Source of the DNA: Gammaproteobacteria bacterium
Lineage (GTDB): Bacteria > Pseudomonadota > Gammaproteobacteria > UBA4575
Length of the DNA stretch: 64,000 bases
Direction of reading: 5' to 3'
Assembly: GCA_022824965.1 (NCBI GenBank)
Contig: JAJDYY010000008.1
Coordinates: 449,482 to 513,481, forward strand
In this document: positions 1 through 64,000 of the stretch, one piece after another
Layout of the letters: every line of letters begins with the position of its first letter
Position numbering within the stretch: the stretch's first letter is position 1
Made by a program: the position numbers and the translations under genes
The notes under the pieces: generated by a model
The model's database searches: none
What the model saw: the letters and a program-made list of their open reading frames with translations, nothing else
Told to the model about the DNA's origin: nothing

Positions 1-348
1 TCCGCGTCCTGAAATAGCGCTTTTCCAGCCTGATGTCTTTAAAAAAATCGCGCGCGGCCAATTTCGACTATACAATCCAGTGTGCGACTCGGTGATGGTA
101 TCAAATATACGCCCCGGCTAGTACGGATACACTTTTTCCGCAGGTATTTCCTGCGGGTCTGATGGCACTCATTTGAGATCAGGAGGGTTCAAATGCAGGA
201 CCTGCCGCAGCCACGTGTTGGCGAATGCCGATATTCAAGTACAATACCCCGTTTCTTGCCTGTGGGAATCGACATTCATTCGGCCGGAGGCCGTCCACTT
301 CTTCATCTACAGGCAGCAATTCTGGCATCTCGATAGGGAGAAAATTTC

Positions 349-2355
349 ATGACCATGCACCACCTGCCCTTCACACTAGGTATCCTGGGCCTTGTCGTTT
401 CATTCTGGATTTACCGGTCGGTGCTGCGTTATCCCCAGGGCAGTAGCAAGGTTGTCGAGATATCGGACGCCATCCATGTCGGTGCGATGGCCTTTATGCG
501 TCGTGAGTACTCGATCCTGTTCATCTTTGCGGCTGCTGTCGCAGTCATGATCTGGTTCTCTGATCTGGGTTCCAATACAGCAATCTCGTTTGTTGTTGGT
601 GCACTGTGCTCATCGGCAGCCGGCTACATCGGCATGTACACGGCGACCCGTGCCAATGTTCGAACGACCGTGGCAGCCCACGAAAGAGGACGCGATGCCG
701 CACTCAACGTTGCCTTTATGGGCGGCTCCATCATGGGGCTCACCGTGGCAGCCATGGGCCTGCTGGGACTTGGCGCACTGTATTTGGCTTTTGGAAGGGA
801 CCCCGCTACAGCAAATGTCATCCATGGCTTTGGCATGGGCGCATCGGTTGTCGCCCTCTTCTCCCGGGTCGGTGGAGGAATCTATACAAAGAGTGCAGAC
901 GTGGGGGCAGACCTGGTTGGCAAGGTCGAGGCAGGTATCCCGGAAGATGATCCACGCAACCCCGGTGTCATTGCAGACAATGTCGGGGACAACGTCGGGG
1001 ATGTTGCCGGCATGGGATCGGATATTTTCGAGTCTTACTGCGGCTCGATCATCGCCACTGTGGCAATCTCTGCAACGCTGGCCCCGGCTGTCATTGAACG
1101 TCTGGGCGAGAGACAGGCCCTGATGTTCTTGCCGCTGGGTCTGGCTTCAACCGGCATTATCTGTTCGATCCTGGGAATTTTGCTGGTCAAGGTAGCCGCC
1201 CGCAAATCCCCTGCAACGGCACTTCGGATAGGGACCTTTTCTGCCGCAGTGATCTTTATCGTTGCGGCTTACTGGGTTGTACATGCACTTGGAATAGACA
1301 CCGGGGTGTGGGCTTCAGTACTGGCCGGGGCAGTCGGCGGAATCATTATTGGTCTGATCACTGAATATTACACCGGCGGCTCACCGGTCAGGAAGATTGC
1401 CAAAGGCGGGGACACTGGCCCTGCAACCGTCATCATTGCAGGCCTGGCAACAGGCACACAATCCGTAGTTGTACCCGTACTGAGCCTTGCCGCAATCATA
1501 TTCTTTGCAAATCAATTTGCTGACTTGTATGGGGTAGGTATTGCCGCAGTTGGCATGCTGGCCACCGTCGGTATCACGATGGCCATCGATGCCTATGGCC
1601 CCGTGGCAGATAACGCCGGCGGCATTGCAGAGATGGCCGAGCTTGGAGATGATGTACGGAAAATCACGGACGAGCTGGATGAAGTGGGCAACACCACGGC
1701 GGCCATAGGCAAGGGATTTGCAATTGGCGCAGCCACCTTGGCGGCACTTGCAATCATCACAGCCTTCCTCGCTGAAGTCAGTCACGGAAAAGAATCCATT
1801 ACCCTCGACCTGAGCGATCCCCAGGTTTTGATCGGTTTATTCATTGGCGGGGTATTTCCCTTTATCGTGGCATCTTTAACCATCACGGCTGTCGGAGATG
1901 CCGCTTTCGACATGATCAAGGAAATCCGCCGACAGTTTCACGAGATTCCCGGGCTGCTGGACGGTCAAGCCAAGCCCGACACGGTACGTTGCGTGGACAT
2001 TGCAACCACGGCAGCGCTCAAGCGCATGGTAACCCCAGGCTTGCTGGCCGTGATTGCACCCGTGGTCGTCGGCTTCGGTTTTGGCGCAAAGACGCTGGGC
2101 GGGATGCTGGGGGGTGCATTGCTCGGCTGTGTCCTGCTCGCACTGACCATGACCACTGCCGGGGGCGCTTGGGACAATGCGAAAAAGTATGTCGAAAAAG
2201 GAAATCTTGGCGGCAAGGGCTCCGATGTTCACAAGGCATTGGTCGTCGGTGACACGGTAGGGGATCCGCTAAAGGATACTTCCGGCCCGTCGATGAACAT
2301 TCTGATCAACGTGATGGCGATCGTGAGCCTTGTCATAGCACCACTCTTGCGATAG
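349..2355 (+). CDS. hppA: Membrane-bound proton-translocating pyrophosphatase (V-type H+-PPase)
   Basis: 668-aa polytopic membrane protein with hallmark H+-PPase motifs ([43 protein letters not shown]). The GNTTAA variant (Ala rather than Lys) suggests the K+-dependent subtype. Confidence 0.9.
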
Positions 2356-2484
2356 TTCCAAGGCGCCAGTCCGGGATCCTGCTCTTGTCGGGGTTTTACC
2401 TGGATGGCGTGTTCCCCAGGCCGCCCTGAAAATGCTGTGCCGCCCGTGCTACCATCACATGCCTGTTTTGCACGTCCACCCCCT

Positions 2485-4773
2485 ATGTCAAAAACAATCA
2501 GGAACAAGCTAGGTGCGTCCATCTTGGGAGGCATTTGCCTTGTGCTCCAGGCCGGCGGGCATGCGTCTGCCGAATATGGAAAGCGAAATGCCAGCCAGGA
2601 AAATCAAAGCTCCACGCATTTGGCCTGCCAAACAGCCTCCGGTCCTGAAACCGATGCTGCACCAAATCCCGGTGCGCCCGTACAGTTGAGTGCCGATCGA
2701 ATCGAACGCGATGGCAGCGGCACGGTGACCTTGCAGGGGGCAGTGCAGATAAGGCAGGGAACCCAGGTGCTGAATGCAGACCTGCTGCACTATCAAGAAC
2801 ATGACCAGACAGTGCAGGCCGATGGCGAAGTGCGTATTGAAGACGAGGAGTGGCTACTGGAAGGTGAGGGAGCGCAGCTAAACCTCGATACAGGCTACTT
2901 TAAATCGAGTTCCATTGCCTACCAGTACAAGCCGCTGCCTGCGCGCGGCCAAGCAGACCTCCTCGAACGGACTTCCAAGGATTTTGCCTACCTGGAAAAT
3001 GCAACCTACACCACCTGTGCCGAGGGGGACAACTCATGGGAACTCGCAGCCGGTGTACTTGAACTGGACAGAGCTTCGGGAGACGGGACAGGGAAAAAGG
3101 TCACCGCGCGATTCATGGGCGTCCCTGTTTTTTACACGCCATGGATACGATTTCCAATCGACAGCGCACGAAAATCAGGATTTCTGGCCCCGACCTTTGG
3201 AAATTCCAGCGATTCCGGTCCGAGCCTCGAAATTCCCTGGTACTGGAACATTGCTGCGAACCGAGACGCAGTCATCGCACCCCGTTTGCTCGCAGATCGC
3301 GGATTGCAACTGAAATCCAGCTACCGCCATCTGCATCAGGCGGGGCTGGCCCAAGTGGGCGTGGAGTACCTGGATGATCGGGAGTTCGATGACGATCGTT
3401 ATCTGGCATCCATCGAATACCAGGGAACCCTGACACCGGGGATCGAACTGGAACTCCTCTACAACCGGGCTTCTGACAGGATGTATTTTGAAGACCTGGG
3501 TGATGGCCTTGGCCTCAGCAGCACCCAGTATGTCGAGCAGTCGGGACGTTTGAGCTATCTGGGACAACACTGGGAACTCACGGCCTTCATGCAGGGTTTC
3601 CAGGGAGTGGATCCCAGTTTGAGCAGTGAAGAAGATCCTTTCAAGCGTCTTCCTCAACTCGAACTGAAGGGAAGCTACCTGTCTGCATCGGGCGGCTTTG
3701 ACTATTTCATCGAGAACGAATGGGTACGTTTTCAGCATGATGACAAAATCGATGGTGAGCGGCTTCATCTGCAGCTGGCTGTGGAACGGCCTTTCGAGAA
3801 TGCGGCCTATTTTGTCCGCCCCGGCATCCGCCTGAGCCATACCCGGTATGACCTGCATCGCAAGGATGGATTGGACGATGAGCCCACTCGGAGCGTGCCC
3901 AGTGCATACCTCGATACCGGGCTGAAATTCGAAAGGGAACTGAAGAATTCTTCGGCTGTCCAGACCCTTGAACCCCGCATCTACTATCTCCATACCCCGT
4001 TTCGCGACCAAACCGAGATACCGCTTTTCGACACCAAGGAATATGAATTCGGATTCGAACAGCTTTTCCGCAGCAGGAGTTTCAGTGGACACGACCGTTT
4101 CGGGGAAGCGGACCATCTGAGCATAGGCATGACGTCGCGAATCCTGAACACGGCCAATGGCAGGGAGAAATTGCGAGCCAGTGTCGGGCGCATATTCTAT
4201 TTCAGGGATCGGAAAACGTGGAGGCCGGATACACCTCAGCAGCGCAGCCCGTCCTCAGAAGTAGCCGCAGAACTGAAGCTTGGTCTCAGTGAGCATTGGG
4301 AAGCCATCGCTTCGACCCTGCTGGATACCCGAAATGATCGTACACAGAGAAACTCCGTGCGCTTCCACTACCGGGATGAAAATGGCAGGTTGCTGAATCT
4401 GGCCTACCGTTATCGACATAAAAGCACGGAGCCGCTTGATCCGGTCACAAACCGGCAACAAAGCCTGGAACAGTCCGACTTCTCCATGGTGTTGCCCCTG
4501 AACAAACACTGGCGGACCGTAACGCGCTGGAATTATGACCTGCAGAACAACCGCAACCTCGAATTGCTTGCCGGACTTGAGTATGAAACCTGTTGCTGGA
4601 AGCTTCGCCTGGCGGGAAGACGCTATAGTCAAAATGTGAACGAGGACTATAATACCAGCGTGGAATTCCAGCTGGTTCTGAAGGGGCTGGGACAGATCGG
4701 TTCACCCCTGGGTGAATTGCTGAAACGTGGAGTACGCGGGTACGATGACAAAGACGATCACAATTTTTTCTAG
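2485..4773 (+). CDS. lptD: LPS-assembly outer membrane protein LptD (OstA/Imp)
   Basis: Signal peptide, N-terminal OstA-like domain and long C-terminal beta-barrel region. Sits upstream of surA-pdxA-ksgA as in the canonical cluster. The ORF opens at 2404; the signal-peptide Met at 2485 is the likely start. Confidence 0.85.
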
Positions 4774-4813
4774 AATTCCCTTGCATCCTCATCGTTGAAA
4801 CTGCGATACCAGA

Positions 4814-6100
4814 ATGAAACAACTCCTGTATATATTGGGTGTCGCGCTGCTGATTTCCGGCACCAGCGCAAGTGCGCTTGACCGGATCGTGGCGGTCGTG
4901 GAAAACGATGTCGTCATGGAAAGCGAGCTCCGCCAACGCATACAAGTGCTGGTAAGACAATTCAACCAAAACCGCAGCGCACTTCCTCCCAGAGACGTCC
5001 TGATCGAACAGGTACTGCAGCGCTTAATCGTGGAACGCCTGCAACTGCAGCTTGCAGAGCGCCGCGGGATACAGATCGATGTGCTGACCCTGGATCAGGC
5101 AATGCGCAGCCTGGCAAAGCGCAACAACATGAACCTCGAGCAGTTTCGTGACACTCTGCTGCAACAGGGATTGGATTATGTCGTGTTCAGAAACCAGATC
5201 AGGGACGAGATGATCATAGAGCAGTTGCGCCAGCGCATCATTGATCAGAATATCCAGGTATCAGAAGCCGAGATTGAGGATCTGCTCACTCGATCGGAGA
5301 GTGAGCTGTTGCAAAAAGAACGTGAATATCATGTAGCACATATACTGATTGCACTTCCGGAGGGCCCGACACCAGAACAAGTAAAACATGCCGCAAACCG
5401 TGCCTCAGCAGTACATGAGAGGGCTGCATCCGGCAACAATTTCACCCAGCTGGCCATTGCCGCTTCCGATGCCCAGGATGCACTACAGGGCGGTGACCTG
5501 GGTTGGCGGGATCAGGCACAACTGCCCCAGCCTTTCTTGCAGCAAATCAACCAGATGAGCCCGGGGCAAGTCAGTAAAATCATTCAGAGTCCTTCGGGAT
5601 TTCATATCTTCAAACTTCTGGATCAACGCGAATTCCAAAAAGAAACCGTGGTGGACCAGGTGCTGGCACGCCATATCCTGATCCGCACGAATGCCCTGCT
5701 GTCTGAAGAAGCTGCCGAGACAAAACTGAAAGACATCAAGTCAAGGGTAGAGGCGGGTGAGGATTTTGGAGAACTTGCAAAGGAATACTCCGAGGACCTG
5801 AGCAGCGCTTTCAATGGCGGTCAATTGGGGTGGTCGGTCTCGGGTACTTTTGTACCCGAATTCGGGAATGTTGTTGACAGCCTGGAGCCCAAGCAGATCA
5901 GTGAGCCGTTTCGCACCCAGTTCGGCTGGCACATTGTGCAGTTACTGGACGTGCGCAAACATGACAATACCAGGGAAGCAATTCGTGCCGAGGCTCAGGC
6001 ACAGATCAGGCAACGAAAAATTGAGGAAGAAACCGAGCTGTGGCTCAGGCGACTTCGTGACGAAAGTTATATAGAAAATCGGTTGCACTCCTCTAACTGA
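4814..6100 (+). CDS. surA: Periplasmic chaperone / peptidyl-prolyl isomerase SurA
   Basis: Signal peptide, SurA N-terminal domain and two parvulin-like PPIase domains (GGDLGW...FHI, GGQLGW...WHIV). Conserved position between lptD and pdxA. Confidence 0.9.
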   Translation: MKQLLYILGVALLISGTSASALDRIVAVVENDVVMESELRQRIQVLVRQFNQNRSALPPRDVLIEQVLQRLIVERLQLQLAERRGIQIDVLTLDQAMRSLAKRNNMNLEQFRDTLLQQGLDYVVFRNQIRDEMIIEQLRQRIIDQNIQVSEAEIEDLLTRSESELLQKEREYHVAHILIALPEGPTPEQVKHAANRASAVHERAASGNNFTQLAIAASDAQDALQGGDLGWRDQAQLPQPFLQQINQMSPGQVSKIIQSPSGFHIFKLLDQREFQKETVVDQVLARHILIRTNALLSEEAAETKLKDIKSRVEAGEDFGELAKEYSEDLSSAFNGGQLGWSVSGTFVPEFGNVVDSLEPKQISEPFRTQFGWHIVQLLDVRKHDNTREAIRAEAQAQIRQRKIEEETELWLRRLRDESYIENRLHSSN

Positions 6101-6139
6101 CCCTGGCTTGCAAGCCGCCTGCGTTCGCTGACAGCTGCC

Positions 6140-7162
6140 ATGCAACCCATCCCCCACATTGCCGTAACGCCCGGCGAACCTGCCGGAATCGGACCGGAAA
6201 TTGTGCTCAAGCTTGCCCGGCAACCGCTTGCATTCGAGATTGTCGCTGTTGCCAGTAAAGCACTGCTGGCCAATCTCGCCAGGCAATTGGGCATCGACGT
6301 GTCCGTCAGCAACTTCAACCCGAAGGACCTGCCGGCACCACACGATCCGGGGCATCTCAAGGTTATCGATGTTCCCGTCCCGAATCAGGTTATCCCCGGA
6401 GAGCCGGATGTCGAAAATTCTGGTTACGTCATCGAGACCCTGAACACTGCAATCGGACTCGTGCGCGAAGGTATGTGCCAGGCAGTAACCACCGGCCCTG
6501 TACAAAAAAGCATCATCAACGAAGCAGGTATTTCCTTTTCAGGGCATACAGAATTCTTTGCTGAGAAAACCGGAGGCAATCCGGTCATGCTGCTCAGCAA
6601 TGAGATGGGCAACACAGAAAATACGCAGATACTGCGTGTAGCACTTTTGACCACTCACCTGGCAATTGCCGATGTGCCTGCCCAGATAACCGCGCAACGC
6701 ATCGAAGAAGTGCTGGGAGTCTTGCATCATGCTTTGCTTCATCGTTTCGGTATCGAAAAACCGTTTATCAGCGTATGCGGATTGAACCCCCATGCAGGCG
6801 AGAACGGGCATCTGGGATCAGAAGAGATCGAAATCATCAGCCCGTCACTTGACCGGCTCCGCAGGCAAGGTATGCAACTGGAGGGCCCGGTCCCTGCCGA
6901 CACTGCCTTTGCCCCAGAGAAACTCCGCACAAGGGATGCGATCGTTGTCATGTACCATGACCAGGGTTTACCCGTGATAAAGTACAGCGGCTTTGGGAAT
7001 CTCGTCAACGTGACCCTGGGTCTGCCCATGATCCGCACCTCCGTGGATCATGGCACTGCACTCGATATTGCAGGACAAGGAATCGCAGATGCTGGTAGCA
7101 TCCGTATTGCGGTAGAGATGGCCGCAAAGATGGCAGCAACGGGCTCCAGCAAATCAAAGTAA
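6140..7162 (+). CDS. pdxA: 4-hydroxythreonine-4-phosphate dehydrogenase
   Basis: Full-length PdxA-type sequence (ITPGEPAGIGPE..., HTEF, NPHAGENGHLG, DHGTALDIAG) in the conserved synteny. Confidence 0.9.
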   Translation: MQPIPHIAVTPGEPAGIGPEIVLKLARQPLAFEIVAVASKALLANLARQLGIDVSVSNFNPKDLPAPHDPGHLKVIDVPVPNQVIPGEPDVENSGYVIETLNTAIGLVREGMCQAVTTGPVQKSIINEAGISFSGHTEFFAEKTGGNPVMLLSNEMGNTENTQILRVALLTTHLAIADVPAQITAQRIEEVLGVLHHALLHRFGIEKPFISVCGLNPHAGENGHLGSEEIEIISPSLDRLRRQGMQLEGPVPADTAFAPEKLRTRDAIVVMYHDQGLPVIKYSGFGNLVNVTLGLPMIRTSVDHGTALDIAGQGIADAGSIRIAVEMAAKMAATGSSKSK

Positions 7163-7199
7163 GAATGCGGCTTAATCACTTCTATCCCAACCAAGGCAG

Positions 7200-7787
7200 A
7201 TGAATCACCCAAACAAATCCATACGGTTCGCTGTACTGCTGGCTTGTTGTTATATCCCTGCAGCGTTTCCCGTGGACCTGGAGCGCTTCATTACCATTTC
7301 CAGTACTGAAGAGTTCGAATTGCTTCGCGGCAGTGTGATTGCATTCAAATTCAATCCCCTTTCCAGCAAGGCCCGAGCCTTGGAAATTACGGAAAATGCT
7401 TCCTCCCTGGGGGTTGCCCACCTCGGCCAGCTCGTGCTCAAGGAAAACTCTACTCCCCTAGCCGCCTTGCGCAGCATTGCGAACCAGATCGGGAAAAGTC
7501 TGGAGTTGAGGTTCGGTGTCATCACAGACTCGACAGCATCGGATGTCCTGAAGGAGAGCAAACAACTGCTGCTTTACCATCCGGATATCACGATTACCCT
7601 GAGCCTGGTAAAACCGATTGAGCAGGCACATTTTGAAATTGTCTGTACCTATGCGGTTCGAGATACAAAAACCCAGGTGCCGGGCGAAGTCGCAGACCCT
7701 AAACCTGCAGAACCCGCAGAAGTTGCAGCCAGCACAGAGACTGCCACGGCTGCACCGCCTGCTGATAAGCCGGCACACCCGCATTGA
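7200..7787 (+). CDS. Hypothetical exported protein inserted between pdxA and ksgA, with a Pro/Ala/Glu-rich C-terminal tail
   Basis: 195-aa ORF with a hydrophobic N-terminus (IRFAVLLACCYIPAAF) and a low-complexity tail (PKPAEPAEVAASTETATAAPPADKPAHPH). No family recognised. It fills a junction that is normally tight or overlapping between pdxA and ksgA. Confidence 0.4.
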   Translation: MNHPNKSIRFAVLLACCYIPAAFPVDLERFITISSTEEFELLRGSVIAFKFNPLSSKARALEITENASSLGVAHLGQLVLKENSTPLAALRSIANQIGKSLELRFGVITDSTASDVLKESKQLLLYHPDITITLSLVKPIEQAHFEIVCTYAVRDTKTQVPGEVADPKPAEPAEVAASTETATAAPPADKPAHPH

Positions 7788-7845
7788 CTTGCCGTTTCAG
7801 CGTGTACCGGGCGCTGGGCAATTCATTCGGGAACCTGCAGCGGCC

Positions 7846-8619
7846 ATGAAACTCAACAAACGACTGGGACAGCATCTGCTGACAGACGAATCCACAATCT
7901 CTGCGATCACGCAGGCCATCGCCCCAGCCCCAGAGCAGAACATTTGTGAAATCGGCCCAGGACTCGGCGCCATCACCCGGCCCGTACTGAAAGCGGCGGG
8001 TGCCATGCATGCCATTGAAATCGACCAAACCCTGTCTGAAGAACTGCTCAAGCTGTGCCGTGGGATTGGTCAATTGACCCTGCACCAGGGTGATGTTCTG
8101 GAGTTTGACTTCCATTGCATTTCCGAGGCAGACCGGCCGATTCGCCTGATTGGCAATTTGCCTTACAACATTTCAACCCCGCTGTTATTTCACCTGCTGC
8201 AATTTTCCGAAATAATTTCCGACATGCATTTCATGCTTCAGAAAGAAGTTGCCGAAAGAATCACGGCAGTGCCAAACATCTCAGCGTACAGCCGGCTCAG
8301 TGTAATCATGCAGAGCAGCTATAAAGTGGAAAGCCTGTTTGATATAGCCCCTCACTTGTTCTCGCCGCCGCCCAAAGTAACCTCGTGCTTCATACGCATG
8401 CTTCCCGACCCGGTCACATCGGCAAAGATCCGTGACCGAACGCTGTTCAGTCAGCTGGTGAAAACTGCCTTCCAGCAAAGGCGCAAAACCATCAAGAACA
8501 GCCTAGCCAAGGAGGTCACGGAAAAAGAACTGCAACAGGCTGACATTGACCCTCGCCGTAGACCGCAGGAAATACCCGTACAGCAGTATATAAATCTTGC
8601 CAACCTTCTCTCAGGGTGA
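7846..8619 (+). CDS. rsmA: 16S rRNA (adenine1518-N6/adenine1519-N6)-dimethyltransferase
   Basis: KsgA/RsmA sequence (GQHLLTDEST..., EIGPGLGAITRPVL, NLPYNISTPLLFHLL). The ORF opens at 7618, but homology begins at the Met at 7846. Confidence 0.9.
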   Translation: MKLNKRLGQHLLTDESTISAITQAIAPAPEQNICEIGPGLGAITRPVLKAAGAMHAIEIDQTLSEELLKLCRGIGQLTLHQGDVLEFDFHCISEADRPIRLIGNLPYNISTPLLFHLLQFSEIISDMHFMLQKEVAERITAVPNISAYSRLSVIMQSSYKVESLFDIAPHLFSPPPKVTSCFIRMLPDPVTSAKIRDRTLFSQLVKTAFQQRRKTIKNSLAKEVTEKELQQADIDPRRRPQEIPVQQYINLANLLSG

Positions 8620-8666
8620 TATGTTTTTTTTGAAACAAGCTCGGTGCAAATGCATCAACAAGCACT

Positions 8667-9044
8667 GTGGAAAAATCAGAAATTCATAATATAGATGTAA
8701 GTGTGGACAGTGCATTTATCGAAGCCGATGAACGGCAAAACAAGTTTGTTTTTGCCTACACAGTAACTATACATAACACGGGGCTCGTGCCGGCCCGGCT
8801 CATGACACGCCACTGGATCATCACGGATTCCAATGGCAAGACCCAGGAAGTGAAAGGTGAAGGTGTAGTAGGAGAACAGCCCTATCTGCGCCCGGGTGAG
8901 GCCTTTCAATACACCAGCGGAACCATGCTGGAAACACCGGTGGGCACGATGCAGGGCAGCTACCAGATGGTGAGCGATGACGGCACAAAATTTGATGCAG
9001 AAATCAACCCGTTCACCTTGGCTGCACCCCGTACGTTGCACTAG
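8667..9044 (+). CDS. apaG: ApaG (DUF525) protein
   Basis: 125-aa ApaG-like sequence (FAYTVTIHNTG..., HWIITDSNGKTQEVKGEGVVGEQP) in the conserved position before apaH. Confidence 0.85.
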   Translation: MEKSEIHNIDVSVDSAFIEADERQNKFVFAYTVTIHNTGLVPARLMTRHWIITDSNGKTQEVKGEGVVGEQPYLRPGEAFQYTSGTMLETPVGTMQGSYQMVSDDGTKFDAEINPFTLAAPRTLH

Positions 9045-9192
9045 CGCACAGTCCTTTACCGTCCGATCCTCGTACCTGAAAAACACGCCTGGATTTGTGT
9101 TGTGATCGGGCCGCGGAGTTCATAGCATCTGGGTTGCCTTAGCTCAAATGCAACCTTCCAGGTTTTCCAATACCGCTAACTGAAGTTCTATC

Positions 9193-10065
9193 ATGGCCAT
9201 CTACGCTGTTGGAGATGTACAGGGCTGCTTTGATGAACTGACTGCGCTGGTTGATAAAATTGGATTTGATCCGAAGTTCGATGAACTGTGGTTCGTCGGT
9301 GACCTGGTCAATCGGGGTCCGAAATCACTTGAAACGCTTCGCTGGGTCAAGTCGCTGGGCAAGTCGGCAACCACCGTGCTGGGCAACCACGATCTTCACC
9401 TGCTGGCCGCCCACGCCAATATAAGACCGACTACAGAATCCGGCAGCCTCGCCGCAATCCTCGATGCCGGCGATGCAGATGAACTCATTGACTGGTTAAG
9501 GCATCGCCCTTTGCTGCATTTCGACAGCAAGCTCAATATCGCCATGGTGCATGCAGGGGTCATCCCTCAATGGAGTATTGTGGATGCGATCGCACGTGCA
9601 ACCGAAGTGGAAACCGTTCTTCGTTCCAGCAACTACCGGGACTTCCTCAAGAACATGTATGGAGATACGCCCAGTCAGTGGTGCGAAACCCTGGGTGGCT
9701 GGGACCGGTTGCGCGTGATCACCAACTCCTTCACGCGGCTGCGTTACTGCGACCCCCAAGGGGTGATGAGCCTGGCGGAAAAAGGACCGCCCGGCACACA
9801 AGGTCCGGGGGTGCAGCCCTGGTACGAGGTCAGTTCACGAAAAAGCCAAGCGACCACCATTGTGTTCGGACACTGGTCGACACTGGGCTATCAGGACGAA
9901 AACAATGTCATCTCCACCGATACGGGATGTCTTTGGGGCGGTGCCCTGACGGCAGTAAAAATCAGTGAGGCCGAACGAAGAAAATATCAGATTGCCTGTG
10001 AGGCCAAGCGCGCCATTCCGGCAACTGCGGCCTCGTACCACGGTTCTTCCGTAACTCCGCACTGA
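9193..10065 (+). CDS. apaH: Bis(5'-nucleosyl)-tetraphosphatase, symmetrical
   Basis: Metallophosphoesterase motifs (YAVGDVQGC, FVGDLVNRGP, GNHD) and typical ApaH length and order after apaG. Confidence 0.9.
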   Translation: MAIYAVGDVQGCFDELTALVDKIGFDPKFDELWFVGDLVNRGPKSLETLRWVKSLGKSATTVLGNHDLHLLAAHANIRPTTESGSLAAILDAGDADELIDWLRHRPLLHFDSKLNIAMVHAGVIPQWSIVDAIARATEVETVLRSSNYRDFLKNMYGDTPSQWCETLGGWDRLRVITNSFTRLRYCDPQGVMSLAEKGPPGTQGPGVQPWYEVSSRKSQATTIVFGHWSTLGYQDENNVISTDTGCLWGGALTAVKISEAERRKYQIACEAKRAIPATAASYHGSSVTPH

Positions 10066-10100
10066 ACCTGGAATCAGGCGGGCCGGTGCGCCGATACCGG

Positions 10101-10613
10101 TCAGTCGCTGGTGCTGGCGCCCATTCGCCGATACTGGACATACTCCAGGTCATAGCAGTTCTTCTCGTCCTTGTGGCGAAATTCACGGTGTACCTCCTGC
10201 CAGTCATCTTCATCCCATGGCGGGAAATAGGTATCCCCTTCCAGGTCGGCATGCACGAAGGTCAGGCACAGCTGCTGTGCGAAGGGCAGCACAAGTGCAT
10301 GCACTTCAGCCCCGCCGATCACGAAAATTTTATCCGCACCTGCCAGCAGGGCCTCGGCCTCGGCCCAGCCGGTCACAACATCACAACCCTTCGCAGGGTA
10401 CTTTCGGTTTCGGCTGAGAACCACGTGCCGCCGGCCGGGCAATACCCCCGGCAGCGATTCAAAGGTTTTTCGTCCCATCACCATGGGGTGGCCCATGGTG
10501 ACCCGCTTGAAGCGTTGCAGGTCTGCGGGCAAATGCCAGGGCATCGAATTATTTTTCCCAATGACACCCTGATGGGTCATGGCGGCAATTACAATGATCT
10601 CCGCCTCAGGCAC
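10101..10613 (-). CDS. folA: Dihydrofolate reductase
   Basis: DHFR signature (IVIAAMTHQGVIGKNNSMPWHLPADLQRFKRVTMGHPMVMGRKTFESL). Shares a 1-nt junction with thyA. Confidence 0.9.
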   Translation of the reverse strand: MPEAEIIVIAAMTHQGVIGKNNSMPWHLPADLQRFKRVTMGHPMVMGRKTFESLPGVLPGRRHVVLSRNRKYPAKGCDVVTGWAEAEALLAGADKIFVIGGAEVHALVLPFAQQLCLTFVHADLEGDTYFPPWDEDDWQEVHREFRHKDEKNCYDLEYVQYRRMGASTSD

Positions 10614-11407
10614 TAGACGGCTACCGGGGCTGGGATATGCTCATGGCACTGATAATTCTGCAATTCAAAATCTTCATACACGAAATCAAAAATCGAATTG
10701 ACTTCCGGGTTGATGTGCATCCTAGGTAATTCAAAAGGGGTGCGTTTCAGTTGCTTGCGTGCCTGCTCGAAATGATTGTTATAGAGGTGTACGTCGCCAA
10801 ACGTGTGTACCAGTTCGCCGACCTGGTGGCCAGTTACCTGGGCGACCATCTGCAACAGCAGTGCATAGGAGGCAATGTTAAACGGCACACCCAGAAAAAC
10901 GTCTGCGCTGCGCTGGTAGAGCTGACACGAAAGCCGGTTCTGGGCAACATAGAATTGAAAAAAAGCATGGCACGGCGGCAACGCCATGGCATCCAGTGCA
11001 CCCACATTCCATGCACTGACAATGTGTCTCCTTGATGAAGGGTTTTCTTTCAGATTCTCGATCAGCGCACTGATCTGGTCCACGGTCCTGCCGTCTGCAC
11101 AGGGCCAGTTTCGCCACTGTGAACCATAAACCGGGCCCAACTCTCCATTTTCATCTGCCCACTGGTCCCAGATCGAAACGCCGTTTCTCTGCAGGTAGGA
11201 AATATTGGTCTCGCCTCTCAGAAACCACAACAGTTCGTGGATGATTGACTTCAGGTGGAGTTTTTTGGTTGTCAGAAGAGGAAACCCCTCGGTTAGATTG
11301 AACCTCATCTGATAACCGAATACGGATACCGTGCCGGTACCCGTACGGTCCCCCTTTTCCACGCCTTTTTCCATGACATGGCTCAACAGTTCGAGGTATT
11401 GCTGCAT
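10613..11407 (-). CDS. thyA: Thymidylate synthase
   Basis: Near-canonical ThyA sequence ([38 protein letters not shown]..., active-site region [12 protein letters not shown]). Confidence 0.95.
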
Positions 11408-11410
11408 GGC

Positions 11411-12211
11411 TCAGTGCGCCTGCGCCGGCATCTCAGGCTTTTTGTATGCGTGATACATCAGCCCCAGGCCTACCAAGATCATGGGCAGCGTCAAAAGTTG
11501 CCCCATCGTCATCCAGTCGAAGGCGACAAATCCCAGATTCATGTCCGGCTCGCGTACAAACTCCACCACAAACCGGAATACCCCGTACAACAGCATGAAC
11601 AAACCGGCCACGGAACCCGCCGGGCGGGGCTTTTGTACAAACAACCAGAGCACCGCGAACAATACGAGCCCTTCCAGGAAAGCCTGGTAGAGCTGCGAGG
11701 GGTGTCTTGCCAGTGCATCCGCACCCGGGAACACCATGCCCCATGGCACGTCGGTGGCACGCCCCCATAGTTCTCCATTGATGAAATTCCCTATGCGCCC
11801 GGCCCCGAGGCCAACGGGCACAGCGGGTGCGACGAAATCACACAAGCGCAGAAAACCGCATCCTTTTTTCCGGTGAAAGGCCCATAACACGAGGATGACG
11901 CCCAGCAATCCACCATGAAAGCTCATGCCCCCTTCCCAGATCCTGAACAGGTAGAGCGGGTCTTGAAGAAAATAGGGGAAATTGTAGAACAGTACCGAGC
12001 CCAGTCGACCTCCAATCACCACTCCCAGCATGCCATAAAAAAAAAGATCGCCAACATCATCAGGCTGTACTACTGTATGTTCTTTTTTTGCAAGAACCTG
12101 GCCCAGGCCCCAAAATGCCAGGAACCCGACCGCGTACATCAGCCCATACCAGTGAAGCTTGAGCGGCCCAAGGGAAAAGATGACGGGATCAATATCCGGG
12201 AAATTCAACAT
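11411..12211 (-). CDS. lgt: Prolipoprotein diacylglyceryl transferase
   Basis: Lgt family sequence ([17 protein letters not shown]..., [17 protein letters not shown]). lgt-thyA adjacency as in enterics. Confidence 0.9.
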
Positions 12212-12306
12212 GCTGCATCAGTATACAATCAAGTTTCCGGTCGCCCTGCAGGGATTCCGCAAAGCCCGCGCACAACACCGGCGAAAACAGTGAGCACATC
12301 ATAAAC

Positions 12307-14397
12307 ATGGTTCAGGCCAAAAAAAACCATCTGGCTGGACAAACCAGCCCTTACCTGCTTCAGCATGCCGACAATCCCGTGCAGTGGTACCCGTGGAGCA
12401 GTGAAGCACTGGAACGCGCCAAAATGGAAAACAAACCGATTCTATTGTCGATCGGATATTCTGCCTGCCACTGGTGCCATGTCATGGCGCACGAATCCTT
12501 CGAAGATGAGGCCACTGCAAAAATAATGAATGAATTGTTCATCAATATCAAAATCGACCGCGAGGAACGCCCGGACATCGACAAGATTTACCAGACTGCC
12601 CAATTTGTACTCACCCAGCGTACGGGGGGCTGGCCACTCACCATGTTCCTGACCCCGGATGACCAGGTGCCTTTTTTCGGGGGGACATATTTCCCGAACG
12701 AAGCACGCCACGGGCTGCCATCCTTCAAGGACCTGCTGCAGCATATCTCGGGTGTGTTTCAGCAGCGGCGCGAAGAGATCACAGCGCAAAACCAGTCCAT
12801 ACAAGACGTGCTGCAACAAATTCACGAACCCAACTATGCCAAGACGGACCTCTCTCCCGAGATCTTCATGAACTGCAACCACCAGATAGAGCAGGCCTTT
12901 GACGCGAGGGACGGAGGCTTTGGGAGTGCACCCAAGTTTCCCCACCCGACCCACATCGAGCGGCTGCTGCGTCATTACTCTCAATCAAAACGGGCGCAAC
13001 AGGACAGCCCGCGCTCCCTGCACGCCGCACTCTACACGCTGGAGAAAATGGCAGCCGGCGGCCTTTTCGATCAGGTAGGCGGAGGTTTTTGCCGATACTC
13101 GGTGGATTCCCACTGGATGATTCCTCACTTCGAAAAAATGCTGTATGACAACGGTCCCCTGCTGGCCTTGTACGCGCAGGCATTTGCCCTGACAGGCACA
13201 GAACAGTTCAAGAGCGTGTGCGAGGCCACGGCTCAATGGGTCATGCGCGAGATGCAATCGCCCGAGGGGGGCTACTATTCCTCCCTGGATGCAGATTCTG
13301 AGGGCAGCGAAGGCAGGTACTACGTCTGGGACTGCGAACAGGTCGAGAAGATACTCACCCAGGAAGAGTATGCCGTATTCGCACCCCACTATGGTCTGGA
13401 CCAGGATGCCAATTTTGAAGGCAGGTACCATCTGCATACCTTTGTTGACCGGGATGAGGTGTGTCAAAGGGCTTGCGTATCCGAAGAGAAGTTTGATGCC
13501 CTGATCCGCCAGGCCAAGCAAAAGCTTTTTTCCCAGCGCGAGCAGCGAGTGCGCCCCGGCCGTGATGAAAAGATCCTGAGCAGCTGGAATGCCTTGATGA
13601 TCCGCGGCATGGCCATTACAGGCCGGGTACTGGAACAACCCGAATACATACAATCGGCACAGCGCGCCCTGGATTTTTTACGTGACACCATGTGGACCCG
13701 TCAGCACCTGGCGGCCACGTACAAGGATGGCACCGCGCACCTTGACGCCTACCTGGACGACTACTCGTTCTTGCTGGACGCCATTCTAGAAATCCTGCAA
13801 GTGCGCTGGTGCAGCCAGGATTTGAGCTGGGCCTGCGAGATCGCCGACGTATTGCTGGAAAAATTTGAGGACCATGCCTCGGGTGGCTTCTACTTCACAT
13901 CCACAGACCATGAGCGGCTTATACAGCGATCCAAAACACTCAGCGATGAGGCGATGCCTTCCGGCAACGGAATCGCTGCCACAGCATTGGCCCGCCTGGG
14001 TTACCTGCTGGGGAAAACAGAGTACCTTGATGCAGCAGAACGTGTATTGCAGTTTGCGGGCCAAGCCGTCACGCAGGCGCCTATGGGACATGCCAGCCTG
14101 ATCACCGCGTATGAAGAGAGATACTATCCGCTACAAATCATTATTTTGCGGGGAGATAAGGGTCCTCTTGAAAAATGGCAACAGCAATGCACGCGGGGCT
14201 ATAACCCCGCACGACTGGTATTTGCCATCCATGCCGACGAAAGAAATTTGCCGGCAGGACTGGCAGAAAAGAAATATTCCATGCCGAGCCCGGAAGGTGT
14301 CGCTGCCTATATCTGTGAAGGCATGCAGTGCAAATCTCCGGTCACGAGCCTGACCGAACTGCAGAGTGCCTTGCCGGATACCGGAACCCCCCAATAA
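12307..14397 (+). CDS. Thioredoxin-domain (DUF255, YyaL-like) protein with a C-terminal six-hairpin glycosidase-like domain
   Basis: N-terminal thioredoxin-like CxxC ([16 protein letters not shown]) followed by a long alpha-helical domain. 696 aa, typical of the DUF255/YyaL family. Confidence 0.8.
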
Positions 14398-14426
14398 GAC
14401 TGCAACACGCCATCTCGGCTGATTCG

Positions 14427-15173
14427 ATGAATATAATCAGAGGGACATTTCGGTTATTTCGCCTGCTGATCCACCTCCTTAAAGGGGTTCACATTTGCTA
14501 CACCGCATTGGGAGATGTAGAGAAATTCGACCTGAATGAGAAACAGCACAGGATCATCCAGGACTGGCTATACCAGGTTGCTAAAATTATTGGCATTGAT
14601 CTTACCGTGCATGGCACGCCGCAAAAATCACCGGCGTTTGTGGTAGGGAACCACGTATCCTGGCTGGATATCGTGATCGTCGCCTCAGTACTACCCGTGT
14701 CGTTTCTGTCCAAGGTCGAAGTTCGCAAGTGGCCCGTGGTAGGCCTCCTTGCCGCCAAATCCGGCACCCTTTTTATCCACCGGGGATCCAAAACCGGCGC
14801 GATGGAAGCGATTCACCTGATGCGGGAAAGGCTCGGTTCAGGGCATAGCGTGGCTTCCTTCCCCGAAGCCAAGACGACCGATGGCACTTGTGTGCATGCG
14901 TTCCATCCCCGTCTGTTTGCGGCCGCCATTGAAACGAAGTCCGTGATCCAGCCGGTGGCACTTCGCTACCCGCATGCTGATGGCGTCAATCCAATAGTGC
15001 CGTTCGTCAACAACCGCAACCTGGTGAAGCATGCTTTTCGCATCATGTCTGCCAAGCGCACCCCTGCTGAACTGACGCTATGCGAGCCCATATCGAGTGA
15101 AGACCAGCCAAGAAAACAGCTTGCCCAGCTGGCAAGAAATTCTGTGGCCAAGGTGGTCGATGAATCCGGCTAG
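14427..15173 (+). CDS. Lysophospholipid (1-acyl-sn-glycerol-3-phosphate-type) acyltransferase
   Basis: HX4D acyltransferase motif (VVGNHVSWLDIVIV) and FPEAKTTDG motif. The ORF opens at 14328 and overlaps the upstream gene; the Met at 14427 lies after the upstream stop. Confidence 0.7.
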   Translation: MNIIRGTFRLFRLLIHLLKGVHICYTALGDVEKFDLNEKQHRIIQDWLYQVAKIIGIDLTVHGTPQKSPAFVVGNHVSWLDIVIVASVLPVSFLSKVEVRKWPVVGLLAAKSGTLFIHRGSKTGAMEAIHLMRERLGSGHSVASFPEAKTTDGTCVHAFHPRLFAAAIETKSVIQPVALRYPHADGVNPIVPFVNNRNLVKHAFRIMSAKRTPAELTLCEPISSEDQPRKQLAQLARNSVAKVVDESG

Positions 15174-15679
15174 GGCACGCTGCCGAGTGCCTGTATGGCT
15201 GCCTGATAGTCCGGTTCGTTCGCAATCTCGCCAATCAGTTCTGTGTGAACGATCACATTCTTCTGGTCCAATACCACTATGGCACGCGCTGTAATCCCTG
15301 CAAGCGGCCCATCTTCGATCAGTACACCATAATCCCTGGAGAAATCCTGTGAGCGCATGATGGAAAGCGAAGTGACATGCTCAAGATTTTCGGAAACACA
15401 AAACCGGGACATTGCAAAGGGCAGGTCAGCAGAAATGATCAATATCGCCGTATCGTCATGTTCCTTTGCAAAATCATCAAATTTCTTTGTAGACATTGCA
15501 CAGACCGGTGTATCCAGGCTAGGGACAATGCTCAGTATTTTTCTTTTGCCCGGGAAAGTCGAAAGGGATACGTCCTCCAGGTCCTTGTTCACCAGCTTGA
15601 AGTCCGGCGCACTTGAACCAATACCTGGCAGGTTCCCATTGGTGTGAATCTCATTTCCTTGCAGGGTGATCTTTGCCAT
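15170..15679 (-). CDS. tpx: Thiol peroxidase (atypical 2-Cys peroxiredoxin)
   Basis: Tpx signature (LPGIGSSAPDFKLVNKDLEDVSL..., SIVPSLDTPVCA) and 169-aa length. Confidence 0.9.
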   Translation of the reverse strand: MAKITLQGNEIHTNGNLPGIGSSAPDFKLVNKDLEDVSLSTFPGKRKILSIVPSLDTPVCAMSTKKFDDFAKEHDDTAILIISADLPFAMSRFCVSENLEHVTSLSIMRSQDFSRDYGVLIEDGPLAGITARAIVVLDQKNVIVHTELIGEIANEPDYQAAIQALGSVP

Positions 15680-15792
15680 TTTTATTTCTCCAGTAACAGG
15701 CGCATACGTATTGGCTTGGCAACATTCTTGGCGATGTCGTCAGCTTCTACCGGGTTCACAAGAAAGTGACCTTACCCTGTAGGATAAGTTTA

Positions 15793-16194
15793 TTACTCCG
15801 GTGATGACGCTATGTAATCTTCATATTGGCTTGCATCAAGCAGGCTGTCAATTGCCGTGGCACCCGGCAACTCGATCTTGCAAAGCCAGCCTTTCTCGTA
15901 GGGAGATTCGTTCATCATTTCCGGAGAATCCAGCAGGTCTTCATTGATTTCAACGACTTTACCGTCTACAGGCATGGATACGTCACTCGCAGTCTTGACC
16001 GATTCCACGACCGCACAGGCCTCGTCTGCCTGATACTCACGATCCAGGTCAGGGGGCTCAATGTAGACGATGTCTCCCAGTTCAGACTGGGCAAATTCCG
16101 TGATACCTAGGATTGCCGTACCATCATCCTGCATCTTCAACCATGCATGCTGAGACGAATAGACACGGTCAACGGGTATGGCATCCATCAGCAA
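15793..16194 (-). CDS. gcvH: Glycine cleavage system H protein
   Basis: GcvH lipoyl-domain sequence (HAWLKMQDDGTAILGITEFAQSELGDIVYIE..., ESVKTASD with the lipoyl-Lys). The start is probably the third Met of the ORF. Confidence 0.85.
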   Translation of the reverse strand: MLMDAIPVDRVYSSQHAWLKMQDDGTAILGITEFAQSELGDIVYIEPPDLDREYQADEACAVVESVKTASDVSMPVDGKVVEINEDLLDSPEMMNESPYEKGWLCKIELPGATAIDSLLDASQYEDYIASSPE

Positions 16195-16552
16195 CCTCCC
16201 GGGCCAGTCACTATTTTGATTGTTGTCGAATTACAGTTTGACATGATTTTAGAACCGGGTATTGTACACATCGGAAAACCGCCAACAAAGCAACCCCCTC
16301 CAGTGTACGGATCTGCGGCTTTTCCGGATTTTTTTGCCGGCCTAGATCTTGTGCCCAGGAGCAACCGATCACAGTACGGGATGCCTGAATCCCAGAGGCC
16401 TTGCCGACGGTGCATATCGTGCATGAAATGCAGGGATCATCATCATTTCCTGCTCAGACAGTGCGGACTGAATGATAAAACTTCAGTATGCGGGGCCCTG
16501 AACAGTCCGACCGGAGTCATTTCGTAACCAGCAAGGCAACACAGCATTCATT

Positions 16553-17257
16553 TTGAACGATTTCTCACAAGCTTTTCAAAAAGCCCTTCAACTCATCATA
16601 CAACTCGACCCCGACCTGATAGAGATCGTCGCGCTATCCCTGCAGGTAAGCCTGACCGCCGTATTCATTGCCGGGCTGATTGGGCTGCCGCTTGGCGCAG
16701 CGCTTGCCTTGTACAAGTTTTTTGGACGTGGTCTGCTTGTCGCGATACTGAATACCTTTATGGGCCTGCCACCCGTTGTCGTGGGCCTGGTGGTTTACCT
16801 GATTCTTTCCCGCTCAGGCCCGCTCGGAGCACTGGGACTGCTGTTCACACCCACGGCCATGGTCATTGCGCAGGTGTGCCTGGTCACACCCATTATCGCG
16901 GCGCTGACGCGTCAAACCGTAATGGATGCCAACAATGAATTCCATGCACAACTGCGGGCACTTGGCGCCAAGCCCCAAAGCATGATGAACACCCTCCTGT
17001 GGGAGACCCGGTACAGCCTGGTCACCAATGTGTTCGCAGGATTCGGCCGGGCAATCGCAGAAGTGGGTGCCGTGCTGATAGTAGGTGGCAATATCAATCA
17101 CAATACCCGTGTGATGACGACCTCTATTGCACTTGAGACCAGCAAGGGGAACATAGAGCTGGCACTGGCACTGGGCGTAATACTGATCACGCTTTCCTTG
17201 ATCGTGACCTCAGCTGTCATGAGTGCACGGCAGACGGCTCACAAAATTTATGCCTAG
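16553..17257 (+). CDS. ABC transporter permease, tungstate/sulfate-uptake (TupB-like) family
   Basis: 234-aa, six-helix permease with an EAA-like loop (ALGAKPQSMMNTLLWETR). Followed by a cognate ATPase and a TupA-like binding protein. Confidence 0.75.
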   Translation: MNDFSQAFQKALQLIIQLDPDLIEIVALSLQVSLTAVFIAGLIGLPLGAALALYKFFGRGLLVAILNTFMGLPPVVVGLVVYLILSRSGPLGALGLLFTPTAMVIAQVCLVTPIIAALTRQTVMDANNEFHAQLRALGAKPQSMMNTLLWETRYSLVTNVFAGFGRAIAEVGAVLIVGGNINHNTRVMTTSIALETSKGNIELALALGVILITLSLIVTSAVMSARQTAHKIYA

Positions 17258-17990
17258 CCCAGTGATTCCTGCATCACCCCTGCCACTGAAAATTCAGCAC
17301 CTGAGTGTTTCCAGACGGGGCAAGCCGTTGCTGGACGATGTGAATGCCACCATCAGTTCAGCCGGGATCACCATCATCCTTGGCCCAAATGGGGCGGGAA
17401 AAAGTTTGCTGCTTCACATTGCGCATGGCCTGGAAGTACCGGATCGCGGCTCATTGACATGGAACCAAGACATCCCGAAGCCCCAGGAACCCTGGCGAGC
17501 CTTCGTGTTCCAGAAACCGGTCTTTCTGCAGCGCAGCGTACAGGCCAACCTTGAATATGTACTTTCCCTGCACAAGATCGCCAAGGCCAGGCAAGACCTG
17601 CTCATCGAGCAGGCGCTGCAGCATACCGGGCTCATACAACTCTCGAAACAAAGTGCACGCACTTTGTCCGGTGGCGAGCAGCAACGCCTGAACGTCGCCC
17701 GGGCCTGGGTGCTTGAACCAAAAGTGATGCTGCTGGACGAGCCTACGGCGGAACTGGATCCTTCAGGCGTTGCAACCATGGAAATGCTGATCAGAAAAAT
17801 TGCCCAACTCAACACCAAAATTATCATGACTACCCACAGCCTCGATCAGGCGAGAAGGCTGGCAAACGACATTGTGTTCCTGCACCGAGGCAGGCTGATT
17901 GAACACACTCCGGCAAAAGTGTATTTTGCCCAACCTAAAACCCGTCTCGCAGCAGATTTCCTGGCTGGCAAGTTGCTCGACACGGACTGA
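17250..17990 (+). CDS. ABC transporter ATP-binding protein (TupC-like)
   Basis: Walker A (GPNGAGKS), signature (LSGGEQQR) and Walker B (VMLLDEP). The ORF opens at 17223 and overlaps the permease stop; the Met at 17250 is the likely start. Confidence 0.8.
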   Translation: MPSPVIPASPLPLKIQHLSVSRRGKPLLDDVNATISSAGITIILGPNGAGKSLLLHIAHGLEVPDRGSLTWNQDIPKPQEPWRAFVFQKPVFLQRSVQANLEYVLSLHKIAKARQDLLIEQALQHTGLIQLSKQSARTLSGGEQQRLNVARAWVLEPKVMLLDEPTAELDPSGVATMEMLIRKIAQLNTKIIMTTHSLDQARRLANDIVFLHRGRLIEHTPAKVYFAQPKTRLAADFLAGKLLDTD

Positions 17991-17996
17991 AAAATC

Positions 17997-18824
17997 ATGA
18001 AATATTTCTGGGTCAAAGCCACCGTATTGGTGGCACTGGTGGTAACGCTGGCCTCGGTGCCGGCAGAAAAACCGCCCTTCATCACCCTGTCCTCCACCAC
18101 TTCAATCGAAAATTCAGGTTTGCTGGATTACCTGATCCCGAGATTCAGAGACCGCTCCGGCATTGACGTACGGGTGGTATCCGTGGGCACGGGTCGAGCG
18201 CTGAAACTGGGCGAGACGGGCGACACAGACCTGATACTTGTACACCACCGACCCTCCGAGGAAGCATTCATATCCAAAGGTTATGGGGTCAAGCGTCGAG
18301 AGGTCATGTACAACGACTTTATCATCGCCGGGCCACGCGGAGATCCGCTGAATATAAGAAAAGAAGGCAGTGTAGAGCGTGTACTTACACTTATTTACGA
18401 ACACAAGATGCCGTTTGTTTCGCGTGGCGACGAAAGTGGTACCCACAAAAAGGAAATGGAGTTATGGGCCTTGCTTGATGTCGATGTTCAGCAGTACAGC
18501 GGCAGGTGGTACCATGAAACCGGTGCAGGCATGGGCACTACACTGAACATTGCGAATGGAATGGGCGCATACGTGCTCGCAGACAGGGGGACCTGGCTTT
18601 CATTTAAAAATCGTAACGGACTGGCTTTACTTTTTGAGAATGACCCCCTCTTGCACAACCAGTACAGCATCATCGAGATCAATCCCGAGCGTCATCCGCA
18701 TACCAAGTCCAAGGAGGCTGCACGGTTCACAGACTGGCTGGCTTCCAGTGAAGGCCAGCAGATGATTGCCAGCTTTACATTAAACGGCCAGCAACTGTTT
18801 TTCCCGAATGCACTGCCGCAGTAG
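17997..18824 (+). CDS. Periplasmic substrate-binding protein, tungstate-binding TupA-like
   Basis: Signal peptide plus a TupA-like core (LSSTTSIENSGLLDYLIPRF...VVSVGTGRALKLGETGDTDLILVHHRPSEEAF...VMYNDFIIAGP). Confidence 0.75.
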   Translation: MKYFWVKATVLVALVVTLASVPAEKPPFITLSSTTSIENSGLLDYLIPRFRDRSGIDVRVVSVGTGRALKLGETGDTDLILVHHRPSEEAFISKGYGVKRREVMYNDFIIAGPRGDPLNIRKEGSVERVLTLIYEHKMPFVSRGDESGTHKKEMELWALLDVDVQQYSGRWYHETGAGMGTTLNIANGMGAYVLADRGTWLSFKNRNGLALLFENDPLLHNQYSIIEINPERHPHTKSKEAARFTDWLASSEGQQMIASFTLNGQQLFFPNALPQ

Positions 18825-18873
18825 CTTCGCTTGTACTGCATCCTGGAATCCGTGCGACCGCCACAAGATGATT

Positions 18874-20091
18874 CTATCTGGCAAAAACCGGCCTGTCCCT
18901 GTTTAACCCCATTGCATGCTCCATGAAAAACCTTTTCATGGAGGGTGTGTGCTCCGCGATGCTCAGTGCAACACTGCGAGCCGCGACTACGGGTTTGGAA
19001 GAAGAACCGTATACAGCCACGAATGCATGCATCGCAGACTGCATGACCTGGACCTCTCCTGCCCTGGCACGCTCATATTTCCGCAACATCCGAAGGCTGC
19101 CTATATCCCGCTTTGTGTGCTCAAGGATGTCGGCCAAAATCGCGACATCGGTCAATCCAAGATTGGCCCCCTGACCTGCTAACGGATGCAAGGTGTGGGC
19201 AGCGTCCCCGACCAATGCGATCCGGGGCTTGACCAGATTGCCGGCCTGACCAGAAATCAGCGGGAAATCAGCACGCTCCGACAGCAGGCGGACCTTGCCC
19301 AGCCGTGAATCGCTGGCCGTGGTGATTTCCTGGGAAAACTCCTTTTCTCCCATTTGCATCAGCTGCTTCGCGTATTCATGGTCGGCTGACCAGACGATGG
19401 AGCATTCACGATGCTTTTTGTCACTTCCAACGGGCAACAGGGCCAGTGGACCCGTCTTGAGAAAACGCTGCCATGCAGTACGCTGATGCGAAAATTCTGT
19501 TTGTACATTTGCCACGATGCCCTGCTGCAGATACGGCTTTTCAGCATAGGGGATTTCTGCGAGACCACGCACACCCGACCGGCTCCCGTCTGCCCCCACC
19601 AGCAGTTTCGCCCTGAGCAATTGCTTGTTTTCCAGAATTGCCTCAATCCCATCGTCGCGGTGGACGATGTCTGTCACGCTCCCGGGCACGTACCAGTGAA
19701 CACCGGGTACCTCGCGAAGGGGTTCATGCAAGCTTGACAGAATTGCCTTGTTTTCCACGATATAGCCCAAGACAGACTGGCGAATTTCTCTCGCACAAAA
19801 GTGAATTTCTGCGCTGCTGGCGGCATCCCAAACAACCATGGCATCAAAGGCACTTGTCCGTTTCGCCTGCACTTGCGGCCAGATTCCAATGTGCTCGAAA
19901 ATTGCCCTGGAACCGGGGCTGACGGCTGTGACCCGCACATCGCAAGGTTGTTCACGGTCAAACTTCGGTGGCAGTACACGGTCGACAACGGCCAGTGATT
20001 TACCTTGCTTTGCCAACAGGTTGACCAATGTAAGGCCGGCGATGCCGGCCCCTACGATAATGATATCGACCTGTGTGGCTTGTGCAGTCAT
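18874..20091 (-). CDS. ubiI: FAD-dependent ubiquinone biosynthesis monooxygenase (UbiH/UbiF/UbiI family), distal paralogue
   Basis: N-terminal FAD fold (VDIIIVGAGIAGLTL), a GD motif (LVGDAAHTLHPLAGQGANLGLTDV) and about 406 aa from the Met at 20091. The ORF extends to 20319 through an unlikely leader. Assigning ubiI rather than ubiH is by position (second after pepP) only. Confidence 0.8.
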   Translation of the reverse strand: MTAQATQVDIIIVGAGIAGLTLVNLLAKQGKSLAVVDRVLPPKFDREQPCDVRVTAVSPGSRAIFEHIGIWPQVQAKRTSAFDAMVVWDAASSAEIHFCAREIRQSVLGYIVENKAILSSLHEPLREVPGVHWYVPGSVTDIVHRDDGIEAILENKQLLRAKLLVGADGSRSGVRGLAEIPYAEKPYLQQGIVANVQTEFSHQRTAWQRFLKTGPLALLPVGSDKKHRECSIVWSADHEYAKQLMQMGEKEFSQEITTASDSRLGKVRLLSERADFPLISGQAGNLVKPRIALVGDAAHTLHPLAGQGANLGLTDVAILADILEHTKRDIGSLRMLRKYERARAGEVQVMQSAMHAFVAVYGSSSKPVVAARSVALSIAEHTPSMKRFFMEHAMGLNRDRPVFAR

Positions 20092-21305
20092 GCAGACTGC
20101 GGGGGGTTGCCTTGAAGAAGATTTGCCACAGAGCTGGGAACCCCCGTACTTTGGCGCAGAATGATGTTTTCCAAAAGCGGGATTGCGCCCAGCATTGCAA
20201 GGCCAATCCCCCTTGTACGAGACAGTACCGGATCGTTTGTAGTGAACAAGAAATTGAAGATATCCGTAAGCCTTATGGTGCGCTTGATATCCGATTGGCG
20301 TCCCGACGCATATGCACAAAGTCTCTCGCTGATCCCGTCAGGCCCATCGTCGCCTGTGTTCAGCACTTCACTGAGTTCCGCAACATCCCGCAACGCTAGA
20401 TTCAGGCTTTGTGCGCCAATCGGATGCAGTGTTTGGGCTGCATTGCCGATCAACACTACACGCTCTTGTACACGCCGCTGACTCACCAGCAATGACAAGG
20501 GAAAGGCAGAACGTTTGCCTATTTTGGAAAAATAGCCCAGGCGGTAACCAAAGGCTTGCTGCAGTTGCAGCAGAAAATCCTCATCGGTACGCGCCATGAG
20601 CTCTCGTGCAATACTGTCCGGGAGCACCCAGACAAACCCGCAATTGTTACCCGCATGTGGCAGCAGTGTTAATGGACCCTGCCGGGTGAACCGCTCATAG
20701 GCCGTAAACTGATGATCACCATCCACGCTGACATTGCCGACAATTGCCGTCTGATGATATTTCTTCTCGTTGGCAGGGATGCCCAGCTTGTTGCGAATGA
20801 AAGAATGTGTCCCGTCAGCAGCAATCAACAAATCAGTCTGTATGGGTTCTCCCTCACCGTGCAGGATGACCCGATCTGCATGACTCTCAATATCGGACAC
20901 CTTGTAGGGCTGGATGCACTGGATATTCTCATGGTGCCGGAGATGCTCCTGCAAGGACAATACGAGCTTTTCAGCAGGAACCATATAGCCGAAACCCTCT
21001 GATTCATGGTTTCGGCAGTCCATGCGCATGGCACCGAATCGCCCCCGATCTGAAATATGAATTTTCTGGATCGCTATGGAATGTGAGCCAATCTGCTCCC
21101 ATACGCCTAGGGCATCGAACATTCTTTTGGAAGCCAGGGCCAATGCGATGCTGCGTTCATCCCTGTAGGCACCTGTACCGTTTGCCGAAGAAACAGGCCG
21201 GCTTTCAATCAGGGCAATCCGGCGGGGCATGGCTGCTAGGGCACAAGCCAGCGTGCCACCAACGAAACCACCGCCTACAATCGCAATGTCATAGTGACGC
21301 GGCAT
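20088..21305 (-). CDS. ubiH: FAD-dependent ubiquinone biosynthesis monooxygenase (UbiH-like), proximal paralogue
   Basis: YDIAIVGGGFVGGTLA FAD fold, LIGNAAQTLHPIGAQSLNLALRDV motif and 405 aa. ATGA overlap with the downstream paralogue. Sits directly after pepP as in E. coli pepP-ubiH-visC. Confidence 0.8.
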   Translation of the reverse strand: MPRHYDIAIVGGGFVGGTLACALAAMPRRIALIESRPVSSANGTGAYRDERSIALALASKRMFDALGVWEQIGSHSIAIQKIHISDRGRFGAMRMDCRNHESEGFGYMVPAEKLVLSLQEHLRHHENIQCIQPYKVSDIESHADRVILHGEGEPIQTDLLIAADGTHSFIRNKLGIPANEKKYHQTAIVGNVSVDGDHQFTAYERFTRQGPLTLLPHAGNNCGFVWVLPDSIARELMARTDEDFLLQLQQAFGYRLGYFSKIGKRSAFPLSLLVSQRRVQERVVLIGNAAQTLHPIGAQSLNLALRDVAELSEVLNTGDDGPDGISERLCAYASGRQSDIKRTIRLTDIFNFLFTTNDPVLSRTRGIGLAMLGAIPLLENIILRQSTGVPSSVANLLQGNPPQSA

Positions 21306-21320
21306 AACGTACAGGGGAAC

Positions 21321-22631
21321 TCAATGCACGGATCCTGCCATCAGGGATTCAATTTCGCCCGGATCCCGGGTGAGCTTTTCGGTAAGCACCTGATTTCCAT
21401 CCTTGGTGACCAGCACATCATCCTCGATACGGATCCCCATATCCCAGTAAGGTTTGGGTACGCCTTTTGTCCGGGTAATGTACAAACCCGGTTCGACAGT
21501 CAATGTCATGCCCGGCTCAAACAGACGCCATTCTTCATCAAAACGATAGTCGCCGACATCATGGACATCCATACCCAGCCAATGACCGGTACGATGCATA
21601 TAAAACTGCCTGTATTTCTCGTCTTTGATCAGTTTGGCAGGCTTGCCTTTCAACAAACCCAGTTCCACCAGGCCCTTGGTAAGCACTTTCACAGCTTCAT
21701 TATGCGGGTCATTCCAATGGTTGCCGGGCTTTACCTTTCGGATCGCAGCAGTCTGGGCTGCCAGCACCAGCTCGTACACTTCCCGCTGTGCCCTAGAAAA
21801 AATTCCGTTTACGGGAAAGGTACGGGTGATATCACTGGCATAACCCTGGTACTCTGCACCTGCGTCGATCAGCAACAAATCGCCATCGTTGAGGACTTGG
21901 CTGTTTTCGATGTAATGCAATATACAGGCATTGCCTCCACCGCCAACGATAGAAGGATAAGCCGGAACACAGCCTGCTTTCCTGAATTCATAGAGCAACT
22001 CGGCTTCAATTTCATGCTCATGCTTGCCCGGCTCACAAGCCTGCATGGCGCGCAGATGGGCAGCGATGGAAACCTTTGCCGCCTTGCGCATCAGGCTTAC
22101 CTCGCTGCGTGACTTGTACAATCGCATGTCGTGCAAAGGGTAATCCAGCGATAGCAGCTCATGGAGCGTGTGCTTTCTGGCCCGATAAGAGCCACGGGAC
22201 TGATTCACCCAGCTGATGACCTTGTGGTCAAAACCTGCATCACGACCCATTGGGTAAAATATTCTTTCACGATCCGAAAGGAGCCGTGGCAATACTTCAT
22301 CCAGTCGATTGATCGCATAGGCCTTGTCTGCAAGATAATCCTTCACCGCGCCTTCCAGACCAGCCCGGCGCCCACTCCATATCTCCTGGTCGGCATCGCG
22401 CTCCCGACAGAACAATATGTACCGGTCACCCTCCTTGTCCGGCATCAGCAATGCCAGGGCGTCGGGTTCGTCAAAACCCGTCAGGTACAGAAAGTCGCTT
22501 TCCTGGCGAAAGACATGATCCACGTCCCGATTTCTCGGGACCAGCTTTGCAGAAGGCACAATGGCGACCCCCTTTGGGCCCACCATGCGCATCAGCATTT
22601 TGCGTCGCTTGATCAGCTCTTTCGTGTTCAT
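21321..22631 (-). CDS. pepP: Xaa-Pro aminopeptidase (aminopeptidase P)
   Basis: M24B creatinase/prolidase fold with the pita-bread metal-ligand region (DAGAEYQGYASDITRT, HRTGHWLGMDVHD, EPGMTLTVEPG) and 436 aa. Confidence 0.9.
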   Translation of the reverse strand: MNTKELIKRRKMLMRMVGPKGVAIVPSAKLVPRNRDVDHVFRQESDFLYLTGFDEPDALALLMPDKEGDRYILFCRERDADQEIWSGRRAGLEGAVKDYLADKAYAINRLDEVLPRLLSDRERIFYPMGRDAGFDHKVISWVNQSRGSYRARKHTLHELLSLDYPLHDMRLYKSRSEVSLMRKAAKVSIAAHLRAMQACEPGKHEHEIEAELLYEFRKAGCVPAYPSIVGGGGNACILHYIENSQVLNDGDLLLIDAGAEYQGYASDITRTFPVNGIFSRAQREVYELVLAAQTAAIRKVKPGNHWNDPHNEAVKVLTKGLVELGLLKGKPAKLIKDEKYRQFYMHRTGHWLGMDVHDVGDYRFDEEWRLFEPGMTLTVEPGLYITRTKGVPKPYWDMGIRIEDDVLVTKDGNQVLTEKLTRDPGEIESLMAGSVH

Positions 22632-22888
22632 GTCATGTTCCAGCAGCGAGTTCTACGAGGTTCAGGCCAGACGGCCCAGTAATCTGCAGGTGAATCCAGC
22701 CAGTATATACAGCAACTGCCAGACAAGTCTCCGGAAATTGGCCCGATGTACCCATGGCTAGGACCCCGTGCGCCAGACTCCTGCGAGGACACCTTGCCGC
22801 ATAAAATATCTTCAGCTTTTTCAGCATATCAAGGCATATTTCTTAAATTTGAGTTGACGATAAAGTTTCATCATCCTACCATTTTGGA

Positions 22889-23122
22889 ATGGGGAAGACA
22901 GAGTCAGGCCTGCTCAACGAACAGGAGCTAAAGCGACTTGAAAGTCGTGTAAACAACCTTATCCGGGCCTACGAAGACCTCAAGAAAGAGAACGGCCTTC
23001 TAAAGGCGCAGCAAGACACGTACACGGCTGAACGGGCTAGCCTGATTGATAAAAACGAGCAGGCACGCAAACGAGTCGAGGCCATGATAACCCGGCTTAA
23101 GTCGATGGAGGTCAGCATATGA
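22889..23122 (+). CDS. Small coiled-coil protein, ZapB-like (TIGR02449-type), translationally coupled to zapA
   Basis: 77 aa, almost entirely heptad-repeat helix (LKRLESRVNNLIRAYEDLKKENGLLKAQQD...). Its stop overlaps the zapA start (ATATGA). Confidence 0.55.
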   Translation: MGKTESGLLNEQELKRLESRVNNLIRAYEDLKKENGLLKAQQDTYTAERASLIDKNEQARKRVEAMITRLKSMEVSI

Positions 23123-23433
23123 GTACCTCGGATTCTCCCATAGCGCTCAGTATCCTGGACAAGGAATACCGTGTGGTGTGCGGGGCAGGTGAAGAAGAGT
23201 CCCTGCAGGCATCTGCAGAACTGCTGAATACGCACATCGAGGAAGTGCGCAATGGAGGCAAGGTCATCGGTGCGGATCGCGTAGCGGTGATGGCCGCATT
23301 GAACCTGGCCCACACCCTGCTCTCACAAACCGATGAACAGAATCAGGTAAGCAAAAGTTTCCGTACCCGCGTTCGTGACCTTCAGGACCGAATTGATTCC
23401 GCCTTGGGAAATACCCGACAGCTTGAGCTATGA
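23119..23433 (+). CDS. zapA: Cell division protein ZapA
   Basis: 104-aa ZapA-like sequence (ILDKEYRVVCGAGEEESLQASAELLNTHIEEV...VMAALNLAHTL) with a C-terminal coiled coil. 6S RNA follows immediately downstream. Confidence 0.85.
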   Translation: MSTSDSPIALSILDKEYRVVCGAGEEESLQASAELLNTHIEEVRNGGKVIGADRVAVMAALNLAHTLLSQTDEQNQVSKSFRTRVRDLQDRIDSALGNTRQLEL

Positions 23434-23443
23434 GAATCTGCTA

Positions 23444-23652
23444 AACTCAATACTGAAACCGGATACCTCTGCGGTACAGGTGAGTTGCTAGATACATACC
23501 TTGAGCCTATTTTTTTACTCAGGGACAATGCTGTAAAAAATGTTGTTGTGCAACCCCAGAAAAATGGGAAGCCTGATGCATTTTTCAGTTCTCCCACTTG
23601 AACCTCTGGTTCAAGGGCTATAGCGACCACAGTATTCGTGGAGTGTATCCGC
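23444..23652 (+). ncRNA. ssrS: 6S RNA (SsrS)
   Basis: Intergenic segment directly downstream of zapA, as in E. coli. It contains the conserved 3'-side hairpin CACUUGAACC-UCUG-GUUCAAGGGCUAUAGC (E. coli: CACCUUGAACCAAGGGUUCAAGGGUUACAGCC) and the 5'-side CCUUGAGCCUAUUUUUUUAC element (E. coli: CCCUGAGCCGAUAUUUCAUAC). The terminal regions can pair (caatactg / cagtattcg). The ends are approximate. Confidence 0.7.
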
Positions 23653-23713
23653 GTACTACGCTTCCTGTTCTTTACTAAAATCCATATTCAAACAAGTCGT
23701 AGGGTAGACCGCC

Positions 23714-24166
23714 ATGCAGTATTGGTTAATGAAAAGCGAGCCAGGTGAATACAGTATCGATGACCTGAAACGGGACAGAGTGGAGCCTTGGGACGGAGTA
23801 CGAAATTACCAGGCACGCAACATGATGCGCGATGACATGAAAAAAGGGGATCTGGCCTTCATGTACCACTCGAATTGCGATGAAATTGGAATCGTGGGCA
23901 TTATGACGATCGCACGCGAGTCGTATGCCGACTACACCGCCTTCGACCGGGAGGACAAGCATTATGACCCCAAAAGTGATCCCGAAAATCCGCGCTGGTT
24001 CATGGTTGATGTCCGTTATAAGCGAAAATTAAAACGTACCATCACGCTGTCAGAACTCAGGCAACAAAAAAAACTTGATGGCTTACAACTCTTAAGACCC
24101 GGCAACCGACTTTCAGTCATGCCAGTAAGCAAAAAACACTGGGATTATATTTTGTCATTAGAGTGA
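23714..24166 (+). CDS. EVE (PUA-like, DUF55) domain protein
   Basis: 150-aa stand-alone EVE domain (MQYWLMKSEPGEYSIDDLK...WDGVRNYQARNMMRDDMKKGDLAFMYHS...). Confidence 0.8.
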   Translation: MQYWLMKSEPGEYSIDDLKRDRVEPWDGVRNYQARNMMRDDMKKGDLAFMYHSNCDEIGIVGIMTIARESYADYTAFDREDKHYDPKSDPENPRWFMVDVRYKRKLKRTITLSELRQQKKLDGLQLLRPGNRLSVMPVSKKHWDYILSLE

Positions 24167-24300
24167 ATTGACGCTTGGCGACTTCAGTTTTTGTGCGTAT
24201 TTTTAAAATTAAAAACATCGCAAAAAAACTAGTATTTATATATCAAACGTATATACTTTAGCGCGACAACAACTCAACGTTTATTGTTTGGAGGGGGGTA

Positions 24301-24654
24301 TTGATGGCCATCAAGAAACGTAAGACCGCTGCAACTGCCAGACGTAAGACTGCCAAAAAAGCCGTTAAGCGTAAGACCGCTGCAACTGCCAGACGTAAAA
24401 CTGCTAAGAAAGCTGTTAAGCGTAAGACCGCTGCAACTGCCAAACGTAAAACTGCTAAGAAGGCTGTCAAACGTAAAACCGCCAAGCGCAAGACCGTCAA
24501 AAAAGCTGCCAAGCGTAAGACTGCAAAACGCAAGACCGCCAAGAAAGCCGTTAAGCGTAAAACCGCCAAGCGCAAGACCGTCAAAAAAGCTGCCAAGCGT
24601 AAGACTGCAAAACGCAAGACCGCTAAAAGAGCTGTCAAACGCAAGGCCCGCTGA
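24301..24654 (+). CDS. Histone H1-like, Lys/Ala-rich repetitive nucleoid-associated protein
   Basis: 117 aa, about 40% Lys/Arg, built from KRKTAATARRKTAKKAV-type repeats. Strong GGAGGGGGG RBS 7 nt upstream and a terminator immediately downstream. Confidence 0.75.
   Translation: MMAIKKRKTAATARRKTAKKAVKRKTAATARRKTAKKAVKRKTAATAKRKTAKKAVKRKTAKRKTVKKAAKRKTAKRKTAKKAVKRKTAKRKTVKKAAKRKTAKRKTAKRAVKRKAR
24317..24650 (+). repeat. Coding tandem repeats (3 x 51 nt, then about 4 x 42 nt) inside the histone-like gene
   Basis: Direct inspection shows cgtaagaccgctgcaactgccagacgtaa[g/a]actgc[c/t]aa[a/g]aaagc[c/t]gttaag repeated three times, then cgtaa[a/g]ac[c/t]gc[c/a]aa[g/a]cgcaagaccg[t/c]caa[a/g]aaagc[t/c]g[c/t][ct]aag units. 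Confidence 0.8.
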
Positions 24655-24675
24655 CGCAGAACCAACCGCACCATA

Positions 24676-24704
24676 TAAAAAAGGCTCTTTATTGAGCCTT
24701 TTTT
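24676..24704 (+). terminator. Rho-independent terminator (possibly bidirectional, shared with convergent ilvA)
   Basis: AAAAAAGGCTC-tttatt-GAGCCTTTTTT: a GC stem flanked by an A-run upstream and a T-run downstream. Lies between the histone-like gene (+) and the ilvA stop (-). Confidence 0.6.
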
Positions 24705-24759
24705 ATGCAGGCAAGAAACCCCTCTTCAAGGTTCGTTTTGCTTGAAATTTCAATGGGTT

Positions 24760-26277
24760 CTACCCCAGAAACAATTTGTACACTGGATTCCCGGTTTCCT
24801 CCCAGCAGCGGTATCCTAGCTCCGCCAAGAACTGATTAAAGCGCTCTCTGTGTTCTGTGGGCACTTGGATCCCTGCCAACACACGCCCATAAGCTGCACC
24901 GTGATTGCGGTAGTGAAATAAGCTGATATTCCATTCCTGCCCGATCATTTCCAAAAAGTCCAGCAGTGCGCCTGGCCGCTCTGGAAATTCAAAGCGAAAT
25001 AGAATTTCATTCTCCAGGGCTGGACTTCGACCCCCTACCATGTGCCGCAAGTGAAGTATTGCAACTTCATTATCAGAGATATCCAGTGCAGGATATCCGG
25101 ACGCTTCCAATGTTTGTAACAACTGATTTTTTTCGGTTCCCGCATCCTCTACGTTCACGCCCAGAAAGATCTGGGCTTCCTCAGTATCTGCATAACGATA
25201 GTTAAATTCCGTAACCCCCCTGGATCCGAGCAATCGGCAGAAAGTCAAAAAACTGCCTGGCTGTTCAGGGATTGTCACTGCAAACAGGCACTCCTTTCGT
25301 TCTCCAAGCTCCGCGCGCTCTGCTACATGACGCAAACGATCAAAATTCATATTTGCGCCGCTATTGACTGCTACCAGTAATTTGTCTGTGACCCCTTCTT
25401 TGTCAACGTACTGTTTGATCCCCGCCAAAGCCAACGCCCCTGCTGGTTCGAATAGCGTGCGTGTCTCATCAAAGAGGTCCTTGATGGCAGCACAGATTTC
25501 ATCTGTACTTACCAGCAGCACATCATCGACATGTTGTCTTGCAATTTCGAAAGTCTTTTCACCTACGCATCGCACAGCAACTCCATCGGCAAAAATCCCG
25601 ACCGAATCCAGTTCCACTCTTTTTTTGGCCAGCAACGCATTATGCATGGTCGGCGCATCCTGCGGCTCGACCCCGATCACTTTTATGTCGGGCCGATAGT
25701 GCTTGATGTAGGATGCCATGCCGGCAATAAGCCCACCGCCTCCAACCGGAACAAAGATCGCGTCTATGCCAGACGGAATTTGCTGCAGGATCTCCAGTGC
25801 CACAGTTCCCTGTCCCGCAATTACATCTTCATCATCATAGGGATGCACGTATGACAGCCCCTGATCTTCTGCAAGTTCCTGAGAACGCAAAAAGGCCTCA
25901 TCGTAGGTGTCACCATGTAAAACGGCATTCGCCCCCATGCTGGTGACCGATTGCACCTTGATGGATGGGGTAGTACAGGGCATTACGATTGTGGCGTGAA
26001 TACCCAGTTTTTTCGCGGCAAGTGCTACGCCCTGAGCATGATTTCCTGCCGATGCAGCAATCACTCCTCGTTTTCTTTCCGCATCCGGCAAGTGTGCGAT
26101 TTTGTTGTAGGCACCTCTGAGCTTGAAGGAAAAAACGCTTTGCTGGTCTTCTCTCTTCAGAAAAATACGATTGGCAAACCGGCTGGACAGGGTCGATGCA
26201 AAATCAAGTGCAGACTTGACGGCAACGTCATACACCTTGGCATTTTCAATTTTGCTTACAAGTTTTTTGTTTGCCAT
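24760..26277 (-). CDS. ilvA: Threonine dehydratase, biosynthetic (two ACT-like regulatory domains)
   Basis: PLP-fold motif (FSFKLRGAYNKI, lysine underlined by context), full 505-aa length with a C-terminal regulatory region. Confidence 0.9.
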   Translation of the reverse strand: MANKKLVSKIENAKVYDVAVKSALDFASTLSSRFANRIFLKREDQQSVFSFKLRGAYNKIAHLPDAERKRGVIAASAGNHAQGVALAAKKLGIHATIVMPCTTPSIKVQSVTSMGANAVLHGDTYDEAFLRSQELAEDQGLSYVHPYDDEDVIAGQGTVALEILQQIPSGIDAIFVPVGGGGLIAGMASYIKHYRPDIKVIGVEPQDAPTMHNALLAKKRVELDSVGIFADGVAVRCVGEKTFEIARQHVDDVLLVSTDEICAAIKDLFDETRTLFEPAGALALAGIKQYVDKEGVTDKLLVAVNSGANMNFDRLRHVAERAELGERKECLFAVTIPEQPGSFLTFCRLLGSRGVTEFNYRYADTEEAQIFLGVNVEDAGTEKNQLLQTLEASGYPALDISDNEVAILHLRHMVGGRSPALENEILFRFEFPERPGALLDFLEMIGQEWNISLFHYRNHGAAYGRVLAGIQVPTEHRERFNQFLAELGYRCWEETGNPVYKLFLG

Positions 26278-26353
26278 AGTAAAAATTGCGATAGATCATG
26301 CTTTCCGCATCGGGTATCGGTATCATTTATAAAACTCAAACTGTTTTCATGCA

Positions 26354-27007
26354 ATGTCATCGGAGAAAAAAAAACTGGCTGCTGCCAAGGGTGCCCTGGA
26401 CTATATACAAGCCGGTGACGTAGTCGGCGTTGGTACAGGATCTACCGCAAATCATTTTATTGATGCGCTTGCAGGCATCAAGGGGAAAATCGATGGGACC
26501 GTGGCAAGTTCGGAAGCCACAGCACGGAGATTGAAGGAGCACGGCATACAGGTGCTGGACCTGAATAGCGTATCCGGCCTGCCTGTGTACGTCGATGGTG
26601 CCGACGAGGCGACCAGCCACAAACACTTGATCAAGGGCGGCGGTGGCGCACTGACGCGTGAAAAAATCGTTGCAGGGGTAAGTGAAAAATTCGTGTGCAT
26701 TGCTGACGATACCAAACTGGTCGACACCCTGGGAGCTTTCCCCTTACCCGTCGAGGTGATCCCCATGGCAAGAAGTCACGTGGCAAGACAGCTTGTCAAA
26801 CATGGCGGTGTCCCCGAGTTAAGGGAAGGGTATAGAACCGATAATGGCAATCTTATTCTCGATGTGCACAATTTAGAAATCCTGAATCCCGTAGACAAAG
26901 AGCGTGAATTGAACAATATCGCGGGGGTTGTGACTGTCGGGATATTTGCATTGAGGCCCGCCGACATACTGGTTTTGGGCGAAGAATCGGGCCTTCGAAT
27001 TATCTGA
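26354..27007 (+). CDS. rpiA: Ribose-5-phosphate isomerase A
   Basis: RpiA signature ([15 protein letters not shown]..., [19 protein letters not shown]) and 217 aa. Confidence 0.9.
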
Positions 27008-27158
27008 CAGGAACTCACCGGGCGGCGAACCTGGCTTATGTTCCTCAGGCAGGTCGAGGAGAGTTCAGATACCGTACCCCACCTGTGACTATCAAGGGAC
27101 TACCGGCATCGTCAAGCTGTTCAGCGCCCAAGAAAGCTGCACTTGGAACATTTGCAGA

Positions 27159-27551
27159 TCAGCGCTTGGAATACTGTTCTTTCTTGCGTGCTTTGCGCAA
27201 ACCAACTTTCTTGCGTTCCACTTCACGCGCATCACGGGTAAGAAATCCGTTTTGGCGCAGCGGCGCACGCAGATTTTGATCATACTCCAGCAGGGCCCGG
27301 GCGATGCCCAGCTGTACCGCACCTGCCTGCCCGTTTGAGCCACCTCCCTTGACCTTGACATCAATGTCAAATTTGTCCGTCAGCTCGGTGAGTTCAAGCG
27401 GTTGGCGAATGATCATGCATGATGTCTCTCTGCCAAAATATTGATCAAAGGCGCGCATATTGACCGTGATCTGGCCTGAACCAGGACGCAAATAAACGCG
27501 CGCAGTCGAACTTTTTCTTCGTCCGGTCCCATAAAACAGTTCTTGTGGCAT
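27159..27551 (-). CDS. rpsI: 30S ribosomal protein S9
   Basis: Canonical S9 sequence ([25 protein letters not shown]...) ending in KKEQYSKR, 130 aa. Confidence 0.95.
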
Positions 27552-27557
27552 GGATCG

Positions 27558-27986
27558 TTAAAACTCTAACGGTTGGGGTTTCTGGGCAGAATGCTTGTGT
27601 TCAGGACCTGCATAAACTTTCAGTTTTCGAAACATTGCGCGCCCTAACGGGTTCTTCGGCAACATCCCTCTTACGGCATTCTCAATAACGCTCTCAGGGG
27701 ATTTTGTAAGCATGTCCTTGAGTTTGGTGGACTTGAGACCACCCACATAGCCCGTGTAGCGGTGATACCTCTTGTCTTCCATTTTATTACCTGTGACGCG
27801 TACCTTCTCGGCATTGATGACAACAATAAAATCACCTGTGTCCACATGCGGCGTGTAAATCGGTTTATGTTTGCCTTTCAGCCTTGCTGCAATTTCACTA
27901 GCCATGCGCCCCAAGGTTTTGTCGGTGGCATCCACCAGATACCAACTGCGCTGTACTTGTGCAGGCTTAGCGCTGACTGTGGCCAT
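27558..27986 (-). CDS. rplM: 50S ribosomal protein L13
   Basis: L13 sequence ([48 protein letters not shown]). The ORF opens at 28040; the Met at 27986 matches the L13 N-terminus. Confidence 0.95.
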
Positions 27987-28247
27987 TAAACTCACCTTGG
28001 ATTTTCGTTCCGCAAAGCGGGGAATAGTAACGGACATCATAGTGCGCTGACAAGCCGGTTTTTGGGCAAAAAAAAGCGTAGGCTTTTGCGGCCTACGCTT
28101 AGTTAACTACCAGAGAGGTAGATGGAGGAGCTCTAAGTTTGCATTCAAACTATCAGAATATGCGCATTTTCTAATATTTCTATATTACAGTCAACTAATT
28201 TTTAAGGAATTTACGTCATACACCCCGATGTGGGTATGCGGAAGTGA

Positions 28248-28568
28248 TCAGATTCTCAGGCGATCCACGATATCGCCGGCAATGAGGTGCCTTGTAATGA
28301 TTTCGTCCAGGTCACTTTCGTCCCTGTAGGTGTACCAGACGGCATCGGGATAAACCACTGCCACAGGACCTTCATCACAACGGTCCAGGCAACCTGCCCG
28401 GTTCACGCGCACCCCACCCTGTTTTGCAATACCCAGCTCTTTTGTCCTGTTTTTGGCATAAGTGCGTAACTCAGCAGCCCCATGGTCCTGACAACAGGGT
28501 TTATCCTCTCGTTGGTTCACGCACATGAAGAGATGACGCTGATAGAAAGACATTGTTTTCTCCGTCAC
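28248..28568 (-). CDS. Thioredoxin-like [2Fe-2S] ferredoxin
   Basis: 106 aa with Cys spacing typical of thioredoxin-like 2Fe-2S ferredoxins (HLFMCVN...CC...GCLDRCDEGPVAVVYPD). Confidence 0.7.
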   Translation of the reverse strand: MTEKTMSFYQRHLFMCVNQREDKPCCQDHGAAELRTYAKNRTKELGIAKQGGVRVNRAGCLDRCDEGPVAVVYPDAVWYTYRDESDLDEIITRHLIAGDIVDRLRI

Positions 28569-28713
28569 AGATTATCCATAACCACTTTATTAATTATACA
28601 CTTGTATCCACACCAAACTGTTGCCTGTTTCTTGTTCACGCTTGACTGTTCGCAATTAAGACATGTGCCAAACCCTGCTACCCTGAGGTTTTCAAGTTTC
28701 CACTAGAGGTATC

Positions 28714-29973
28714 ATGCTACCCACCCGGTTGAACAACAAAGACGTCATCGCTGCAGCAGACAAGTGCGTGATGTGTGGACTGTGTTTGCCTCACTGCCCA
28801 ACGTACTCCATTTCAAAAAATGAAGCAGAATCACCGCGTGGTCGCATTGCCCTGGTGCGAGCTTTGCACGAAGATAAATTATCGCCTGATCCTGCCTTGG
28901 TAAGCCACCTAGACCAATGCCTGGCATGCATGAACTGCATGGCCGTTTGCCCGGCGAAGGTGGACTACGCAAAAATTCTTGATGCCGGGCGCGACATCAC
29001 GAGTCAACAGCATACATTCCGTCACCGGCTGGGGCGATCACTGCTGCTGGCTGCATTAAGTAAGACCGGGGTGCGAAAATTCATGAAGGGCATGTTGCGT
29101 ATCTACCATGCCCTGAGAATGGACCGTCTGCTGAAAAAAGTCGCCCTGCGGTTTCCTCACCTGCTTCGTGTCATTACCCTGGTCCCACGACCGCACAGGA
29201 TCCGTTCCGCTGTACCGTCCGTGCCTGCTCACTTGCCAAAAAAAAGGGTCGCACTGGTTGAGTCATGTGCCGGTGAAATCTTTTCTGAAACGACACTTCC
29301 GGCGGCCGAGGCAGTTTTACAGGCCCTGCAATTCGAAACAGTACGTTTTCCGCAGACGCACTGCTGTGGAGCCTTGCACCAGCACAACGGGGACCCGCGC
29401 ACAGCGAGAAAACTGATCCAGGAATTCTGCGACACGTTCAGGGAGCAGAATGTCGATGCCTTGGTCTCCCTGGCTACAGGCTGCGCCTCACAGATCAATC
29501 GATACCCGGAACTACTGGATGATCCGCTTTCCGCAGAGCTGGCAAACCGTCACAGGGATATCTGTTCGTTTGCCGTCGAGCACCTCGAAAGGCAGGACCA
29601 GGATTTGCAGGCGCTGCCGCAAAAAGTGTTCGTCCACGTCCCCTGCACACAAAAACAGGTCAGCGATGATGTACACGTGGTCGAAAAGCTGCTCAGTACG
29701 ATACCAAAAATTCAACTTGAAACCTTTCAGGACACTTCGGCATGTTGCGGTGCGGGGGGTCTGAATGTACTTTTCCAGGCCCGACATGCGGACCGCCTCG
29801 GCAAGAGCATGATCTCAGAGGTCATGAACGGCGGTGCCTCCTATCTGGTAACGCCTAACATCGGCTGTGCCTTGCATTTCCAGGCACAGCTCTCAAAAAT
29901 CAATGCGCCCGTTGTGGTTTGTCATCCCATACAACTTTTCGCGAGGCAATTGATATACTCAGGGGATGCGTGA
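28714..29973 (+). CDS. Fe-S oxidoreductase, GlcF/heterodisulfide-reductase-like (two 4Fe-4S motifs plus two CCG domains)
   Basis: CVMCGLCLPHCP and CLACMNCMAVCP ferredoxin motifs followed by two cysteine-rich CCG-type domains. It is solitary, with no glcD or glcE nearby. Confidence 0.75.
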   Translation: MLPTRLNNKDVIAAADKCVMCGLCLPHCPTYSISKNEAESPRGRIALVRALHEDKLSPDPALVSHLDQCLACMNCMAVCPAKVDYAKILDAGRDITSQQHTFRHRLGRSLLLAALSKTGVRKFMKGMLRIYHALRMDRLLKKVALRFPHLLRVITLVPRPHRIRSAVPSVPAHLPKKRVALVESCAGEIFSETTLPAAEAVLQALQFETVRFPQTHCCGALHQHNGDPRTARKLIQEFCDTFREQNVDALVSLATGCASQINRYPELLDDPLSAELANRHRDICSFAVEHLERQDQDLQALPQKVFVHVPCTQKQVSDDVHVVEKLLSTIPKIQLETFQDTSACCGAGGLNVLFQARHADRLGKSMISEVMNGGASYLVTPNIGCALHFQAQLSKINAPVVVCHPIQLFARQLIYSGDA

Positions 29974-30607
29974 CCACAGCACACTTGACCACTTCTTGTC
30001 TCATACCGAAAGCGGCATCCGGGCCATGTTTGCCCTGCTCGGGATGGGACGCGACGCCGACGCTGACGATCATGAACTCATTGATGACGGTTTGCAGGCC
30101 CGTGAAAAAAAAACGTCTGCCCGCCTGATGCGCGTCAACCATGCCGGAGAAGTCGCCGCACAGGGCCTCTATCACGGACAGGCGTTGACTGCGCGGCATC
30201 AGGAAGTCAGGCAGCACATGCAAGACTGTGCACGAGAAGAGCAAGCTCACCTAGACTGGTGCAAGAAAAGACTCAACGAACTCAATGACCGTCCAAGCAC
30301 CCTAGCGCCTGCCTGGTATCTTGGCTCGTATGCCATCGGCGCAACGGTCGGATTGCTCGGCGACCAATGGAGTCTGGGCTTTGTTTCAGAAACGGAAAAA
30401 CAGGTTGTGCGGCATCTGGACAAGCACCTCTCCCGCCTGCCGGAAAACGATACAAGGAGTCAGGATATTTTGCGAAGAATACGCGAGGACGAGGCAAGGC
30501 ATGATGAGAATGCGCAGAATGCCGGAGTTCACAAACTGCCCGAATTAGCCTGCCATGCGATGCAGGCGGCCTCCAAGGTGATGACCAAGACCGCCTACTG
30601 GGCTTGA
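29966..30607 (+). CDS. coq7: Demethoxyubiquinone hydroxylase, di-iron Coq7 type
   Basis: Ferritin-like di-iron carboxylate motifs (RVNHAGEVAAQGLY, EEQAHLDW, EDEARHD) and 213 aa. Confidence 0.85.
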   Translation: MRDHSTLDHFLSHTESGIRAMFALLGMGRDADADDHELIDDGLQAREKKTSARLMRVNHAGEVAAQGLYHGQALTARHQEVRQHMQDCAREEQAHLDWCKKRLNELNDRPSTLAPAWYLGSYAIGATVGLLGDQWSLGFVSETEKQVVRHLDKHLSRLPENDTRSQDILRRIREDEARHDENAQNAGVHKLPELACHAMQAASKVMTKTAYWA

Positions 30608-31423
30608 TTACCCGAGGCGACCCGCCCCGAAGTAAATTTCATCCATCTCTTTTTTCAACCGCAATTCCAGGGCATCCCGCTCATCCTTCTGGAATTCGTG
30701 TGTGTGCTTCCCAAACAAATAGTCGCCGAGCCTGAAGTCAAGCCGCTTCATCCGGGTGTGGAAGGTGCTTGTCTGCATCACATTCATATCGGTCATCTGG
30801 TAGCGGTGCCTGGTGTCCTTGGACAAAAAGTCCCGGATGGATGCTATTTCATGGTCGGTGTAGTGCTTTTGTCCTAGAACGTCCCGGGTAAAACCGCGAA
30901 CCCGGTAATCCAGAACAACGACATCCTCGTCGAAGGCTTCAATGAGGTAATCCAGCGCGTTAAGTGGAGACACCTCGCCGCAGGTGGAGATGTCCATGTC
31001 CACACGAATCGTGTGAATGCCATCATCCGGGTGACTTTCTGGGTAGGTGTGTGCGGTCACATGGCTCTTATCCAGATGTGCGACGGTGCACTGCTGCATG
31101 GCGATACCCTGATTCCCCGAAGGCAAGCCGGACATGGCTGTATCAGGTAACACGGGTTCTTCGGCGATCAGGCAGGCAACGCTGGACCCGCGAGGCTCGT
31201 AGTCGTACGCCGACATATTCAAGATGTCGGCGCCAATGATGCCTACCACCTCACTAAGTACCTGCTGCAGGCGTTTTGTGCTGTAAGCCTCATCGATGTG
31301 CTGCAGATAGTCTTGCCGGTCCGCCAGGGTGTGTGCATAACGGATGTTGTAGAAATTGACACTCAGGGTTTTGGTCAGGTTGTTAAAACCGTGAAGTTTG
31401 ATTTTTGTGTGATCTGTGTTCAT
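30608..31423 (-). CDS. speD: S-adenosylmethionine decarboxylase proenzyme (E. coli type)
   Basis: Strong similarity to enterobacterial SpeD (KLHGFNNLTKTLSVNFYNI..., IIGADILNMSAYDYEPRGSSVACLIAEEP) and 271 aa. Confidence 0.9.
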   Translation of the reverse strand: MNTDHTKIKLHGFNNLTKTLSVNFYNIRYAHTLADRQDYLQHIDEAYSTKRLQQVLSEVVGIIGADILNMSAYDYEPRGSSVACLIAEEPVLPDTAMSGLPSGNQGIAMQQCTVAHLDKSHVTAHTYPESHPDDGIHTIRVDMDISTCGEVSPLNALDYLIEAFDEDVVVLDYRVRGFTRDVLGQKHYTDHEIASIRDFLSKDTRHRYQMTDMNVMQTSTFHTRMKRLDFRLGDYLFGKHTHEFQKDERDALELRLKKEMDEIYFGAGRLG

Positions 31424-31461
31424 GGGCGACTCGGCAACGACGCGCGCAAGAGGCTGATTCC

Positions 31462-31890
31462 CTACGTACCCGTATCCTTTGCAAGGACTTCATAGTCGTA
31501 GGTGATATCCACGCTGTCGCGCAACATCATGATCACCGAGCAGTACTTCTCAACGGACAGTGCCACGGCCCGGTGGACGCGCCTGTGATCCAGGTCCGGC
31601 CCCGCAACAATAAAGTGCAGGTGCACCTTGGTGAAGACCGCGGGGACTGCATCTGCACGCTCTGCCTGCAGTTCAACCTCACAATTCTCCACAGGCTGTC
31701 TTGCCTTCTTCAGGGTATGCACCACATCGAAGGCACTGCACCCGCCCATACCCACGAGTATCATTTCCATGGGGCGTGCTGCCAGGTTTTGACCACCATG
31801 GTCAGGAGGACCGTCCATGGCGACCGTATGCCCGCTGCCGGTTTCAGCCTCAAATCTCATGTGGTCAGTCCATCGTACTCGTACCTTCAC
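31462..31890 (-). CDS. OsmC/Ohr-family peroxiredoxin-like protein
   Basis: OsmC fold signature with the two conserved Cys (GMGGCSAFDV ... EKYCSV) and 142 aa. Confidence 0.85.
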   Translation of the reverse strand: MKVRVRWTDHMRFEAETGSGHTVAMDGPPDHGGQNLAARPMEMILVGMGGCSAFDVVHTLKKARQPVENCEVELQAERADAVPAVFTKVHLHFIVAGPDLDHRRVHRAVALSVEKYCSVIMMLRDSVDITYDYEVLAKDTGT

Positions 31891-32004
31891 TTTCTTTGCC
31901 TGCCTGTTTACTCACGAAAACATGGGAATGATCTGCTAAATCTCGCCTTCTCGCACACGCGCGACCTTGCCACAAGAAACCGATGGCGTGAAATCCACAA
32001 CTCT

Positions 32005-32547
32005 CTATCGACTCATGATCTGTGCCAGCAGTCTTTGGTAGGATTCGTGGACATCCTTTCCAAACAGCGGGTCTTCGACCTTGGCGATGACGCGATCAAT
32101 TTGCTGCCAATCCTCTTTGCCGAGTTTGGAATCCAGCATGGGGTATACGTGGGCCTCTTCGCGGTCAATGTGCTTTCTTTGTATGGAAATGTACTCCTCC
32201 AAAATTGCACAAAGCTCTCCCCTTTCCTGAAGATGCCCTGCCAAGGCATTTTGTAGAGCTTCAAAAAGCCTGTCAGTAAGCAAAGGCATGTCATCATGCT
32301 CAAGAAGCAGGTCATGTATGTGTTCATGCTCGTGCTCGTAGTGTTCCAGGAAATACTTGAAAATGGTGTTCTCCATCGGGTGATGAACACAATCAGGGTA
32401 TTCCTTCATGTACCTGACTGCATCCAGGGTTGTATCGAGATCCGACACCTCACAGTCTTCCAGCAAATGAAGCTGCCCTTCCAGGATATTCAGAAGCTTG
32501 TCGAAATTGATGTGATCTACATGCAGTTTTTCAAGTATAGCTTCCAT
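32005..32547 (-). CDS. Hemerythrin HHE cation-binding domain protein
   Basis: His/Glu-rich helices (HHPMENTIF, HYEHEHEHIHDLLLEHD, REEAHVYPML) typical of bacterial hemerythrin-like proteins. Confidence 0.8.
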   Translation of the reverse strand: MEAILEKLHVDHINFDKLLNILEGQLHLLEDCEVSDLDTTLDAVRYMKEYPDCVHHPMENTIFKYFLEHYEHEHEHIHDLLLEHDDMPLLTDRLFEALQNALAGHLQERGELCAILEEYISIQRKHIDREEAHVYPMLDSKLGKEDWQQIDRVIAKVEDPLFGKDVHESYQRLLAQIMSR

Positions 32548-32662
32548 GGCCGGTATGCAATGTTATCTTGAAAGTGCTCGTTCCATGAGCTTAACCCGGG
32601 ATACCGCACAAAAAAAGCGAGCCACTGCCCTTTGTACCCCGATCACGCTTCCATCCACCCAC

Positions 32663-33691
32663 TTAATATGGCCCGCTGGGCTGTTCATCGTCTTCTTGAA
32701 CACGTAATACGGCGGCACCGTTCAGTTTTCCGCAACGCAAATCATTTAGCGCCTGATTGGCTTCTGTCAGAGGGTATGGGCGAATATGCGTGTAGACCGG
32801 CATTTGCCTGACAGACTCGAAAAACTCTATTCCATCCCGTCTCGTCAGGTTTGCCACCGAGCTGATTTGCCGTTCACCCCAAAGAGTTGCATATGGGAAG
32901 GACGGGATATCACTCATATGGATCCCGCCACACACCACTGCACCGCCTTTGCGCAGACTGCGCAAAGCCTGTGGGACCAAATTTCCTGCAGGTGCAAAAA
33001 TAATGGCGCTGTCCAGCAGATCCGGCAGGGTCTGGTCCGAATCTCCCGACCAAGCTGCACCCAACTGATCTGCAAACCGCTGTGCGTCCACATCACCCGG
33101 TCGTGTGAATGCATAAAAATCGCTGCCACGGTTGACAATGACTTGCGCAAGAATATGTGCCGCTGCACCGAAACCAAATAGACCGATTTTTCGGTTTCGG
33201 CGGCATAATGCATCCGCAATTTTCAAACAGCGATAGCCAATCAGCCCTGCACACAATAACGGTGCAATCTCTGCTGCGTTGCTTTCACGGGCTACGGGGA
33301 TGCAATACCGGTAATCTGCAAGCGTATAGTCACAATACCCGCCATCCAGCTGGTACCCGGTGAATCGCGCCTGATCGCACAAATTTTCCCTGTCAACTTG
33401 ACAATACCTGCAATTCCCGCATGTCCATCCAAGCCATGGGATACCGACCAGGCTGCCTACCAACTCCGCCGATGCGCCGGACCCAGCACTGACAACTTCC
33501 CCGACGATTTCATGCCCCGGAATAATCGGAGTAGTCACATCCGGCAATTCACCGTCCACCAAGTGCAGATCCGTTCTGCAGACACCACATGCCAAAACCT
33601 TGATCAGCACTTCTTTTGCCTTAGGTTGGGGTATTGGCAATTCAACCAGTTCAAGAGGCTGCCCAACAGCATTCAACACCATGGCCCGCAT
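32663..33691 (-). CDS. Zinc-dependent alcohol dehydrogenase (MDR family)
   Basis: Catalytic Zn motif (GHEIVGEV), structural Zn cysteines (CGNCRYCQ) and a GxGxxG-type nucleotide fold (GLFGFGAAAHI). Confidence 0.85.
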   Translation of the reverse strand: MRAMVLNAVGQPLELVELPIPQPKAKEVLIKVLACGVCRTDLHLVDGELPDVTTPIIPGHEIVGEVVSAGSGASAELVGSLVGIPWLGWTCGNCRYCQVDRENLCDQARFTGYQLDGGYCDYTLADYRYCIPVARESNAAEIAPLLCAGLIGYRCLKIADALCRRNRKIGLFGFGAAAHILAQVIVNRGSDFYAFTRPGDVDAQRFADQLGAAWSGDSDQTLPDLLDSAIIFAPAGNLVPQALRSLRKGGAVVCGGIHMSDIPSFPYATLWGERQISSVANLTRRDGIEFFESVRQMPVYTHIRPYPLTEANQALNDLRCGKLNGAAVLRVQEDDEQPSGPY

Positions 33692-33934
33692 ATACACCCT
33701 ACATCCGATAATTCCCTAGTATCATTTTACCAACTTGAAGCAGGCTTAAATCATCTGTAACTGATTCTTCTCCTCAAAAGGACTGAGGGACAAGGGACGG
33801 GTCCAGTAACTGAAATGGTCCAGTGCTTACGGAGCACCGGGAAGCGAATCGTCAAAAGCCAAAAGTGTATCTGTTCCGTCGGCACGGCAGACTTCAAAAA
33901 CAACGCCTGACAAACCTCGGAAGATGCCACTTTT

Positions 33935-34732
33935 CTAGAAAAACAGCTCCTTCAGTTTTGCGCCGGGTGCTTCGGCAACCATAAAAGCTTCACCCACTAG
34001 AAAAGAGTTGATCCCTTTTCCCGTCATGAGGGCAATATCTTCTCTTGTATGGATCCCGCTTTCAGTGACGACATGACAGGAAGCTGGAATTTCAGGCAGC
34101 AGGTCCAGGGTAGTGTCCAGGGTGGTCTCGAAGCTGTTCAGGTCTCGATTGTTAATTCCAAGCAAACTTGGCTCTATTGCAAGTACACGTTCCAGTTCTT
34201 CCCGGTTGTGAACCTCAACCAGTACATCCAGGCATAACTCCCTGGACAGGTCGTTCAGTTCTGCCATTTCTCCGTCCTCCAGGGCCGCGGCGATCAACAG
34301 CACGCAATCGGCATGGACTGCACGGGTCTCGTACACCTGGTAGCTGTCGATGATGAAGTCCTTGCGCAGGATCGGCAAGTAGCAGGTCTTGCGGGCCAGC
34401 TCAAGGATGGCGCAGGAACCCTTGAAGAAGTGTCCGTCTGTCAGTACGGAAATGCAGGTGGCACCATGCATCTGGTAACTGGCTGCAATCTGCATGGGAT
34501 CGAAATCCTCTCTCAGGATGCCGCGGCTGGGAGACGCGCGTTTGATTTCTGCGATCACCCCCGGACGCTCAGCCTGTTGCGCACCCCGCAAGGCAGACTC
34601 GAATCCCCTGGGTGCCGGAGCCTCCCTAGCCCACTCCTGCATGTTCTGCTCGGAAATGTGCCTTTTGCGCTCTACCAGTTCATCTTTCTTGTGTGCGATG
34701 ATCTTTGCAAGGATTTCGGGCTGTTCAGGCAT
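33935..34732 (-). CDS. trpC: Indole-3-glycerol phosphate synthase
   Basis: TrpC sequence (VIAEIKRASPSRGIL..., SVLTDGHFFKGS..., GINNRDLNSFETTLDTT). The ORF opens at 34849; the Met at 34732 abuts the trpD stop. Confidence 0.9.
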   Translation of the reverse strand: MPEQPEILAKIIAHKKDELVERKRHISEQNMQEWAREAPAPRGFESALRGAQQAERPGVIAEIKRASPSRGILREDFDPMQIAASYQMHGATCISVLTDGHFFKGSCAILELARKTCYLPILRKDFIIDSYQVYETRAVHADCVLLIAAALEDGEMAELNDLSRELCLDVLVEVHNREELERVLAIEPSLLGINNRDLNSFETTLDTTLDLLPEIPASCHVVTESGIHTREDIALMTGKGINSFLVGEAFMVAEAPGAKLKELFF

Positions 34733-34734
34733 TC

Positions 34735-35766
34735 TCAGACATCGTTGGTATATTCCACATACTGCTGGAATTTTTTCCAGGCCGCCCCTCCGGACAATAC
34801 CGAGGCCGCCATCTCCACACCTTCTTCCAGGGTCCGAGCCTTGCCGCATGCATACAGCGCTGCACCTGCATTGAGCCTGACGATTTCAGCAGCTGCATTC
34901 ACCTTGCCACTGAGAGCCGCCTTCACCATTGACAGGCTTTGCCGTGAATCCTGTACCCTGAGATCATCCAGACTGTACTGGTCGATACCGAACTGTGCTG
35001 CCGAAATCCGATAGCGGGTAACCTCCCCATCCCTTAATTCAGCCACTTCCGTTTCGCCGCTGATGCTGATTTCATCCAGGCCGTCTTCGGCATGCACGAC
35101 GAGCACATGTTTGCTTCCAAGCCGGTGCAGCACCTGTGCCAGCGGCTCGACCCATTGGCCTGCAAAGACTCCCAACAGCTGATTGGGAGCACCGGCCGGG
35201 TTGGTTAAAGGACCCAGCAGATTGAACATCGTGCGCACCGCCAAGTCTTTACGCACGCCCACTGCATGCTTCATGGCGCTGTGGTGTGCGGGAGCGAACA
35301 GGAATCCGACACCGACCTCCTCGATACACTGCGCGACCTGCCCGGGCGTCAGTTCCAAATTGGCACCCGCAGTTACCAGCACGTCCGCACTGCCGCTTTT
35401 GCTCGATACCGAGCGGTTGCCATGCTTGGCCACCGAACCGCCCGCGGCAGCCACGGCAAATGCCGCAGCCGTGGAAATGTTGAAGGTCCCCTTTGCATCC
35501 CCTCCGGTACCACAGGTATCCACCAGAAAGTCTGTAGACGCCTCCACCTTGGTGGAAAGCTCACGCATCACGGAGGCCGCCGCGGACAGCTCTGTCACGG
35601 TCTCGCCTTTCATGCGCAGGGCGGTCAGAAAGGCCGCCATCTGGGCAGGGCTAGTCTTGCCGGACATGACCTCGTGCATCACGGCGGTCATCTGTTCCTC
35701 AGCCAGGTGCTGCCCCTCAATCACGCTTGGCAGGACTTGCTGGATCGTCGCGGCTTGCGTACTCAT
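34735..35766 (-). CDS. trpD: Anthranilate phosphoribosyltransferase
   Basis: TrpD motifs (DTCGTGGDAKGTFNISTAAAFVAAAGG, HGNRSVSSKSGSADVL) and 343 aa. Confidence 0.9.
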   Translation of the reverse strand: MSTQAATIQQVLPSVIEGQHLAEEQMTAVMHEVMSGKTSPAQMAAFLTALRMKGETVTELSAAASVMRELSTKVEASTDFLVDTCGTGGDAKGTFNISTAAAFAVAAAGGSVAKHGNRSVSSKSGSADVLVTAGANLELTPGQVAQCIEEVGVGFLFAPAHHSAMKHAVGVRKDLAVRTMFNLLGPLTNPAGAPNQLLGVFAGQWVEPLAQVLHRLGSKHVLVVHAEDGLDEISISGETEVAELRDGEVTRYRISAAQFGIDQYSLDDLRVQDSRQSLSMVKAALSGKVNAAAEIVRLNAGAALYACGKARTLEEGVEMAASVLSGGAAWKKFQQYVEYTNDV

Positions 35767-35767
35767 C

Positions 35768-36352
35768 TCATCGGTTCTGATGAACGAAGTTTGTCAACAG
35801 ATGATGGCCGAAGTCGGTCAGGATTGATTCCGGATGAAACTGCACGCCCTCCACGGCGTACTTCTTGTGGCGCACACCCATGATCTCGTCCAGCTCCCCA
35901 GATTCGGTCTGCGTCCATGCCGTGACCTCCAGGCATTCGGGTACGCTCGTTTTTTCAATCACCAGGGAATGGTAACGAGTGGCCGTGAACGGGTTGTCAC
36001 ACCTTTCAAAGACATGGGTGCCGTTATGGTAGACCTTGGAAGTCTTGCCATGCATCACTTCGCGTGCCCGGATGATTTTCCCGCCGTAGACCTGCCCGAT
36101 GCTTTGGTGTCCCAGGCAAACCCCCAGGATCGGTATCTTTTCCGCTAACGAGGAGATGGCGTTCATTGAAATTCCCGCCTCGTTGGGCGTGCAGGGGCCG
36201 GGTGAAATGACGATGTGGTCCGGGCGCATTGTCTTGATGTCCCCGATACCGATCTGGTCATTGCGCACCACCTTGACGTCTTCACCGATTTCTCCCAGAT
36301 ACTGCACAAGGTTGTAGGTAAAGGAGTCATAGTTGTCGATCATCAATATCAT
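35768..36352 (-). CDS. trpG: Anthranilate synthase component II (glutamine amidotransferase)
   Basis: Class I GATase triad context ([10 protein letters not shown]..., [11 protein letters not shown]) and 194 aa. Confidence 0.9.
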
Positions 36353-36383
36353 GGCAGCATTGGATTATACGCAATCGCCGGGC

Positions 36384-37850
36384 TCAGATGATCGATGTCG
36401 CAATTTGCGCAGCCCTCATCAGGGCACCTGCCTTGTTGTTCGTTTCATCCCACTCGTTGTCCGGTACGGAATCATGCACGATTCCCGCCCCGGCCTGGAT
36501 GTACAGTTTGCGATCCTTGACCACGGCGGTGCGGATCGCAATCGCCGTATCCATGTTCCCATCCCAGGAAATGTAGCCGACCGCCCCCGAGTAGATGCCT
36601 CTTTTCACGGGTTCGAACTCGTTGACAATTTCCATGGCGCGGATTTTGGGTGCACCGCTTACCGTGCCTGCAGGGAACACCGCCCGGATCACATCGATCG
36701 CATCAAACGGCTCCTTTAGTGTCCCGGTGACATTCGAAACGATGTGCATGACGTGCGAATAGCGTTCGATGATCATCTTGTCCGTCAGGGTCACCGAGCC
36801 GGTATCCGCGACCTTGCCGACATCATTGCGCCCCAAATCGATCAGCATCAGGTGCTCGGCCAGTTCCTTGGGATCCTGCAACAGTTCCTGCTCAACCCTC
36901 TGGTCATGATCGTGATCTTTCCCTCGGGGCCTGGTTCCGGCAATGGGCCGCACCGTGATCTCGCGGTCCTCGAGGCGCACAAGGACTTCGGGGGAGGAGC
37001 CTACGATCTGGAAATCGCCCATGTCCAGATAGTACATGTAGGGAGAGGGATTGACACTGCGCAAGCCCCGGTACAGGTTGATCGGCGGTTCTTCAAAGAC
37101 AGCACTTTGCCGCTGCGAGAGCACAACCTGCATGACGTCTCCCGCGCGAATGTATTCGCGCGTACGTTCCACCGCCTGCTTGAAGGCACTTTCAGGAAAT
37201 TCTGAAGTGAAGATTGGCGGCTGCCTTTGGGTGCAGGTCCTCACCGGAACGGGCACGGGCTCTCGCAAGCTCCGTATCAACTCATCCAGGCGCCGCTGGC
37301 CCTTCTGGTAAGCCTGTTCATCGCCCGGGTCCGCATGCACGATCAAGAACATCCTGCCGCTCAGGTTGTCGAAGACCACCAGCTCCCGGGAGACCATCAG
37401 GAAAATATCGGGTGTCTTCAGGGTATCAGTCTTGGTGATGCCGGCCAGCCTCGGCTCGATGTACTTGACCGTGTCATAACCAAAGTATCCCACCAGGCCC
37501 CCGGTAAAGCGGGGCAGCTCGGGAATGTCCGGCACGCGAAACTGCCGCTTGAACTCGCGTATCCAGCTGAGCGGATCCTGGTTCAGTGTTGACGTTTCAG
37601 GGCAGCCGTCCTGCTCGTGCAGGATCTCTTCTCCAAAAACCTTGATGCGCTCGCTGCACGACAGGCCAATGACGGAATACCGCCCCCAGTTCTCTCCACC
37701 CTGAACGGATTCAAACAGATAGGTGAACGGCCGGTTGGCCAGCTTCAGGTAGGCGCTTAAAGGTGTATAGAGATCGGCCAGGACTTCCCTCAACAGCGGG
37801 ATATGGGTATATCCCTGCTTTTTCAGCGCCTCAAACTCGGTGAGTTGCAC
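36384..37850 (-). CDS. trpE: Anthranilate synthase component I
   Basis: Chorismate-binding family motifs (LIDLGRNDVGKV, FPAGTVSGAPKIRAMEI, YSGAVGYISWDGNMDTAIAIRT) and 488 aa. Confidence 0.9.
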   Translation of the reverse strand: MQLTEFEALKKQGYTHIPLLREVLADLYTPLSAYLKLANRPFTYLFESVQGGENWGRYSVIGLSCSERIKVFGEEILHEQDGCPETSTLNQDPLSWIREFKRQFRVPDIPELPRFTGGLVGYFGYDTVKYIEPRLAGITKTDTLKTPDIFLMVSRELVVFDNLSGRMFLIVHADPGDEQAYQKGQRRLDELIRSLREPVPVPVRTCTQRQPPIFTSEFPESAFKQAVERTREYIRAGDVMQVVLSQRQSAVFEEPPINLYRGLRSVNPSPYMYYLDMGDFQIVGSSPEVLVRLEDREITVRPIAGTRPRGKDHDHDQRVEQELLQDPKELAEHLMLIDLGRNDVGKVADTGSVTLTDKMIIERYSHVMHIVSNVTGTLKEPFDAIDVIRAVFPAGTVSGAPKIRAMEIVNEFEPVKRGIYSGAVGYISWDGNMDTAIAIRTAVVKDRKLYIQAGAGIVHDSVPDNEWDETNNKAGALMRAAQIATSII

Positions 37851-37893
37851 GTCATCTCCATGGTGTCTGTGAGGGTTTGGAAGTCAGGCAGGC

Positions 37894-38565
37894 TTATTCC
37901 ACGCCTGCCAGTTGCTCGCGCATTTGTGAAATGGTGTGCGCATAATCGGGCGCACCGAAGATCGCAGAACCGGCCACAAAGGTATCCGCCCCCGCCGACT
38001 TGATATCTGCAATGTTGTCCACTTTCACTCCCCCATCCACTTCCAGGCGAATGGAAAGACCCGAACGGTCCAGCAATTCCCTCGCGGCCCGGATTTTGTC
38101 CATCACGGACGGGATGAATTTCTGCCCTCCGAACCCCGGGTTGACCGACATCAGCAGGACCATATCGACTTTCTCAATCACATACTCCAGCAAGTCCAAA
38201 GGAGTGGCCGGATTGAATACCAGTCCCGACTTGCATCCCGAGTCACGGACCAGTTGCAGACTCCGGTCGATGTGTTCCGATGCCTCGGGGTGAAACGTAA
38301 TATAGCTCGCCCCGGCCTCTGCAAAACTGGTGATGATCTGGTCCACAGGTTTGACCATCAGGTGAACATCGATCGGTGCCTGAATGCCGTAGCTGCGCAG
38401 GGCCTCGCACACCACCGGGCCAAACGTGAGGTTTGGCACATAATGGTTGTCCATTACATCCAGATGTATGATATCCGCCCCCGCATCAAGCACGGTGGCA
38501 ACGTCCTCACCAAGACGCGCAAGATCAGCCGACAGTATCGAGGGTGCAATCCAGTCCGTTTGCAT
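37894..38565 (-). CDS. rpe: Ribulose-phosphate 3-epimerase
   Basis: Rpe signature ([16 protein letters not shown]..., [22 protein letters not shown]) and 223 aa. Confidence 0.9.
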
Positions 38566-38790
38566 GGTTTCAAAACGCTCGTTTCAGGGAACCGCACTTT
38601 AGCCTATAACCATGTAATTTGCAGCCCGGTTCCAGTAAACTTTGCCTGTTCGACGCCTGCCGCTTCCCAACCGGGCGAGCGACAGCAAAGAGAACGCTAA
38701 AAATGGATTTGCCGGCAAACTATCGACCTGCTGCCCCCAACCTCGCCTGCTGCATGCCCGATGAGGCAGAACCAAGCCTAGGCTTTTCCC

Positions 38791-40020
38791 ATGCTTAACC
38801 TCATCTGGCTCAGCTTTTTCATTGCCGGCTTTCTCAGCTGTATCTATCAGGCCCTCGTGCATGATAACGGCGCGATTTTTGCGCAAGTGATCCAGGCGAC
38901 GTTTGATATGGCGGCACTGAGCGTTGAAATTGCCCTCGGACTCATCGGCGTACTCTGCCTGTGGTTGGGATTTTTCACGATTGCAGAACGTGCCGGTTTT
39001 GTGGACCTTCTGGCAAGGATGTTTCGCCCCCTGTTCAGGCATCTCATGCCCGAAGTGCCAAGCAACCATCCCGCCATCGGCTCCATCACCATGAATATGG
39101 CGGCAAACATGCTAGGCCTCGACAATGCAGCCACCCCGCTGGGCCTGAAAGCCATGCAGGATCTGCAGGAACTCAATCCAAGCAAATCCATTGCAAGCAA
39201 TGCACAGATCCTGTTTCTCGTGCTGAACACGTCATCCGTGACCCTGCTGCCCGTGACCATATTCTTGTTTCGTGCACAGCAGGGCTCCGCGGACCCGGCC
39301 GCCGTCTTTATCCCGATCCTGCTGGCAACATCGGCATCGACTTTGGCCGGCCTGCTGCTGGTCGCTTACATCCAGGGGTTGAACCTGCTCAACAGGACCG
39401 TGCTGTCGTATTTCGCCGGACTCGGACTGTTGATTCTGCTGCTGCTCGGTTTTCTGCTGAATGGCCCCCCAGACGGCCTGACCGCGCGATCGAGTCTGCT
39501 GGGCAATCTTCTGCTATTGCTGGTCATCATTTCATTCCTGGCGCTGGGCTATGCACGCAAGGTCAATGTGTACGATGCCTTTATCGACGGGGCCAAACAG
39601 GGCTTTGAGGTAGCCGTGAAAATCATTCCCTATCTTGTGGCCATGCTGGTTGCCATCGGGGTTTTGCGCGCCAGCCTGGTTTTGGATCATGTCCTGGCCA
39701 TCGTTGCAAGTGTGCTGGGTGTTTTCGGGTTGAATACCGACTTTGTCGCAGCCCTGCCCACCGCCCTGATGCGGCCTTTCTCGGGCAGCGGCGCCCGCGC
39801 CATGATGCTGGAAACCATGAATACCTACGGGGTCGATTCATTTGCAGCCAATCTGGCCGCGACCATCCAGGGCAGTACGGAAACCACTTTTTATGTGCTG
39901 GCTGTCTACTTCGGCAGCGTCGGCATACAGCGCGTGCGACACGCCATCGGCTGCGGCCTGTTTGCAGATCTGGCGGGCGTCACGGCTGCCATTGCCGTCG
40001 GGTACTGGTTTTTCGCCTGA
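38791..40020 (+). CDS. Nucleoside-recognition (Gate) domain membrane protein, fused SpmA/SpmB-like
   Basis: 409-aa polytopic membrane protein with two Gate-type repeats (MNMAANMLGLDNAATPLGLKAM... and ...TFYVLAVYFGSVGI). Confidence 0.6.
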   Translation: MLNLIWLSFFIAGFLSCIYQALVHDNGAIFAQVIQATFDMAALSVEIALGLIGVLCLWLGFFTIAERAGFVDLLARMFRPLFRHLMPEVPSNHPAIGSITMNMAANMLGLDNAATPLGLKAMQDLQELNPSKSIASNAQILFLVLNTSSVTLLPVTIFLFRAQQGSADPAAVFIPILLATSASTLAGLLLVAYIQGLNLLNRTVLSYFAGLGLLILLLLGFLLNGPPDGLTARSSLLGNLLLLLVIISFLALGYARKVNVYDAFIDGAKQGFEVAVKIIPYLVAMLVAIGVLRASLVLDHVLAIVASVLGVFGLNTDFVAALPTALMRPFSGSGARAMMLETMNTYGVDSFAANLAATIQGSTETTFYVLAVYFGSVGIQRVRHAIGCGLFADLAGVTAAIAVGYWFFA

Positions 40021-40051
40021 TACCATGCCACTGCCCGAAAACCGGGCGGTT

Positions 40052-41047
40052 CTAATCCTTCAATAGCCTGACCAGGACCCGTCCGCGGATTTCATTATTC
40101 AGGAGCTTTTCAAAAACACCGGGCAAATCCTCCAGATACGCGGTTTGCGCATGGATGCTGGCGATATGACCAGGGTAAAGGTCACTGCCCAGGCGCTGCC
40201 AAATCTGTTTTCTCAGCTCCTGCGGACAATTGGATGAACTGACTCCCAGCAGGTTCACCCCGCGGATGATGAATGGCATCGGCGACAGGCGAAATCCGGT
40301 TCCACCTGCAATCCCAACGCTCACGACATTGCCCCATGGCCGGGTCGCACGCACCAGGTGGCTTAACGTCTCCCCGCCTACATTGTCAATGGCACCGGCC
40401 CAACGGGTCTTCTCCAGTACACCCCCTCCTGACTCTACCCAGTCACGGGCTACTACCTCGTTTGCCCCCAATTCATACAGATAGTCAGACGCTTGCGAGG
40501 ATCCCGTAACCGCCGTGACCTCAAAGCCGAGTTTATGCAGAAGATCCACCGCAAAACTCCCGACTCCCCCGCTGGCACCGGTCACCACCACGGGCCCGTC
40601 GATTGCCTGCTGGTGATTTTCTTGCATCAGATGGATACACAATGCAGCGGTAAAGCCCGCCGTTCCAATCACCATGGCTTGGTCCAGGCGCAACCGGGCC
40701 GGAAGGGGTACGATCCAGTCGGCCCGAACCCGCGCATATTCTGCATAGCCTCCGTCGTGCACTTCACTCAGACCGCTTCCGTTGACAATGACCGCATCAC
40801 CTTGTGAAAACAGGGGACTGGAAGATTCCACTACCTCGCCCGCCAGGTCGATCCCACCGACCAGGGGTGATTTTCTGAGAATTTTTGATTTACCGGTGGC
40901 CGCCAGTGCATCTTTGTAGTTTACGCTGGAGTAATGTACGCGAATGACGACATCGCCTTCGGACAATTGCTCCAGCCCCAGTGGCTCGACCCCGGAATGT
41001 GTACCGCCCTCGTCTGCATGAATACGAAACGCGGAAAACTTTTCCAT
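40052..41047 (-). CDS. MDR-family NADPH-dependent oxidoreductase, YhdH/AcuI (acrylyl-CoA reductase-like)
   Basis: YhdH-type sequence (VIRVHYSSVNYKDALAATGK..., VVTGASGGVGSFAVDLLHKLGFEVTAVTG). The ORF opens at 41065; homology starts at the Met at 41047. Confidence 0.8.
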   Translation of the reverse strand: MEKFSAFRIHADEGGTHSGVEPLGLEQLSEGDVVIRVHYSSVNYKDALAATGKSKILRKSPLVGGIDLAGEVVESSSPLFSQGDAVIVNGSGLSEVHDGGYAEYARVRADWIVPLPARLRLDQAMVIGTAGFTAALCIHLMQENHQQAIDGPVVVTGASGGVGSFAVDLLHKLGFEVTAVTGSSQASDYLYELGANEVVARDWVESGGGVLEKTRWAGAIDNVGGETLSHLVRATRPWGNVVSVGIAGGTGFRLSPMPFIIRGVNLLGVSSSNCPQELRKQIWQRLGSDLYPGHIASIHAQTAYLEDLPGVFEKLLNNEIRGRVLVRLLKD

Positions 41048-41071
41048 GGAATATGGCGGGTTCAAAGCGGA

Positions 41072-42193
41072 CTACAGTCTTGAAAACAGTTGCTCTGCCC
41101 GGGCCCGGGTGTCCTCGCCGGGCGGTGCAAGCACGCAAAAGTGCCCCATTTTCCGCCCCGGTCTCGCCTGCGTTTTACCATACAGATGCAGCTTGACACG
41201 GGGATCCTCCATGAGGTCACCCCAGCGAGGCTCTCCCGGCTCCCAAAGGTCCCCCAGCAGGTTCACCATGGTCACGGCACTGTGCGTGGCGGCACTGCCC
41301 AGAGACAGGCCGCAGACCGCTCGTACCTGCTGCTCGAACTGGGATGTATAACAGGCATCAATCGTGTAATGCCCGCTGTTATGCGTGCGCGGTGCCATCT
41401 CATTGAAATAGAGGTTATTGCCTGGGTCGACAAAATACTCGACGGCCAGCACACCGCAATAATCCAGATCCTCTGCAATTTTCCTTGCGTGGGATCTGGC
41501 CAGATCCTGGGTAGCTTCATCCACGCCTGCCGGAACCGTACTGGTGAACAGGATGCCGTGGCGGTGCAGGTTTTCGGCGATTCCGAAAAAACTTGTTTCA
41601 CCCGCTGAAGAGCGTGCCAGCACACAGGAAATTTCGGTCTGCAGATCAATCCTTTTCTCCAGAATACACTCTGCCCTGTCCAGGCCCTTCCACGCTTCCA
41701 CGGCCTGCTCGACACTGGACACGGAGACCTGGCCTTTGCCGTCATACCCGAAGCGATCGGTCTTGAGAATCAGGTCCGGCCCAATTTCCTCAAAGGCCTG
41801 CTGGATGTCCTGGTTGTTGCGCACAGGCTGGAAGGCCGTACAGGGGATGCCAAGGGAGCAGGCATACTGCTTTTCCCTGATCCGGCATTGCGCGGTACTT
41901 ACGGCATCCGGACTCGGATACACGCGGCACTCGTCCTGCAGGTATTGCAACACCTGTGCCGGCACATTTTCGAATTCCGTAGTGACGACAGCGCATTCCC
42001 GGGCCAGTTTGTCCAGGGCCTGCTCATCCGTGTACTCAGCCTGCAAATGCGAGTGGGCAATTTCTCCGGCCGGGCTGCTGGAACTGGGGTCCAGCACCAT
42101 CACGCGGTAACCCATGGCCGTTGCGGCATGGACAAACATGCGCCCGAGCTGGCCACCGCCCAGCATACCAAGTGTGGCACCTGGCAAAACCAT
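41072..42193 (-). CDS. purK: N5-carboxyaminoimidazole ribonucleotide synthase
   Basis: ATP-grasp PurK sequence (LGMLGGGQLGRM...) following purE. The ORF opens at 42250; the Met at 42193 overlaps the purE stop by 1 nt. Confidence 0.9.
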   Translation of the reverse strand: MVLPGATLGMLGGGQLGRMFVHAATAMGYRVMVLDPSSSSPAGEIAHSHLQAEYTDEQALDKLARECAVVTTEFENVPAQVLQYLQDECRVYPSPDAVSTAQCRIREKQYACSLGIPCTAFQPVRNNQDIQQAFEEIGPDLILKTDRFGYDGKGQVSVSSVEQAVEAWKGLDRAECILEKRIDLQTEISCVLARSSAGETSFFGIAENLHRHGILFTSTVPAGVDEATQDLARSHARKIAEDLDYCGVLAVEYFVDPGNNLYFNEMAPRTHNSGHYTIDACYTSQFEQQVRAVCGLSLGSAATHSAVTMVNLLGDLWEPGEPRWGDLMEDPRVKLHLYGKTQARPGRKMGHFCVLAPPGEDTRARAEQLFSRL

Positions 42194-42194
42194 T

Positions 42195-42683
42195 TCAGTC
42201 TGGCAGCCGGGCAGCCAGCACCTTGGAGGTCTGCTCTGCGCGAAACTCATCCAGCTTTGCTTTCAGGTCCTTGTCGCTATTGGCCAGAATGGAAACCGCA
42301 AAGAGCCCGGCATTGGCGGCACCAGCCTCCCCGATGGCAAACGTCGCAACGGGAATGCCCTTGGGCATCTGTACGATCGAATACAGCGAGTCCTGCCCGG
42401 AGAGGTGTTTGCCGGAAACAGGCACACCGAGAACAGGTACCGGAGTCATTGCAGCCACCATCCCGGGCAGGTGAGCGGCACCGCCTGCACCGGCAATAAT
42501 GCATCGAATACCGCGCGAAGATGCGGATTGCGAGAACTCTGCCATCAAGTCCGGGGTTCGGTGTGCAGAAATCACGCGCTTCTCGTACAATATGCCGAAC
42601 TGGTCCAAGATGTCTGCTGCTGCATGCATGACCGACCAGTCGCTACTGCTCCCCATGATCAGGCTTACTGTTGGATTGGCCAT
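42195..42683 (-). CDS. purE: N5-carboxyaminoimidazole ribonucleotide mutase
   Basis: PurE signature ([14 protein letters not shown]..., [19 protein letters not shown]). The ORF opens at 42725; the Met at 42683 matches the PurE N-terminus. Confidence 0.9.
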
Positions 42684-42787
42684 TACGTCTGTTCCCCCGT
42701 GCGGATTATGGAAACAAACGCGCATTTTGGCTGAGACAGGTCAATAAAACCAGTATGCGCTGAACAATTGGCTGGCGAAATCCCGAA

Positions 42788-43672
42788 ATGTTGCTAGAAC
42801 CCGGATTGAAATCCCTGAAAAAAATATACCAGGGTAAAGTTCGAGACATTTACGAGGTCGATGACAGGCACTGGCTGATTGTTACCAGCGACCGCATCTC
42901 TGCCTTTGACGTGATTTTACCGGACCTGATCCCTGAAAAAGGGATTGCACTGACCACCGTGTCCAACTTCTGGTTCCACCGGTTTGCAAACCTGGTGAAC
43001 AACCACCTCAGTGATATCCCCCTTGAAGCCGTCATCAAGGACGAGCAGGAATTGGGGGTTCTTGCCGGGCGAAGCATCGTCGTACAAAAACTCAAGGCAC
43101 TGCCGTTTGAAGCCATCGTACGCGGCTACATCATCGGATCCGGCTGGAAGGAATACCAGCAGACCGGCAAGATCTGCGGGGTGCGCCTACCCGACAACCT
43201 GAATCTGGCACAACAGCTCGAGGAGCCCATCTTCACGCCATCGACCAAGGCCCGGGTGGGGGAGCATGACGTCAACGTCCCGTTCGACGAAGTGGTCAAT
43301 CTCGTCGGCAGGGACATTGCCGAGCATGTGCGTGATATCAGCCTCCGGATTTACCGCCGCGCGGCTGAATACGCCTTGCAACGCGGCATCATCGTTGCAG
43401 ACACGAAATTTGAATTTGGCCTGGATCAGGAGGGCAACGTCGTCCTGATGGACGAGGTGCTTACTTCGGACTCGTCGCGGTTCTGGCCCAGGGATTCCTA
43501 TGTCCCTGGCAAAAATCCGAAAAGCCTCGACAAGCAGTTTGTCCGTGACTATCTGGAGACGCTGGACTGGAACAAGCAAAAACCGGGGCCTAGGCTGCCC
43601 CAGGAAGTCATCGATAAGACCAGTGAAAAATACCGGGAAGCCTGCGAACAGTTGACCGGGATCAGGATCTGA
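42788..43672 (+). CDS. purC: Phosphoribosylaminoimidazole-succinocarboxamide synthase (long form)
   Basis: SAICAR synthetase motifs (YQGKVRDIYEVDD...LIVTSDRISAFDV, DTKFEFG) and 294 aa. Confidence 0.9.
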   Translation: MLLEPGLKSLKKIYQGKVRDIYEVDDRHWLIVTSDRISAFDVILPDLIPEKGIALTTVSNFWFHRFANLVNNHLSDIPLEAVIKDEQELGVLAGRSIVVQKLKALPFEAIVRGYIIGSGWKEYQQTGKICGVRLPDNLNLAQQLEEPIFTPSTKARVGEHDVNVPFDEVVNLVGRDIAEHVRDISLRIYRRAAEYALQRGIIVADTKFEFGLDQEGNVVLMDEVLTSDSSRFWPRDSYVPGKNPKSLDKQFVRDYLETLDWNKQKPGPRLPQEVIDKTSEKYREACEQLTGIRI

Positions 43673-43685
43673 TCATCCCTTCATC

Positions 43686-44372
43686 ATGATCCCGCGCAAA
43701 GGAATTTTCATCACGGGCACCGACACCGACGCCGGCAAGACCTACGTTGGCACGCAGATCGTGGCCTTGCTGCACGAGGAAAACATCAATGCCGTACCCC
43801 GCAAACCCATCGAATCCGGATGCAAGCGCGTAGACGATGAACTGGTACCCCAGGATGCGTACCAGTACTACGAGGCCGCCAACCGGAAATTCGCACTTTC
43901 AGAGGTCTGCCCTTTCCGCTTTGAGCCGGCGATCTCGCCGCAACGCGCAGCACGCCTGGCCCAGCAACCCGCCTACACAGAAGAGGTCTATGCAAAATGC
44001 ATCCAGGGAACCGGGCGTGACGATTTCCTGGTGGTCGAAGGCGCAGGAGGATTCTACTCGCCGCTCTGTGAAGATGGCATGAATTCAGGCCTGGCCAAAA
44101 GACTCGGCCTGCCGGTCTTGCTGGTGGCAAATGACAAGCTTGGCTGCATCAACCACGTCTTGCTGACGATCGAGGCAATTCACTCCCACGGGCTGTCCGT
44201 GTGTGCGGTGGTCCTGAGCCAAAGTAGTGCGTGTGAAACGCCCGCAATGAACAACGGCGAAGACCTGGGCCTGCTGCTTGAGGCACCGGTGTTCACGATT
44301 TCTCACCGGGAGGTGCTGCAAAAGGCCGCCCGCAAGGCTGCCTTGATCCTACAGGCGATCAAGGGTCGCTGA
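43686..44372 (+). CDS. bioD: Dethiobiotin synthetase-like ATP-dependent ligase, stand-alone
   Basis: BioD motifs (FITGTDTDAGKT P-loop, KPIESG, VVEGAGGFYSP, LGCINHVLLT) and 228 aa. No other bio genes are adjacent. Confidence 0.7.
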   Translation: MIPRKGIFITGTDTDAGKTYVGTQIVALLHEENINAVPRKPIESGCKRVDDELVPQDAYQYYEAANRKFALSEVCPFRFEPAISPQRAARLAQQPAYTEEVYAKCIQGTGRDDFLVVEGAGGFYSPLCEDGMNSGLAKRLGLPVLLVANDKLGCINHVLLTIEAIHSHGLSVCAVVLSQSSACETPAMNNGEDLGLLLEAPVFTISHREVLQKAARKAALILQAIKGR

Positions 44373-44424
44373 AAAGGGGCCTGGGATCCTTGCCCGCGAG
44401 CCCCTGATTCCCAGTCAACCCTGC

Positions 44425-45723
44425 CTACATGTTGTAGCCGGCTTCCTCGTGCTGGGTGATGTCCAGGCCTTCCGTTTCCTGCTGGTCATCAACACGCAGC
44501 CCGGTAATGACCCTGACGATCTGCAGGATGACAAAGGTCGCAACCGCCGTCCATACCAGCACGGCGAGAATGCCCTGAAGCTGGACCCACAGCTGCTGAC
44601 CCATGGTCACGCCCTCTGCCAGGCCCGCCCCTCCGAATTGCTCAGCCACCAGGATGCCACAGAGAAACGTGCCCAGTATCCCGCCGATTCCATGCACCGG
44701 GAACACATCCAGCGAGTCGTCAATTTGCAGGACGCGCTTGATGTAGTTGGTTGCTGCAAAGCAGACGAAACCGGCCACTGCGCCAATGATGAGTGCTCCC
44801 ATCGGGCCGACGAAACCGGAGGCCGGCGTGATGCTTCCAAGACCTGCCACCATACCCGTTACGATGCCCAGTACGCTGGGCTTGCCGTAGCGAATCCATT
44901 CCGCGAACATCCAGACCAAAGATGCCGTGGCAGCACTGAGATGCGTGACCAGCATGGCCATTCCTGCATCCTGGTTGGCAGCCACCGCGCTTCCGGCGTT
45001 GAAACCGAACCATCCGACCCACAGCATCCCGGCACCGGTCACGGACATGGTGAGGTTATGCGGCGGCATGGCCGTCCTTGGAAACCCTCTCCTTTTGCCA
45101 AGCACCATGGCGGCAATGATCGCACCCGTTCCTGCCGTCAAGTGCACGACCAGCCCGCCCGCAAAATCCAGGATGCCTTTCTCGCCGAGCCAGCCACCTC
45201 CCCATACCCAGTGACAGACCGGAAGATAGACTGCCAGCAGCCACAATGTCGTAAACCACAGCATGGAAGAGAACTTCATGCGCTCTGCAAAACCACCGAC
45301 GACAAGCGCAGGGGTAATGATGGCAAAGGTCAACTGAAACATGACGAACACGGTTTCCGGGATGGTGCCGCTCATTGAGTCCCGGGTGACCTCCGACAGG
45401 AATGCGTTGGCCAGTCCTCCCAGCCAGTTGTTCAGACTGCCGCCGTCACTGAACGCCAGGCTGTAACCGAACACCAGCCACAAAAGGGAGACCAGGCAGG
45501 TAATCGAAAAACACTGCATCAGCACCGACAACACATTCTTGCTGCGCACCAGGCCTGCATAAAACAGTGACAATCCAGGAATGGTCATGAACAGCACCAG
45601 TGCAGTGGAAGTCAGTATCCAGGCAGTATCTCCGGTATCCAGGGCGGACTCGGCCAGTACGGCAGACGGAAGCGCACAAATCAAGATGGCGAAAAGATAT
45701 AAGCTTTTATGTATGGTTCTCAT
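44425..45723 (-). CDS. amtB: Ammonium transporter
   Basis: Amt/MEP family sequence (signal peptide, DTAWILTSTALVLFMTIPGLSLFYAG..., eleven-helix profile) immediately downstream of glnK. The ORF opens at 45768 and would overlap glnK; the Met at 45723 is the likely start. Confidence 0.85.
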   Translation of the reverse strand: MRTIHKSLYLFAILICALPSAVLAESALDTGDTAWILTSTALVLFMTIPGLSLFYAGLVRSKNVLSVLMQCFSITCLVSLLWLVFGYSLAFSDGGSLNNWLGGLANAFLSEVTRDSMSGTIPETVFVMFQLTFAIITPALVVGGFAERMKFSSMLWFTTLWLLAVYLPVCHWVWGGGWLGEKGILDFAGGLVVHLTAGTGAIIAAMVLGKRRGFPRTAMPPHNLTMSVTGAGMLWVGWFGFNAGSAVAANQDAGMAMLVTHLSAATASLVWMFAEWIRYGKPSVLGIVTGMVAGLGSITPASGFVGPMGALIIGAVAGFVCFAATNYIKRVLQIDDSLDVFPVHGIGGILGTFLCGILVAEQFGGAGLAEGVTMGQQLWVQLQGILAVLVWTAVATFVILQIVRVITGLRVDDQQETEGLDITQHEEAGYNM

Positions 45724-45742
45724 AGGTTGTCCCCGGTAGCTC

Positions 45743-46093
<351 letters not shown>

Positions 46094-46263
46094 TCACGTA
46101 GGTGGTTTCTACAATACACGTATAACTCGTTGTTGCATTTATCAAGCGATTGAACTGACTACCCGCTCCTGATCACAAGAAATTATAGGTAAATTAATAC
46201 ACTGGCGCACTCATGCAGCATGGCACGCATGCGTCATCGGCTGGTCGTGCACTGCACCGCCGT

Positions 46264-47289
46264 CTAGACTGCCTGTTTTTCCATGGCATCCGAGTACTTT
46301 CCGAGTGCTGCCGAACCGTTGCACCGGGCACGCCACAGCAGGGCCTGCTGGGCTTTTTCCACATTGGCGCTGTCACCTTTCCAGACTTGCATCGCCGTCT
46401 GCTGCAGGGCACGCCCATAGGAAAAAGTCAAGGCCCAGGGCCTGGTGCGTTCCGACAAATTGATCGCGTTGAGGTGCTGGCTGGCTTCCTGGTCGGTTTG
46501 CCCGCCCGACAGAAAAGCGATACCGGGTACCGCCGCAGGCACCGTGTTCTGCAAACAACGCACCGTCTGTTCCGCAACCGTTTTCACATCGGCTCGGGCA
46601 CTGTCAGACGAACCCGAAATCACCATGCTGGGCTTGAGCACTATCCCTTCCAGCGCAACCCCCTGATTCTTGAGCTGGTAGAAGACCACCCGCTGGGTGA
46701 GCTCGGTGACATCGTAGCAGCGAGCGATAGAATGATCCCCGTCCATGAGCACTTCCGGTTCCACGATGGGAACCAGCCCCGCCTCCTGGCTTATGCGCGC
46801 ATAGCGGGCCAGAGCATGGGCGTTGGCCTCGATGCAGGCCCAGCTGGGAAGCCCCTCTCCGATCGTGATGACCGCGCGCCACTTGGAAAACCGTGCACCC
46901 ATCTCATAGTACTCGGCACAGCGCTCGGCCAGCCCGTCCAGCCCATGAGTGACCTTCTCGTTCTCGGACCCGGCCAGAGGCTTCGCGCCGCCATCCACCT
47001 TGATGCCCGGGATAATGCCGAGATTCGACAGGTGGTCAGCGAACGGGGCTCCATCCAAGGTTTTCTGGCGGATGGTCTCATCGAATAAAATTGCACCGCT
47101 GACATAGTCGGACAGACCGGGTGCGGTGACCAGCATATCCCGGTAGGCCTGGCGCATCGGTTCCGTGGTGGGGATGCCAAGCTTTTCAAAGCGCTTGTTG
47201 CAGGTTGGATGGCTTTCATCCATCGCAAGAATCCCGCGCCCGGGTGCCACCATGGCATGGGCGATCTTGTTCAGTTCCTCGATATTCAT
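46264..47289 (-). CDS. fba: Fructose-bisphosphate aldolase, class I (Schiff-base type)
   Basis: Class I FBA signature (GRGILAMDESHPTCNKRFEKLG..., ILFDETIRQ, PGIKVDGGAKPLAG, THGLDGLAERC..., FSKWRAV with the Schiff-base Lys context). The ORF opens at 47358; the Met at 47289 matches class I N-termini. Confidence 0.85.
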   Translation of the reverse strand: MNIEELNKIAHAMVAPGRGILAMDESHPTCNKRFEKLGIPTTEPMRQAYRDMLVTAPGLSDYVSGAILFDETIRQKTLDGAPFADHLSNLGIIPGIKVDGGAKPLAGSENEKVTHGLDGLAERCAEYYEMGARFSKWRAVITIGEGLPSWACIEANAHALARYARISQEAGLVPIVEPEVLMDGDHSIARCYDVTELTQRVVFYQLKNQGVALEGIVLKPSMVISGSSDSARADVKTVAEQTVRCLQNTVPAAVPGIAFLSGGQTDQEASQHLNAINLSERTRPWALTFSYGRALQQTAMQVWKGDSANVEKAQQALLWRARCNGSAALGKYSDAMEKQAV

Positions 47290-47361
47290 ACGGTTTCTCC
47301 TCATACGGGTCACAAAACTTGGAACCGGCGGGCAGGTTCGCAAGCCCGCCGATGCCAACCA

Positions 47362-48840
47362 TCATTCCGGTTCTATCAGATGTCCGACACGAACGATTTT
47401 CAGCGCATTCGTACCCCCGTCCACCCCGATCAAATCGCCCTTGGTAATGATAACCAGGTCGTTTTCCTGCACAACCCCGCAGCGGAGCAACACATCGATT
47501 GCATTCTTGTTGACCTCCGCATGGGAGCGGCTGAGGATTTCCATGGGGGCCGGATAGACCCCTTTGTACAAGGTCACCCTTCGCAGGGTTTTCTCATGCT
47601 GTGTCAATGCATAAATGGGAATTTCCGAGCTGATCCGGGACATCCAGAGAGCTGTGGAACCCGATTCTGTCAGTGCGGCAATGGCGGTCACGTTCAAATA
47701 GTTTGCGGTGTACATCGCCGACATGGCAATGGCCTCGTCGACCCTTTCAAATCTTGAATACATGCGATGATCCGATACCGTATTCAAGATCCGCCGCTCC
47801 GAGGCAAGGCAGGTGCGATGCATGGCCTTGACGGACTGAACGGGATACTTGCCCACCGCGGTCTCGCCTGAAAGCATCACCGCATCGGTTCCGTCCAGCA
47901 CGGCATTGGCCACATCCGAGACTTCCGCGCGGGTCGGGATCGGACTGAAGGTCATCGACTCCATCATCTGCGTGGCCGTGATCGCAATGCGGTTTTTGGC
48001 ATGCGCCTGGTCAATCAGCGACGCCTGCACACCGGGGACTTCCGCATCGCCGATCTCGACACCGAGGTCCCCCCGGCCGATCATGATCGCGTCACACTCA
48101 TCCAGGATTTCATCAATGGCATCCAGCGCTTCGGTGCGCTCGATCTTGGCAATGATTCCGCCGCGACCACCGGCCTCCTCGAACAGCCTTCTTGCCTGTC
48201 GGACATCTTCCGCCGAGCGGGGGAACGAAACGGCCAGATAGTCGATGTCCAGCTTCACGGCATCACGAATGTCCTGCCGGTCCTTGTCGGTCAGCGTGGC
48301 AACGGCCAACCCTCCTCCCTGGCGGTTGATGCCCTTGCTGCTCAGCAACTCCCCTCCCATCACGACTTCACTATGGATCCTGCCCTCGGCCACGTCGGTG
48401 ACCTTGAGCACGATCCTTCCGTCATCGATCAACAGGCTGTCGCCTGCGCTCACATCATCCGCCAACCCCGGGTACGTGGCGCCGACCATCGTCTCGTCAC
48501 CCTGGTCGAGAGGCAGGTTCGTATCGATACAGAATGCCTGCCCGGTATCCAGGTGAACCCGCTTGTCCTTGAATGCCCCGATTCTGATTTTTGCGCCCTG
48601 GAGGTCCCCCAGCACCCCCACCTCGTGGTGTTTTTCCTTGCTCAGCCTGCGCAGGGTATCAATGCGCCATCGATTCTCCTTGTAGGAGCTGTGTGAGAAA
48701 TTCAGACGTACCAGGTCGATGCCGACATCGATCAGGCCGGCCATGACCTGCTCACTGTCCGTGGCAGGGCCAAGGGTTGCGATAATCTTGGTATGCCGGA
48801 AAATCGTTTTCCTGTCCCGGACTCCAGTATTTGACTCCAT
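47362..48840 (-). CDS. pyk: Pyruvate kinase
   Basis: PK family motifs (TKIIATLGPAT, MVARGDLGVEI-type IGRGDLGVEIG...). The ORF opens at 48900; the Met at 48840 is the likely start. Confidence 0.9.
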   Translation of the reverse strand: MESNTGVRDRKTIFRHTKIIATLGPATDSEQVMAGLIDVGIDLVRLNFSHSSYKENRWRIDTLRRLSKEKHHEVGVLGDLQGAKIRIGAFKDKRVHLDTGQAFCIDTNLPLDQGDETMVGATYPGLADDVSAGDSLLIDDGRIVLKVTDVAEGRIHSEVVMGGELLSSKGINRQGGGLAVATLTDKDRQDIRDAVKLDIDYLAVSFPRSAEDVRQARRLFEEAGGRGGIIAKIERTEALDAIDEILDECDAIMIGRGDLGVEIGDAEVPGVQASLIDQAHAKNRIAITATQMMESMTFSPIPTRAEVSDVANAVLDGTDAVMLSGETAVGKYPVQSVKAMHRTCLASERRILNTVSDHRMYSRFERVDEAIAMSAMYTANYLNVTAIAALTESGSTALWMSRISSEIPIYALTQHEKTLRRVTLYKGVYPAPMEILSRSHAEVNKNAIDVLLRCGVVQENDLVIITKGDLIGVDGGTNALKIVRVGHLIEPE

Positions 48841-48927
48841 GTCAGTTTCCGGTATCGGGTCGTGCTGTACGGGGCAGCGCGCATGGGCCATTCTGGCCAA
48901 TGGTTATGCTGCGGGTGATTTTACGCA

Positions 48928-50100
48928 TTAGCGATTTGCTCTTTGCTCTAAAATGCCAACGGCGGGCAGGACCTTCCCTTCCAGATATTCAAGAAACGCA
49001 CCGCCTCCGGTGGAGATGTACGAAATTTGATCTCCCAGATCATACAGATCGATTGCGGCCAGCGTATCACCGCCTCCTGCGATTGAGAACGCCTGGCTCT
49101 CGGCAATGGCCCTGGCTATAACCTCCGTGCCCTGCGAAAAGGCTTCAAGCTCAAAAACTCCGACCGGGCCATTCCATATGATTGTACCTGCATTGGACAG
49201 ACAGGATGCCAGTCTTTTTGACGAGTCGGGGCCAAAGTCCAGAATCATGTCCTGCGGGCCAACCTCATCTACCTGCTTTGTCGTGGCCGTCGCAGCTTCA
49301 GACACTTCGATGGCGCAAGCGACATCGGTTGGCAGCGGAATCTTCATTTCCCGACGACGGCCCTCCGCCAGTAGATCCCTGGCGATGCCCACCTGGTCTT
49401 TCTCATACAGGGAATTTCCAACCGGCTTCCCCGCCGCGGCCAGGAATGTGTTGGCGATTCCCCCGCCCACGATCAGCTGATCCACTTTGTCGAGCAGCGA
49501 TTCCAGGATTTTCAGCTTCGTTGAAACTTTTGAGCCTCCCACAATTGCGACCAGTGGCCTGTCCGGCCCGGCCAGGGACTTGTCCAGCGCACGCAACTCC
49601 TTCTCCAGCAGCGGACCCGCACAGGCGACGGGAGCGTACTTGGCAACACCATGGGTTGAAGCCTGGGCACGGTGGGCGGTCCCAAATGCATCCATGACGT
49701 AGACATCGCACAAACCCGCGATCTTTCGTGCGAGCCGTTCATCATTGCTGAGCTCACCGGCCTGGAATCGCACGTTTTCACACAGTGTGACCTGGCCAGC
49801 TTCCGCCTCGATGCCATCCAGCCAGTCTTTCTCGAAATTGACTTCAAGGCCGCAGTGCGCCTCAAGATACTCTGCAACCGGCAGTAGCGAGAAATCCTTG
49901 TCGTAGCGCCCCTCCTCAGGGCGCCCCCTGTGAGAGAGCAGGATGACCTTCGCACCTTGTTCCATGGCCAGACGTATGGTGGGCAGGGCCGCTTCGATCC
50001 GCGCGGCGCTGGTGACCTGCCCGTTTTTCACGGGCACATTCAGGTCCTCACGGATCAGCACACGGCGACCCGCGAGATCAAGGTCGGTCATGCTTAGCAC
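48928..50100 (-). CDS. pgk: Phosphoglycerate kinase
   Basis: Pgk signature ([12 protein letters not shown]..., [26 protein letters not shown]) and 390 aa. Confidence 0.95.
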
Positions 50101-50158
50101 GGGCGGGACCCGGTGGTTGGCCTGGGCGGCGCTGAGTGGTGGCCGCCGGGCTGGCTTG

Positions 50159-51163
50159 TCACTTGGCGCTCATCAGAGCAAGTGTCGTATCCAGCATGCG
50201 GTTGGAAAAGCCCCACTCGTTGTCGTACCAGGAACAGACCTTCACATTGCGCCCGCCCATCACCTTGGTCAGGGATGCATCGAAGTTGGAGGAGTGGGCG
50301 TCATGGTTGAAGTCGACGGACACCAGCGGCGCATCCACGTACCCCAGCACCTTGTCGTCGGCGGCTTCCCGCATGACGGAATTGATTTCATCAACACTGG
50401 TTTCCCGGGCAGCCAGGAACGTCAGGTCCACCAGCGAAACATTGATGGTCGGAACACGGATGGCAAAGCCGTCAAGCTTGCCGTTCAGTTCGGGCAACAC
50501 CAGACCCACAGCAGAGGCAGCGCCGGTTTTTGTGGGAATCATCGACATGGTTGCCGAGCGCGCACGCCGCAGGTCGGTATGGTAGATGTCTGTCAGCACC
50601 TGGTCATTGGTGTAGGCATGCACCGTGGTCATGACTCCATTTTCGACACCGATCTTCTCATGTAACGGCTTCACCATCGGTGCCAGACAATTGGTGGTGC
50701 ACGAAGCGTTGGAAATCACCGTGTCCTTGGCGCTCAGTATGTCGTGATTGACACCGTACACGATCGTGGCATCCACATCCGAGCCCCCTGGCGCAGAAAT
50801 AATGACCTTTTTTGCCCCGGCTTTTAAATGGCCTGATGCCTTCTCCTTGCTGGCAAAAAAGCCCGTACTCTCATGCACGACATCGATATCCAGGTCGCCC
50901 CAGGGGAGCCGGCTCGGATCCCGCTCGGCACATACTCGGATGCGGTCTCCATTGATGACCATGTACTCGCCATCAACCTCGATCGTGCCATTGAACCTTC
51001 CATGCGCGGTGTCAAATCGGGTCAGGTGTGCATTGGTGTTCGCATCACCCAGGTCATTGATGGCAACCACCTGAATTTCCGAGTTGCGGCCCGACTCATA
51101 CAGTGCCCGCATGATATTCCTTCCGATTCTCCCGTAACCATTAATCGCAAGTCTTATAGTCAT
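50159..51163 (-). CDS. gap: Glyceraldehyde-3-phosphate dehydrogenase
   Basis: GAPDH signature ([20 protein letters not shown] with the active-site Cys). The ORF opens at 51253; the Met at 51163 (MTIRLAING) is the likely start. Confidence 0.95.
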
Positions 51164-51197
51164 CACATTCTCCATACTTATCTCGAAAACAAAGCAT

Positions 51198-53198
51198 CTA
51201 TCTGTCAAGCATGGCCAGGGCGTGCTCGACGATACGATCGCTGGTAAAACCAAAATGCTGCATCACGGCTGGACCGGGTGCAGATGCCCCAAACGTGGAG
51301 ATTCCAATGGTATCCCCTTCAAGGCCTACATATTTCAGCCAGTAATCGGACACGCCCGCCTCAACGGCCAAACGACTCCTGACGGCACCGGGCAACACCG
51401 ATTCCCTGTATGCCTCATCCTGGGCATCAAACACATCCGTACTTGGCATGGAAACCAGCCGCACCTTCCTGCCCCGGCTGCTTAATTCTTCCGCAGCCTG
51501 CAGTGCGATTCCAAGCTCAGACCCGGTTGCAATCAGTATGATCTCCGGGACTGTGGAGCAATCGAGCAGGACATAGCCGCCCCTGGCAATGCAGGCGACC
51601 TGGTCTGCGCTACGCGGTATGAAAGGCAGGTTCTGGCGCGAGAAGACCAGGCTCGTGGGTCCGCTGTCGCGTTCGATCGCATATTTCCATGCGACCGCGG
51701 TTTCGACCGTATCCGCAGTACGCCATACCGACATGTTTGGGATATATCGAAGCGTGGCAAGCTGCTCTACGGCCTGGTGCGTCGGACCGTCTTCCCCGAG
51801 TCCGATCGAATCGTGGGTGTATACGAAAATGTTTCTCTGGCCCATCAGGGCTGCCATGCGCAGGGCATTGCGTGCATACTCCGAAAATACAAGAAAGGTG
51901 GCACTGTAGGGGATGAACCCGCCATGCAGGGCAATGCCGGTGTTGATCGCCGACATCCCGAACTCCCGCACACCATAGTAGATATAGTTTCCCGGCACCT
52001 GTTCCGTACTGATGGCCACCGAACCGGACCACCAGGTATTATTGGAGCCGGTCAGGTCCGCAGAACCTCCGATGATTTCGGGCAGAAGGCTTGCATACCC
52101 TTCCAGGGCGAGTTCCGAGGCCTTGCGCGTCGCAACGGTCTGTTCTTCGGCAACCGCCTTGGCGACTACCTCGTCCGATTCCGTGTCCCAGTCCGGTGGC
52201 AAGTCTCCCTGCATCCTTCTTGAAAACTGGGCGGCAAGCTCCGGGTGCTGCTGCTGGTAGTGTCCAAATTGCTCTTCCCACAGGGCCTGGCGTGCCCTGC
52301 CCTTTTCCGTGGCATCCCACTGGCTGTACACGGACTCGGGGATGTGGAAAGGCCGGTGCTCCCAGCCAATCCGGGCGCGCGCCTGTTCAATCTCCTGCTC
52401 GCCCAGTGGAGCACCGTGCGTGGCTGCCGTACCCTGCTTGTTCGGTGCGCCCCAGCCAATCACCGTTTTGCAGCAGATCAGCGTAGGACGGGTCAGCGCA
52501 TCCCTTGCATTCTCGATCGCCGTTTTGATCTGGGCGGTATCATGACCATCCACGTCTGCAATGACATGCCATCCGTAGGACTGAAACCGCTTCGGGGTAT
52601 CGTCTGTGAACCAGCCCGCGACCTCGCCGTCTATGGATATCCCGTTGTCATCGTAAAACACGATCAGCTTGCCTAGCCCGAGCGTTCCCGCAAGGGAGCA
52701 GGCCTCATGCGAGATTCCCTCCATCAGGCATCCATCACCCGCAAATACGTAGGTGTAGTGGTCGACAATGTCCAGATCACCCCGGTTGAAGGTCGCCGCC
52801 AGAACCTTTTCCGCCAGCGCCATGCCCACTGCATTGGCCAGACCCTGTCCCAGCGGGCCGGTCGTGGTTTCCACGCCAGGGGTGTCCCCGTACTCCGGAT
52901 GTCCCGGAGTCCTCGAATGCAGTTGCCGGAAGTTCCTGATCTCTTCCATGGAGACGTCATACCCGGTCAGATGCAACACCGAATACAACAACATGGAGCC
53001 ATGGCCGTTGGACAGAACGAAGCGGTCACGATCCGCCCACCCAGGATCGTTCGGATTGTGCTTCAGATAGTCATTCCACAGCACCTCGGCAATATCGGCC
53101 ATGCCCATCGGCATGCCGGGATGACCGGAGTTTGCACACTGCACCGCATCCATGCTCAATGCACGGATCGCATTGGCAAGCTCCAGGCGGTTCTCCAT
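51198..53198 (-). CDS. tkt: Transketolase
   Basis: TPP-binding and transketolase motifs ([26 protein letters not shown]...) and 666 aa. First gene of the tkt-gap-pgk-pyk-fba array. Confidence 0.95.
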
Positions 53199-53267
53199 CT
53201 AGGAGACTCCCGCCGACCTGTACAGCCTGGTGTCCATCAAAACCGCTTTCGTGATCGTCAATGTCCT

Positions 53268-53298
53268 AAATAGAAAAGGTCCTGCATGCCGCAGGACC
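53268..53298 (-). terminator. Candidate Rho-independent terminator downstream of the GPP34-P450 gene
   Basis: On the + strand, aaaaGGTCCTGCatgccGCAGGACC. Read on the - strand this is an 8-bp GC-rich stem followed by a U-run (uuuucuauuu). It lies about 285 nt past the stop, so the assignment is tentative. Confidence 0.4.
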
Positions 53299-53582
53299 CT
53301 GTAGTCCCATTTCCGGGGGCGCTATTGTGAAATACTTGCCCAGACAGGGCAATAGTCACTTGGCAGGCCGCTACAGGAAATCAGTCTGCTAAAGCCTCAA
53401 TCAGCGCGGAAACTTCTCTCAACGCGGCATCAAGCCAGATGTCTGATTTAAAGTAAATATCCCGTATGAAGATTTTTCAAAATCATGGCGCCGGGATGGA
53501 AAAACGGACGGAACGTAGGGGAATTTCTGTCCCTTTGCCGGCAGGGAGCGGGTATCGTTTTGTGCAAGATGGTCCGGACAGC

Positions 53583-55583
53583 TCAGGCCGGATCAAGCGG
53601 ATGGCGGTGCCTCACCACTCTGAATTTAAACTTCTTGTCGGGACTGAGCTTGGGCAGGGGGTTGATTCTGAGCTTGTAATCGGCCGGCACCATCTCCAGT
53701 TCCAGGTGGCGTGCAACCAGGAGCACGTTGATGGCCATCTGCAATTCGGTCCAGCGGGCACCACCACACATGTGCGTACCGACGCCGAAGGGTACGTACA
53801 CACCCGCAGCTTGCTTGTGCTCGTTTCTCGGTGGCGCATACCTTTCAATATCAAAGGTCTCCGGGTCCTTGAAGTATTTCTCGTCAAAATGAACTGCGGG
53901 AAAAGCGATCAGTATTGTACTGTAGGCCGGTATCTCCATGTCCTCGACCTCAAATGCGTTCATGGCGGTACGCAGGTGCATGGGGATCACCACATGCAAA
54001 CGTAACACCTCCATCACAAACCGGCGTGCCACATCGATCGTCGACGGATTGATTTTTTCGGCATCCGGATCTCCGTCGGCAAAGAGAGCATCCGCCTCAT
54101 CCGCAAGCTTGGCAAGCAAGTCCGGATTCGCCAGCATTTCATAAATTGCGAATGCCATGGCACTTCCCAGGTAGTGTCCGGCAATGATCGGTGCGATGAA
54201 CGCAAACCCAAGGTCGGTTTCCGGCAGGAACTGAGGATCGCCCTGGTGCAACTCCATTAGGTCATCCACCAGGTCCCGGCGTTTACCCTCCCGTTGCGCG
54301 GGCGTGTGCGTTGCGTGGATCTGTGCATACAGATCCAGAACGCGTGCATGGGCCCGCTTCATGGCCGGGGTGCGCAATGTGAACTTGGGCAGGATCCGGA
54401 ACACGTGAACGAGCAGAGCCCGGTATTCGAAGGCCAGCAACGCATCGAGTATGTCACCGGGATCGATGCTGACACTGAGCTGGGCAATCTGCTCACCGAT
54501 CAGTCGCTGGGACGCCATCTCCCCGGCGATCACGTTGCCCACTCCCCAGTTTGCAAACGTACGTCTGCCCATGGCCAGTACTTCTGCCATCCGGTCCTCG
54601 ACCACTGCCCGGGAATTGCCCGCCTGCACGGCCTTGCGCATGCGGAAGTGATCTGCACCATCCATGCTGGCAATCGACCGTGCGGTTCCCCACTCTCTTT
54701 GAAAGCCGCCAATATAATCCTGGGTGCGAAGGTAAAGGCGGCCCTTATGTCCGACCCAGCGATTCAACTCTGCACTGGCAAACACCACCATGTCGCGACC
54801 GCCGGCATTGATTCTGAAAACCGGTCCCAGTTCCCTGGCTTTTTCCGCCATGAACTTCGGCAGGTTTCCCGAACGAAACGTCTTCGATGAAAGCATGCCG
54901 AACAGTCCGAAGGTCGGCAGCGGCGGCCGCTGTACGGAACGAATACTTGCAGGGGGGCGATAGGAACTGCGTACGGCGGAAGCGATCGTCCGACCGATCA
55001 GGTCCATCCCGCTGAAAAGTTCGATGCGTTTCTCAGCGAGTTCGTATTCCTCGGGTTCCAGCAGGGCACGCATCCCGTCACAGCTGTTCATCAGGCCGAT
55101 GATGGCAAAGTCGCGGGGGTCCGGAATCTCGTCATCCAGCAGCGCCCGCGAAATCCTGCTCTTGATTTCTTCGCCGGTTTTGCCATCGACTGTCGGGTAG
55201 CGCCGTGAGCGGGCAACCTTGCCCGACAGGGACCAGAATCCGCCTTCATCGGCATTGAGTATGCCCATCTTCACCAGGCGATCGAGTGTCATGTTGCTGA
55301 TCTCATCCGAGCGCTTGGCGATGCGTTCGACCCAGTACTGGGGAGAATGTACCTGCTTGTCCTGGGCGATTTCCTCCAGCGTGGGATCCAGCAGAGGATC
55401 TCCGAGAGGCGTCGGATCGAGCAGGGTGAGCGTTTCGAGGTCCGAATCTATCCGGTTTTCGAATGAAAGGTCGATCAGCACGCTGCCGGCCAGCACGCAC
55501 GACATTTTCCACTCCGGGATGGGAATGAAATAGCCTGTCTTCTCGCTCAGCAACAACAGGAGTATTTCTTCAGCAAATCGCAT
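53583..55583 (-). CDS. Fusion protein: N-terminal GOLPH3/GPP34-like domain (about aa 1-205) plus C-terminal cytochrome P450 (about aa 215-666)
   Basis: The N-terminus aligns with GOLPH3/Vps74 family hallmarks (AEEILLLLLSEKTGY...CVLAGSVLIDLSFENRI...GDPLLD...QYWVERI...LVKMGIL...EEIKSRISRALLDD). The C-terminus has P450 K-helix ExxR (EVLRLH), a PERF-like FDIERY and the heme-thiolate loop FGVGTHMCGG. It is a single uninterrupted 666-codon frame. Confidence 0.75.
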   Translation of the reverse strand: MRFAEEILLLLLSEKTGYFIPIPEWKMSCVLAGSVLIDLSFENRIDSDLETLTLLDPTPLGDPLLDPTLEEIAQDKQVHSPQYWVERIAKRSDEISNMTLDRLVKMGILNADEGGFWSLSGKVARSRRYPTVDGKTGEEIKSRISRALLDDEIPDPRDFAIIGLMNSCDGMRALLEPEEYELAEKRIELFSGMDLIGRTIASAVRSSYRPPASIRSVQRPPLPTFGLFGMLSSKTFRSGNLPKFMAEKARELGPVFRINAGGRDMVVFASAELNRWVGHKGRLYLRTQDYIGGFQREWGTARSIASMDGADHFRMRKAVQAGNSRAVVEDRMAEVLAMGRRTFANWGVGNVIAGEMASQRLIGEQIAQLSVSIDPGDILDALLAFEYRALLVHVFRILPKFTLRTPAMKRAHARVLDLYAQIHATHTPAQREGKRRDLVDDLMELHQGDPQFLPETDLGFAFIAPIIAGHYLGSAMAFAIYEMLANPDLLAKLADEADALFADGDPDAEKINPSTIDVARRFVMEVLRLHVVIPMHLRTAMNAFEVEDMEIPAYSTILIAFPAVHFDEKYFKDPETFDIERYAPPRNEHKQAAGVYVPFGVGTHMCGGARWTELQMAINVLLVARHLELEMVPADYKLRINPLPKLSPDKKFKFRVVRHRHPLDPA

Positions 55584-55648
55584 GTCTCATGCCCTCTTCC
55601 GGGAACCCGAAACTTTAAAACAAAACAGAATCCGTGTCTTCAAAGAAT

Positions 55649-56686
55649 CTACACTTCCACTGAGCGCAGGTTTCTTTGCTGCGAGTGCCCATCCTGGTGC
55701 TGCGGATAGAACTGTTCGCAATACCTTCTGTAGAGCGCAATCTCGCCATCAGCACGGCATAACTGCGGACGGGATCGGTAGCGTTTTCGACTCCATATCA
55801 CGACATCCTGCAAGACATCGCGTTTTTGTGTCGATGCAATGATCTTGTTATAGATTTTTGTTCGCAACCCCACAGGAAGGAAGCGCATGCCGATAATCGG
55901 CCGCTTCGGTCTGCGCATTTCCCGCAACTGTCCCACCAGGGTCAAGTCAATGAGTGTCCCGTCAACGGGTGTGGCCAGGACCCACAGCCTCGCATCCATG
56001 CCCAGGGTGCGTTCATGAATCTGCACAAACGAGTAACCCAGCCCGAAGACATGCGTGATGGCAGAAACATCAAATACGAAATTCAGGATGCCTGCGATGT
56101 TCCGGGTCCGCTTGAAATCAAAGCAGCTTTCAAGGCATGGGCCATTCACGGATACCGATGCTGTCCGGCAGACGTTGCTGTAGCCATGCACATAGCGCAA
56201 GTGCGCCAGATCCACCGAGTTTTCAGTTGTTTCCTGAGGATGGCCGGGAAATCGCATGCCCCTGAATTCCAGCTCGCTCCAGTCGGAGCCGGTTGGAGGG
56301 TCTTCGGGAAGGCTCCATGATGAAGACAGCCCATGATTTCCCCACCAGGCGAAAACAAGACCCAGAAGCTCGCGCGTTTCAAACACCTTCAGTTTCGCGG
56401 ACCGGGGCGCAGGGGCAAAGGGAGTGGCTACACACTGGCCGCCCGCATCATATTCAAATCCATGAAACGGGCAAACAAGACGGCCATTTCGCACCTTTCC
56501 TCCAGCCTCTGGGCCCAGTTCCGAACCCAGGTGCGGGCACACGGATTCAGCTACGCAAATCTGCCCTTCCGCGTCACACCAAGCGACTATTTCCTGGCCC
56601 AGCCAAGTTTTCTGAATCAACTTCTTCTTGACAATGGATTGACGGCTGGCCACGAAATACCAGCCCTCGGGAAATGGGAACAGCAA
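55649..56686 (-). CDS. Rieske [2Fe-2S] non-heme iron oxygenase, compact single-subunit type (KshA/PAO/Neverland-like)
   Basis: Rieske motif CPHLG-x17-CPFHG (aa 50-75), mononuclear Fe motif D159-x2-H162-x4-H167 (DLAHLRYVH) and 345 aa. Confidence 0.8.
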   Translation of the reverse strand: MLFPFPEGWYFVASRQSIVKKKLIQKTWLGQEIVAWCDAEGQICVAESVCPHLGSELGPEAGGKVRNGRLVCPFHGFEYDAGGQCVATPFAPAPRSAKLKVFETRELLGLVFAWWGNHGLSSSWSLPEDPPTGSDWSELEFRGMRFPGHPQETTENSVDLAHLRYVHGYSNVCRTASVSVNGPCLESCFDFKRTRNIAGILNFVFDVSAITHVFGLGYSFVQIHERTLGMDARLWVLATPVDGTLIDLTLVGQLREMRRPKRPIIGMRFLPVGLRTKIYNKIIASTQKRDVLQDVVIWSRKRYRSRPQLCRADGEIALYRRYCEQFYPQHQDGHSQQRNLRSVEV

Positions 56687-56904
56687 TGGAGAATTAGTGC
56701 TCTCGGCTTGAGTGACCTACATATTTCATTGGATGCCTAACAGTTTGCAAGCTCATCCAGGTGCTGTGATCAACTAAAGATACCACATTCATGATGTCCA
56801 AGAGCACGGCTCCACAGCAACGTTAGCCCATACCCTGCCAAGATCATTGCTAAACCCGTGTTTGCGAGAAGCACAGTGCAGGCGTACAGGACTGCCTGCA
56901 GAAT

Positions 56905-59900
56905 TTAATCGGCGGTGCGGGATGCAGCCGTAGTGGTGGGAATACCTGCTTCAGTGCCTTTCATCCGCCTGCGCAGGTGAATCGACATCAGCGCAGGGAT
57001 GACCATCATCAGGATGGCCGTGGTGATCATGATCCCAAACCCGAGCGATGCGGCAAAAGGCACCAGGAACTGGGCTTGAATGGAACGTTCAAGAATGAGT
57101 GGCGTAAAGCCGAGAAATGTGGTCACGGAGGTCAGCAAAATCGGACGGAACCTTCCTTTCGCACCCTCAATGATTGCACTTCGGGCAGGCGAGCCTTCAT
57201 CAAGCTTCTGGTCGATAAAGTCGATCATCACCAGAGAGTCATTCACAACTACCCCGCTCAGGCCGAAGATACCCATGAATGAAGCGGCACTCATGGCAAC
57301 GCCCAACACCCAGTGGCCGAGGATCGCACCGATCAGCCCAAAAGGGATTACGGCCATGATGATAAACGGTTTGGTATAGGAGCGCAGGGGGATGGCGAGC
57401 AGTGCGAAGATCATCAGCAAAGCGAGTACGAAACCACGATTCAGCGAGTCCAGAGACTCCATCTGCTGCTGCTGTTCACCCCCAAACGTGTAGGTCAGGT
57501 CCGGGTACTCTGCCGTGAGACCCGTGAGAATTGAATTGGCTAGAATACTGTTAGCTTCTCCACTAGATATCATTGTTTGATCCACATCCGCGGTCACTGT
57601 GACGACACGTTGCCCGTCTTTGCGTCGAATCGAGGGCGGCGAGATACCCGATTTGAGCTGAGCCACTTGGCTTAACGGGACCTCTGCTCCGCTCGGTGTG
57701 TGGATCAGGTACCCTTCAATGTCGGTAATGGCATTGCGTTCATTGGCCGGTAGCCGCACATACACGCGGACCTCTTCACGGCCCCGTTGAACCCTCAAGG
57801 CCTCGGCACCGAAGAACGCAGAACGGGCCTGCTGAGCCAGTTCCTCAAGTGTGAGCCCGAGCGTTCGCGCTTCGGGGCGCAACTCGATCTGGATTTCCCG
57901 GATTCCAGGGGAGTGGTCGGAGCGTACGTCAAAGACTCCACCTATTGCACGCAGGCTGGCGACCATGGAGCTCGCAATATCGGCCAAGCGCTTCGGGTCG
58001 GGATGCGACAATACGGCCTCGACAGGATTGCCAAGATCAATAATCTCGCCGCTGAAGGCGAGACCCCGGACATAGGGAAGCACACCGACCTCTTCCCGCC
58101 ATGCATCCACCACCGCGCCTGTGGAAATCTCGCGCTGCTGTGCGCCCAGCAATTTGAATTCTATGGTGGCAATATTGGCTTGCGGATTGAGTGTGGGCTC
58201 AGGCACCAGTCCGCCACCCTCTACACGCGGCCCCTGACCGACGGTCACGGTCACCCCGGAAAGCAAGGAAGGCGAACCCTCGGCCCGCTCTCGAGAAAGC
58301 CGTTCGATCGCCCGGTGACCCGCGGTCTCAAGCTCTCTCGCCACCTCGTACGTCCTCTGCGCGGTCGTGCCATCAGGCATTTCCAGACTGGCCGTCACGA
58401 AGTCTCCTTCAACCACATCAGCAAAGGTCGTCTTGACGATCCCCGCAGGCAACAGGGATATACTGACGATGAGCAGCCCGATGGCGCCAGCAACGGTCAC
58501 CACGGGCTGAGCCGTCGCAAAATGCAGGGCGCGGTCCAGGGGGCCTTTCAGAAATTTGCTGACCGCCTGATCGACCAGGCCCTGGGCCTGGGCAAAAAAA
58601 CGTTCAACGGGACCCGTGGGTACATGATCCGGTCCATGCAGATGGGACAGGTGATTGGGCAAGATCAGCAATGACTCGACCAGGGAAATCAGCAGCATGG
58701 CAATGATGATCACGGGCAGGGCGCCCCAGATTTCCCCGATCCCCCCGGGAATAAAGAGCAGCGGGGTGAACGCCGCGACCGAGGTGAGAACGGCAAACGT
58801 CAGGGGTATCTTGATTCGCCGTGCCCCGCGAATGGCCGCCGCTACCCCCGCTGTACCGCGCTTGCGCTCGTAGTGGATATGTTCTGACACCACGATCGCG
58901 TCATCGACCACGATGCCGATCGCTAGAACGAACGCGAACAGGGATATGGTGTTGATCGCAATGTCGAGCGCCAGCATGACTGCCAGGGCACCAATGCCTG
59001 AAACCGCCAGGCCGGCGGCAACCCACACGGCGAGCCGGATTTCCATAAACAGAGCCAATGCAATGAATACCAGGAGCAGCCCCAGTGAGCCGTTTTTTAC
59101 AAGCAGGTCGACACGTTCCGCATAGGACTGGGATTCATCGTTCCAGATGGTGACCCCCACACCTTCAGGAAGGGAGGGGATGATCACATTTGCGACATGG
59201 TCCTGTACGGCGGTCGCAACATCCATCACCTGTTCCCCGTCGGACCGGTAGACCTCAACGAAGGCAGCAGGCTGATTTTGGTGCCGGACGATCAAGTCCG
59301 TGTCCTGGAAGCCGTCGCGGACCACGGCAATATCACCCAGGCGGACGACAGTACCGTCGCTGCGGCTCAGAACCACGATGTCTTCGAAATCCTGTTGATC
59401 GTAGCGCTGTCCAAGCGTACGCACCCGCACCTGCGCCTCCTGCGTTTCGATACTGCCCGCCGACAGGTCCAGGGAGCCATGGCGAATGGTGTCTGCGATG
59501 CTTGTCAGGGTCAGGCCCAGGGCACGCAGGCGCTGCTGTGGTACTTCGATGGAGATTTCATAATCCCGAACACCGCTGGTATCCACCGATGACACGGCAT
59601 CAAGCGAAGCGAGTTCATCCTCGACCCGGTGTGCCAGCTCCTTGAGTGAGCGTTCAGAAGCATTACCGTAGACAATGAGACGAATCACGCTTTGCCGATT
59701 GGTCATTTCCCTGAACTCCGCACGCTCTGCCCCGCCTGGGAAGGACTGGATGCGACCTACCGCAGATTTGATATCATCCAGTGCCCGGCCGATATCCGTA
59801 CCCGATTTCAGCTCGATTCGGATGGATGCCATCCCCGGAGCCGCCACGGACTTCACTCTCTTGATGTCATCCAGCGAGTTGACCTGCTCCTCGATCTTGA

Positions 59901-60126
59901 CGATGATCGATTCTTCCACCTCCTCGGGCGTGGCACCCGGATAGGCCATGGACACCTCGATCGTGTTGAAGGGCAAGGTGGGCCAGGCCTCACGCTCAAG
60001 ACCGGTCAGCGCTACCAGGCCGGCTGCAAGTATGGCGACCATGAACAGGTTGGCAGCGACACTGTTGCCCGCCATATAGGCGATCGGTCCGCCTGGCTCA
60101 CCCGGATGACTGGCGCTGCGGCTCAT
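56905..60126 (-). CDS. RND efflux transporter inner-membrane permease (AcrB/HAE-type)
   Basis: About 1050 aa with twelve transmembrane helices and two large periplasmic loops; RND family N-terminus (NLFMVAILAAGLVALTGLEREAWP...). The probable start is the Met at 60075. Confidence 0.9.
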   Translation of the reverse strand: MSRSASHPGEPGGPIAYMAGNSVAANLFMVAILAAGLVALTGLEREAWPTLPFNTIEVSMAYPGATPEEVEESIIVKIEEQVNSLDDIKRVKSVAAPGMASIRIELKSGTDIGRALDDIKSAVGRIQSFPGGAERAEFREMTNRQSVIRLIVYGNASERSLKELAHRVEDELASLDAVSSVDTSGVRDYEISIEVPQQRLRALGLTLTSIADTIRHGSLDLSAGSIETQEAQVRVRTLGQRYDQQDFEDIVVLSRSDGTVVRLGDIAVVRDGFQDTDLIVRHQNQPAAFVEVYRSDGEQVMDVATAVQDHVANVIIPSLPEGVGVTIWNDESQSYAERVDLLVKNGSLGLLLVFIALALFMEIRLAVWVAAGLAVSGIGALAVMLALDIAINTISLFAFVLAIGIVVDDAIVVSEHIHYERKRGTAGVAAAIRGARRIKIPLTFAVLTSVAAFTPLLFIPGGIGEIWGALPVIIIAMLLISLVESLLILPNHLSHLHGPDHVPTGPVERFFAQAQGLVDQAVSKFLKGPLDRALHFATAQPVVTVAGAIGLLIVSISLLPAGIVKTTFADVVEGDFVTASLEMPDGTTAQRTYEVARELETAGHRAIERLSRERAEGSPSLLSGVTVTVGQGPRVEGGGLVPEPTLNPQANIATIEFKLLGAQQREISTGAVVDAWREEVGVLPYVRGLAFSGEIIDLGNPVEAVLSHPDPKRLADIASSMVASLRAIGGVFDVRSDHSPGIREIQIELRPEARTLGLTLEELAQQARSAFFGAEALRVQRGREEVRVYVRLPANERNAITDIEGYLIHTPSGAEVPLSQVAQLKSGISPPSIRRKDGQRVVTVTADVDQTMISSGEANSILANSILTGLTAEYPDLTYTFGGEQQQQMESLDSLNRGFVLALLMIFALLAIPLRSYTKPFIIMAVIPFGLIGAILGHWVLGVAMSAASFMGIFGLSGVVVNDSLVMIDFIDQKLDEGSPARSAIIEGAKGRFRPILLTSVTTFLGFTPLILERSIQAQFLVPFAASLGFGIMITTAILMMVIPALMSIHLRRRMKGTEAGIPTTTAASRTAD

Positions 60127-61352
60127 GGTCTCGAGCCGGCCTCGCTGCGAACCATCATGCCCTCGGTCGCAAACTGGATTCCCCCGGTGATGACTGCAAG
60201 ACCTTCCTCCAGGGCCCCCGTTACAAAAACTTCATCGTCGCCGCGCTGCAGCACCTGTACCGGGACAATTCCGACCGACTGGTTTTCGCGAACCACCCAT
60301 AACTCGTTGTTCGATTGCAATGCGGAACGCGGTACCTGGAAATAGCTTTCGGGGGTGATGCCCTGGATCTCTATTTCCACAAATTTGCCGATCAGCAGCG
60401 GGGGGGCATGCTCGGGACGCGCCGCGCCCTGCACCTGCTCACTCCTGGAAAAGGGGTCCGGCACCCGCACGACCACGTCAATGGTTCGTGTCTGCTTGTC
60501 CAGCGAGGCTTCGGCCCGATCGACGTAGCCGTTCCACGCAAAGCTTTCATCGCCGAATCGGGCAATCACGCGCGCAGGCACCTGCCGTTTGCCATTCCCC
60601 TTCTGCAGTTTCCACAGCCCGGGGATCAAGGCCGTGCTGGCATCGGAAAGAGGGATCACCACTTCGACAGCATCGGCAGCGAACAGTCGTCCCACTGACT
60701 TGCCCACCGACAGGAACTGTCCCTTGTCCACGAACTCTTCGCGTACATAGCCATCAAAAGGTGCATTCACCTTCGTCCTGGACAAAGCCAGCCTAGCTTC
60801 TGCCACCCTGGCTTCCTCGCGCTTGAGTGCCGCCTGAGCCGCCTTCAACTGGGGTTCGCGCAACACCAGGGGGCTCGCCTGGTCCACCGTGGCCCCGGAC
60901 TCAAGCTGTCGCCCTGAATACTGCTCGTATTCACTGCGTGCCACCGCTGCCAGTTCCTGGGCCTCGAGAAGTGCCACTTTTCGGTCTTCAAGGTCGGCCA
61001 TGGCCTCGCGAAGGCGATACTGGTAGTCCGCCTGTTCAATGCGGAACATCGTCTCGCCGGCCTTGAGTCGCCCGCCACTGTGGAAATTCGGATTCACCCA
61101 GTCGACCCTGCCTCTGACTTGCGGGGTGACATCGATCTCGGCACTGGGCCGCACCGTACCGGCCCCGTACACGGGGATAGCCCCCTGCCCGGACATCACC
61201 CGGGCCGTGTGTACAAACGGAATCTGGGGCGGCTGTTCACGACGCTCCGGCTCAGGGGCCAGGGACACCAGAATGGATGCCAGCACCACCGCGCCAGCCA
61301 GAATTCCTGCGGCAACCAGGTAACCTTTCAGTTTGTTCTTCAGTCTGTTCAT
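60123..61352 (-). CDS. RND efflux periplasmic adaptor (membrane fusion protein)
   Basis: N-terminal membrane anchor, coiled-coil hairpin and beta-barrel/MP domains (HlyD/AcrA-like). 4-nt overlap with the RND gene. Confidence 0.85.
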   Translation of the reverse strand: MNRLKNKLKGYLVAAGILAGAVVLASILVSLAPEPERREQPPQIPFVHTARVMSGQGAIPVYGAGTVRPSAEIDVTPQVRGRVDWVNPNFHSGGRLKAGETMFRIEQADYQYRLREAMADLEDRKVALLEAQELAAVARSEYEQYSGRQLESGATVDQASPLVLREPQLKAAQAALKREEARVAEARLALSRTKVNAPFDGYVREEFVDKGQFLSVGKSVGRLFAADAVEVVIPLSDASTALIPGLWKLQKGNGKRQVPARVIARFGDESFAWNGYVDRAEASLDKQTRTIDVVVRVPDPFSRSEQVQGAARPEHAPPLLIGKFVEIEIQGITPESYFQVPRSALQSNNELWVVRENQSVGIVPVQVLQRGDDEVFVTGALEEGLAVITGGIQFATEGMMVRSEAGSRP

Positions 61353-61358
61353 GCTGAT

Positions 61359-62936
61359 TTACTCAGTGGGTAAGGTTGCAACTTGCGGGCCCGCAACCTG
61401 TGGAGAATCGTCAATTTGTACGGCACCTGGTTCAGAAGCCGTCCACACACCGCCCAGGGCGCGGTGCAGCGCGAGCCGCATGTAGCCCAGGTCACGTTCT
61501 GCCGCGACCAGCGAGGACCTCATGCTGGTGAGGGTTTCCGAAGCGGCCAGAAAGTCATCGTAATCCCCGACCCCGGACCGGTAGCGCCGCTCCTGGAAGG
61601 CGGCCTCCGCCCGGGCTTCCTTAACGGACGAGTTCAGCAGGGCATGGCGGTGGTAACTGGTCTCCAGCTGGGCCAGCACCGCCTCGACCTCGTTGACCGC
61701 AGTCACCACTGAGTGCTTGTAAGCGGAAACCGCTTCTTTCAGCCGGGTCTCAGCGAGTGTCACATTGTGGCGCAGCCGCTTGCCCTGAAAAACCGGTCCT
61801 ACCAGATTCAGGCTCAGGTTTTTGAACCACTGGTCCGCATCAAACCACTGGTCAGTGTCCGAGCCCTGCAGGCCGATGGAGCCGGACAAGGACAGGGACG
61901 GCAGGAGTTCAGCCCGGCGGGCACCGACGGCATAGCGCGCCGCTTCCATGTGCTGGCGGGCAGCGCCCACATCGGGGCGTTGCGCGAGCAGGTCCGCAGG
62001 AATACCCACCGGAACGTGCTCGAGCGTCATTGACGGGGACAGGGAATCGGGCAACACGCCAGCCAGGTCCGCCCGGTATCCTCCCAGCAACACCCAGAGA
62101 CGTCCCTGTGCATCGGCCAGCTGGCCCCTGACCGCCGGCAGTTCAGCCTGAGAATTCCACAGCTGCAGGCGCGCGGTATAGAGTTCGCGTGCGGTATTCA
62201 GGCCACGGTGATACCGGGCCGTGGTGAGCTTCTCGCGCTCCTTCAGAATTCTCACAATCTCGTCGGACAGCCCGAGTTGCCGTCGCAGCCAGGCGACTTC
62301 GATGTAAGTATGCACGGTTTCCGCAACGACCCCGATACGGGCTGCACGGTGATCCCACTCGGAAGCCAGGTGCCTGGCACGGGCCGCCTGTGCATCATGG
62401 CGGTTGCGGCCCCAGAAGTCGGCCTCATAGGAGAATTCCGTGCTCAAAGAGTACGTGGTCACCGCCAGGCGGTCCGGCACGGAAATGCCAAACTCCTGCT
62501 TGAGTTCCGGGCTCAACCCGATCTCTTCGATCTGCTCACCCACTCCGGCATTGGTCGGTGAATCGGTGTCCTCGGCTGTCACGGATGGCTGCAGCGCAGG
62601 GTACCTGGCCGCATTCGCAATGCGGGCCCGGGCCCGGGCCTGCTCCACACGCGCCACGGCCCCCTCCAGGTCGAAGTTCGACGAAAGCGCGGCTTCCACG
62701 ACCCGATCAAGTACCGGATCGTTGAATGTCTTCCACCACTCCAGCGGTGCATAGGCCTCGGCCACCGCCTCCCCCGTGAATCTCTCGGGCAATGGCGGCA
62801 CGGGCTCCTGCGCCGGCAGGAATGATTTTTGTGAACACGCGGCCATAAGAAATCCGGTGATGACCGGGAGAAGTACCGCGGGTGCACGGTGGCGCCGGTG
62901 TGTAGTCAATCTTCCTGAAACAGTTGCCATTATCAT
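61359..62936 (-). CDS. Outer membrane efflux protein, NodT/TolC family lipoprotein
   Basis: Lipobox-like LMAAC after the signal sequence and the duplicated OEP alpha-helical/beta-barrel repeats. The ORF opens at 63068; the Met at 62936 is the likely start. Confidence 0.8.
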   Translation of the reverse strand: MIMATVSGRLTTHRRHRAPAVLLPVITGFLMAACSQKSFLPAQEPVPPLPERFTGEAVAEAYAPLEWWKTFNDPVLDRVVEAALSSNFDLEGAVARVEQARARARIANAARYPALQPSVTAEDTDSPTNAGVGEQIEEIGLSPELKQEFGISVPDRLAVTTYSLSTEFSYEADFWGRNRHDAQAARARHLASEWDHRAARIGVVAETVHTYIEVAWLRRQLGLSDEIVRILKEREKLTTARYHRGLNTARELYTARLQLWNSQAELPAVRGQLADAQGRLWVLLGGYRADLAGVLPDSLSPSMTLEHVPVGIPADLLAQRPDVGAARQHMEAARYAVGARRAELLPSLSLSGSIGLQGSDTDQWFDADQWFKNLSLNLVGPVFQGKRLRHNVTLAETRLKEAVSAYKHSVVTAVNEVEAVLAQLETSYHRHALLNSSVKEARAEAAFQERRYRSGVGDYDDFLAASETLTSMRSSLVAAERDLGYMRLALHRALGGVWTASEPGAVQIDDSPQVAGPQVATLPTE

Positions 62937-63120
62937 GCAGCCTATCGCACTACGCGTGCGATGCAGAAACTTCTGATCAGCGACCTTCTCATCGAGCCCT
63001 CGTCTGCTCGGGCAGAGATTATCCGTCGCTGCGCCATCATCCATAACAGGCGGTCCGGCCATTCCCACTGCTCAGGTTCAGCCGGTGTGCCTTCCCTTTT
63101 GGCTTATCTCGGGCCAGACG

Positions 63121-63678
63121 TCATGCCTTCCACTTGATGTTGCACCCTACACTGGGTTTCTGTTCGGGATCGATACTTTGACCCGCCAGCAGGGCATCAA
63201 GGGCAAGGCGCAGGCTTTCACCGGTCACAGGGATGTCATTGCCCGGTCGCGAATCGTCCAGCTGACCCCGGTACACGCATCCCAGTGCCTGATCGAAGAC
63301 ATAGAAATCGGGCGTGCAGGCCGCATCGTACAGCCTGGCCACCTGCTGGGTCTCGTCATACAGGTAAGGAAAGGTATATCCGAGGGACGCCGCCAGGGCC
63401 TTCATGTTTTCCGGTGAGTCCTCGGGATACTGGACGGCATCATTGGAACTGACAGCAACCAGCGAGACACCGCGGGCAGGATACTCCTGGCCGAGCCGGA
63501 CCAGTTCGTCCTGGACATGCTTTACGAAGGGGCAATGGTTGCATATGAACATGACCACGGTCGCGATCTCGCCACGCACGTCCGACAGGCACACTTCCTT
63601 CCCGGAAACCGTATCCGGCAGGCAAAATTCCGGCGCCGAGGTGCCCAGGGGCATCATGTTGGAGGGTGTGCGCGCCAT
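63121..63678 (-). CDS. Thioredoxin-fold thiol-disulfide oxidoreductase (AhpC/TSA-redoxin family)
   Basis: CxxC in thioredoxin-fold context (VVMFICNHCPFVKH), 185 aa from the Met at 63678. The ORF opens at 63999 through an implausible leader. Confidence 0.75.
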   Translation of the reverse strand: MARTPSNMMPLGTSAPEFCLPDTVSGKEVCLSDVRGEIATVVMFICNHCPFVKHVQDELVRLGQEYPARGVSLVAVSSNDAVQYPEDSPENMKALAASLGYTFPYLYDETQQVARLYDAACTPDFYVFDQALGCVYRGQLDDSRPGNDIPVTGESLRLALDALLAGQSIDPEQKPSVGCNIKWKA

Positions 63679-63780
63679 GGAATCAGGAATGCATTTCTTA
63701 AATGTACTCGAATTGCGTAGAATAGCGCGATTCAAGGCGCCTGTTAACCGTTGACAGGCCATACCAGACCCAAAGAGGCC

Positions 63781-64000
63781 CATGCCTGCGACACGTGTTT
63801 TCACCTCCGAGTCCGTATCTGAGGGGCATCCGGACAAGATGGCAGACCAGATCTCCGATGCGGTGCTGGATGCCCTTCTCGAACAGGATCCCGGTGCCCG
63901 CGTAGCCTGCGAAACCCTTGTGAAAACCGGCATGGTCGTGCTGGCAGGAGAGATCACCACCTCGGCCCACGCAGACCTCGAGTCCCTCGTGCGGCGCACT
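63781..64000 (+). CDS. metK: S-adenosylmethionine synthetase (5' part; continues beyond the window)
   Basis: The translation [60 protein letters not shown] matches the highly conserved MetK N-terminus. The gene has no stop within the window, so it is absent from the ORF table. Confidence 0.9.

Follow-up and report, generated by a model that had tools for sequence, protein, structure and literature searches.

A 6S RNA gene between zapA and an EVE-domain gene in a small-genome gammaproteobacterium related to Thiotrichales

6S RNA imitates an open promoter and restrains the housekeeping RNA polymerase. In beta- and gammaproteobacteria its gene, ssrS, belongs to the ZapB->ZapA->SsrS->(FAU1)->EVE unit described by Bell, Wolf and Koonin (2020, BMC Biol; PMC7641849), in which ssrS is nearly always present and often unannotated, and FAU1 is "not strictly necessary". 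The same study reports a head-to-head YgfB->PepP->UbiH->UbiI array as a frequent, not obligatory, companion of the unit, with RpiA and IlvA often nearby (PMC7641849). The link of ssrS with ygfA/fau across the gammaproteobacteria is older knowledge (PMC4064990).

Here we have analyzed a 64-kb window, the whole stretch of DNA under study, from an uncultured gammaproteobacterium that is related to Thiotrichales and has a genome of ~2 Mb. By combining a covariance-model match, the position of the match in related genomes and the covariation of its helices, we assign the region between zapA and the downstream EVE-domain gene, with very high confidence, to ssrS, encoding a canonical gammaproteobacterial 6S RNA. 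It adds a new member to a known family, in gene surroundings that have been published; RNA and context have both been described before, and existing knowledge of 6S RNA is unchanged by this case. What the locus does illustrate is how an ORF-based annotation can present either a 280-nt gap or a spurious 82-aa antisense ORF at the place where a global transcription regulator sits.

The 6S RNA match, its extent and its relatives

The initial annotation had placed a 6S RNA gene right after zapA and had named the RF00013 covariance model as the check, with a score below the gathering threshold counting against it. When the whole 64-kb window was scanned with Rfam 15 at gathering thresholds (cmscan), RF00013 (6S/SsrS) was the sole match, with a score of 74.4 bits (E of 8.2e-13) against a gathering score of 46.4 bits; the score thus does not fall below the threshold, and the match runs end to end, over model positions 1-187 of 187 without truncation (Table 1). 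Together with the position and covariation seen in relatives, this upholds the proposed gene. As a control, the same Rfam scan of the E. coli K-12 ssrS locus gave 139.8 bits exactly at the annotated gene, and the window score lies mid-range within the related set (54.7-104.8 bits). The gene lies between the stop codon of zapA (23431-23433) and the start codon of EVE (at 23714), with the RF00013 core beginning 29 nt past the former. Furthermore, the 186-nt core folds at -62.4 kcal/mol, with a z-score of -3.96 against dinucleotide shuffles.

Table 1. Features of the ssrS locus and its surroundings in the 64-kb window
Feature	Position	Strand	Basis
UbiH/UbiI-family hydroxylase	18874-20319	-	NCBIfam
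UbiH/UbiI-family hydroxylase	20088-21305	-	Pfam, NCBIfam
PepP	21321-22631	-	Pfam
ZapB-like coiled-coil protein, first gene of the unit	22889-23122	+	PF06005 (34.8 bits); TIGR02449 (82.4 bits)
ZapA, directly upstream of ssrS	23119-23433	+	PF05164 (77.1 bits)
Candidate extended -10 promoter, TGcTAAACT (TGCTAAACT)	23439-23447	+	Inferred from conservation across relatives
Terminal (closing) stem, largest extent	23458-23654	+	Minimum-energy fold with 10-nt flanks
6S RNA (ssrS) core by Rfam model	23463-23648	+	RF00013, full-length orthologues, covariation
Predicted product RNA (pRNA) template, pRNA 5'-AUAGGCUCAAGGUAUGUA...	23493-23510	+	Homology with E. coli mapping
CCUUGAGCC, 5' strand of bubble-adjacent helix (partner GGUUCAAGG, 23608-23616)	23499-23507	+	RNAalifold, Rfam structure
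Central bubble, 5' strand, UAUUUUUUUACUCA	23508-23521	+	Rfam alignment
Apical (upstream) stems and loop, with invariant GAAGCCU	23522-23595	+	Covariation of helices 3-6
CUUGAACC-UCU-GGUUCAAGG, arms able to form release hairpin	23597-23616	+	Unique in window; folding
Stand-alone EVE-domain protein, 65 nt past 6S core	23714-24166	+	PF01878 (201.6 bits)
IlvA	24760-26277	-	Pfam
RpiA	26354-27007	+	NCBIfam

The closing stem of the RNA can be followed beyond the Rfam ends. The sure extension is CGGAUAC (23460-23466), the exact complement of GUAUCCG (23645-23651), so that the ends of the gene can indeed pair, as had been claimed. In minimum-energy folds computed with 10-nt flanks, the window and relatives L002-L010 and L016 (loci of the survey below are cited by such numbers) have a stem that reaches 4-10 nt past the Rfam ends, against only 0-1 nt in L012 and L014. 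The mature RNA is accordingly predicted at probably about 186-197 nt. The limits first proposed for the gene, 23444-23652, do enclose it and are sound at the 3' end, whereas the 5' start lies ~15-19 nt too far 5' and includes part of the likely -10 element (23439-23447). When the Rfam register is imposed on the window, 10 of 51 model pairs are non-canonical, mostly in the terminal stem; we considered a damaged terminal stem and rejected it, since the minimum-energy fold pairs this stem fully in an alternative register and the non-canonical pairs thus reflect an alignment (register) slip rather than a defect.

Relatives were gathered by a ZapA search restricted to one genome per species, which yielded 80 loci. 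The nearest of these come from metagenome-assembled genomes of uncultured Gammaproteobacteria/Thiotrichales, several of them complete chromosomes of 1.8-2.0 Mb, the closest being OZ244850.1 (L002), with a ZapA that is 95% identical. Among the related loci that were scanned, a full-length 6S RNA lies directly past zapA in 35 of 36 (18/18 and 17/18 in two sets; 54.7-104.8 bits), with the matches beginning ~30 nt or more 3' of zapA.

Two loci of the survey stand apart. The sole one of the 36 without an Rfam 6S match is L063:4310-4562 (CAMYMI010000020.1, an Ectothiorhodospiraceae MAG), whose zapA-fau spacer retains an apparent 6S 3' half (GAAAGCCUGA, CUUGAACCUUCGGUUCAGGGG) and lacks the UGAGCC block and the 5' closing strand; either the gene is truncated or the contig is misassembled. 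The other, L011 (JAESUN010000058.1), is a 3.3-kb contig labelled Opitutaceae (Verrucomicrobiota) that carries pepP-ygfB / zapB-zapA-6S-EVE near-identical to gammaproteobacterial L010 and L013, and has probably been mis-binned.

Gene order around ssrS

To place the window among its relatives, the 80 loci were sorted by tblastn with the window EVE protein and E. coli Fau. The order zapA-6S-fau-EVE was found in 31 loci and zapA-6S-fau, with EVE not in reach, in 26; 14 loci, those of the window's clade, have zapA-6S-EVE without fau, 4 (Methylophaga and kin) have zapA-6S with neither gene, and 5 contigs were too short for assignment. With Fau from E. coli and six Fau sequences from closer relatives as tblastn queries, the 64-kb window itself gave nothing better than an E of 0.11, and fau is absent. 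The initial annotation was correct in placing EVE, rather than the 5-formyl-THF cyclo-ligase gene (fau), after ssrS, but a reading of EVE as a substitute for fau is rejected, as 31 of the 80 loci carry fau and EVE in tandem past ssrS. Because so many relatives carry both genes, the window shows a deletion of fau; judged from gene order, EVE is an old downstream member of the unit, with the window's clade having deleted the fau that stood between ssrS and EVE. The Methylophaga-type loci (L047, L064, L071 and L075; Methylophaga, Methylophagaceae) constitute a fourth arrangement of the unit, with a good 6S match (84-93 bits) and, over the 4 kb that follow, no fau and no EVE.

Upstream, the proposed E. 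coli-like synteny is borne out in part: the window has pepP and two genes of the UbiH/UbiI type, oriented head to head with the unit, but lacks ygfB. Specifically, the interval between pepP and the zapB-like gene (22632-22888 in the window) holds no ygfB here or in seven of the eight nearest relatives (L002-L005, L007-L009); L006 and the loci from L010 onward keep the gene. The losses of fau and ygfB fit a small-genome lineage and point to ongoing gene loss at this site in genomes of ~1.8-2.0 Mb. A lineage with a genome of ~2 Mb has, then, shed fau and ygfB and retains zapB, zapA, ssrS and EVE, and this retained unit without fau fits the published view of FAU1 as dispensable.

Two further ORFs of the neighborhood merit mention. 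The hydroxylase ORF at 18874-20319 (-), as listed, opens with a TTG start ~80 codons before its UbiH/UbiF-family match (from residue ~82) and overlaps the end of the neighboring hydroxylase gene; its true start is probably the ATG before MTAQATQVDIIIVGAG. Past the EVE gene, a 117-aa ORF at 24301-24654 (+) is rich in Lys, Ala, Thr and Arg and is built of tandem repeats with 51-, 42- and 84-nt periods (units like KRKTAATARRKTAKKAV). It has no match in Pfam or NCBIfam and resembles basic DNA-binding proteins of the histone-H1 or AlgP type; the repeats probably also give rise, as an artefact, to the mirror ORF on the other strand (24258-24674).

It is conceivable that this 6S RNA works as such and has in addition acquired a lineage-specific EVE role, for example if EVE reads a base modification carried by 6S RNA or its precursor, an idea raised by Bell et al. 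(PMC7641849). In 45 of the 80 loci EVE does lie past ssrS, whether immediately or with fau in between, and the ssrS-EVE link outlasts the loss of fau in the window's clade. However, 26 related loci have ssrS-fau without EVE nearby and 4 have neither gene, no 6S modification has been reported according to PMC7641849, and the tie between the two is one of adjacency, which by itself proves nothing; we therefore regard such a role as unlikely. There is likewise only a slim prospect that ssrS and EVE form a minimal two-gene transcript in which EVE might recognize a modified nucleotide of 6S RNA or its precursor, linking 6S maturation or turnover to EVE. If this were true, ssrS-EVE would have outlasted fau and ygfB on account of a functional tie and not simply by inheritance of the gene order. 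The window offers a compact natural ssrS-EVE pair in which to test EVE action on 6S RNA.

Conserved blocks and covarying helices

The assignment to a canonical 6S RNA gene draws further on conserved sequence and, above all, on base pairing. Both of the blocks originally named in support of the gene are found on the + strand. The first, TGAGCCTATTTTT, matches exactly at 23502-23514; at one mismatch, 0.44 chance matches are expected for this block and 2 are found, and being so short a motif it is weak evidence on its own. The second, CTTGAACC-TCT-GGTTCAAGG at 23597-23616, is unique in the window and appeared in none of 100 shuffles. In an alignment of 19 6S sequences (the window, 17 relatives and E. 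coli), UGAGCC, GAAGCCU and GGUUCAAG are unchanged in every sequence, E. coli included.

This alignment was made with MAFFT, which is blind to structure, and the Rfam consensus structure, carried over from the window's cmscan alignment, was then counted on it. Controls were obtained by sliding the 3' partner of each pair by 1-3 columns. Under the Rfam structure 79.3% of cells are paired (34-47% in the slid controls), 28 of 50 pairs have changed on both sides (9-14 in the slid controls), and the covariation score is 0.234 (0.079-0.127 in the slid controls). Shuffles matched the observed values in 0 of 500 trials on four of five measures. Since shuffling takes no account of relatedness, the fairer comparison is with the slid controls, and there, too, the difference is clear. 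Compensatory changes occur in 17 of the 23 pairs of helices 3-6, and helix 6 has 100% of its cells paired with changes at all 4 pairs. Nearer the ends, in the extended terminal stem and just within the Rfam core, L006 and L009 have C-G in place of the U23464-A23647 pair.

Working independently from the same MAFFT alignment, RNAalifold finds the closing stem, the bubble-flanking helix and the apical stem, with a compensatory change in 13 of 32 pairs; columns 37-45 pair with columns 153-161 (CCUUGAGCC/GGUUCAAGG) and are almost invariant (n = 19). Between these helices, the 3' strand of the central bubble begins at A23596 and includes 23597-23607, the first 11 nt of CUUGAACC-UCU-GGUUCAAGG. The minimum-energy fold closes the central bubble in part. 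Free-RNA folds of 6S often do so.

These patterns bear on whether the gene could be a decaying or non-functional 6S relic, or serve only as a structured leader of the EVE mRNA, having ceased to regulate polymerase. Such a fate would suit a lineage that is losing genes at this very locus (fau and ygfB are gone), and the remoter relative L063 appears to keep only the 3' half of its 6S RNA. Yet the RF00013 match covers the full model and exceeds the curated threshold, the functional blocks (among them the template U and the release hairpin) are all intact, and compensatory changes maintain the helices within the window's own clade; moreover, the adjacent 6S-EVE spacer diverges freely and the 6S RNA does not. 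Loss of function is hence very improbable. To the reading in which the region is an opposite-strand protein gene and its 6S likeness incidental we attach negligible probability: an 82-aa GTG-start ORF in the ORF list (23382-23630, - strand) does span most of the region, but it would overlap the zapA 3' end, the substitution pattern of the region is one of compensatory base pairing, the antisense strand of E. coli 6S RNA has an even longer chance open frame (101 codons), and the frame, 95 open codons long in the window, shrinks to 55 already in the closest relative (L002, with its ZapA 95% identical) and measures 42-62 in L003-L009, a lack of conservation for which the ORF is rejected.

Expression, product RNA and comparison with known 6S loci

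For the ssrS gene, a candidate promoter can be recognized from its conservation. In the window and each of the loci L002-L009, the motif TGnTAnAnT starts 9 nt past the last zapA coding base (6 nt past the stop codon); its variants read TGATAAACT, TGGTACAGT, TGCTACAGT, TGCTAGACT and TGCTATAGT. Across these loci there is no change in the TG or at hexamer positions 1, 2, 4 and 6, and variation is confined to positions 3 and 5, a pattern of fixation and drift that would be expected of a working extended -10 promoter. Such promoters require no -35 element. A generic sigma-70 scan, in which a -35 hexamer is required, found no + strand promoter around the RNA, and misses the TGnTAnAnT candidate because the latter has no -35 match. 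From this candidate, transcription is predicted to start near 23454-23456, ~7 nt downstream of the motif and a few bases before the terminal stem. In L010-L016, the next clade out, the motif is missing; transcription there may depend on another promoter, for which TTGGAA-18-TACACT, spotted by eye, is a possible candidate.

At the other end of the gene, a terminator scan found no terminator-like site on the + strand around 6S or before the EVE gene, and the generic scan found no promoter-like site on the + strand between the two; the spacer that separates them (65 nt) is poorly conserved across relatives. In E. coli, one transcript spans ssrS and the gene that follows, and processing generates the 3' end of the RNA (PMC7641849 and its references 95 and 96). 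By analogy, ssrS and EVE are probably co-transcribed in the window: transcription would start at the conserved extended -10 promoter a few bases past the zapA stop codon, and the transcript would run on into the EVE gene, as that of E. coli ssrS does into fau. Such run-on would mean that the 6S 3' end is formed by processing and not by an intrinsic terminator.

How the RNA might act can be read across from E. coli. There, polymerase begins product RNA (pRNA) at template U44, copying of the lower strand of the downstream helix frees the other strand, and a hairpin arises once the pRNA is at least 8 nt long; this release hairpin ejects sigma-70 and frees the RNA (PMC9670815). In the Rfam alignment, window position U23510 aligns with E. 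coli U44, and mapping from E. coli predicts the window product RNA to be 5'-AUAGGCUCAAGGUAUGUAUC, the same mapping giving AUCGGCUCAGGGGACUGGCC / AUCGGCUCAG... from U44 on the E. coli control. When 9, 13, 16 or 20 template bases are blocked, minimum-energy folds of both window and E. coli RNAs contain the 8-bp CUUGAACC/GGUUCAAG hairpin. As an in silico consistency check on the release mechanism, the folding result for the window agrees with the published E. coli account (PMC9670815).

By homology with E. coli 6S RNA, we infer the following mechanism for the window RNA. The folded RNA would form a long imperfect hairpin with a big central bubble that imitates an open promoter. Upon the return of nucleotides, polymerase would copy the RNA from U23510 into a short product, predicted as 5'-AUAGGCUCAAGG..., which would unzip the CCUUGAGCC/GGUUCAAGG helix. 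The freed GGUUCAAG strand could then pair with CUUGAACC, and the resulting hairpin would release the polymerase.

Among the described systems, the 6S RNA of Coxiella burnetii (PMC4064990) offers a parallel in that it, too, is a gammaproteobacterial RNA of ~185 nt from a small genome and was found by position and consensus structure. The Coxiella RNA has been confirmed by Northern blot and polymerase pull-down, whereas that of the window is known from its sequence; and ssrS of C. burnetii lies in the 5' UTR of ygfA (fau), a gene that is absent here (PMC4064990).

With E. coli 6S RNA (ssrS, b2911) the window RNA shares membership of RF00013, a place directly past zapA, the blocks CUGAGCC/UUGAGCC, GAAGCCU and CUUGAACC...GGUUCAAGG, a U that aligns with template position U44 and the same predicted release hairpin, and in both cases there is no intrinsic terminator ahead of the next gene. 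It differs in being far more A+U-rich (44% G+C), in its lower score (74 versus 140 bits), in apical stems of different sequence and, relative to the Rfam model, in a terminal stem that is a few pairs longer. The promoters may differ as well: E. coli ssrS has P1 at -9 and P2 at -224 (PMC9670815), whereas the candidate in the window is an extended -10 element abutting the RNA. As to neighbors, the downstream gene is EVE rather than fau, and ygfB is absent upstream.

A further counterpart is the published ZapB-ZapA-SsrS-(FAU1)-EVE unit, all parts of which the window contains in the same order and orientation (+ strand), in the variant without FAU1. The head-to-head PepP and UbiH/UbiI genes (- strand) as well as IlvA and RpiA are also present, while the YgfB of that array is missing in the window and in 7 of its 8 nearest relatives. 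Finally, where the 6S gene in PMC7641849 was inferred from an intergenic gap, here it is identified by a covariance model.

Follow-up and report, generated by a model that had tools for sequence, protein, structure and literature searches.

A length-polymorphic tandem-repeat gene of uncultured Gammaproteobacteria predicted to encode a stand-alone histone H1-like polycation

Background

Bacterial polycations resembling eukaryotic histone H1 are poorly understood and tend to escape homology-based annotation. Expression of two of them, Hc1 and Hc2, in E. coli is reported to condense the nucleoid. Chlamydial Hc2 (hctB) ranges in length from 165 to 237 aa by duplication and deletion of its repeat elements and binds both DNA and RNA, with an affinity for RNA reported to be above that of Hc1 (PMC2848022). 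BpH1 of Bordetella pertussis is a free-standing protein of consecutive lysine-rich short repeats, varies from 182 to 206 aa between strains and is dispensable (PMC2848022). Hc2-like proteins, grouped with BpH1, are also present in Burkholderia, Herminiimonas and Ralstonia. The KPAA repeat tail of AlgP is a DNA-binding element that also associates with polyphosphate granules, on which no protein is more strongly enriched than AlgP (net charge +55); spacing of the granules depends on the tail (PMC9239181). A related activity on RNA has been described for PhaF, the C-terminal domain of which binds specific mRNAs and activates their translation (PMC12818456).

Here we describe a repeat gene at 24301-24654 of a 64,000-nt stretch of DNA, referred to below as the window and meaning the whole of the sequence analysed, from a gammaproteobacterial lineage that is entirely uncultured. 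A preliminary description of this DNA had likened the product to H1 tails and to the bacterial H1-like proteins, and both composition and architecture bear this out, fitting H1 tails and the Hc2/BpH1/AlgP class. The gene would encode a small stand-alone polycation of at least 13 kDa, made up entirely of in-frame tandem repeats and with no folded domain.

Results

Anatomy of the repeat gene

The features of the locus are collected in Table 1 and together they point to a real, monocistronic protein gene with a putative promoter, leader, ribosome-binding site, coding sequence and terminator. The length of 117 aa given for the product in the preliminary description does not hold, as a scaffold gap lies inside the gene and translation from the ATG at 24304 yields 116 aa. 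This ATG is the more likely start because the GGAGG motif sits 9 nt upstream of it; the TTG at 24301, which would give 117 aa, was considered as a start and is unlikely on account of the same spacing. The ribosome-binding site that had been proposed is corroborated, and it is kept in all 26 orthologues described below.

Table 1 Features of the repeat gene and its surroundings in the window
Feature	Coordinates	Strand	Details
6S RNA (ssrS)	23463-23648	+	Rfam RF00013, 74.4 bits
Promoter-like element CTAGTA-N17-TATACT	24229-24257	+	-35-like 24229-24234, -10 24252-24257; A-rich tract before
5' leader with Shine-Dalgarno GGAGG (24290-24294)	24258-24303	+	GGAGG 9 nt before ATG 24304
Predicted polycationic repeat protein CDS	24304-24654	+	ATG 24304, TGA 24652-24654; 116 aa in window
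51-nt tandem array	24319-24482	+	3.2 copies, 92% matches (Tandem Repeats Finder)
84-nt tandem array	24436-24645	+	2.5 copies as given, 87% matches (Tandem Repeats Finder)
Artificial junction	24610-24611	.	100-N gap of source scaffold sits here, absent from window
Predicted intrinsic terminator hairpin, A-/T-runs at flanks	24674-24707	.	Folding energy compared with shuffles

With respect to the repeats themselves, the three 51-nt units that had been proposed were recovered, whereas the second tract, described before as about four copies of 42 nt, is better represented by 2.5 copies of an 84-nt unit, the 42-nt reading giving 4.9 copies with only 76% matches in Tandem Repeats Finder. Each 84-nt unit (28 aa) is composed of two diverged 42-nt halves. 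The repeats were rightly called nearly identical at the DNA level, and the two full 84-nt units do not differ at all. In codon register the 51-nt unit encodes the 17 aa RKTAATA(R/K)RKTAKKAVK and the 84-nt unit the 28 aa RKTAKRKTVKKAAK + RKTAKRKTAKKAVK. Differences between copies are largely synonymous, with 14 synonymous and 2 non-synonymous among the 51-nt copies and 27 and 11, respectively, among the 42-nt copies. No other tandem array with a score of at least 60 is present in the 64-kb window.

The product as read in the window uses only seven residue types (M, I, K, R, A, T and V), of which lysine accounts for 36%, alanine 25%, arginine 16%, threonine 15% and valine 6%, so that K+R reaches about 53% with no acidic and no aromatic residues. 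Its net charge is about +60 and its mass 13.1 kDa.

Downstream of the stop codon the earlier claim of a dedicated terminator finds support in a 14-bp hairpin (-20.2 kcal/mol, z = -4.95) followed by a T-run, with equally good folds in 0 of 200 shuffles. As the hairpin lies between the repeat gene and the convergent ilvA (24760-26277, minus strand) it would be able to terminate transcripts of both. Upstream, the sequence CTAGTA-N17-TATACT occurs once in the 64-kb window compared with 0.07 matches expected by chance, and we infer that it acts as a promoter. The leader that follows has less structure than shuffled versions of it (z = +1.42). Neither the promoter motif nor the terminator was picked up by a generic scan for sigma-70 promoters and terminators, the promoter having been missed because its -35 element is weak; both were found by comparative alignment and folding. 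The promoter motif is kept across about 24 species despite a poor match of the -35 element to TTGACA, and is preceded by an A-tract. Close relatives additionally keep an AGTAT...ATACT inverted repeat, which might be an operator.

The gene is presumably transcribed and its product abundant. Codon usage was considered as a proxy for expression and dropped: the repeat gene avoids G- and A-ending codons for arginine, threonine, alanine and valine, a bias that the window's ribosomal protein genes, rpsI and rplM, do not share, and codons inside repeats cannot be counted as independent.

The locus order is zapB-zapA, 6S RNA, an EVE-domain gene, the repeat gene, ilvA and rpiA. A zapA-ssrS arrangement is known from enterobacteria, and the position of the 6S RNA after zapB-zapA matches the enterobacterial order except that the EVE-domain gene comes next here. 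Elsewhere in the window a 666-aa ORF (53583-55583, minus strand) matches both the GPP34 and the cytochrome P450 Pfam families, which is an unusual pairing, and adjoins a Rieske/KshA_C oxygenase gene and an RND efflux operon.

An assembly gap lies within the gene

Exact look-ups of neighbouring proteins traced the whole window, at 100% identity, to about 288,947-353,046 of KELL22-1_SAMN22237329_METAG-scaffold_9, an ENA metagenome scaffold. The scaffold interval spans 64,100 nt as against 64,000 in the window, the surplus being a single 100-N run inside the repeat gene. Because this sole gap falls between window positions 24610 and 24611 the join at that point is artificial, the window being the scaffold sequence minus its gap, and the fact that the join is in phase is an artefact of the assembler cutting a repeat loop. 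As the gap that was taken out lay inside the gene, the 84-nt copy number and the length of 116 or 117 aa read from the window are unreliable.

Every short-read assembly of the window's population breaks within the repeat gene, with a 100-N gap in three cases (L002-L004) and contigs ending inside the gene in others (L005, L007-L010, L093 and L094), and no gene had been called at the repeat locus of the gapped scaffolds. One contig of the same population, L009, whose flanks are 99.97% identical, reads at least 130 aa before it ends short of the 3' end of the gene; the protein would therefore reach at least 144 aa if its terminus is like the others. N-gaps also lie inside the gene copies of MAGs of other species (L028, L053), making this a recurrent assembly breakpoint. 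Short-read metagenome assemblies thus systematically break or collapse this gene, and stripping Ns from scaffolds leaves plausible yet unverified in-frame genes with artificial joins within their repeats.

Conservation of the locus

Using the upstream EVE-domain protein we fetched 80 species-representative loci, about 30 of which carry a K/R-rich ORF directly 3' of the EVE-domain gene on the same strand. The detailed analysis was carried out on 26 syntenic orthologues from uncultured gammaproteobacterial species. All 26 begin with MA(I/V/T/A) and continue with basic residues, in most cases K-(K/R)-(K/R), and have GGAGG 6-9 nt before the ATG, and the position of the stop directly after the array is conserved among them. 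The promoter motif, in the form CT(A/G)GTA-N17-TATACT, is found at 24 of the 26 loci, 34-47 nt before the ATG. Even in L014, a relative whose flanking genes are only about 79% identical, hardly any of the 85 nt preceding the ATG has changed.

Beyond the N-terminus it is charge and composition that are conserved and not sequence. Only about 7 N-terminal residues are shared (MAIKKRK in the window) and the remainder is repeat, with K+R at 40-68% across the 26 orthologues, no D or E in 25 of them, and essentially nothing outside the set K, R, A, T, V, P, S and I. Three orthologues (L032, L034, L050) are built of AAPKKK-type units and are nearer to H1 tails. The gene is intact and free of Ns in eight chromosome-level records (L011, L014, L016-L018, L020, L023 and L025).

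These data bear on whether the locus is a protein gene at all, as opposed to a non-coding repeat, an antisense ORF (24258-24674, minus strand) or an assembly artefact. Owing to low complexity most orthologues also have open antisense and +1 frames, synonymous and non-synonymous changes stand in a similar ratio in the antisense frame whose wobble positions coincide, and a scaffold gap does sit at the locus. We nevertheless regard such an explanation as very improbable, as the plus frame alone is open in 26 of 26 orthologues with the antisense frames interrupted by stops in several, the promoter motif, GGAGG, ATG, MAIK, array-end stop and terminator are conserved and all oriented on the plus strand, repeat periods are always multiples of 3, and chromosome-level records hold the gene without a gap. 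The antisense shadow ORF would encode 138 aa rich in leucine, arginine and alanine and covers the whole gene. Substitution ratios and the openness of reading frames were set aside as a test of strand, being non-discriminating in a sequence with shared wobble positions and low complexity.

The gene is missing at the locus of a related complete 1.83-Mb chromosome (L022), where, in the 10 kb examined around it, a spacer of about 250 nt (5454-5701) alone separates the EVE-domain gene from ilvA. It is therefore not indispensable there.

Repeat turnover and length variation

Each of the 26 orthologues has its own DNA-level array, of 2-14 copies with an internal identity of 67-100%. The periods of these arrays (21, 24, 27, 30, 36, 42, 45, 51, 54, 60, 63, 66, 69, 81, 84 and 144 nt) are multiples of 3 in every orthologue, and the units are lineage-specific, examples being KRKTAKRKTAKKAV, KRKTKRKTKRKTA, RKVKRKVKRKVKRRAKAKRKTK, AAPKKKVAAKKK, RKKAAPK and AKPKTSAAAKRKVAKKTA. 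Orthologue proteins range from 91 to 239 aa. The variation in length that had been anticipated for this gene is borne out among relatives even when only chromosome-level sequences are taken, which span 99-239 aa (L011, 144; L014, 143; L016, 149; L017, 239; L018, 150; L020, 99; L023, 108; L025, 121 aa). Two orthologues with a common unit, L032 and L034, carry 6 and 12 copies and have lengths of 91 and 163 aa, respectively. Within-array identity often exceeds the identity of flanks between species, as in L014 where the array is 98% internally identical compared with about 79% for its flanks, which means that the arrays were rebuilt, or made uniform again, once the species had separated. Charge and composition, rather than the precise order of residues, appear to be what selection acts on.

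Within the window's population we compared contigs from short-read assemblies with flanks 98.6-100% identical. The comparison of repeat copies across strains, proposed earlier as a check, does reveal differences in these short-read data: the L009 allele is at least 28 aa longer than the window, L008 and L010, from two independent samples, share a 9-aa in-frame deletion, and L003 and L004 have one 17-aa unit in place of the three in the window. The junction of the deletion in L008 and L010 is not buildable from the window's k-mers, and since the sequences beside it share only 3 nt it is not a de Bruijn chimera. A length-polymorphic intragenic tandem-repeat gene with in-frame copy changes among near-identical genomes is thus supported, at the level of short-read assemblies.

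The preliminary description also held that the locus could be phase-variable, and a contingency locus at which slippage toggles expression on and off might be expected to have the near-identical intragenic repeats observed here, or a homopolymer such as the G6 run at 24293-24298 between the ribosome-binding site and the start. Such switching is not supported, and we hold it to be very improbable. Slippage alters length and not frame because every repeat period in all 26 orthologues is divisible by 3, and no complete allele is out of frame. The promoter spacer has a constant length of 17 nt. Within the population the G-run is the same in all contigs that cover it; it reads G4AG in the close relatives L011-L014 and is shorter still in more distant orthologues. 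Replication slippage or unequal recombination between near-identical 42-84-nt units would instead generate length polymorphism with no on/off switching.

Family searches and structure prediction

The protein matched no family in a Pfam-A hmmscan at E ≤ 10, and it gave no match in NCBIfam or PHROGs profile searches or in a sequence search of the PDB at E ≤ 10. The composition correction of HMMER penalises sequences of this kind, so the absence of Pfam matches is weak evidence and profile and sequence search tools are nearly blind here. A phmmer search against 1.84 billion representatives returned only three weak low-complexity matches and a word-indexed search of 5.8 billion proteins only one, these few being low-complexity look-alikes or doubtful ORFs. 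Exact look-up found no protein identical to the 116-aa or 117-aa product or to eight orthologue sequences, and a scan of metagenome contigs with the conserved start region recovered only one contig, of 1.6 kb, which stops within the gene. With Pfam, NCBIfam, PHROGs and the PDB all unmatched, "H1-like" is a label of composition and architecture and not one of homology.

From the single sequence AlphaFold2 predicts one continuous helix with a pLDDT of 94.8. As a helix with a charge of +60 cannot be stable alone, we read this model as indicating only a helical propensity that may be expressed once the charge is neutralised. Helix formation on charge neutralisation has been proposed for H1 tails.

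Discussion

The conservation of charge and composition without conservation of sequence fits a polyanion binder that acts by non-specific electrostatics. We consider it probable, at roughly 60%, that the product is an abundant, sequence-non-specific polyanion binder, among whose possible targets DNA and the nucleoid rank first. Chromosomal DNA would be the primary target, with charge neutralisation, bridging and compaction of the nucleoid, and RNA and polyphosphate may be extra ligands. Such a mode of action has been reported for Hc2, BpH1, the C-terminal tails of AlgP and PhaF and that of histone H1. We infer the expression level of the polycation, its ligand and its function in compaction from the properties of the gene and its relatives. 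Some observations count against a nucleoid role. Profile searches in Pfam, NCBIfam and PHROGs and the PDB search provide no link to any characterised DNA-binding family, codon usage does not follow that of rpsI and rplM, the K+R content of 53-68%, much of it arginine, is above the roughly 40% described for the pentamers of Hc2, and proline, present in H1 and AlgP tails, is missing. The similar tails of PhaF act on RNA and translation (PMC12818456). The chromosome that lacks the gene at this locus likewise speaks against an indispensable role.

A different emphasis would make the protein mainly an RNA- or ribosome-binding polycation, that is, an RNA chaperone or translation modulator and not a nucleoid protein. 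The mRNA binding and translational activation by the PhaF C-terminal domain with its disordered KPAA region (PMC12818456) and the RNA affinity of Hc2, reported to be greater than that of Hc1 (PMC2848022), are in keeping with this, as is, on weak positional evidence, the location of the gene beside the 6S RNA gene and near rpsI and rplM. The complete replacement of unit sequence between sister species argues against specific RNA targets, and the protein has no partner domain, for which reasons we hold a principally RNA-directed role to be unlikely.

By analogy with AlgP the protein could also act on granules of polyphosphate or another polyanion, as their scaffold or tether. Its charge of about +60 is comparable with the +55 of AlgP, which is enriched on such granules (PMC9239181). 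Since it has neither the N-terminal domain of AlgP nor a KPAA motif, and no ppk or other polyphosphate gene is found among the genes called in the 64 kb, we judge this role improbable.

The KRKT and KRKA motifs resemble classical nuclear localisation signals and some of the related MAG records are small genomes of 1.7-2.8 Mb, features that would suit an exported polycation, whether an antimicrobial or cell-penetrating peptide or an effector aimed at a host nucleus. We hold this proposal to be very improbable, as the protein, with only the seven residue types listed above, has no signal peptide or hydrophobic segment, and the neighbourhood, zapB-zapA-6S-EVE followed by ilvA-rpiA, is of a housekeeping kind with no adjacent secretion genes.

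A more speculative extension, to which we attach a low probability, concerns the small-genome clade as a whole. Here the gene would be kept at a fixed chromosomal site, with its promoter, leader and first seven codons almost frozen and its body a disposable cassette, repeatedly rebuilt by tandem amplification and selected for nothing but an extreme, protamine-like positive charge (K+R of up to 68%). The product could then dominate among the proteins that condense the nucleoid or buffer polyanions in these cells. If true, repeat number would be tuned as a quantitative trait and the clade would offer a natural system in which to learn how the properties of bacterial chromatin or condensates depend on the length of a disordered polycation. 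The synteny-anchored family from about 30 species, in which the promoter, leader and N-terminus stay the same and the repeat body is rapidly rebuilt, illustrates cleanly that charge and length can be under selection in place of sequence.

Comparison with known systems

The eukaryotic H1 C-terminal tail resembles the window protein in being Lys/Ala-rich, acid-free and of low complexity, and in being expected to fold only on a polyanion. It differs in that the window protein has 16% arginine, 15% threonine, no proline and a charge density of 53%, and the winged helix of the linker histones H1/H5 (PF00538) is not matched either in Pfam or by sequence in the PDB at E ≤ 10. The tails of AlgP (AlgR3) and PhaF from Pseudomonas, which bind DNA, polyphosphate or RNA, are likewise similar, but in these proteins a folded N-terminal domain is joined to KPAA (KPVA, KTAAA) repeats, whereas the window protein lacks proline and KPAA as well as any additional domain. 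Hc1 and the Hq1 type of Coxiella (PF07432) have a conserved non-repeat N-terminal dimerisation domain that is lacking here, in line with the absence of a Pfam match to that family.

Hc2 shares with the window protein a stand-alone architecture that is largely repeats, a richness in lysine, arginine, alanine, threonine and valine, short basic motifs nested in longer DNA-level repeats, and in-frame variation in length. The two differ in their motifs, Hc2 having pentamers of two basic residues and three drawn from A, V, T and P, and the window protein KRKTA/KKAV units of 5+5+4 residues with three basic residues per pentamer, in the distinct non-repeat C-terminal domain that Hc2 has and the window protein has not, and in their hosts, Chlamydiae as against Gammaproteobacteria. 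The HC2 family (PF07382) is unmatched by the window protein in the Pfam-A hmmscan at E ≤ 10, an absence weakened by the composition correction. BpH1, compared here through its published description, belongs to Betaproteobacteria and has another genomic context, but it shows the same kind of size polymorphism and its dispensability parallels the absence of the gene from L022. The protein most likely works as members of the Hc2/BpH1 class do. What is new is a putative member of this class that is itself defined by synteny; the established picture of the class is unchanged, length polymorphism having already been described for Hc2, BpH1 and AlgP.

Follow-up and report, generated by a model that had tools for sequence, protein, structure and literature searches.

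The question raised by this locus is whether a tripartite efflux pump and two oxygenases, encoded side by side on the minus strand, serve one process and, if so, on which substrate. The first-pass annotation, made from the letters of the window (the whole 64-kb stretch of DNA that was analysed), had described a six-gene array and had suggested the oxidative modification, detoxification or export of a lipophilic molecule such as a sterol/hopanoid-like lipid, a hydrocarbon or a terpenoid. The module core is composed of a GPP34–cytochrome P450 fusion, a KshA-type Rieske oxygenase and an RND-superfamily lipid transporter, which is here a tripartite OMF–MFP–RND pump. With a probability of roughly 55%, we read it as a horizontally mobile sponge-symbiont module that oxidises host-type sterols and moves them through the cell envelope.

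Gene content of the locus

All six ORFs were recovered at the same coordinates, each domain call was backed by Pfam and NCBIfam, and the intergenic gaps recomputed from the coordinates were 184, 6, -4, 218 and 65 nt in transcription order. The first gene (63121..63678, minus strand, as for all features below) encodes an AhpC/TSA thioredoxin-fold protein (Pfam AhpC-TSA, 68 bits; CNHC motif), a homologue of which lies beside the module in the three closest relatives only (L001-L003). Thus, the conserved unit has five genes, and the proposed grouping stands for these five but not for the thioredoxin-like gene. At least seven housekeeping genes (tkt, gap, pgk, pyk, fba, glnB and amt) follow downstream on the same strand, so that co-orientation alone is uninformative. 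A sigma-70-like promoter match upstream of the thioredoxin-like gene (63719..63747; 9 of 12 positions) was not above chance. Because promoter-like and terminator-like sites in the region were no commoner than in shuffled sequence, the terminator-like hairpin between the fusion gene and tkt (53276..53300; 11-bp stem) is suggestive only. Neither a ferredoxin nor a reductase is encoded in the whole 64-kb window, as had been noted for the array itself.

The tripartite pump

The NodT-family outer-membrane factor (61359..62936; TIGR01845, 282 bits, cut-off 210) is a lipoprotein whose sequence GFLMAAC, containing LMAAC, resembles a lipobox; its open frame extends to 63068, and the likely start is Met45 at 62936. 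The gene ends 6 nt upstream of that for the periplasmic membrane-fusion (adaptor) protein (60123..61352; TIGR01730, 144 bits against 95), which overlaps by 4 nt with the gene for the RND inner-membrane permease (56905..60126; 1073 aa; ACR_tran, 531 bits). The three components, including a NodT lipoprotein channel, and their gene coupling are the same as in the tripartite HAE1 systems AcrAB-TolC and MexAB-OprM. However, the permease falls far under the multidrug subfamily cut-off (NF033617, 428 bits against 1250) and belongs to its own highly conserved family, found beside GPP34–P450 genes. Judged by its sequence, it is HAE1-like but of a distinct subfamily. Its best sequence match in the PDB is MdtB (E 2e-71), and its closest solved relatives are the multidrug pumps MdtB, MexK, TriC and OqxB; HAE1-type pumps are typically broad-spectrum. 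The HpnN model gave 22 bits (cut-off 1100) and the BstA model did not match the transporter.

The Rieske oxygenase

The Rieske non-heme-iron oxygenase gene (55649..56722) has its orthologous ATG start at 56722, immediately followed by TAG at codon 2 (56717-56719), and the 345-aa ORF therefore starts at an internal TTG (56686). This shorter ORF (55649-56686) keeps both the Rieske and the KshA_C domains, with the motifs CPH, CPFH and DLAHLRYVH intact. A database protein (P0121) that is otherwise identical has Gln where the window has TAG. In the nearest relative the gene is frameshifted; together with the stop in the window, this means that the full pathway may not operate in the lineage. The nearest structure is clearly KshA, the oxygenase component of 3-ketosteroid 9α-hydroxylase, to which the protein is only 21% identical; unlike in the KshA system, neither a KshB reductase nor other catabolic genes lie near the window gene. 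On the model for the sterol demethylase SdmA it scored 36 bits, under the cut-off of 600.

The GPP34–P450 fusion

The last gene (53583..55583) encodes a 666-aa protein with PF05719 (117 bits) and PF00067 (131 bits). It comprises a GPP34 (GOLPH3-like) domain (aa 4-204; 54972..55574), a conserved Pro-rich interdomain linker (aa 205-235; 54879..54971; SSYRPPxSxR…P) and a P450 domain (aa ~236-666; 53586..54878). Both domains are present in all of more than 100 database clusters with 65-100% identity to the window protein. The fusion is a member of the GPP34_L family (GPP34 plus cytochrome P450), published in 2025 in Microbiome, whose authors describe it as confined to sponge symbionts (PMC11706023). 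The relatives from sponge metagenomes and MAGs share this two-domain architecture. Thus, the first-pass view that the combination was not a described system does not apply to the fusion itself; no published description was found of its link to the pump, the Rieske oxygenase or the methyltransferase. In the same paper, the flanking genes were analysed for the short form only, with no mention of an efflux pump, RND or sterol, and Rieske is named only as a rare GPP34 fusion partner. GPP34 of sponge symbionts was also found there fused to a Rieske domain or an ABC-transporter ATPase, partners of the same kinds as the neighbours seen here.

In the AF2 model of the fusion (pLDDT 78, pTM 0.70), pLDDT fell below 50 at aa 209-218 of the linker, where S207, Y208, P210, P211 and R215 are invariant in an alignment (A2) of 38 sequences, all at least 65% identical to the query. 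No transmembrane segment or signal peptide was found in the sequence; the peak 19-residue Kyte-Doolittle average (1.6) lies at the buried I-helix. The GPP34 domain aligns to human GOLPH3 (3kn1; E 6e-5), and Ala32, nearly invariant across the family, is aligned with GOLPH3 Arg90, which we take to be a PI4P-binding residue. The conserved Ala, the lack of a signal peptide or transmembrane segment, and the reported fusion partners suggest that GPP34 works on the membrane side of the bacterium and is not secreted as an effector.

The catalytic motifs of the P450 are intact (ExxR at aa 525-528; heme Cys606, codon 53766-53768, in FGVGTHMCGG). Among solved structures its sequence is closest to the sterol 14α-demethylase CYP51 (7tef, E 1e-25; Methylococcus capsulatus CYP51, 4e-22), the bacterial enzymes of M. 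tuberculosis and M. capsulatus matching the C-terminal half with E values of 1e-25 to 1e-19. The I-helix (AGHYLGS) has AGH in common with CYP51, whereas the CYP51 signature HTS is replaced with YLG, with Leu at the canonical Thr position; moreover, the N-terminal half was not alignable with phmmer and CYP51 has no GPP34 domain fused N-terminally. The best Foldseek match of the P450 model was lanosterol-bound CYP51 (7snm), with CYP90B1, BM3 (a fatty-acid hydroxylase) and CYP3A essentially tied, and CYP184A1 matched the fold as well as CYP51 did. Because of these ties, the fold points to a lipid, not specifically to a sterol.

Conservation of the neighbourhood

We compared 106 fusion loci, with related genomes included in the counts (no dereplication). 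At least one of the Rieske, RND, MMPL, sterol C-24 methyltransferase (SMT) and FAD amine-oxidase-like (AOX) genes was present in 43 of the 44 well-flanked loci (at least 7 kb on either side of the fusion), and an RND-superfamily transporter in 35. Among the 24 well-flanked loci with fusions at least 55% identical to that of the window (clade 1), 23 carry the orthologous RND pump, at 64-80% identity, and 16 the Rieske gene. RND orthologues (64-97% identical) adjoin the fusion in 41 of the 106 loci. When the look-up was reversed with three RND and two Rieske orthologues, chosen solely for long contigs, the fusion was nearby in 5/5 loci (within ~3 kb in four, and four genes off, ~3.1 kb, in L119).

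Both Gammaproteobacteria and Acidobacteriota carry the module, at 65-75% protein identity; across phyla, all three core proteins are very strongly conserved (65-80% identity). The order and orientation of the genes vary widely, with over 40 arrangements of the same gene set. As an internal control for synteny, adjacency to tkt/gap is kept only in relatives at least ~80% identical. The bacteria that carry it live in association with sponges or, in at least one case, with a coral, and the fusion family is largely restricted to sponge hosts. Since the neighbourhood has been kept in different phyla although its genes were extensively rearranged, a functional coupling of the pump with the two oxygenases is supported, as the first-pass annotation had supposed; the co-occurrence that it had proposed to examine was found. 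Co-transcription, another of its proposals, is not the right test, because many relatives have the pump on one strand and the oxygenases on the other, and the genes are still together.

Sterol-related neighbours

An ERG6-like SMT (Pfam Sterol_MT_C, 60 bits; 35% identical to yeast ERG6 over the full length, E 2e-70) was found in 32 loci, usually adjoining the fusion; these loci mostly carry fusions only 40-48% identical to that of the window, whose own locus is without an SMT gene. The SMT lies between fusion and pump in L019, L024 and L046, and directly beside the RND gene of the pump in these three and L119. In 18 loci an MMPL transporter that matches the sterol-sensing domain takes the place of the tripartite pump, and the two were never found in one locus among the 106. 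AOX lies beside the fusion and Rieske pair in 20 more distant loci, and an FA_hydroxylase gene (ERG3/ERG25 superfamily) adjoins the fusion in L117.

Sponge-symbiont SMTs methylate desmosterol and 24-methylenecholesterol in vitro (Nat Commun 2023, PMC10070321). The module SMTs resemble ERG6 to a degree like that of the tested SMTs, and the sponge metagenomes that they come from (A. aerophoba, P. ficiformis and S. foetidus) are the same. However, the tested contigs are not among our fusion loci, and that paper has no mention of P450, Rieske or RND neighbours. The best system-level analogue is sdmA-sdmB-bstA-bstB-bstC of Methylococcus capsulatus, a putative operon in which a Rieske sterol demethylase (sdmA, with sdmB) accompanies bstA, encoding an RND-superfamily sterol transporter, bstB and bstC (PMC10942540). 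In both cases a Rieske-type oxygenase, of sterols in Methylococcus, is coupled to an RND-superfamily transporter, which there moves modified sterol outward. In contrast to that operon, the window has a Rieske protein that is not an SdmA orthologue, a tripartite HAE1-like pump instead of the MMPL-type BstA, no BstB or BstC homologues, an added GPP34–P450 fusion and no linked sterol-synthesis genes.

Of the possible substrate classes, a sterol-like lipid has the best support from these comparisons, because relatives carry an SMT within the module and the nearest solved enzymes are KshA and CYP51; this class was among those named by the first-pass annotation. Together with the co-travel across phyla, the SMT makes sterol handling most likely, rather than a chance row of genes. 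For this reading we infer the sterol substrate, the reactions catalysed, the role of GPP34 and the direction and purpose of transport as follows. A sterol, probably that of the host sponge, would partition into the bacterial inner membrane, where the cytoplasmic P450 and Rieske enzymes may hydroxylate, desaturate or demethylate it with electrons from redox partners presumably encoded elsewhere. GPP34 may hold the P450 at the membrane surface or hand over the lipid via the flexible Pro-rich linker, a role that in microsomal P450s of eukaryotes falls to an N-terminal membrane anchor. In relatives with the gene, the SAM-dependent SMT would alkylate the side chain at C-24. The RND pump would then pick up the product, either in the membrane or in the periplasm, and drive it out through the outer-membrane channel, perhaps to supply remodelled sterol to the host or the outer membrane, or for self-protection.

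Several observations count against the sterol reading. The sterol link is by association in relatives, with no SMT in the window locus; the P450 is without the CYP51 signature and the canonical I-helix Thr, and its Foldseek scores are tied; the Rieske protein is distant from KshA and fails the SdmA model, and its gene is compromised by the stop in the window and by a frameshift in the nearest relative; linked redox partners are lacking, and the pump type is typically broad-spectrum.

Alternative explanations

A general xenobiotic defence is a reading that we consider possible but doubtful: the oxygenases would functionalise assorted lipophilic metabolites of host or co-symbionts (brominated alkaloids, terpenoids, fatty-acid derivatives) and a broad-spectrum pump would expel them, as a bacterial phase I and phase III detoxification in which sterols would have no special place. 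The multidrug relatives of the HAE1-like pump, the match of the P450 fold to BM3, CYP3A and CYP184A1 as good as to CYP51, the window locus without a methyltransferase, and the confinement of the family largely to chemically rich sponge hosts are all consistent with it. However, the module repeatedly includes the SMT, the MMPL transporter with the sterol-sensing-domain match and the ERG3/ERG25-superfamily enzyme, the structure closest to the Rieske protein is clearly KshA, and the cross-phylum identity of the core proteins fits one defined substrate better.

The GPP34_L paper proposes a secreted effector, in which GPP34 would bind PI4P on the phagosome of the sponge and keep the phagosome from maturing (PMC11706023). 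The P450 would then act in the host cell and the neighbouring pump and Rieske genes would be unrelated, whereas here the fusion is part of an oxygenase and transporter module. The homology to GOLPH3, and the enrichment of GPP34 in sponge symbionts and its expression in Aplysina aerophoba metatranscriptomes (PMC11706023), agree with this proposal; it is improbable given the lack of a signal peptide and of a secretion-system gene as a conserved neighbour, the conserved Ala at the Arg90 position, and the need of a P450 for heme and a redox chain. It also leaves unexplained the tight linkage to a cytoplasmic Rieske protein, a SAM-dependent methyltransferase and envelope lipid transporters.

We regard as very unlikely that the module serves de novo bacterial sterol biosynthesis, with the P450 as a C-14 demethylase (CYP51), the Rieske protein as a C-4 demethylase (SdmA) and the RND transporter carrying the completed sterol to the outer membrane, a role suggested for the transporter of Methylococcus. 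CYP51 as the closest solved sequence, the weak SdmA match, the SMT in relatives and the sdmAB-bstABC precedent would fit, but the conserved neighbours in the 106 loci showed no oxidosqualene cyclase/squalene monooxygenase cluster, the SdmA score is far under its cut-off, the CYP51 I-helix signature is absent and the genomes of the nearest relatives are ~1.9 Mb. Furthermore, sterol-synthesis clusters of sponge symbionts carry much closer homologues (ERG11, E 1e-70; 44-47% identity to SdmA; PMC10070321 supplement).

Use of steroids as a source of carbon and energy, through a KshA-type ring-opening pathway, is harder still to credit: KshA is the nearest structure, and sponge metagenomes reportedly contain genes for steroid degradation (PMC5790920), but no other 9,10-seco genes (KstD, Hsa, β-oxidation) were among the conserved neighbours, no KshB was linked, and a pathway of catabolism has no use for an exporter or for a methyltransferase acting on the side chain. 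Finally, chance adjacency of unrelated same-strand genes, compatible with the housekeeping genes that continue on that strand and with the uninformative promoter- and terminator-like sites, has a negligible probability, being refuted by the conserved, rearranged cross-phylum linkage and the reciprocal look-ups.

Gene organization of the window locus

The six minus-strand ORFs that the first-pass annotation had described were all found, and their domains were confirmed with Pfam and NCBIfam: an AhpC/TSA thioredoxin-fold protein (63121-63678), a NodT outer-membrane factor (61359-62936; TIGR01845, 282 bits with the cut-off at 210), an RND adaptor (60123-61352; TIGR01730, 144 bits against a cut-off of 95), an RND permease (56905-60126; ACR_tran, 531 bits), a Rieske protein with a KshA_C domain (55649-56686), and a 666-aa protein in which GPP34 (aa 4-204, 117 bits) is fused to a cytochrome P450 (53583-55583). 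The spacers of 184, 6, -4, 218, and 65 nt were recovered from the ORF coordinates. The shared strand by itself means little, because housekeeping genes carry on downstream in the same orientation (tkt-gap-pgk-pyk-fba followed by glnB-amt; 44425-53198, minus); the rest of the window outside the module likewise consists of ordinary gammaproteobacterial housekeeping genes. Because the tkt ORF as listed shares 56 nt with the gap ORF, the true gap start is probably further downstream.

Counts of promoter-like and terminator-like matches between 53000 and 64000 were not above those of shuffled sequence, and on operon structure the scans inform only through one good hairpin before tkt. This terminator-like hairpin (53276-53300, minus; 11-bp stem with 6 GC pairs and a T-rich tail) lies 283 nt past the fusion stop and 78 nt ahead of tkt, and may mark the border between the module and tkt-gap-pgk-pyk-fba. 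Scans with Rfam and for tRNA genes gave no match inside the module; over the whole window, Rfam matched nothing but 6S RNA (SsrS; 23463-23648, plus; RF00013, 74 bits), and no tRNA gene was found in the 64 kb.

The absence of redox partners from the window was borne out: no ferredoxin or reductase gene was detected, either by looking for a small ferredoxin ORF in the intergenic stretch that follows the fusion gene (53199-53582) or by Pfam among almost all other window ORFs, and electrons would presumably be supplied from elsewhere. In one clade, an FNR-like reductase that includes a ferredoxin domain recurs 6-8 kb off, beside a 763-aa protein that by eye looks like a molybdopterin oxidoreductase; because the reductase is not conserved in other clades, it was treated as clade synteny.

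Conservation of the neighbourhood

A scan at one genome per species gave 24 full-length fusion loci, a metagenome scan gave 80 further fusion loci, and look-ups of two Acidobacteriota proteins gave two more distinct loci, each recovered twice. Among the 44 loci flanked by 7 kb or more on each side, a Rieske gene was present in 30, an HAE1-like RND gene in 26, an MMPL transporter gene in 9, and a gene for an ERG6-like sterol C-24 methyltransferase (SMT) in 14, with none of these in one locus; for the 24 of them in which the fusion was at least 55% identical to that of the window, the respective numbers were 16, 23, 0, 2, and 1.

Gene order and orientation were scrambled (more than 40 architectures), the order of the window being common only to two relatives (L001 and L003) and, with an inserted paralogue, to L002. 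Adjacency of the tkt/gap operon and of the thioredoxin-like gene was limited to the three or four relatives that reach 80% identity; since tkt/gap is lost below about this level, ordinary synteny decays fast, whereas the module is kept. The thioredoxin-like gene, previously counted within the array, has to be removed from the module, its homologue being confined to L001-L003; the homologue search did not retrieve an AhpC-TSA/DsbD_N protein near an Acidobacteriota module (L032). Many relatives have the pump on one strand and the oxygenases on the other, so co-transcription is not required for the link between them.

Additional genes in the related loci

Recurrent partners were searched by de novo clustering of all ORFs from 107 loci (106 and the window), followed by Pfam. 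An SMT was found in 32 loci, with CMAS and Sterol_MT_C (PF08498, 60 bits with the cut-off at 22), and it usually abuts the fusion; it lies between the fusion and the pump in L019, L024, and L046, and directly after the RND gene in L119, for which the precomputed Pfam data agree with the call. The L019 protein aligned with yeast ERG6 end to end (35% identity, E = 2e-70; these values are indicative only). The methyltransferase core, Sterol_MT_C, and full-length ERG6 likeness were thus seen together in the relatives only; the window itself has no SMT gene. The SMT-bearing contigs of the module loci did not overlap with the contigs assayed by Brown et al. An FAD amine-oxidase-like protein, whose nearest solved relative is LkcE, was found in 20 loci.

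In locus L117, which has no Rieske gene, the stretch from RND to the fusion (13693-16053) carries Methyltransf_21, transposase fragments (DDE_Tnp_1, DUF4096), and an FA_hydroxylase protein (ERG3/ERG25 superfamily) whose gene adjoins the fusion. In the Ca. Porisulfidus-like clade (L007, L009, L011, L012, L013, L015, and L023), a TonB-dependent receptor gene lies on the opposite strand, convergent, about 100 nt downstream of the fusion; it is possibly an uptake route or merely clade synteny.

Proposed function and relation to published systems

The observed linkage, gene content, intact motifs, and nearest relatives are best explained, with a probability of roughly 0.55, by a mobile module that would oxidise sterols at the cytoplasmic membrane and carry them outwards via the RND transporter. 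The sterols would probably come from the host, in fuller versions of the module they would also be alkylated at C-24, and GPP34 would serve the P450 as a membrane-docking or lipid-handling domain. More tentatively, the island may be a symbiont pathway in which sterols of the host sponge are taken in, remodelled in ring and side chain, and returned via the pump. If this pathway exists, bacteria make part of the unusual sponge sterols, including the C-24-alkylated 'biomarker' and oxidised sterols, and bacterial GPP34 would be a sterol- or membrane-handling domain and not a PI4P-binding anti-phagocytosis effector.

Every component of the module belongs to a known family, and we file the module as a kind of bacterial sterol-modification cluster with RND transport. 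The first-pass annotation had not recognised the combination as a described system; the fusion family was known already, but the system-level association was not found in the searchable literature. No paper there combined sponge, symbiont, cytochrome P450, Rieske, and RND, nor was the fusion found described with a KshA-like oxygenase, a tripartite pump or MMPL, and an SMT. In the Methylococcus sdmAB-bstABC operon, a Rieske sterol demethylase is encoded with an RND-superfamily sterol transporter (PMC10942540); if confirmed, the present module would be the second bacterial case, after sdm–bst, of sterol oxidation coupled to RND-type transport, acting on host lipids and spread between phyla by horizontal transfer.

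The module joins two recent findings, the GPP34–P450 fusion with its anti-phagocytosis proposal and the functional SMTs of sponge symbionts. The latter methylate sterol side chains (PMC10070321; Nat Commun 2023), and their presence in uncultured symbionts complicates the use of 24-isopropylcholestane as an 'earliest animal' biomarker; P450, Rieske, or RND neighbours are unmentioned in that paper, and neither it nor the fusion paper mentions the genes of the other. Here the genes of both findings share a single conserved island, alongside those for a KshA-like oxygenase and a dedicated lipid transporter. This association changes the best interpretation of the fusion, and the island provides a concrete alternative function for bacterial GPP34 and candidate enzymes for sponge sterol diversity.

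Transporters and the possibility of xenobiotic defence

Permease, adaptor, and outer-membrane factor of the HAE1 type occur together in the window as a tripartite pump (spacing 6 and -4 nt), and the best 120 database matches of the permease were all at least 75% identical. Generic defence against lipophilic xenobiotics is, with an HAE1-like permease, a possible explanation, though a less probable one. The permease scored far below the cut-offs of the multidrug subfamilies (best NF033617, 428 bits against 1250) and falls outside the named ones. Judged from the E-values, it would be about 25-30% identical to solved pumps. It also differs from the known lipid transporters HpnN (22 bits against a cut-off of 1100) and BstA (no match to the model).

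An MMPL protein with a sterol-sensing-domain match was encoded in 18 loci, sometimes with LolA-like periplasmic proteins; it too was below the cut-offs for HpnN (TIGR03480, 104 bits against 752) and BstA (36 bits against 1400). MMPL and the tripartite pump never occurred in one locus, and we take MMPL to be a different transporter that fills the same role. In locus L118 (1-9803 and 11137-13248), two MMPL/sterol-sensing transporters are placed around a divergent fusion/Rieske pair, with two LolA-like (TP_0789-like/DUF1329) proteins and an amine-oxidase-like gene, and this variant island resembles a periplasmic lipid-shuttle arrangement.

The GPP34 domain and the effector model

The fusion has both domains of the GPP34_L family, N-terminal PF05719 (117 bits) and C-terminal PF00067 (131 bits; best-scoring stretch aa 392-651). 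The best 120 clusters of its 1218 database matches were 65-100% identical and had both domains in all cases, and a second fusion clade, about 44% identical, was alignable end to end; by this sequence likeness the protein is close kin of the other two-domain members and belongs to the GPP34_L clade. Several relatives carry within the module a second, paralogous fusion (about 44% identical; I-helix ASIYLGS; L002:7789-9741, L010:17880-19874, L013:1022-2950, and L031:13420-15444, all minus), which in L002 separates the Rieske gene from the first fusion; a single copy is present in the window.

The GPP34 domain aligned with human GOLPH3 at E = 6e-5. At the position of GOLPH3 Arg90, which we take to be a PI4P-binding residue, the fusion family has a nearly invariant Ala; this is the only position of its kind that aligns reliably, Trp81, Arg171, and Arg174 (presumably also PI4P residues) being in poorly aligned stretches. 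No signal peptide or transmembrane segment was found in the fusion. The linker between GPP34 and P450 is Pro-rich and conserved, with low model confidence. GPP34_L was reported to occur exclusively in sponge symbionts and to be expressed in situ, and was proposed to be secreted, to bind PI4P, and as an effector to block the maturation of phagosomes (PMC11706023; Microbiome 2025); beside the Ala at Arg90 and the lack of a signal peptide, we consider this model improbable. That study analysed flanking genes for the short GPP34 only and noted rare GPP34–Rieske and GPP34–ABC-ATPase fusions; the words efflux, RND, and sterol are absent from its text.

The P450 domain and sterol synthesis

The P450 fold with its Cys heme ligand (Cys606 in FGVGTHMCGG) and ExxR is present. 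De novo sterol synthesis, in which the domain might be a CYP51, is quite improbable. The nearest solved sequences are indeed bacterial CYP51s (E = 1e-25 to 1e-19), in the C-terminal half only; with phmmer, coverage was restricted to residues about 398-637 of the fusion (E = 1e-25), short of full-length orthology, and the CYP51 signature A/G-G-x-H-T-S was lacking (AGHYLGS against AGHHTSS in CYP51). ERG11 homologues proper in sponge-symbiont clusters have E = 1e-70 (PMC10070321 supplement). Throughout the family, the I-helix has Leu at the canonical Thr and Tyr at the CYP51 His. No member of the fusion alignment had the canonical acid-alcohol pair in the I-helix (aa 466-472, window 54168-54188; AGHYLGS/ASIYLGS), suggesting that oxygen is activated in an unusual way or that the chemistry is not that of a monooxygenase; Tyr471 was invariant in the same alignment.

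The top Foldseek match of the AF2 model (pLDDT 78) was lanosterol-bound M. capsulatus CYP51. Foldseek was not discriminating for the substrate, because the scores of CYP51, CYP90B1, BM3, and CYP3A were statistically tied.

The Rieske oxygenase and steroid catabolism

The Rieske protein has the KshA_C catalytic domain and the overall KshA fold, and its ligand motifs are intact (CPH at residue 50, CPFH at 72, and DLAHLRYVH at 159) and invariant in the family alignment; the best 120 of 2063 database matches were at least 66% identical. It is not an SdmA (NF052579, 36 bits against a cut-off of 600, only the Rieske domain being aligned). Likeness to KshA might point to steroid catabolism, which we regard as very improbable; neither the window nor the set of conserved neighbours contains a gene for a KshB-type reductase or a ferredoxin.

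The orthologous ATG at 56722 (minus) is followed by TAG (56717-56719) as codon 2, where P0121, a database protein that is identical otherwise, has CAG (Gln), and the frame of the Rieske gene is broken at least twice in the nearest relative, L001 (OZ244850.1, 8860-9930). Either gene decay in a clade with genomes of about 1.9 Mb or assembly error could account for this; in the lineage of the window, which has such genomes and no SMT in the locus, this gene may be decaying.

Reciprocal analysis and spread of the module

Mere chance adjacency is hardly credible: starting from three RND and two Rieske orthologues, chosen solely for lying on long contigs, a GPP34–P450 gene was found nearby in all five cases (within about 3 kb in four loci; four genes, about 3.1 kb, off in L119). 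With these look-ups and the locus counts, the oxygenase genes proved to be conserved beside RND pumps in related genomes, the point on which the first-pass proposal had been made to depend.

The module was present in Gammaproteobacteria and Acidobacteriota (Ca. Versatilivorator, Bryobacterales) at 65-75% identity, which implies horizontal transfer. In L004 and L022 (Ca. Versatilivorator), the fusion is 75% and RND and Rieske are 69-75% identical to those of the window; these sequence identities are evidence for cross-phylum transfer of the module genes. Some fusion relatives are from MAGs that we take to be sponge-associated. Others are from the metagenomes LXNI, LXNJ, JGIcombinedJ30088, and Ga0209021, which derive from Sarcotragus foetidus, Petrosia ficiformis, and Aplysina aerophoba (PMC10070321 supplement). 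A full-length fusion was also present in the MAG of isolate Plut_88898 (L008, JAAXHV010000174.1). Its label presumably denotes Porites lutea, a coral. Read as a coral MAG, it indicates that the fusion architecture may not be as strictly sponge-exclusive as stated in PMC11706023.

Follow-up and report, generated by a model that had tools for sequence, protein, structure and literature searches.

The window (the whole 64-kb stretch of DNA analysed here) carries a string of genes on one strand that opens with an AhpC/TSA-type gene, continues with the three components of an RND pump and a KshA-like Rieske oxygenase, and closes with a gene in which a GPP34 domain, the domain of eukaryotic GOLPH3, is joined to a cytochrome P450 (Table 1). 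The fusion gene is one unbroken ORF in the ORF list, without an internal stop. It starts with ATG, and an AAGAGG-like ribosome-binding site lies about 8 nt upstream. The adaptor and permease genes of the pump overlap by 4 bp. The hairpin that follows the fusion gene could possibly mark the end of the transcription unit; a promoter and terminator scan returned a number of sites that was not above that of shuffled controls.

Table 1. Features of the fusion locus, in window coordinates.
Feature	Position	Strand	Basis or remark
AhpC/TSA-type thiol-disulfide oxidoreductase-like gene, head of the string	63121..63999	minus	Pfam AhpC-TSA
Outer-membrane efflux channel (NodT/OEP family)	61359..63068	minus	Pfam OEP; TIGR01845 281.9 bits, above cutoff
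RND periplasmic adaptor (membrane-fusion protein)	60123..61352	minus	HlyD_3; TIGR01730 143.7 bits, above cutoff
RND inner-membrane permease (AcrB/HAE1-like)	56905..60126	minus	Pfam ACR_tran E=6e-159, 531 bits; RND_permease_2 428 bits (NCBIfam)
KshA-like Rieske non-heme-iron oxygenase	55649..56686	minus	65 bp upstream of fusion, same strand; Rieske + KshA_C
GPP34-P450 fusion gene (GPP34_L family member)	53583..55583	minus	666 aa; PF05719 + PF00067; >120 homologue clusters; 80 GTDB loci
GPP34/GOLPH3-fold domain (residues 4-204)	54972..55574	minus	Pfam + hhalign; strongly acidic; PI4P pocket not kept
Inter-domain linker (residues 205-225)	54909..54971	minus	Invariant S-S-Y-R-P-P; basic RxxRRR cluster in most members
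Cytochrome P450 domain (residues 226-660), CYP51-like lineage	53604..54908	minus	
I-helix motif A468-G-H-Y-L-G-S474	54162..54182	minus	CYP51B1 alignment + column frequencies
Heme-thiolate loop FGVGTHMCGG (Cys606), residues 599-608	53760..53789	minus	Read directly from sequence
Terminator-like hairpin after fusion gene, before tkt	53276..53300	minus	11-bp stem, 6 GC pairs; weak evidence

Positions 54969 to 55583, for which a GPP34-like domain had been predicted, encode exactly residues 1-205 of the fusion protein, and the motifs quoted for the two domains (AEEILLLLLSEKTGY, LAGSVLIDL, GDPLLD, WVE, LVKMGIL and, in the P450, FGVGTHMCGG) are all present. Pfam searches bore out both halves of the original prediction. 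GPP34 was found in the N-terminal 205 residues (PF05719, E=1.7e-33, 116.8 bits against a cutoff of 29.1, residues 4-204 matching profile positions 2-198 of 201) and, in frame within the same uninterrupted ORF, a complete P450 (PF00067, E=9.3e-38). The same architecture was also found in other genomes, as full-length homologues in more than 120 database clusters (65-100% identity) and in 80 loci of GTDB species representatives, and because of this recurrence, with the full-length ORF repeated in hundreds of independent assemblies, we conclude that the fusion is not a frameshift or assembly artefact.

The nearest genome (96% identity) is a 1.97-Mb chromosome of an uncultured gammaproteobacterial MAG. 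Many relatives are MAGs whose bin names begin with APA_, RHO3_, COS_, SB066x_, jk18 or p16, which resemble sponge-host codes; the bin name of another, Plut_88898, may be coral-derived (Porites lutea). Conservation of the fusion across phyla is 67%. Aligned family members are on average 70.3% identical to the query in GPP34 and 69.7% in the P450, and both domains are intact and under equal constraint. Residues S207, Y208, P210 and P211 of the linker are invariant in 62/62 aligned members. An AF2 model of the whole chain (pLDDT 84, pTM 0.79) confidently predicts the two domains as a single body; in the model the GPP34 part is mostly helical and has a beta-hairpin. A single-sequence model of the N-domain was discarded (pLDDT 35.6). 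Tandem GPP34-GPP34-P450 and GPP34-GPP34 proteins also exist.

The architecture had been thought undescribed, which proved wrong: 656 GPP34+P450 proteins from sponge symbionts, termed GPP34_L, were reported by Ferreira et al. 2025 (Microbiome 13:4, PMC11706023). The window protein combines GPP34 and P450 in one polypeptide and is like GPP34_L in architecture (N-terminal GPP34, C-terminal P450, about 660-690 aa) and in the phyla concerned. With no structural difference from GPP34_L, it is another member of a catalogued family with a biochemically uncharacterised function. Our functional reading differs from that of PMC11706023, in which GPP34_L is proposed to be a secreted PI4P-binding effector. 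A search of the text of that paper for sterol and efflux returned nothing, and the RND/Rieske/SMT neighbourhood, the affinity to CYP51 and the loss of the PI4P pocket described below are unreported there.

The P450 domain looks catalytically competent, judging from its sequence. The Cys606 loop, E525-x-x-R528 and a PERF-like FDIxRY are all invariant; within the heme loop this holds for F599, G600, T603, C606 and G608, and G602 and H604 are present in 61/62 members. Its closest solved relatives are CYP51 sterol 14-alpha-demethylases (E=6.7e-26 to 3e-19, the next family being at 1e-16; PDB 6mcw, 7jj1 and 7snm, including the Methylococcus capsulatus CYP51-ferredoxin fusion), and structural comparison likewise puts CYP51 among its best hits. 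The two share an FGxGxHxCxG-type loop and an AGH-like I-helix, and both occur in bacteria with sterol genes. However, identity to CYP51 entries is only 16-22% over 401-467 structure-aligned positions (about 20-22% over the full domain), and the phmmer alignment is confined to the C-terminal half (residues 186-425 of the P450 part), leaving the N-terminal half unaligned by sequence. Membership of a P450 family needs at least 40% identity, and the domain thus falls outside CYP51. The I-helix consensus of the family is AGHY[T/L]GS, and AGHYLGS in the window protein, where bacterial CYP51 has AGHHTSS; HT is replaced by Y[T/L], with Y471 invariant in place of His, and the CYP51 signature (A/G)G(Q/H)HTS is absent. 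Other structural neighbours include the broad-specificity CYP3A4, BM3 and CYP184A1.

Precedents for an extra domain on such an enzyme are the Methylococcus capsulatus protein, which like the window fusion is a CYP51-type P450 with a fused partner, and P450 BM3 (CYP102A1), a strong structural match in which a soluble bacterial P450, also of the eukaryote-like class, carries a second domain. In contrast to the partner in Methylococcus, that of the window fusion is N-terminal and not a redox domain; in contrast to that of BM3, it is N-terminal and has no recognisable cofactor-binding motif. The fusion enzyme is therefore not self-sufficient. No ferredoxin or reductase gene was consistently adjacent to the fusion, an FNR-like/4Fe-4S gene being found in 6 related Porisulfidus/Chromatiales loci only, and small-ferredoxin regex matches near the fusion loci were all out-of-frame junk.

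The Rieske neighbour is of the KshA type. It has a 2Fe-2S domain (PF00355, 61 bits) with the motif CxH/CxxH (CPH...CPFH) and a KshA_C domain (PF19298, 78 bits) with the His-His-Asp iron motif DxxHxxxxH (DLAHLRYVH). Steroid 9-alpha-hydroxylase KshA is its best solved relative (E=5.8e-22). Besides these domains and iron-binding motifs it shares a C-terminal QDVxIW segment with KshA/KshB (PDB 2zyl, 4qdc), but identity is low and neither an adjacent KshB-type reductase nor a steroid-catabolic (kst/hsa) context is present. On the SdmA model (NCBIfam NF052579) it scored 36.4 bits against a cutoff of 600, the match covering the Rieske domain alone. We considered whether the fusion supplies the C-14 demethylase of the sterol cluster and the Rieske gene its SdmA, and rejected this: published sponge-symbiont clusters have canonical CYP51 and SdmA of far higher similarity (PMC9531527, PMC10070321), canonical CYP51 being already present in the clusters of both papers, and the module Rieske proteins score only 29-36 bits on the SdmA model.

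To define the neighbourhood we used 57 species-representative loci with full flanks and counted genes within 10 kb of the fusion. These loci span Gammaproteobacteria, Binatia, Gemmatimonadota, Acidobacteriota and others; Alphaproteobacteria and Latescibacterota are represented by loci whose flanks are truncated. An orthologue of the RND permease was present in 49/57 loci (86%), the adaptor in 39 and the outer-membrane channel in 35, and the KshA-like Rieske gene in 36 (63%). At least one of RND and Rieske was found in 95% of the 57 loci. Permease orthologues have a median identity of 72.7% across phyla. In the window, permease, adaptor and outer-membrane factor are contiguous and make up a tripartite system of the general multidrug type (HAE1), as opposed to HpnN/BstA; RND pumps of the HpnN/BstA type are known to move hopanoids and sterols. 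The association of the AhpC/TSA-like gene is weak and mostly confined to the clade of the window: it was seen in 5-7 of the 80 loci, and 6/7 are from this small-genome clade. At one Acidobacteriota locus, an AhpC/TSA-like gene adjoins the Rieske gene.

Genes for sterol metabolism appear beside the fusion in relatives. Sterol C-24 methyltransferase (SMT, PF08498) was found in 32% of the 57 loci, and in 6 loci 0-760 bp separate an SMT gene from the fusion, in differing gene orders. The order in Binatia is Rieske, fusion, amine-oxidase-like flavoprotein, SdmB-like (309 bits), SdmA-like (a different Rieske gene, 417 bits), two to three SMTs and oxidosqualene cyclase (OSC; TIGR03463, E=4e-112), which places the fusion directly beside a cluster for de novo sterol synthesis. 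In the 64-kb window, SMT, amine-oxidase-like, HSD and FNR queries gave no match and neither OSC nor any further sterol gene was found, and the sterol link is for this reason guilt by association from the relatives. The bacterial sterol C-4 demethylase SdmA/SdmB and the sterol clusters of sponge symbionts (Brown et al. 2023, PMC10070321; Kelly et al. 2022, PMC9531527) come from the same organisms, the horizontally shared lipid gene sets are similar, and in Binatia the fusion is contiguous with SdmA-like, SdmB-like, SMT and OSC genes. What differs is that the Rieske protein of the module itself is not SdmA. Neither of the two papers mentions the fusion gene or the pump.

The explanation that we favour, to which we give a probability of roughly four in ten, is that the GPP34_L fusion is a cytoplasmic sterol or triterpenoid oxygenase that is paired with the Rieske protein, coupled to the RND exporter and equipped with GPP34 as a docking module that does not use PI4P. 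The fusion would be a cytoplasmic two-domain enzyme in which the C-terminal P450, from a CYP51-like lineage, is a functional heme-thiolate enzyme. Together with the adjacent Rieske oxygenase it would oxidise a lipid, most likely a sterol or a related polycyclic triterpenoid; that the P450 might act on a lipid had been suggested before, and this is plausible given the sterol genes beside its relatives. In some relatives the lipid would be made or side-chain-methylated by the neighbouring sterol genes, and in the small-genome gammaproteobacterium of the window it may come from the host or community. The co-inherited pump would then carry substrate or product beyond the cell envelope. The conserved neighbourhood and the affinity of both oxygenases to steroid enzymes speak for this explanation; the lack of sterol genes in the window, the restriction of the CYP51 alignment to half of the P450, the multidrug type of the pump and the lack of a consistently adjacent ferredoxin or reductase gene speak against it.

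The same genes could also serve general detoxification, the P450 and Rieske proteins hydroxylating diverse hydrophobic metabolites of host or community and the multidrug pump expelling them, with GPP34 as an accessory. Bioactive metabolites abound in sponges. The permease, the adaptor and the NodT channel all belong to the multidrug-efflux type, the window locus consists of the oxygenases and the pump alone, and the broad-specificity enzymes among the structural neighbours of the P450 would suit such a role. Detoxification does not, however, explain the interleaved SMTs or the adjacency of OSC and SdmA/SdmB-like genes in several phyla, nor why both oxygenases have steroid enzymes as their closest relatives by sequence. 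Conservation between phyla is very high, at 67% for the fusion and 73% for the RND permease, and suggests one specific, conserved substrate. We regard detoxification as rather unlikely, and sterol or triterpenoid oxidation and export as the better account of the oxygenases and pump.

The remaining alternatives concern the GPP34 domain. A profile of the N-domain family matched human GOLPH3 residues 62-274 with 97.1% probability (hhalign, E=5.8e-11, 30% identity over 175 profile columns), a homology that these scores put well outside what chance would give. By homology the domain shares its fold and most core motifs with GOLPH3/Vps74 (PDB 3kn1, 9qpq, 2zih), but it lacks the N-terminal disordered region, is fused to an enzyme and occurs in bacteria, without a Golgi or COPI context. 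We take human W81, R90, R171 and R174 to be the residues of the PI4P pocket (GOLPH3 literature, with the numbering checked against chain 9qpq). W81 is common to both and is retained as W25 in 62/62 members. The other three of the four are replaced: R90 by Ala32 in 61/62, R171 by Asp/Glu93 in 55/62, a reversal of charge, and R174 by Ser/Asn/Gly96 in the family alignment. The net charge is strongly negative (median -17, from -23 to -9); Cys29 and Cys168 are invariant, as are the acidic residues E24, D46, D48, D62, D66, E86, E139 and E152, and the conserved arginines that are left are R87, R125, R128, R143, R146 and R157.

According to the original prediction, a conserved basic pocket in GPP34 would bind a phosphoinositide or another anionic headgroup and so tether the P450 to a membrane. 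Homology to GOLPH3/Vps74 speaks for this, and the remaining conserved arginines could form a different local site. The expected pocket is nevertheless absent, its three arginines having been lost from a domain that is strongly acidic overall, and binding of phosphoinositide or anionic headgroups is therefore unlikely. Most phyla that carry the fusion are, moreover, not known to make PI4P. A headgroup tether is thus improbable; a more general role of GPP34, in positioning the P450 at a membrane or beside a partner, may hold but would need another mechanism.

GPP34 might instead be a lipid handler that binds the sterol or triterpenoid and presents it to the P450 or, in rare fusions, to a Rieske protein or ABC transporter. 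The invariant linker, the confident two-domain model and the tandem GPP34 proteins are compatible with this, but no hydrophobic cavity is known in the GOLPH3/Vps74 fold, and we hold this reading, too, to be improbable. GPP34 recurs, fused or adjacent, with three lipid- or transport-related partners: reported fusions join it to a Rieske domain or to an ABC ATPase, and GPP34 genes that stand alone lie beside P450 genes (PMC11706023). This pattern, counted in favour of a lipid handler, would also suit a module that assists oxygenases or transport. As a side observation, PMC11706023 is the sole source for the GPP34+Rieske architecture; no such fusion was present among the 120 best homologues of the Rieske protein.

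Least probable is the one published proposal, that sponge-symbiont GPP34, including the P450-fused form, is secreted, binds host PI4P on the phagosome and blocks its maturation (Ferreira et al. 2025, PMC11706023): all reported members of the family come from sponge symbionts, in which in situ expression has been seen, it has common ancestry with the eukaryotic PI4P effector GOLPH3, and the pocket tryptophan is conserved, but the proposal fits the sequence evidence on the fusion poorly, with the replaced pocket residues and acidity just described, no N-terminal Sec or Tat signal peptide in the fusion protein, in which GPP34 begins at residue 3-4 (type III, IV or VI secretion being possible from sequence), a partner domain that is a heme enzyme dependent on cytoplasmic redox partners, and an operon-like string with Rieske and RND pump genes that is joined by sterol-biosynthesis genes in relatives.

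We therefore return to the oxygenase-and-exporter explanation, in which GPP34 would have kept the GOLPH3 fold, lost the PI4P pocket and become, most likely, a protein- or membrane-docking adaptor. It would sit where eukaryote-type P450s have their N-terminal anchor. The acidity of the domain recalls GOLPH3, whose conserved client-binding patch is acidic and captures basic tails (PMC8421267), and GPP34 may use its acidic surface as GOLPH3 does for basic membrane-proximal tails. One candidate, the N-terminal tail of the RND pump, was rejected because this terminus (HGEPxGPIAYMA) is conserved and not basic.

A wider form of this explanation is offered tentatively. The fusion, Rieske oxygenase and RND pump could form a cassette for sterol tailoring and export that sponge symbionts share horizontally and that, with the interleaved SMTs, makes or remodels unusual sponge sterols and delivers them to the envelope or the host, the GOLPH3-fold domain being an enzyme-docking adaptor and not a phosphoinositide sensor. 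Bacterial oxygenases would then add to the sponge sterol inventory behind the 24-isopropylcholestane/26-methylstigmastane biomarker debate.

If the sterol reading is wrong, the fusion is an ordinary member of a described, uncharacterised family. If it is true, the locus provides specific candidates, both enzymes and an exporter, for the modification of sterols by bacteria inside sponges, and bears on the question of who makes the unusual sponge sterols that are used as the oldest animal biomarkers. It would also give prokaryotic GOLPH3-fold domains their first functional context and reveal a new way of positioning a soluble P450, by an N-terminal adaptor domain as opposed to a transmembrane anchor or a fused redox partner.

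The original prediction of an in-frame fusion between a GPP34 domain and a cytochrome P450 was confirmed. Both parts lie in one ORF, and an AAGAGG-like ribosome-binding site was read in the sequence ahead of its ATG. Every GPP34 motif quoted in the prediction was found in residues 1-205. Pfam placed a near full-length GPP34 domain (PF05719) at residues 4-204 (E=1.7e-33; 116.8 bits, cutoff 29.1) and a P450 domain (PF00067, E=9.3e-38) C-terminal to it, and human GOLPH3 (residues 62-274) aligned with the profile of the N-domain family at 97.1% probability over 175 columns. The same full-length architecture was found in more than 120 protein clusters (65-100% identity) and in 80 loci of GTDB species representatives, and linker residues S207, Y208, P210 and P211 were invariant among aligned family members, which rules out an artefactual fusion. 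An AlphaFold2 model from 62 sequences was confident as one body (pLDDT 84.1, pTM 0.79).

The architecture had been thought undescribed and is no longer surprising in itself. Ferreira et al. (2025, Microbiome 13:4, PMC11706023) catalogued 656 GPP34+P450 proteins as "GPP34_L", reported from sponge symbionts only, and recorded rare GPP34+Rieske and GPP34+ABC-ATPase fusions, stand-alone GPP34 genes adjoining P450 genes, and GPP34 expression in Aplysina metatranscriptomes. A literature search found no functional work on bacterial GPP34 beyond that paper; the window protein adds one more member to this known family, which is biochemically uncharacterised. It is 96% identical to a protein in a 1.97 Mb MAG chromosome of uncultured Gammaproteobacteria (OZ244850.1), where the gene order is the same. 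Dozens of full-length members at 28-51% identity came from an exhaustive search of representatives clustered at 50% identity, which shows the fusion family to be old and diverse. Pfam variants among these representatives were GPP34-GPP34-P450 (P0125, 872 aa) and tandem GPP34-GPP34 without P450 (P0173, 444 aa). A second, divergent GPP34-P450 paralogue (~43-44% identical, 663-704 aa) is common among relatives and frequently sits back to back with the other copy. It was seen in loci L001/L007 (7777-9891, minus strand), in L003 and L004, and in 10 of the 80 GTDB loci. In a 91%-identical relative it lies between the Rieske and fusion genes; the window has one copy only, with 65 bp between those genes. 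The fusion gene is also carried by GTDB representative L021 (JAAXHV010000174.1, isolate Plut_88898). That bin name may derive from the coral Porites lutea, in which case restricting the family to sponge symbionts may be slightly too narrow.

Features of the fusion gene and its neighbours in the window
Feature	Coordinates	Strand	Remarks
AhpC/TSA-type thiol-disulfide oxidoreductase-like gene	63121-63999	minus	first gene of the string in the clade of the window
Outer-membrane efflux channel	61359..63068	minus	upstream of fusion gene
RND adaptor	60123..61352	minus	4-bp overlap with permease gene
AcrB-type RND permease	56905..60126	minus	218 bp before Rieske gene
Rieske/KshA_C oxygenase	55649..56686	minus	65 bp before fusion gene
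GPP34-P450 fusion	53583..55583	minus	single uninterrupted 666-aa ORF, ATG start
GPP34 part of fusion	54969..55583	minus	residues 1-205
Terminator-like hairpin	between fusion gene and tkt		

The genes beside the fusion gene recur with it. Of the 57 GTDB loci for which both 10-kb flanks were available, 49 (86%) carry an orthologue of the RND permease, 36 (63%) the Rieske gene and 54 (95%) at least one of the two; the adaptor and the channel were found in 39 and 35, respectively. Gene orders and strands differed among loci. Median cross-phylum identities were 72.7% for the RND permease, 67.1% for the fusion and 61.7% for the Rieske protein, and values this high imply a horizontally shared cassette, in agreement with the monophyly reported for GPP34_L (PMC11706023). 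Neither ORF families of the loci nor a small-ferredoxin search placed a ferredoxin or reductase consistently near the fusion gene. An AhpC/TSA-type gene was seen in 5-7 of the 80 loci, including an Acidobacteriota locus where it is the immediate upstream neighbour of the Rieske gene (L004, 7877-8770), and was absent elsewhere. A conserved 243-aa protein without a Pfam match (ORF cluster 20) occurred in six gammaproteobacterial loci (L059 8004-8735, L058, L081, L025, L041, L052); in L041, L059 and L081 its gene stands just ahead of the Rieske gene. The gammaproteobacterial locus of protein P0009 (L002, 490-8062) has squalene/phytoene synthase, sulfotransferase, two short-chain dehydrogenase and START-like Polyketide_cyc2 genes near the fusion gene, and an IS110 transposase interrupts its second GPP34/P450 pair. 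The rest of the window holds ordinary gammaproteobacterial housekeeping genes: the module adjoins a tkt-gap-pgk-pyk-fba string (core genes at 46264-53198, minus strand, and 349-2355, plus strand), and H+-pyrophosphatase, LptD-SurA-PdxA-KsgA, the trp operon and pur genes are also encoded. The clade's MAG chromosomes of 1.9-2.1 Mb have this core context too.

The heme-ligand loop FGxGTHxCGG (Cys606), E525-x-x-R528 and the PERF-like FDIxRY were invariant in the P450 part. Its closest solved structures by sequence were all CYP51 sterol 14-alpha-demethylases (Mycobacterium CYP51B1, 6.7e-26; Methylococcus CYP51, ~3e-22; M. tuberculosis CYP51, 3e-19), followed by CYP3A (1e-16). The aligned I-helix reads AGHY(T/L)GS in the fusion family whereas bacterial CYP51 has AGHHTSS; the Thr position is Leu in the window protein, as in half of the family. 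The best solved relatives of the Rieske protein were KshA steroid 9-alpha-hydroxylases (E about 1e-22), and the sterol C-4 oxidase SdmA was ruled out (36 bits, cutoff 600). The 100%-identical database representative of this protein has 357 aa, against 345 aa from a TTG start in the window, where the ORF (region 55649-56722) is limited by an in-frame stop at 56717-56719; either a strain-specific start or differing gene callers could account for this.

Unbiased clustering of all ORFs of the 80 loci yielded three more recurrent families: sterol C-24 methyltransferases (SMTs; PF08498 Sterol_MT_C, E=1e-21, YEYGWGxSFHF motif) in 18 of the 57 full-flank loci, an amine-oxidase-type flavoprotein and a 3-beta-HSD/epimerase-type dehydrogenase. 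At least six lineages have SMT genes inside the cassette, and in six loci the distance to the fusion gene is 0-760 bp; one arrangement is Rieske, fusion, SMT, RND, adaptor, channel. In Binatia the order was Rieske, fusion, flavoprotein, SdmB-like (309 bits), SdmA-like (417 bits), two to three SMTs, membrane protein and oxidosqualene cyclase (OSC; TIGR03463, E=4e-112). The tandem SMT arrays beside these SdmA-like, SdmB-like and OSC genes were seen in L014 (15846-19279), L022 and L023. The OSC lies in long ORFs in L022 (1096 aa) and L083 (1269 aa) that could be squalene-monooxygenase/cyclase fusions. The multi-pass membrane protein between the SMT and OSC genes (ORF cluster 36, ~240-340 aa; L014 19934-20956, L022 17941-18672) had no Pfam or NCBIfam match and is a candidate novel sterol-pathway component. 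No SMT, OSC or related gene was found within the 64-kb window; an 80%-identical relative of its organism with the same tkt context has an SMT gene. Horizontally transferred ERG24-CYP51-LSS and SMT/SdmAB clusters are known from sponge symbionts of the same phyla, and certain SMTs of these symbionts form 24-isopropyl sterols in vitro (PMC9531527, PMC10070321). Canonical CYP51 and SdmA are already part of such clusters, which makes the fusion P450 and the Rieske protein that accompanies it additional enzymes, not replacements.

The explanation we favour (probability about 0.4) is that a cytoplasmic oxygenase pair, a CYP51-like P450 with an N-terminal GOLPH3-fold adaptor and a KshA-like Rieske enzyme, would tailor a sterol or related triterpenoid, and that a dedicated tripartite RND pump would move either the substrate or the product through the envelope. 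The domain identities, the lost pocket, the acidity and the neighbourhood counts are observed; the substrate, the part played by the pump and the docking are inferred. The foremost alternative, a general module for xenobiotic oxidation and efflux, which would likewise join oxygenases to a pump, is unlikely.

The other alternatives concern the GPP34 domain. It is improbable that it presents a lipid. The PI4P pocket of GOLPH3, which we take to be W81, R90, R171 and R174 (numbering checked against chain 9qpq), survives only as W25 (W81), kept in 62 of 62 members; R90 is replaced by Ala32 in 61 of 62, R171 by Asp/Glu93 in 55 of 62 and R174 by Ser/Asn/Gly96. The median net charge of the domain was -17 (range -23 to -9), compared to +5 for the P450 domain, and no Sec/Tat signal was found on the fusion protein, in which the GPP34 domain starts at residue 3-4. 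Together these features speak against the sensing of PI4P or anionic lipids, a point that touches both the original prediction and the published proposal. The anionic-lipid tether of the original prediction, with its expected phosphoinositide binding, is improbable on the lost arginines and acidity. The interpretation is partly supported: the GPP34 fold and the fusion stand, the claim of novelty does not, and lipid sensing is unlikely. Least probable is the published proposal of secretion, in which GPP34 proteins act as effectors, bind PI4P of the host and stop the phagosome from maturing (PMC11706023), given the three replaced pocket residues, the acidity and the missing signal.

The domain was as conserved as the catalytic one (mean identity to the query 70.3% and 69.7%) and has two invariant cysteines, C29 and C168; these features mark it as essential. 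GOLPH3 holds its client enzymes by their short, basic membrane-proximal tails, for which it has a flat and conserved acidic patch (Welch et al. 2021, PMC8421267), and a docking role of this kind would be compatible with the conserved features. The only conserved basic cluster found belongs to the fusion protein itself, at linker residues R215 and R218-R220; the N-terminus of the RND pump, examined for a basic tail, was conserved yet not basic. In the favoured oxygenase-pair explanation the domain would occupy the place of the membrane anchor in eukaryote-type P450s, and its acidic surface, rather than PI4P, would most likely dock the enzyme to a partner or membrane.

The conserved association with the Rieske oxygenase, RND pump and SMTs appears to be unreported: the text of PMC11706023 mentions neither sterols nor efflux, nor are the flanking genes of the long form reported there. 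This association contradicts the only published hypothesis, the secreted PI4P effector, and opens bacterial sterol remodelling in sponges to direct tests.
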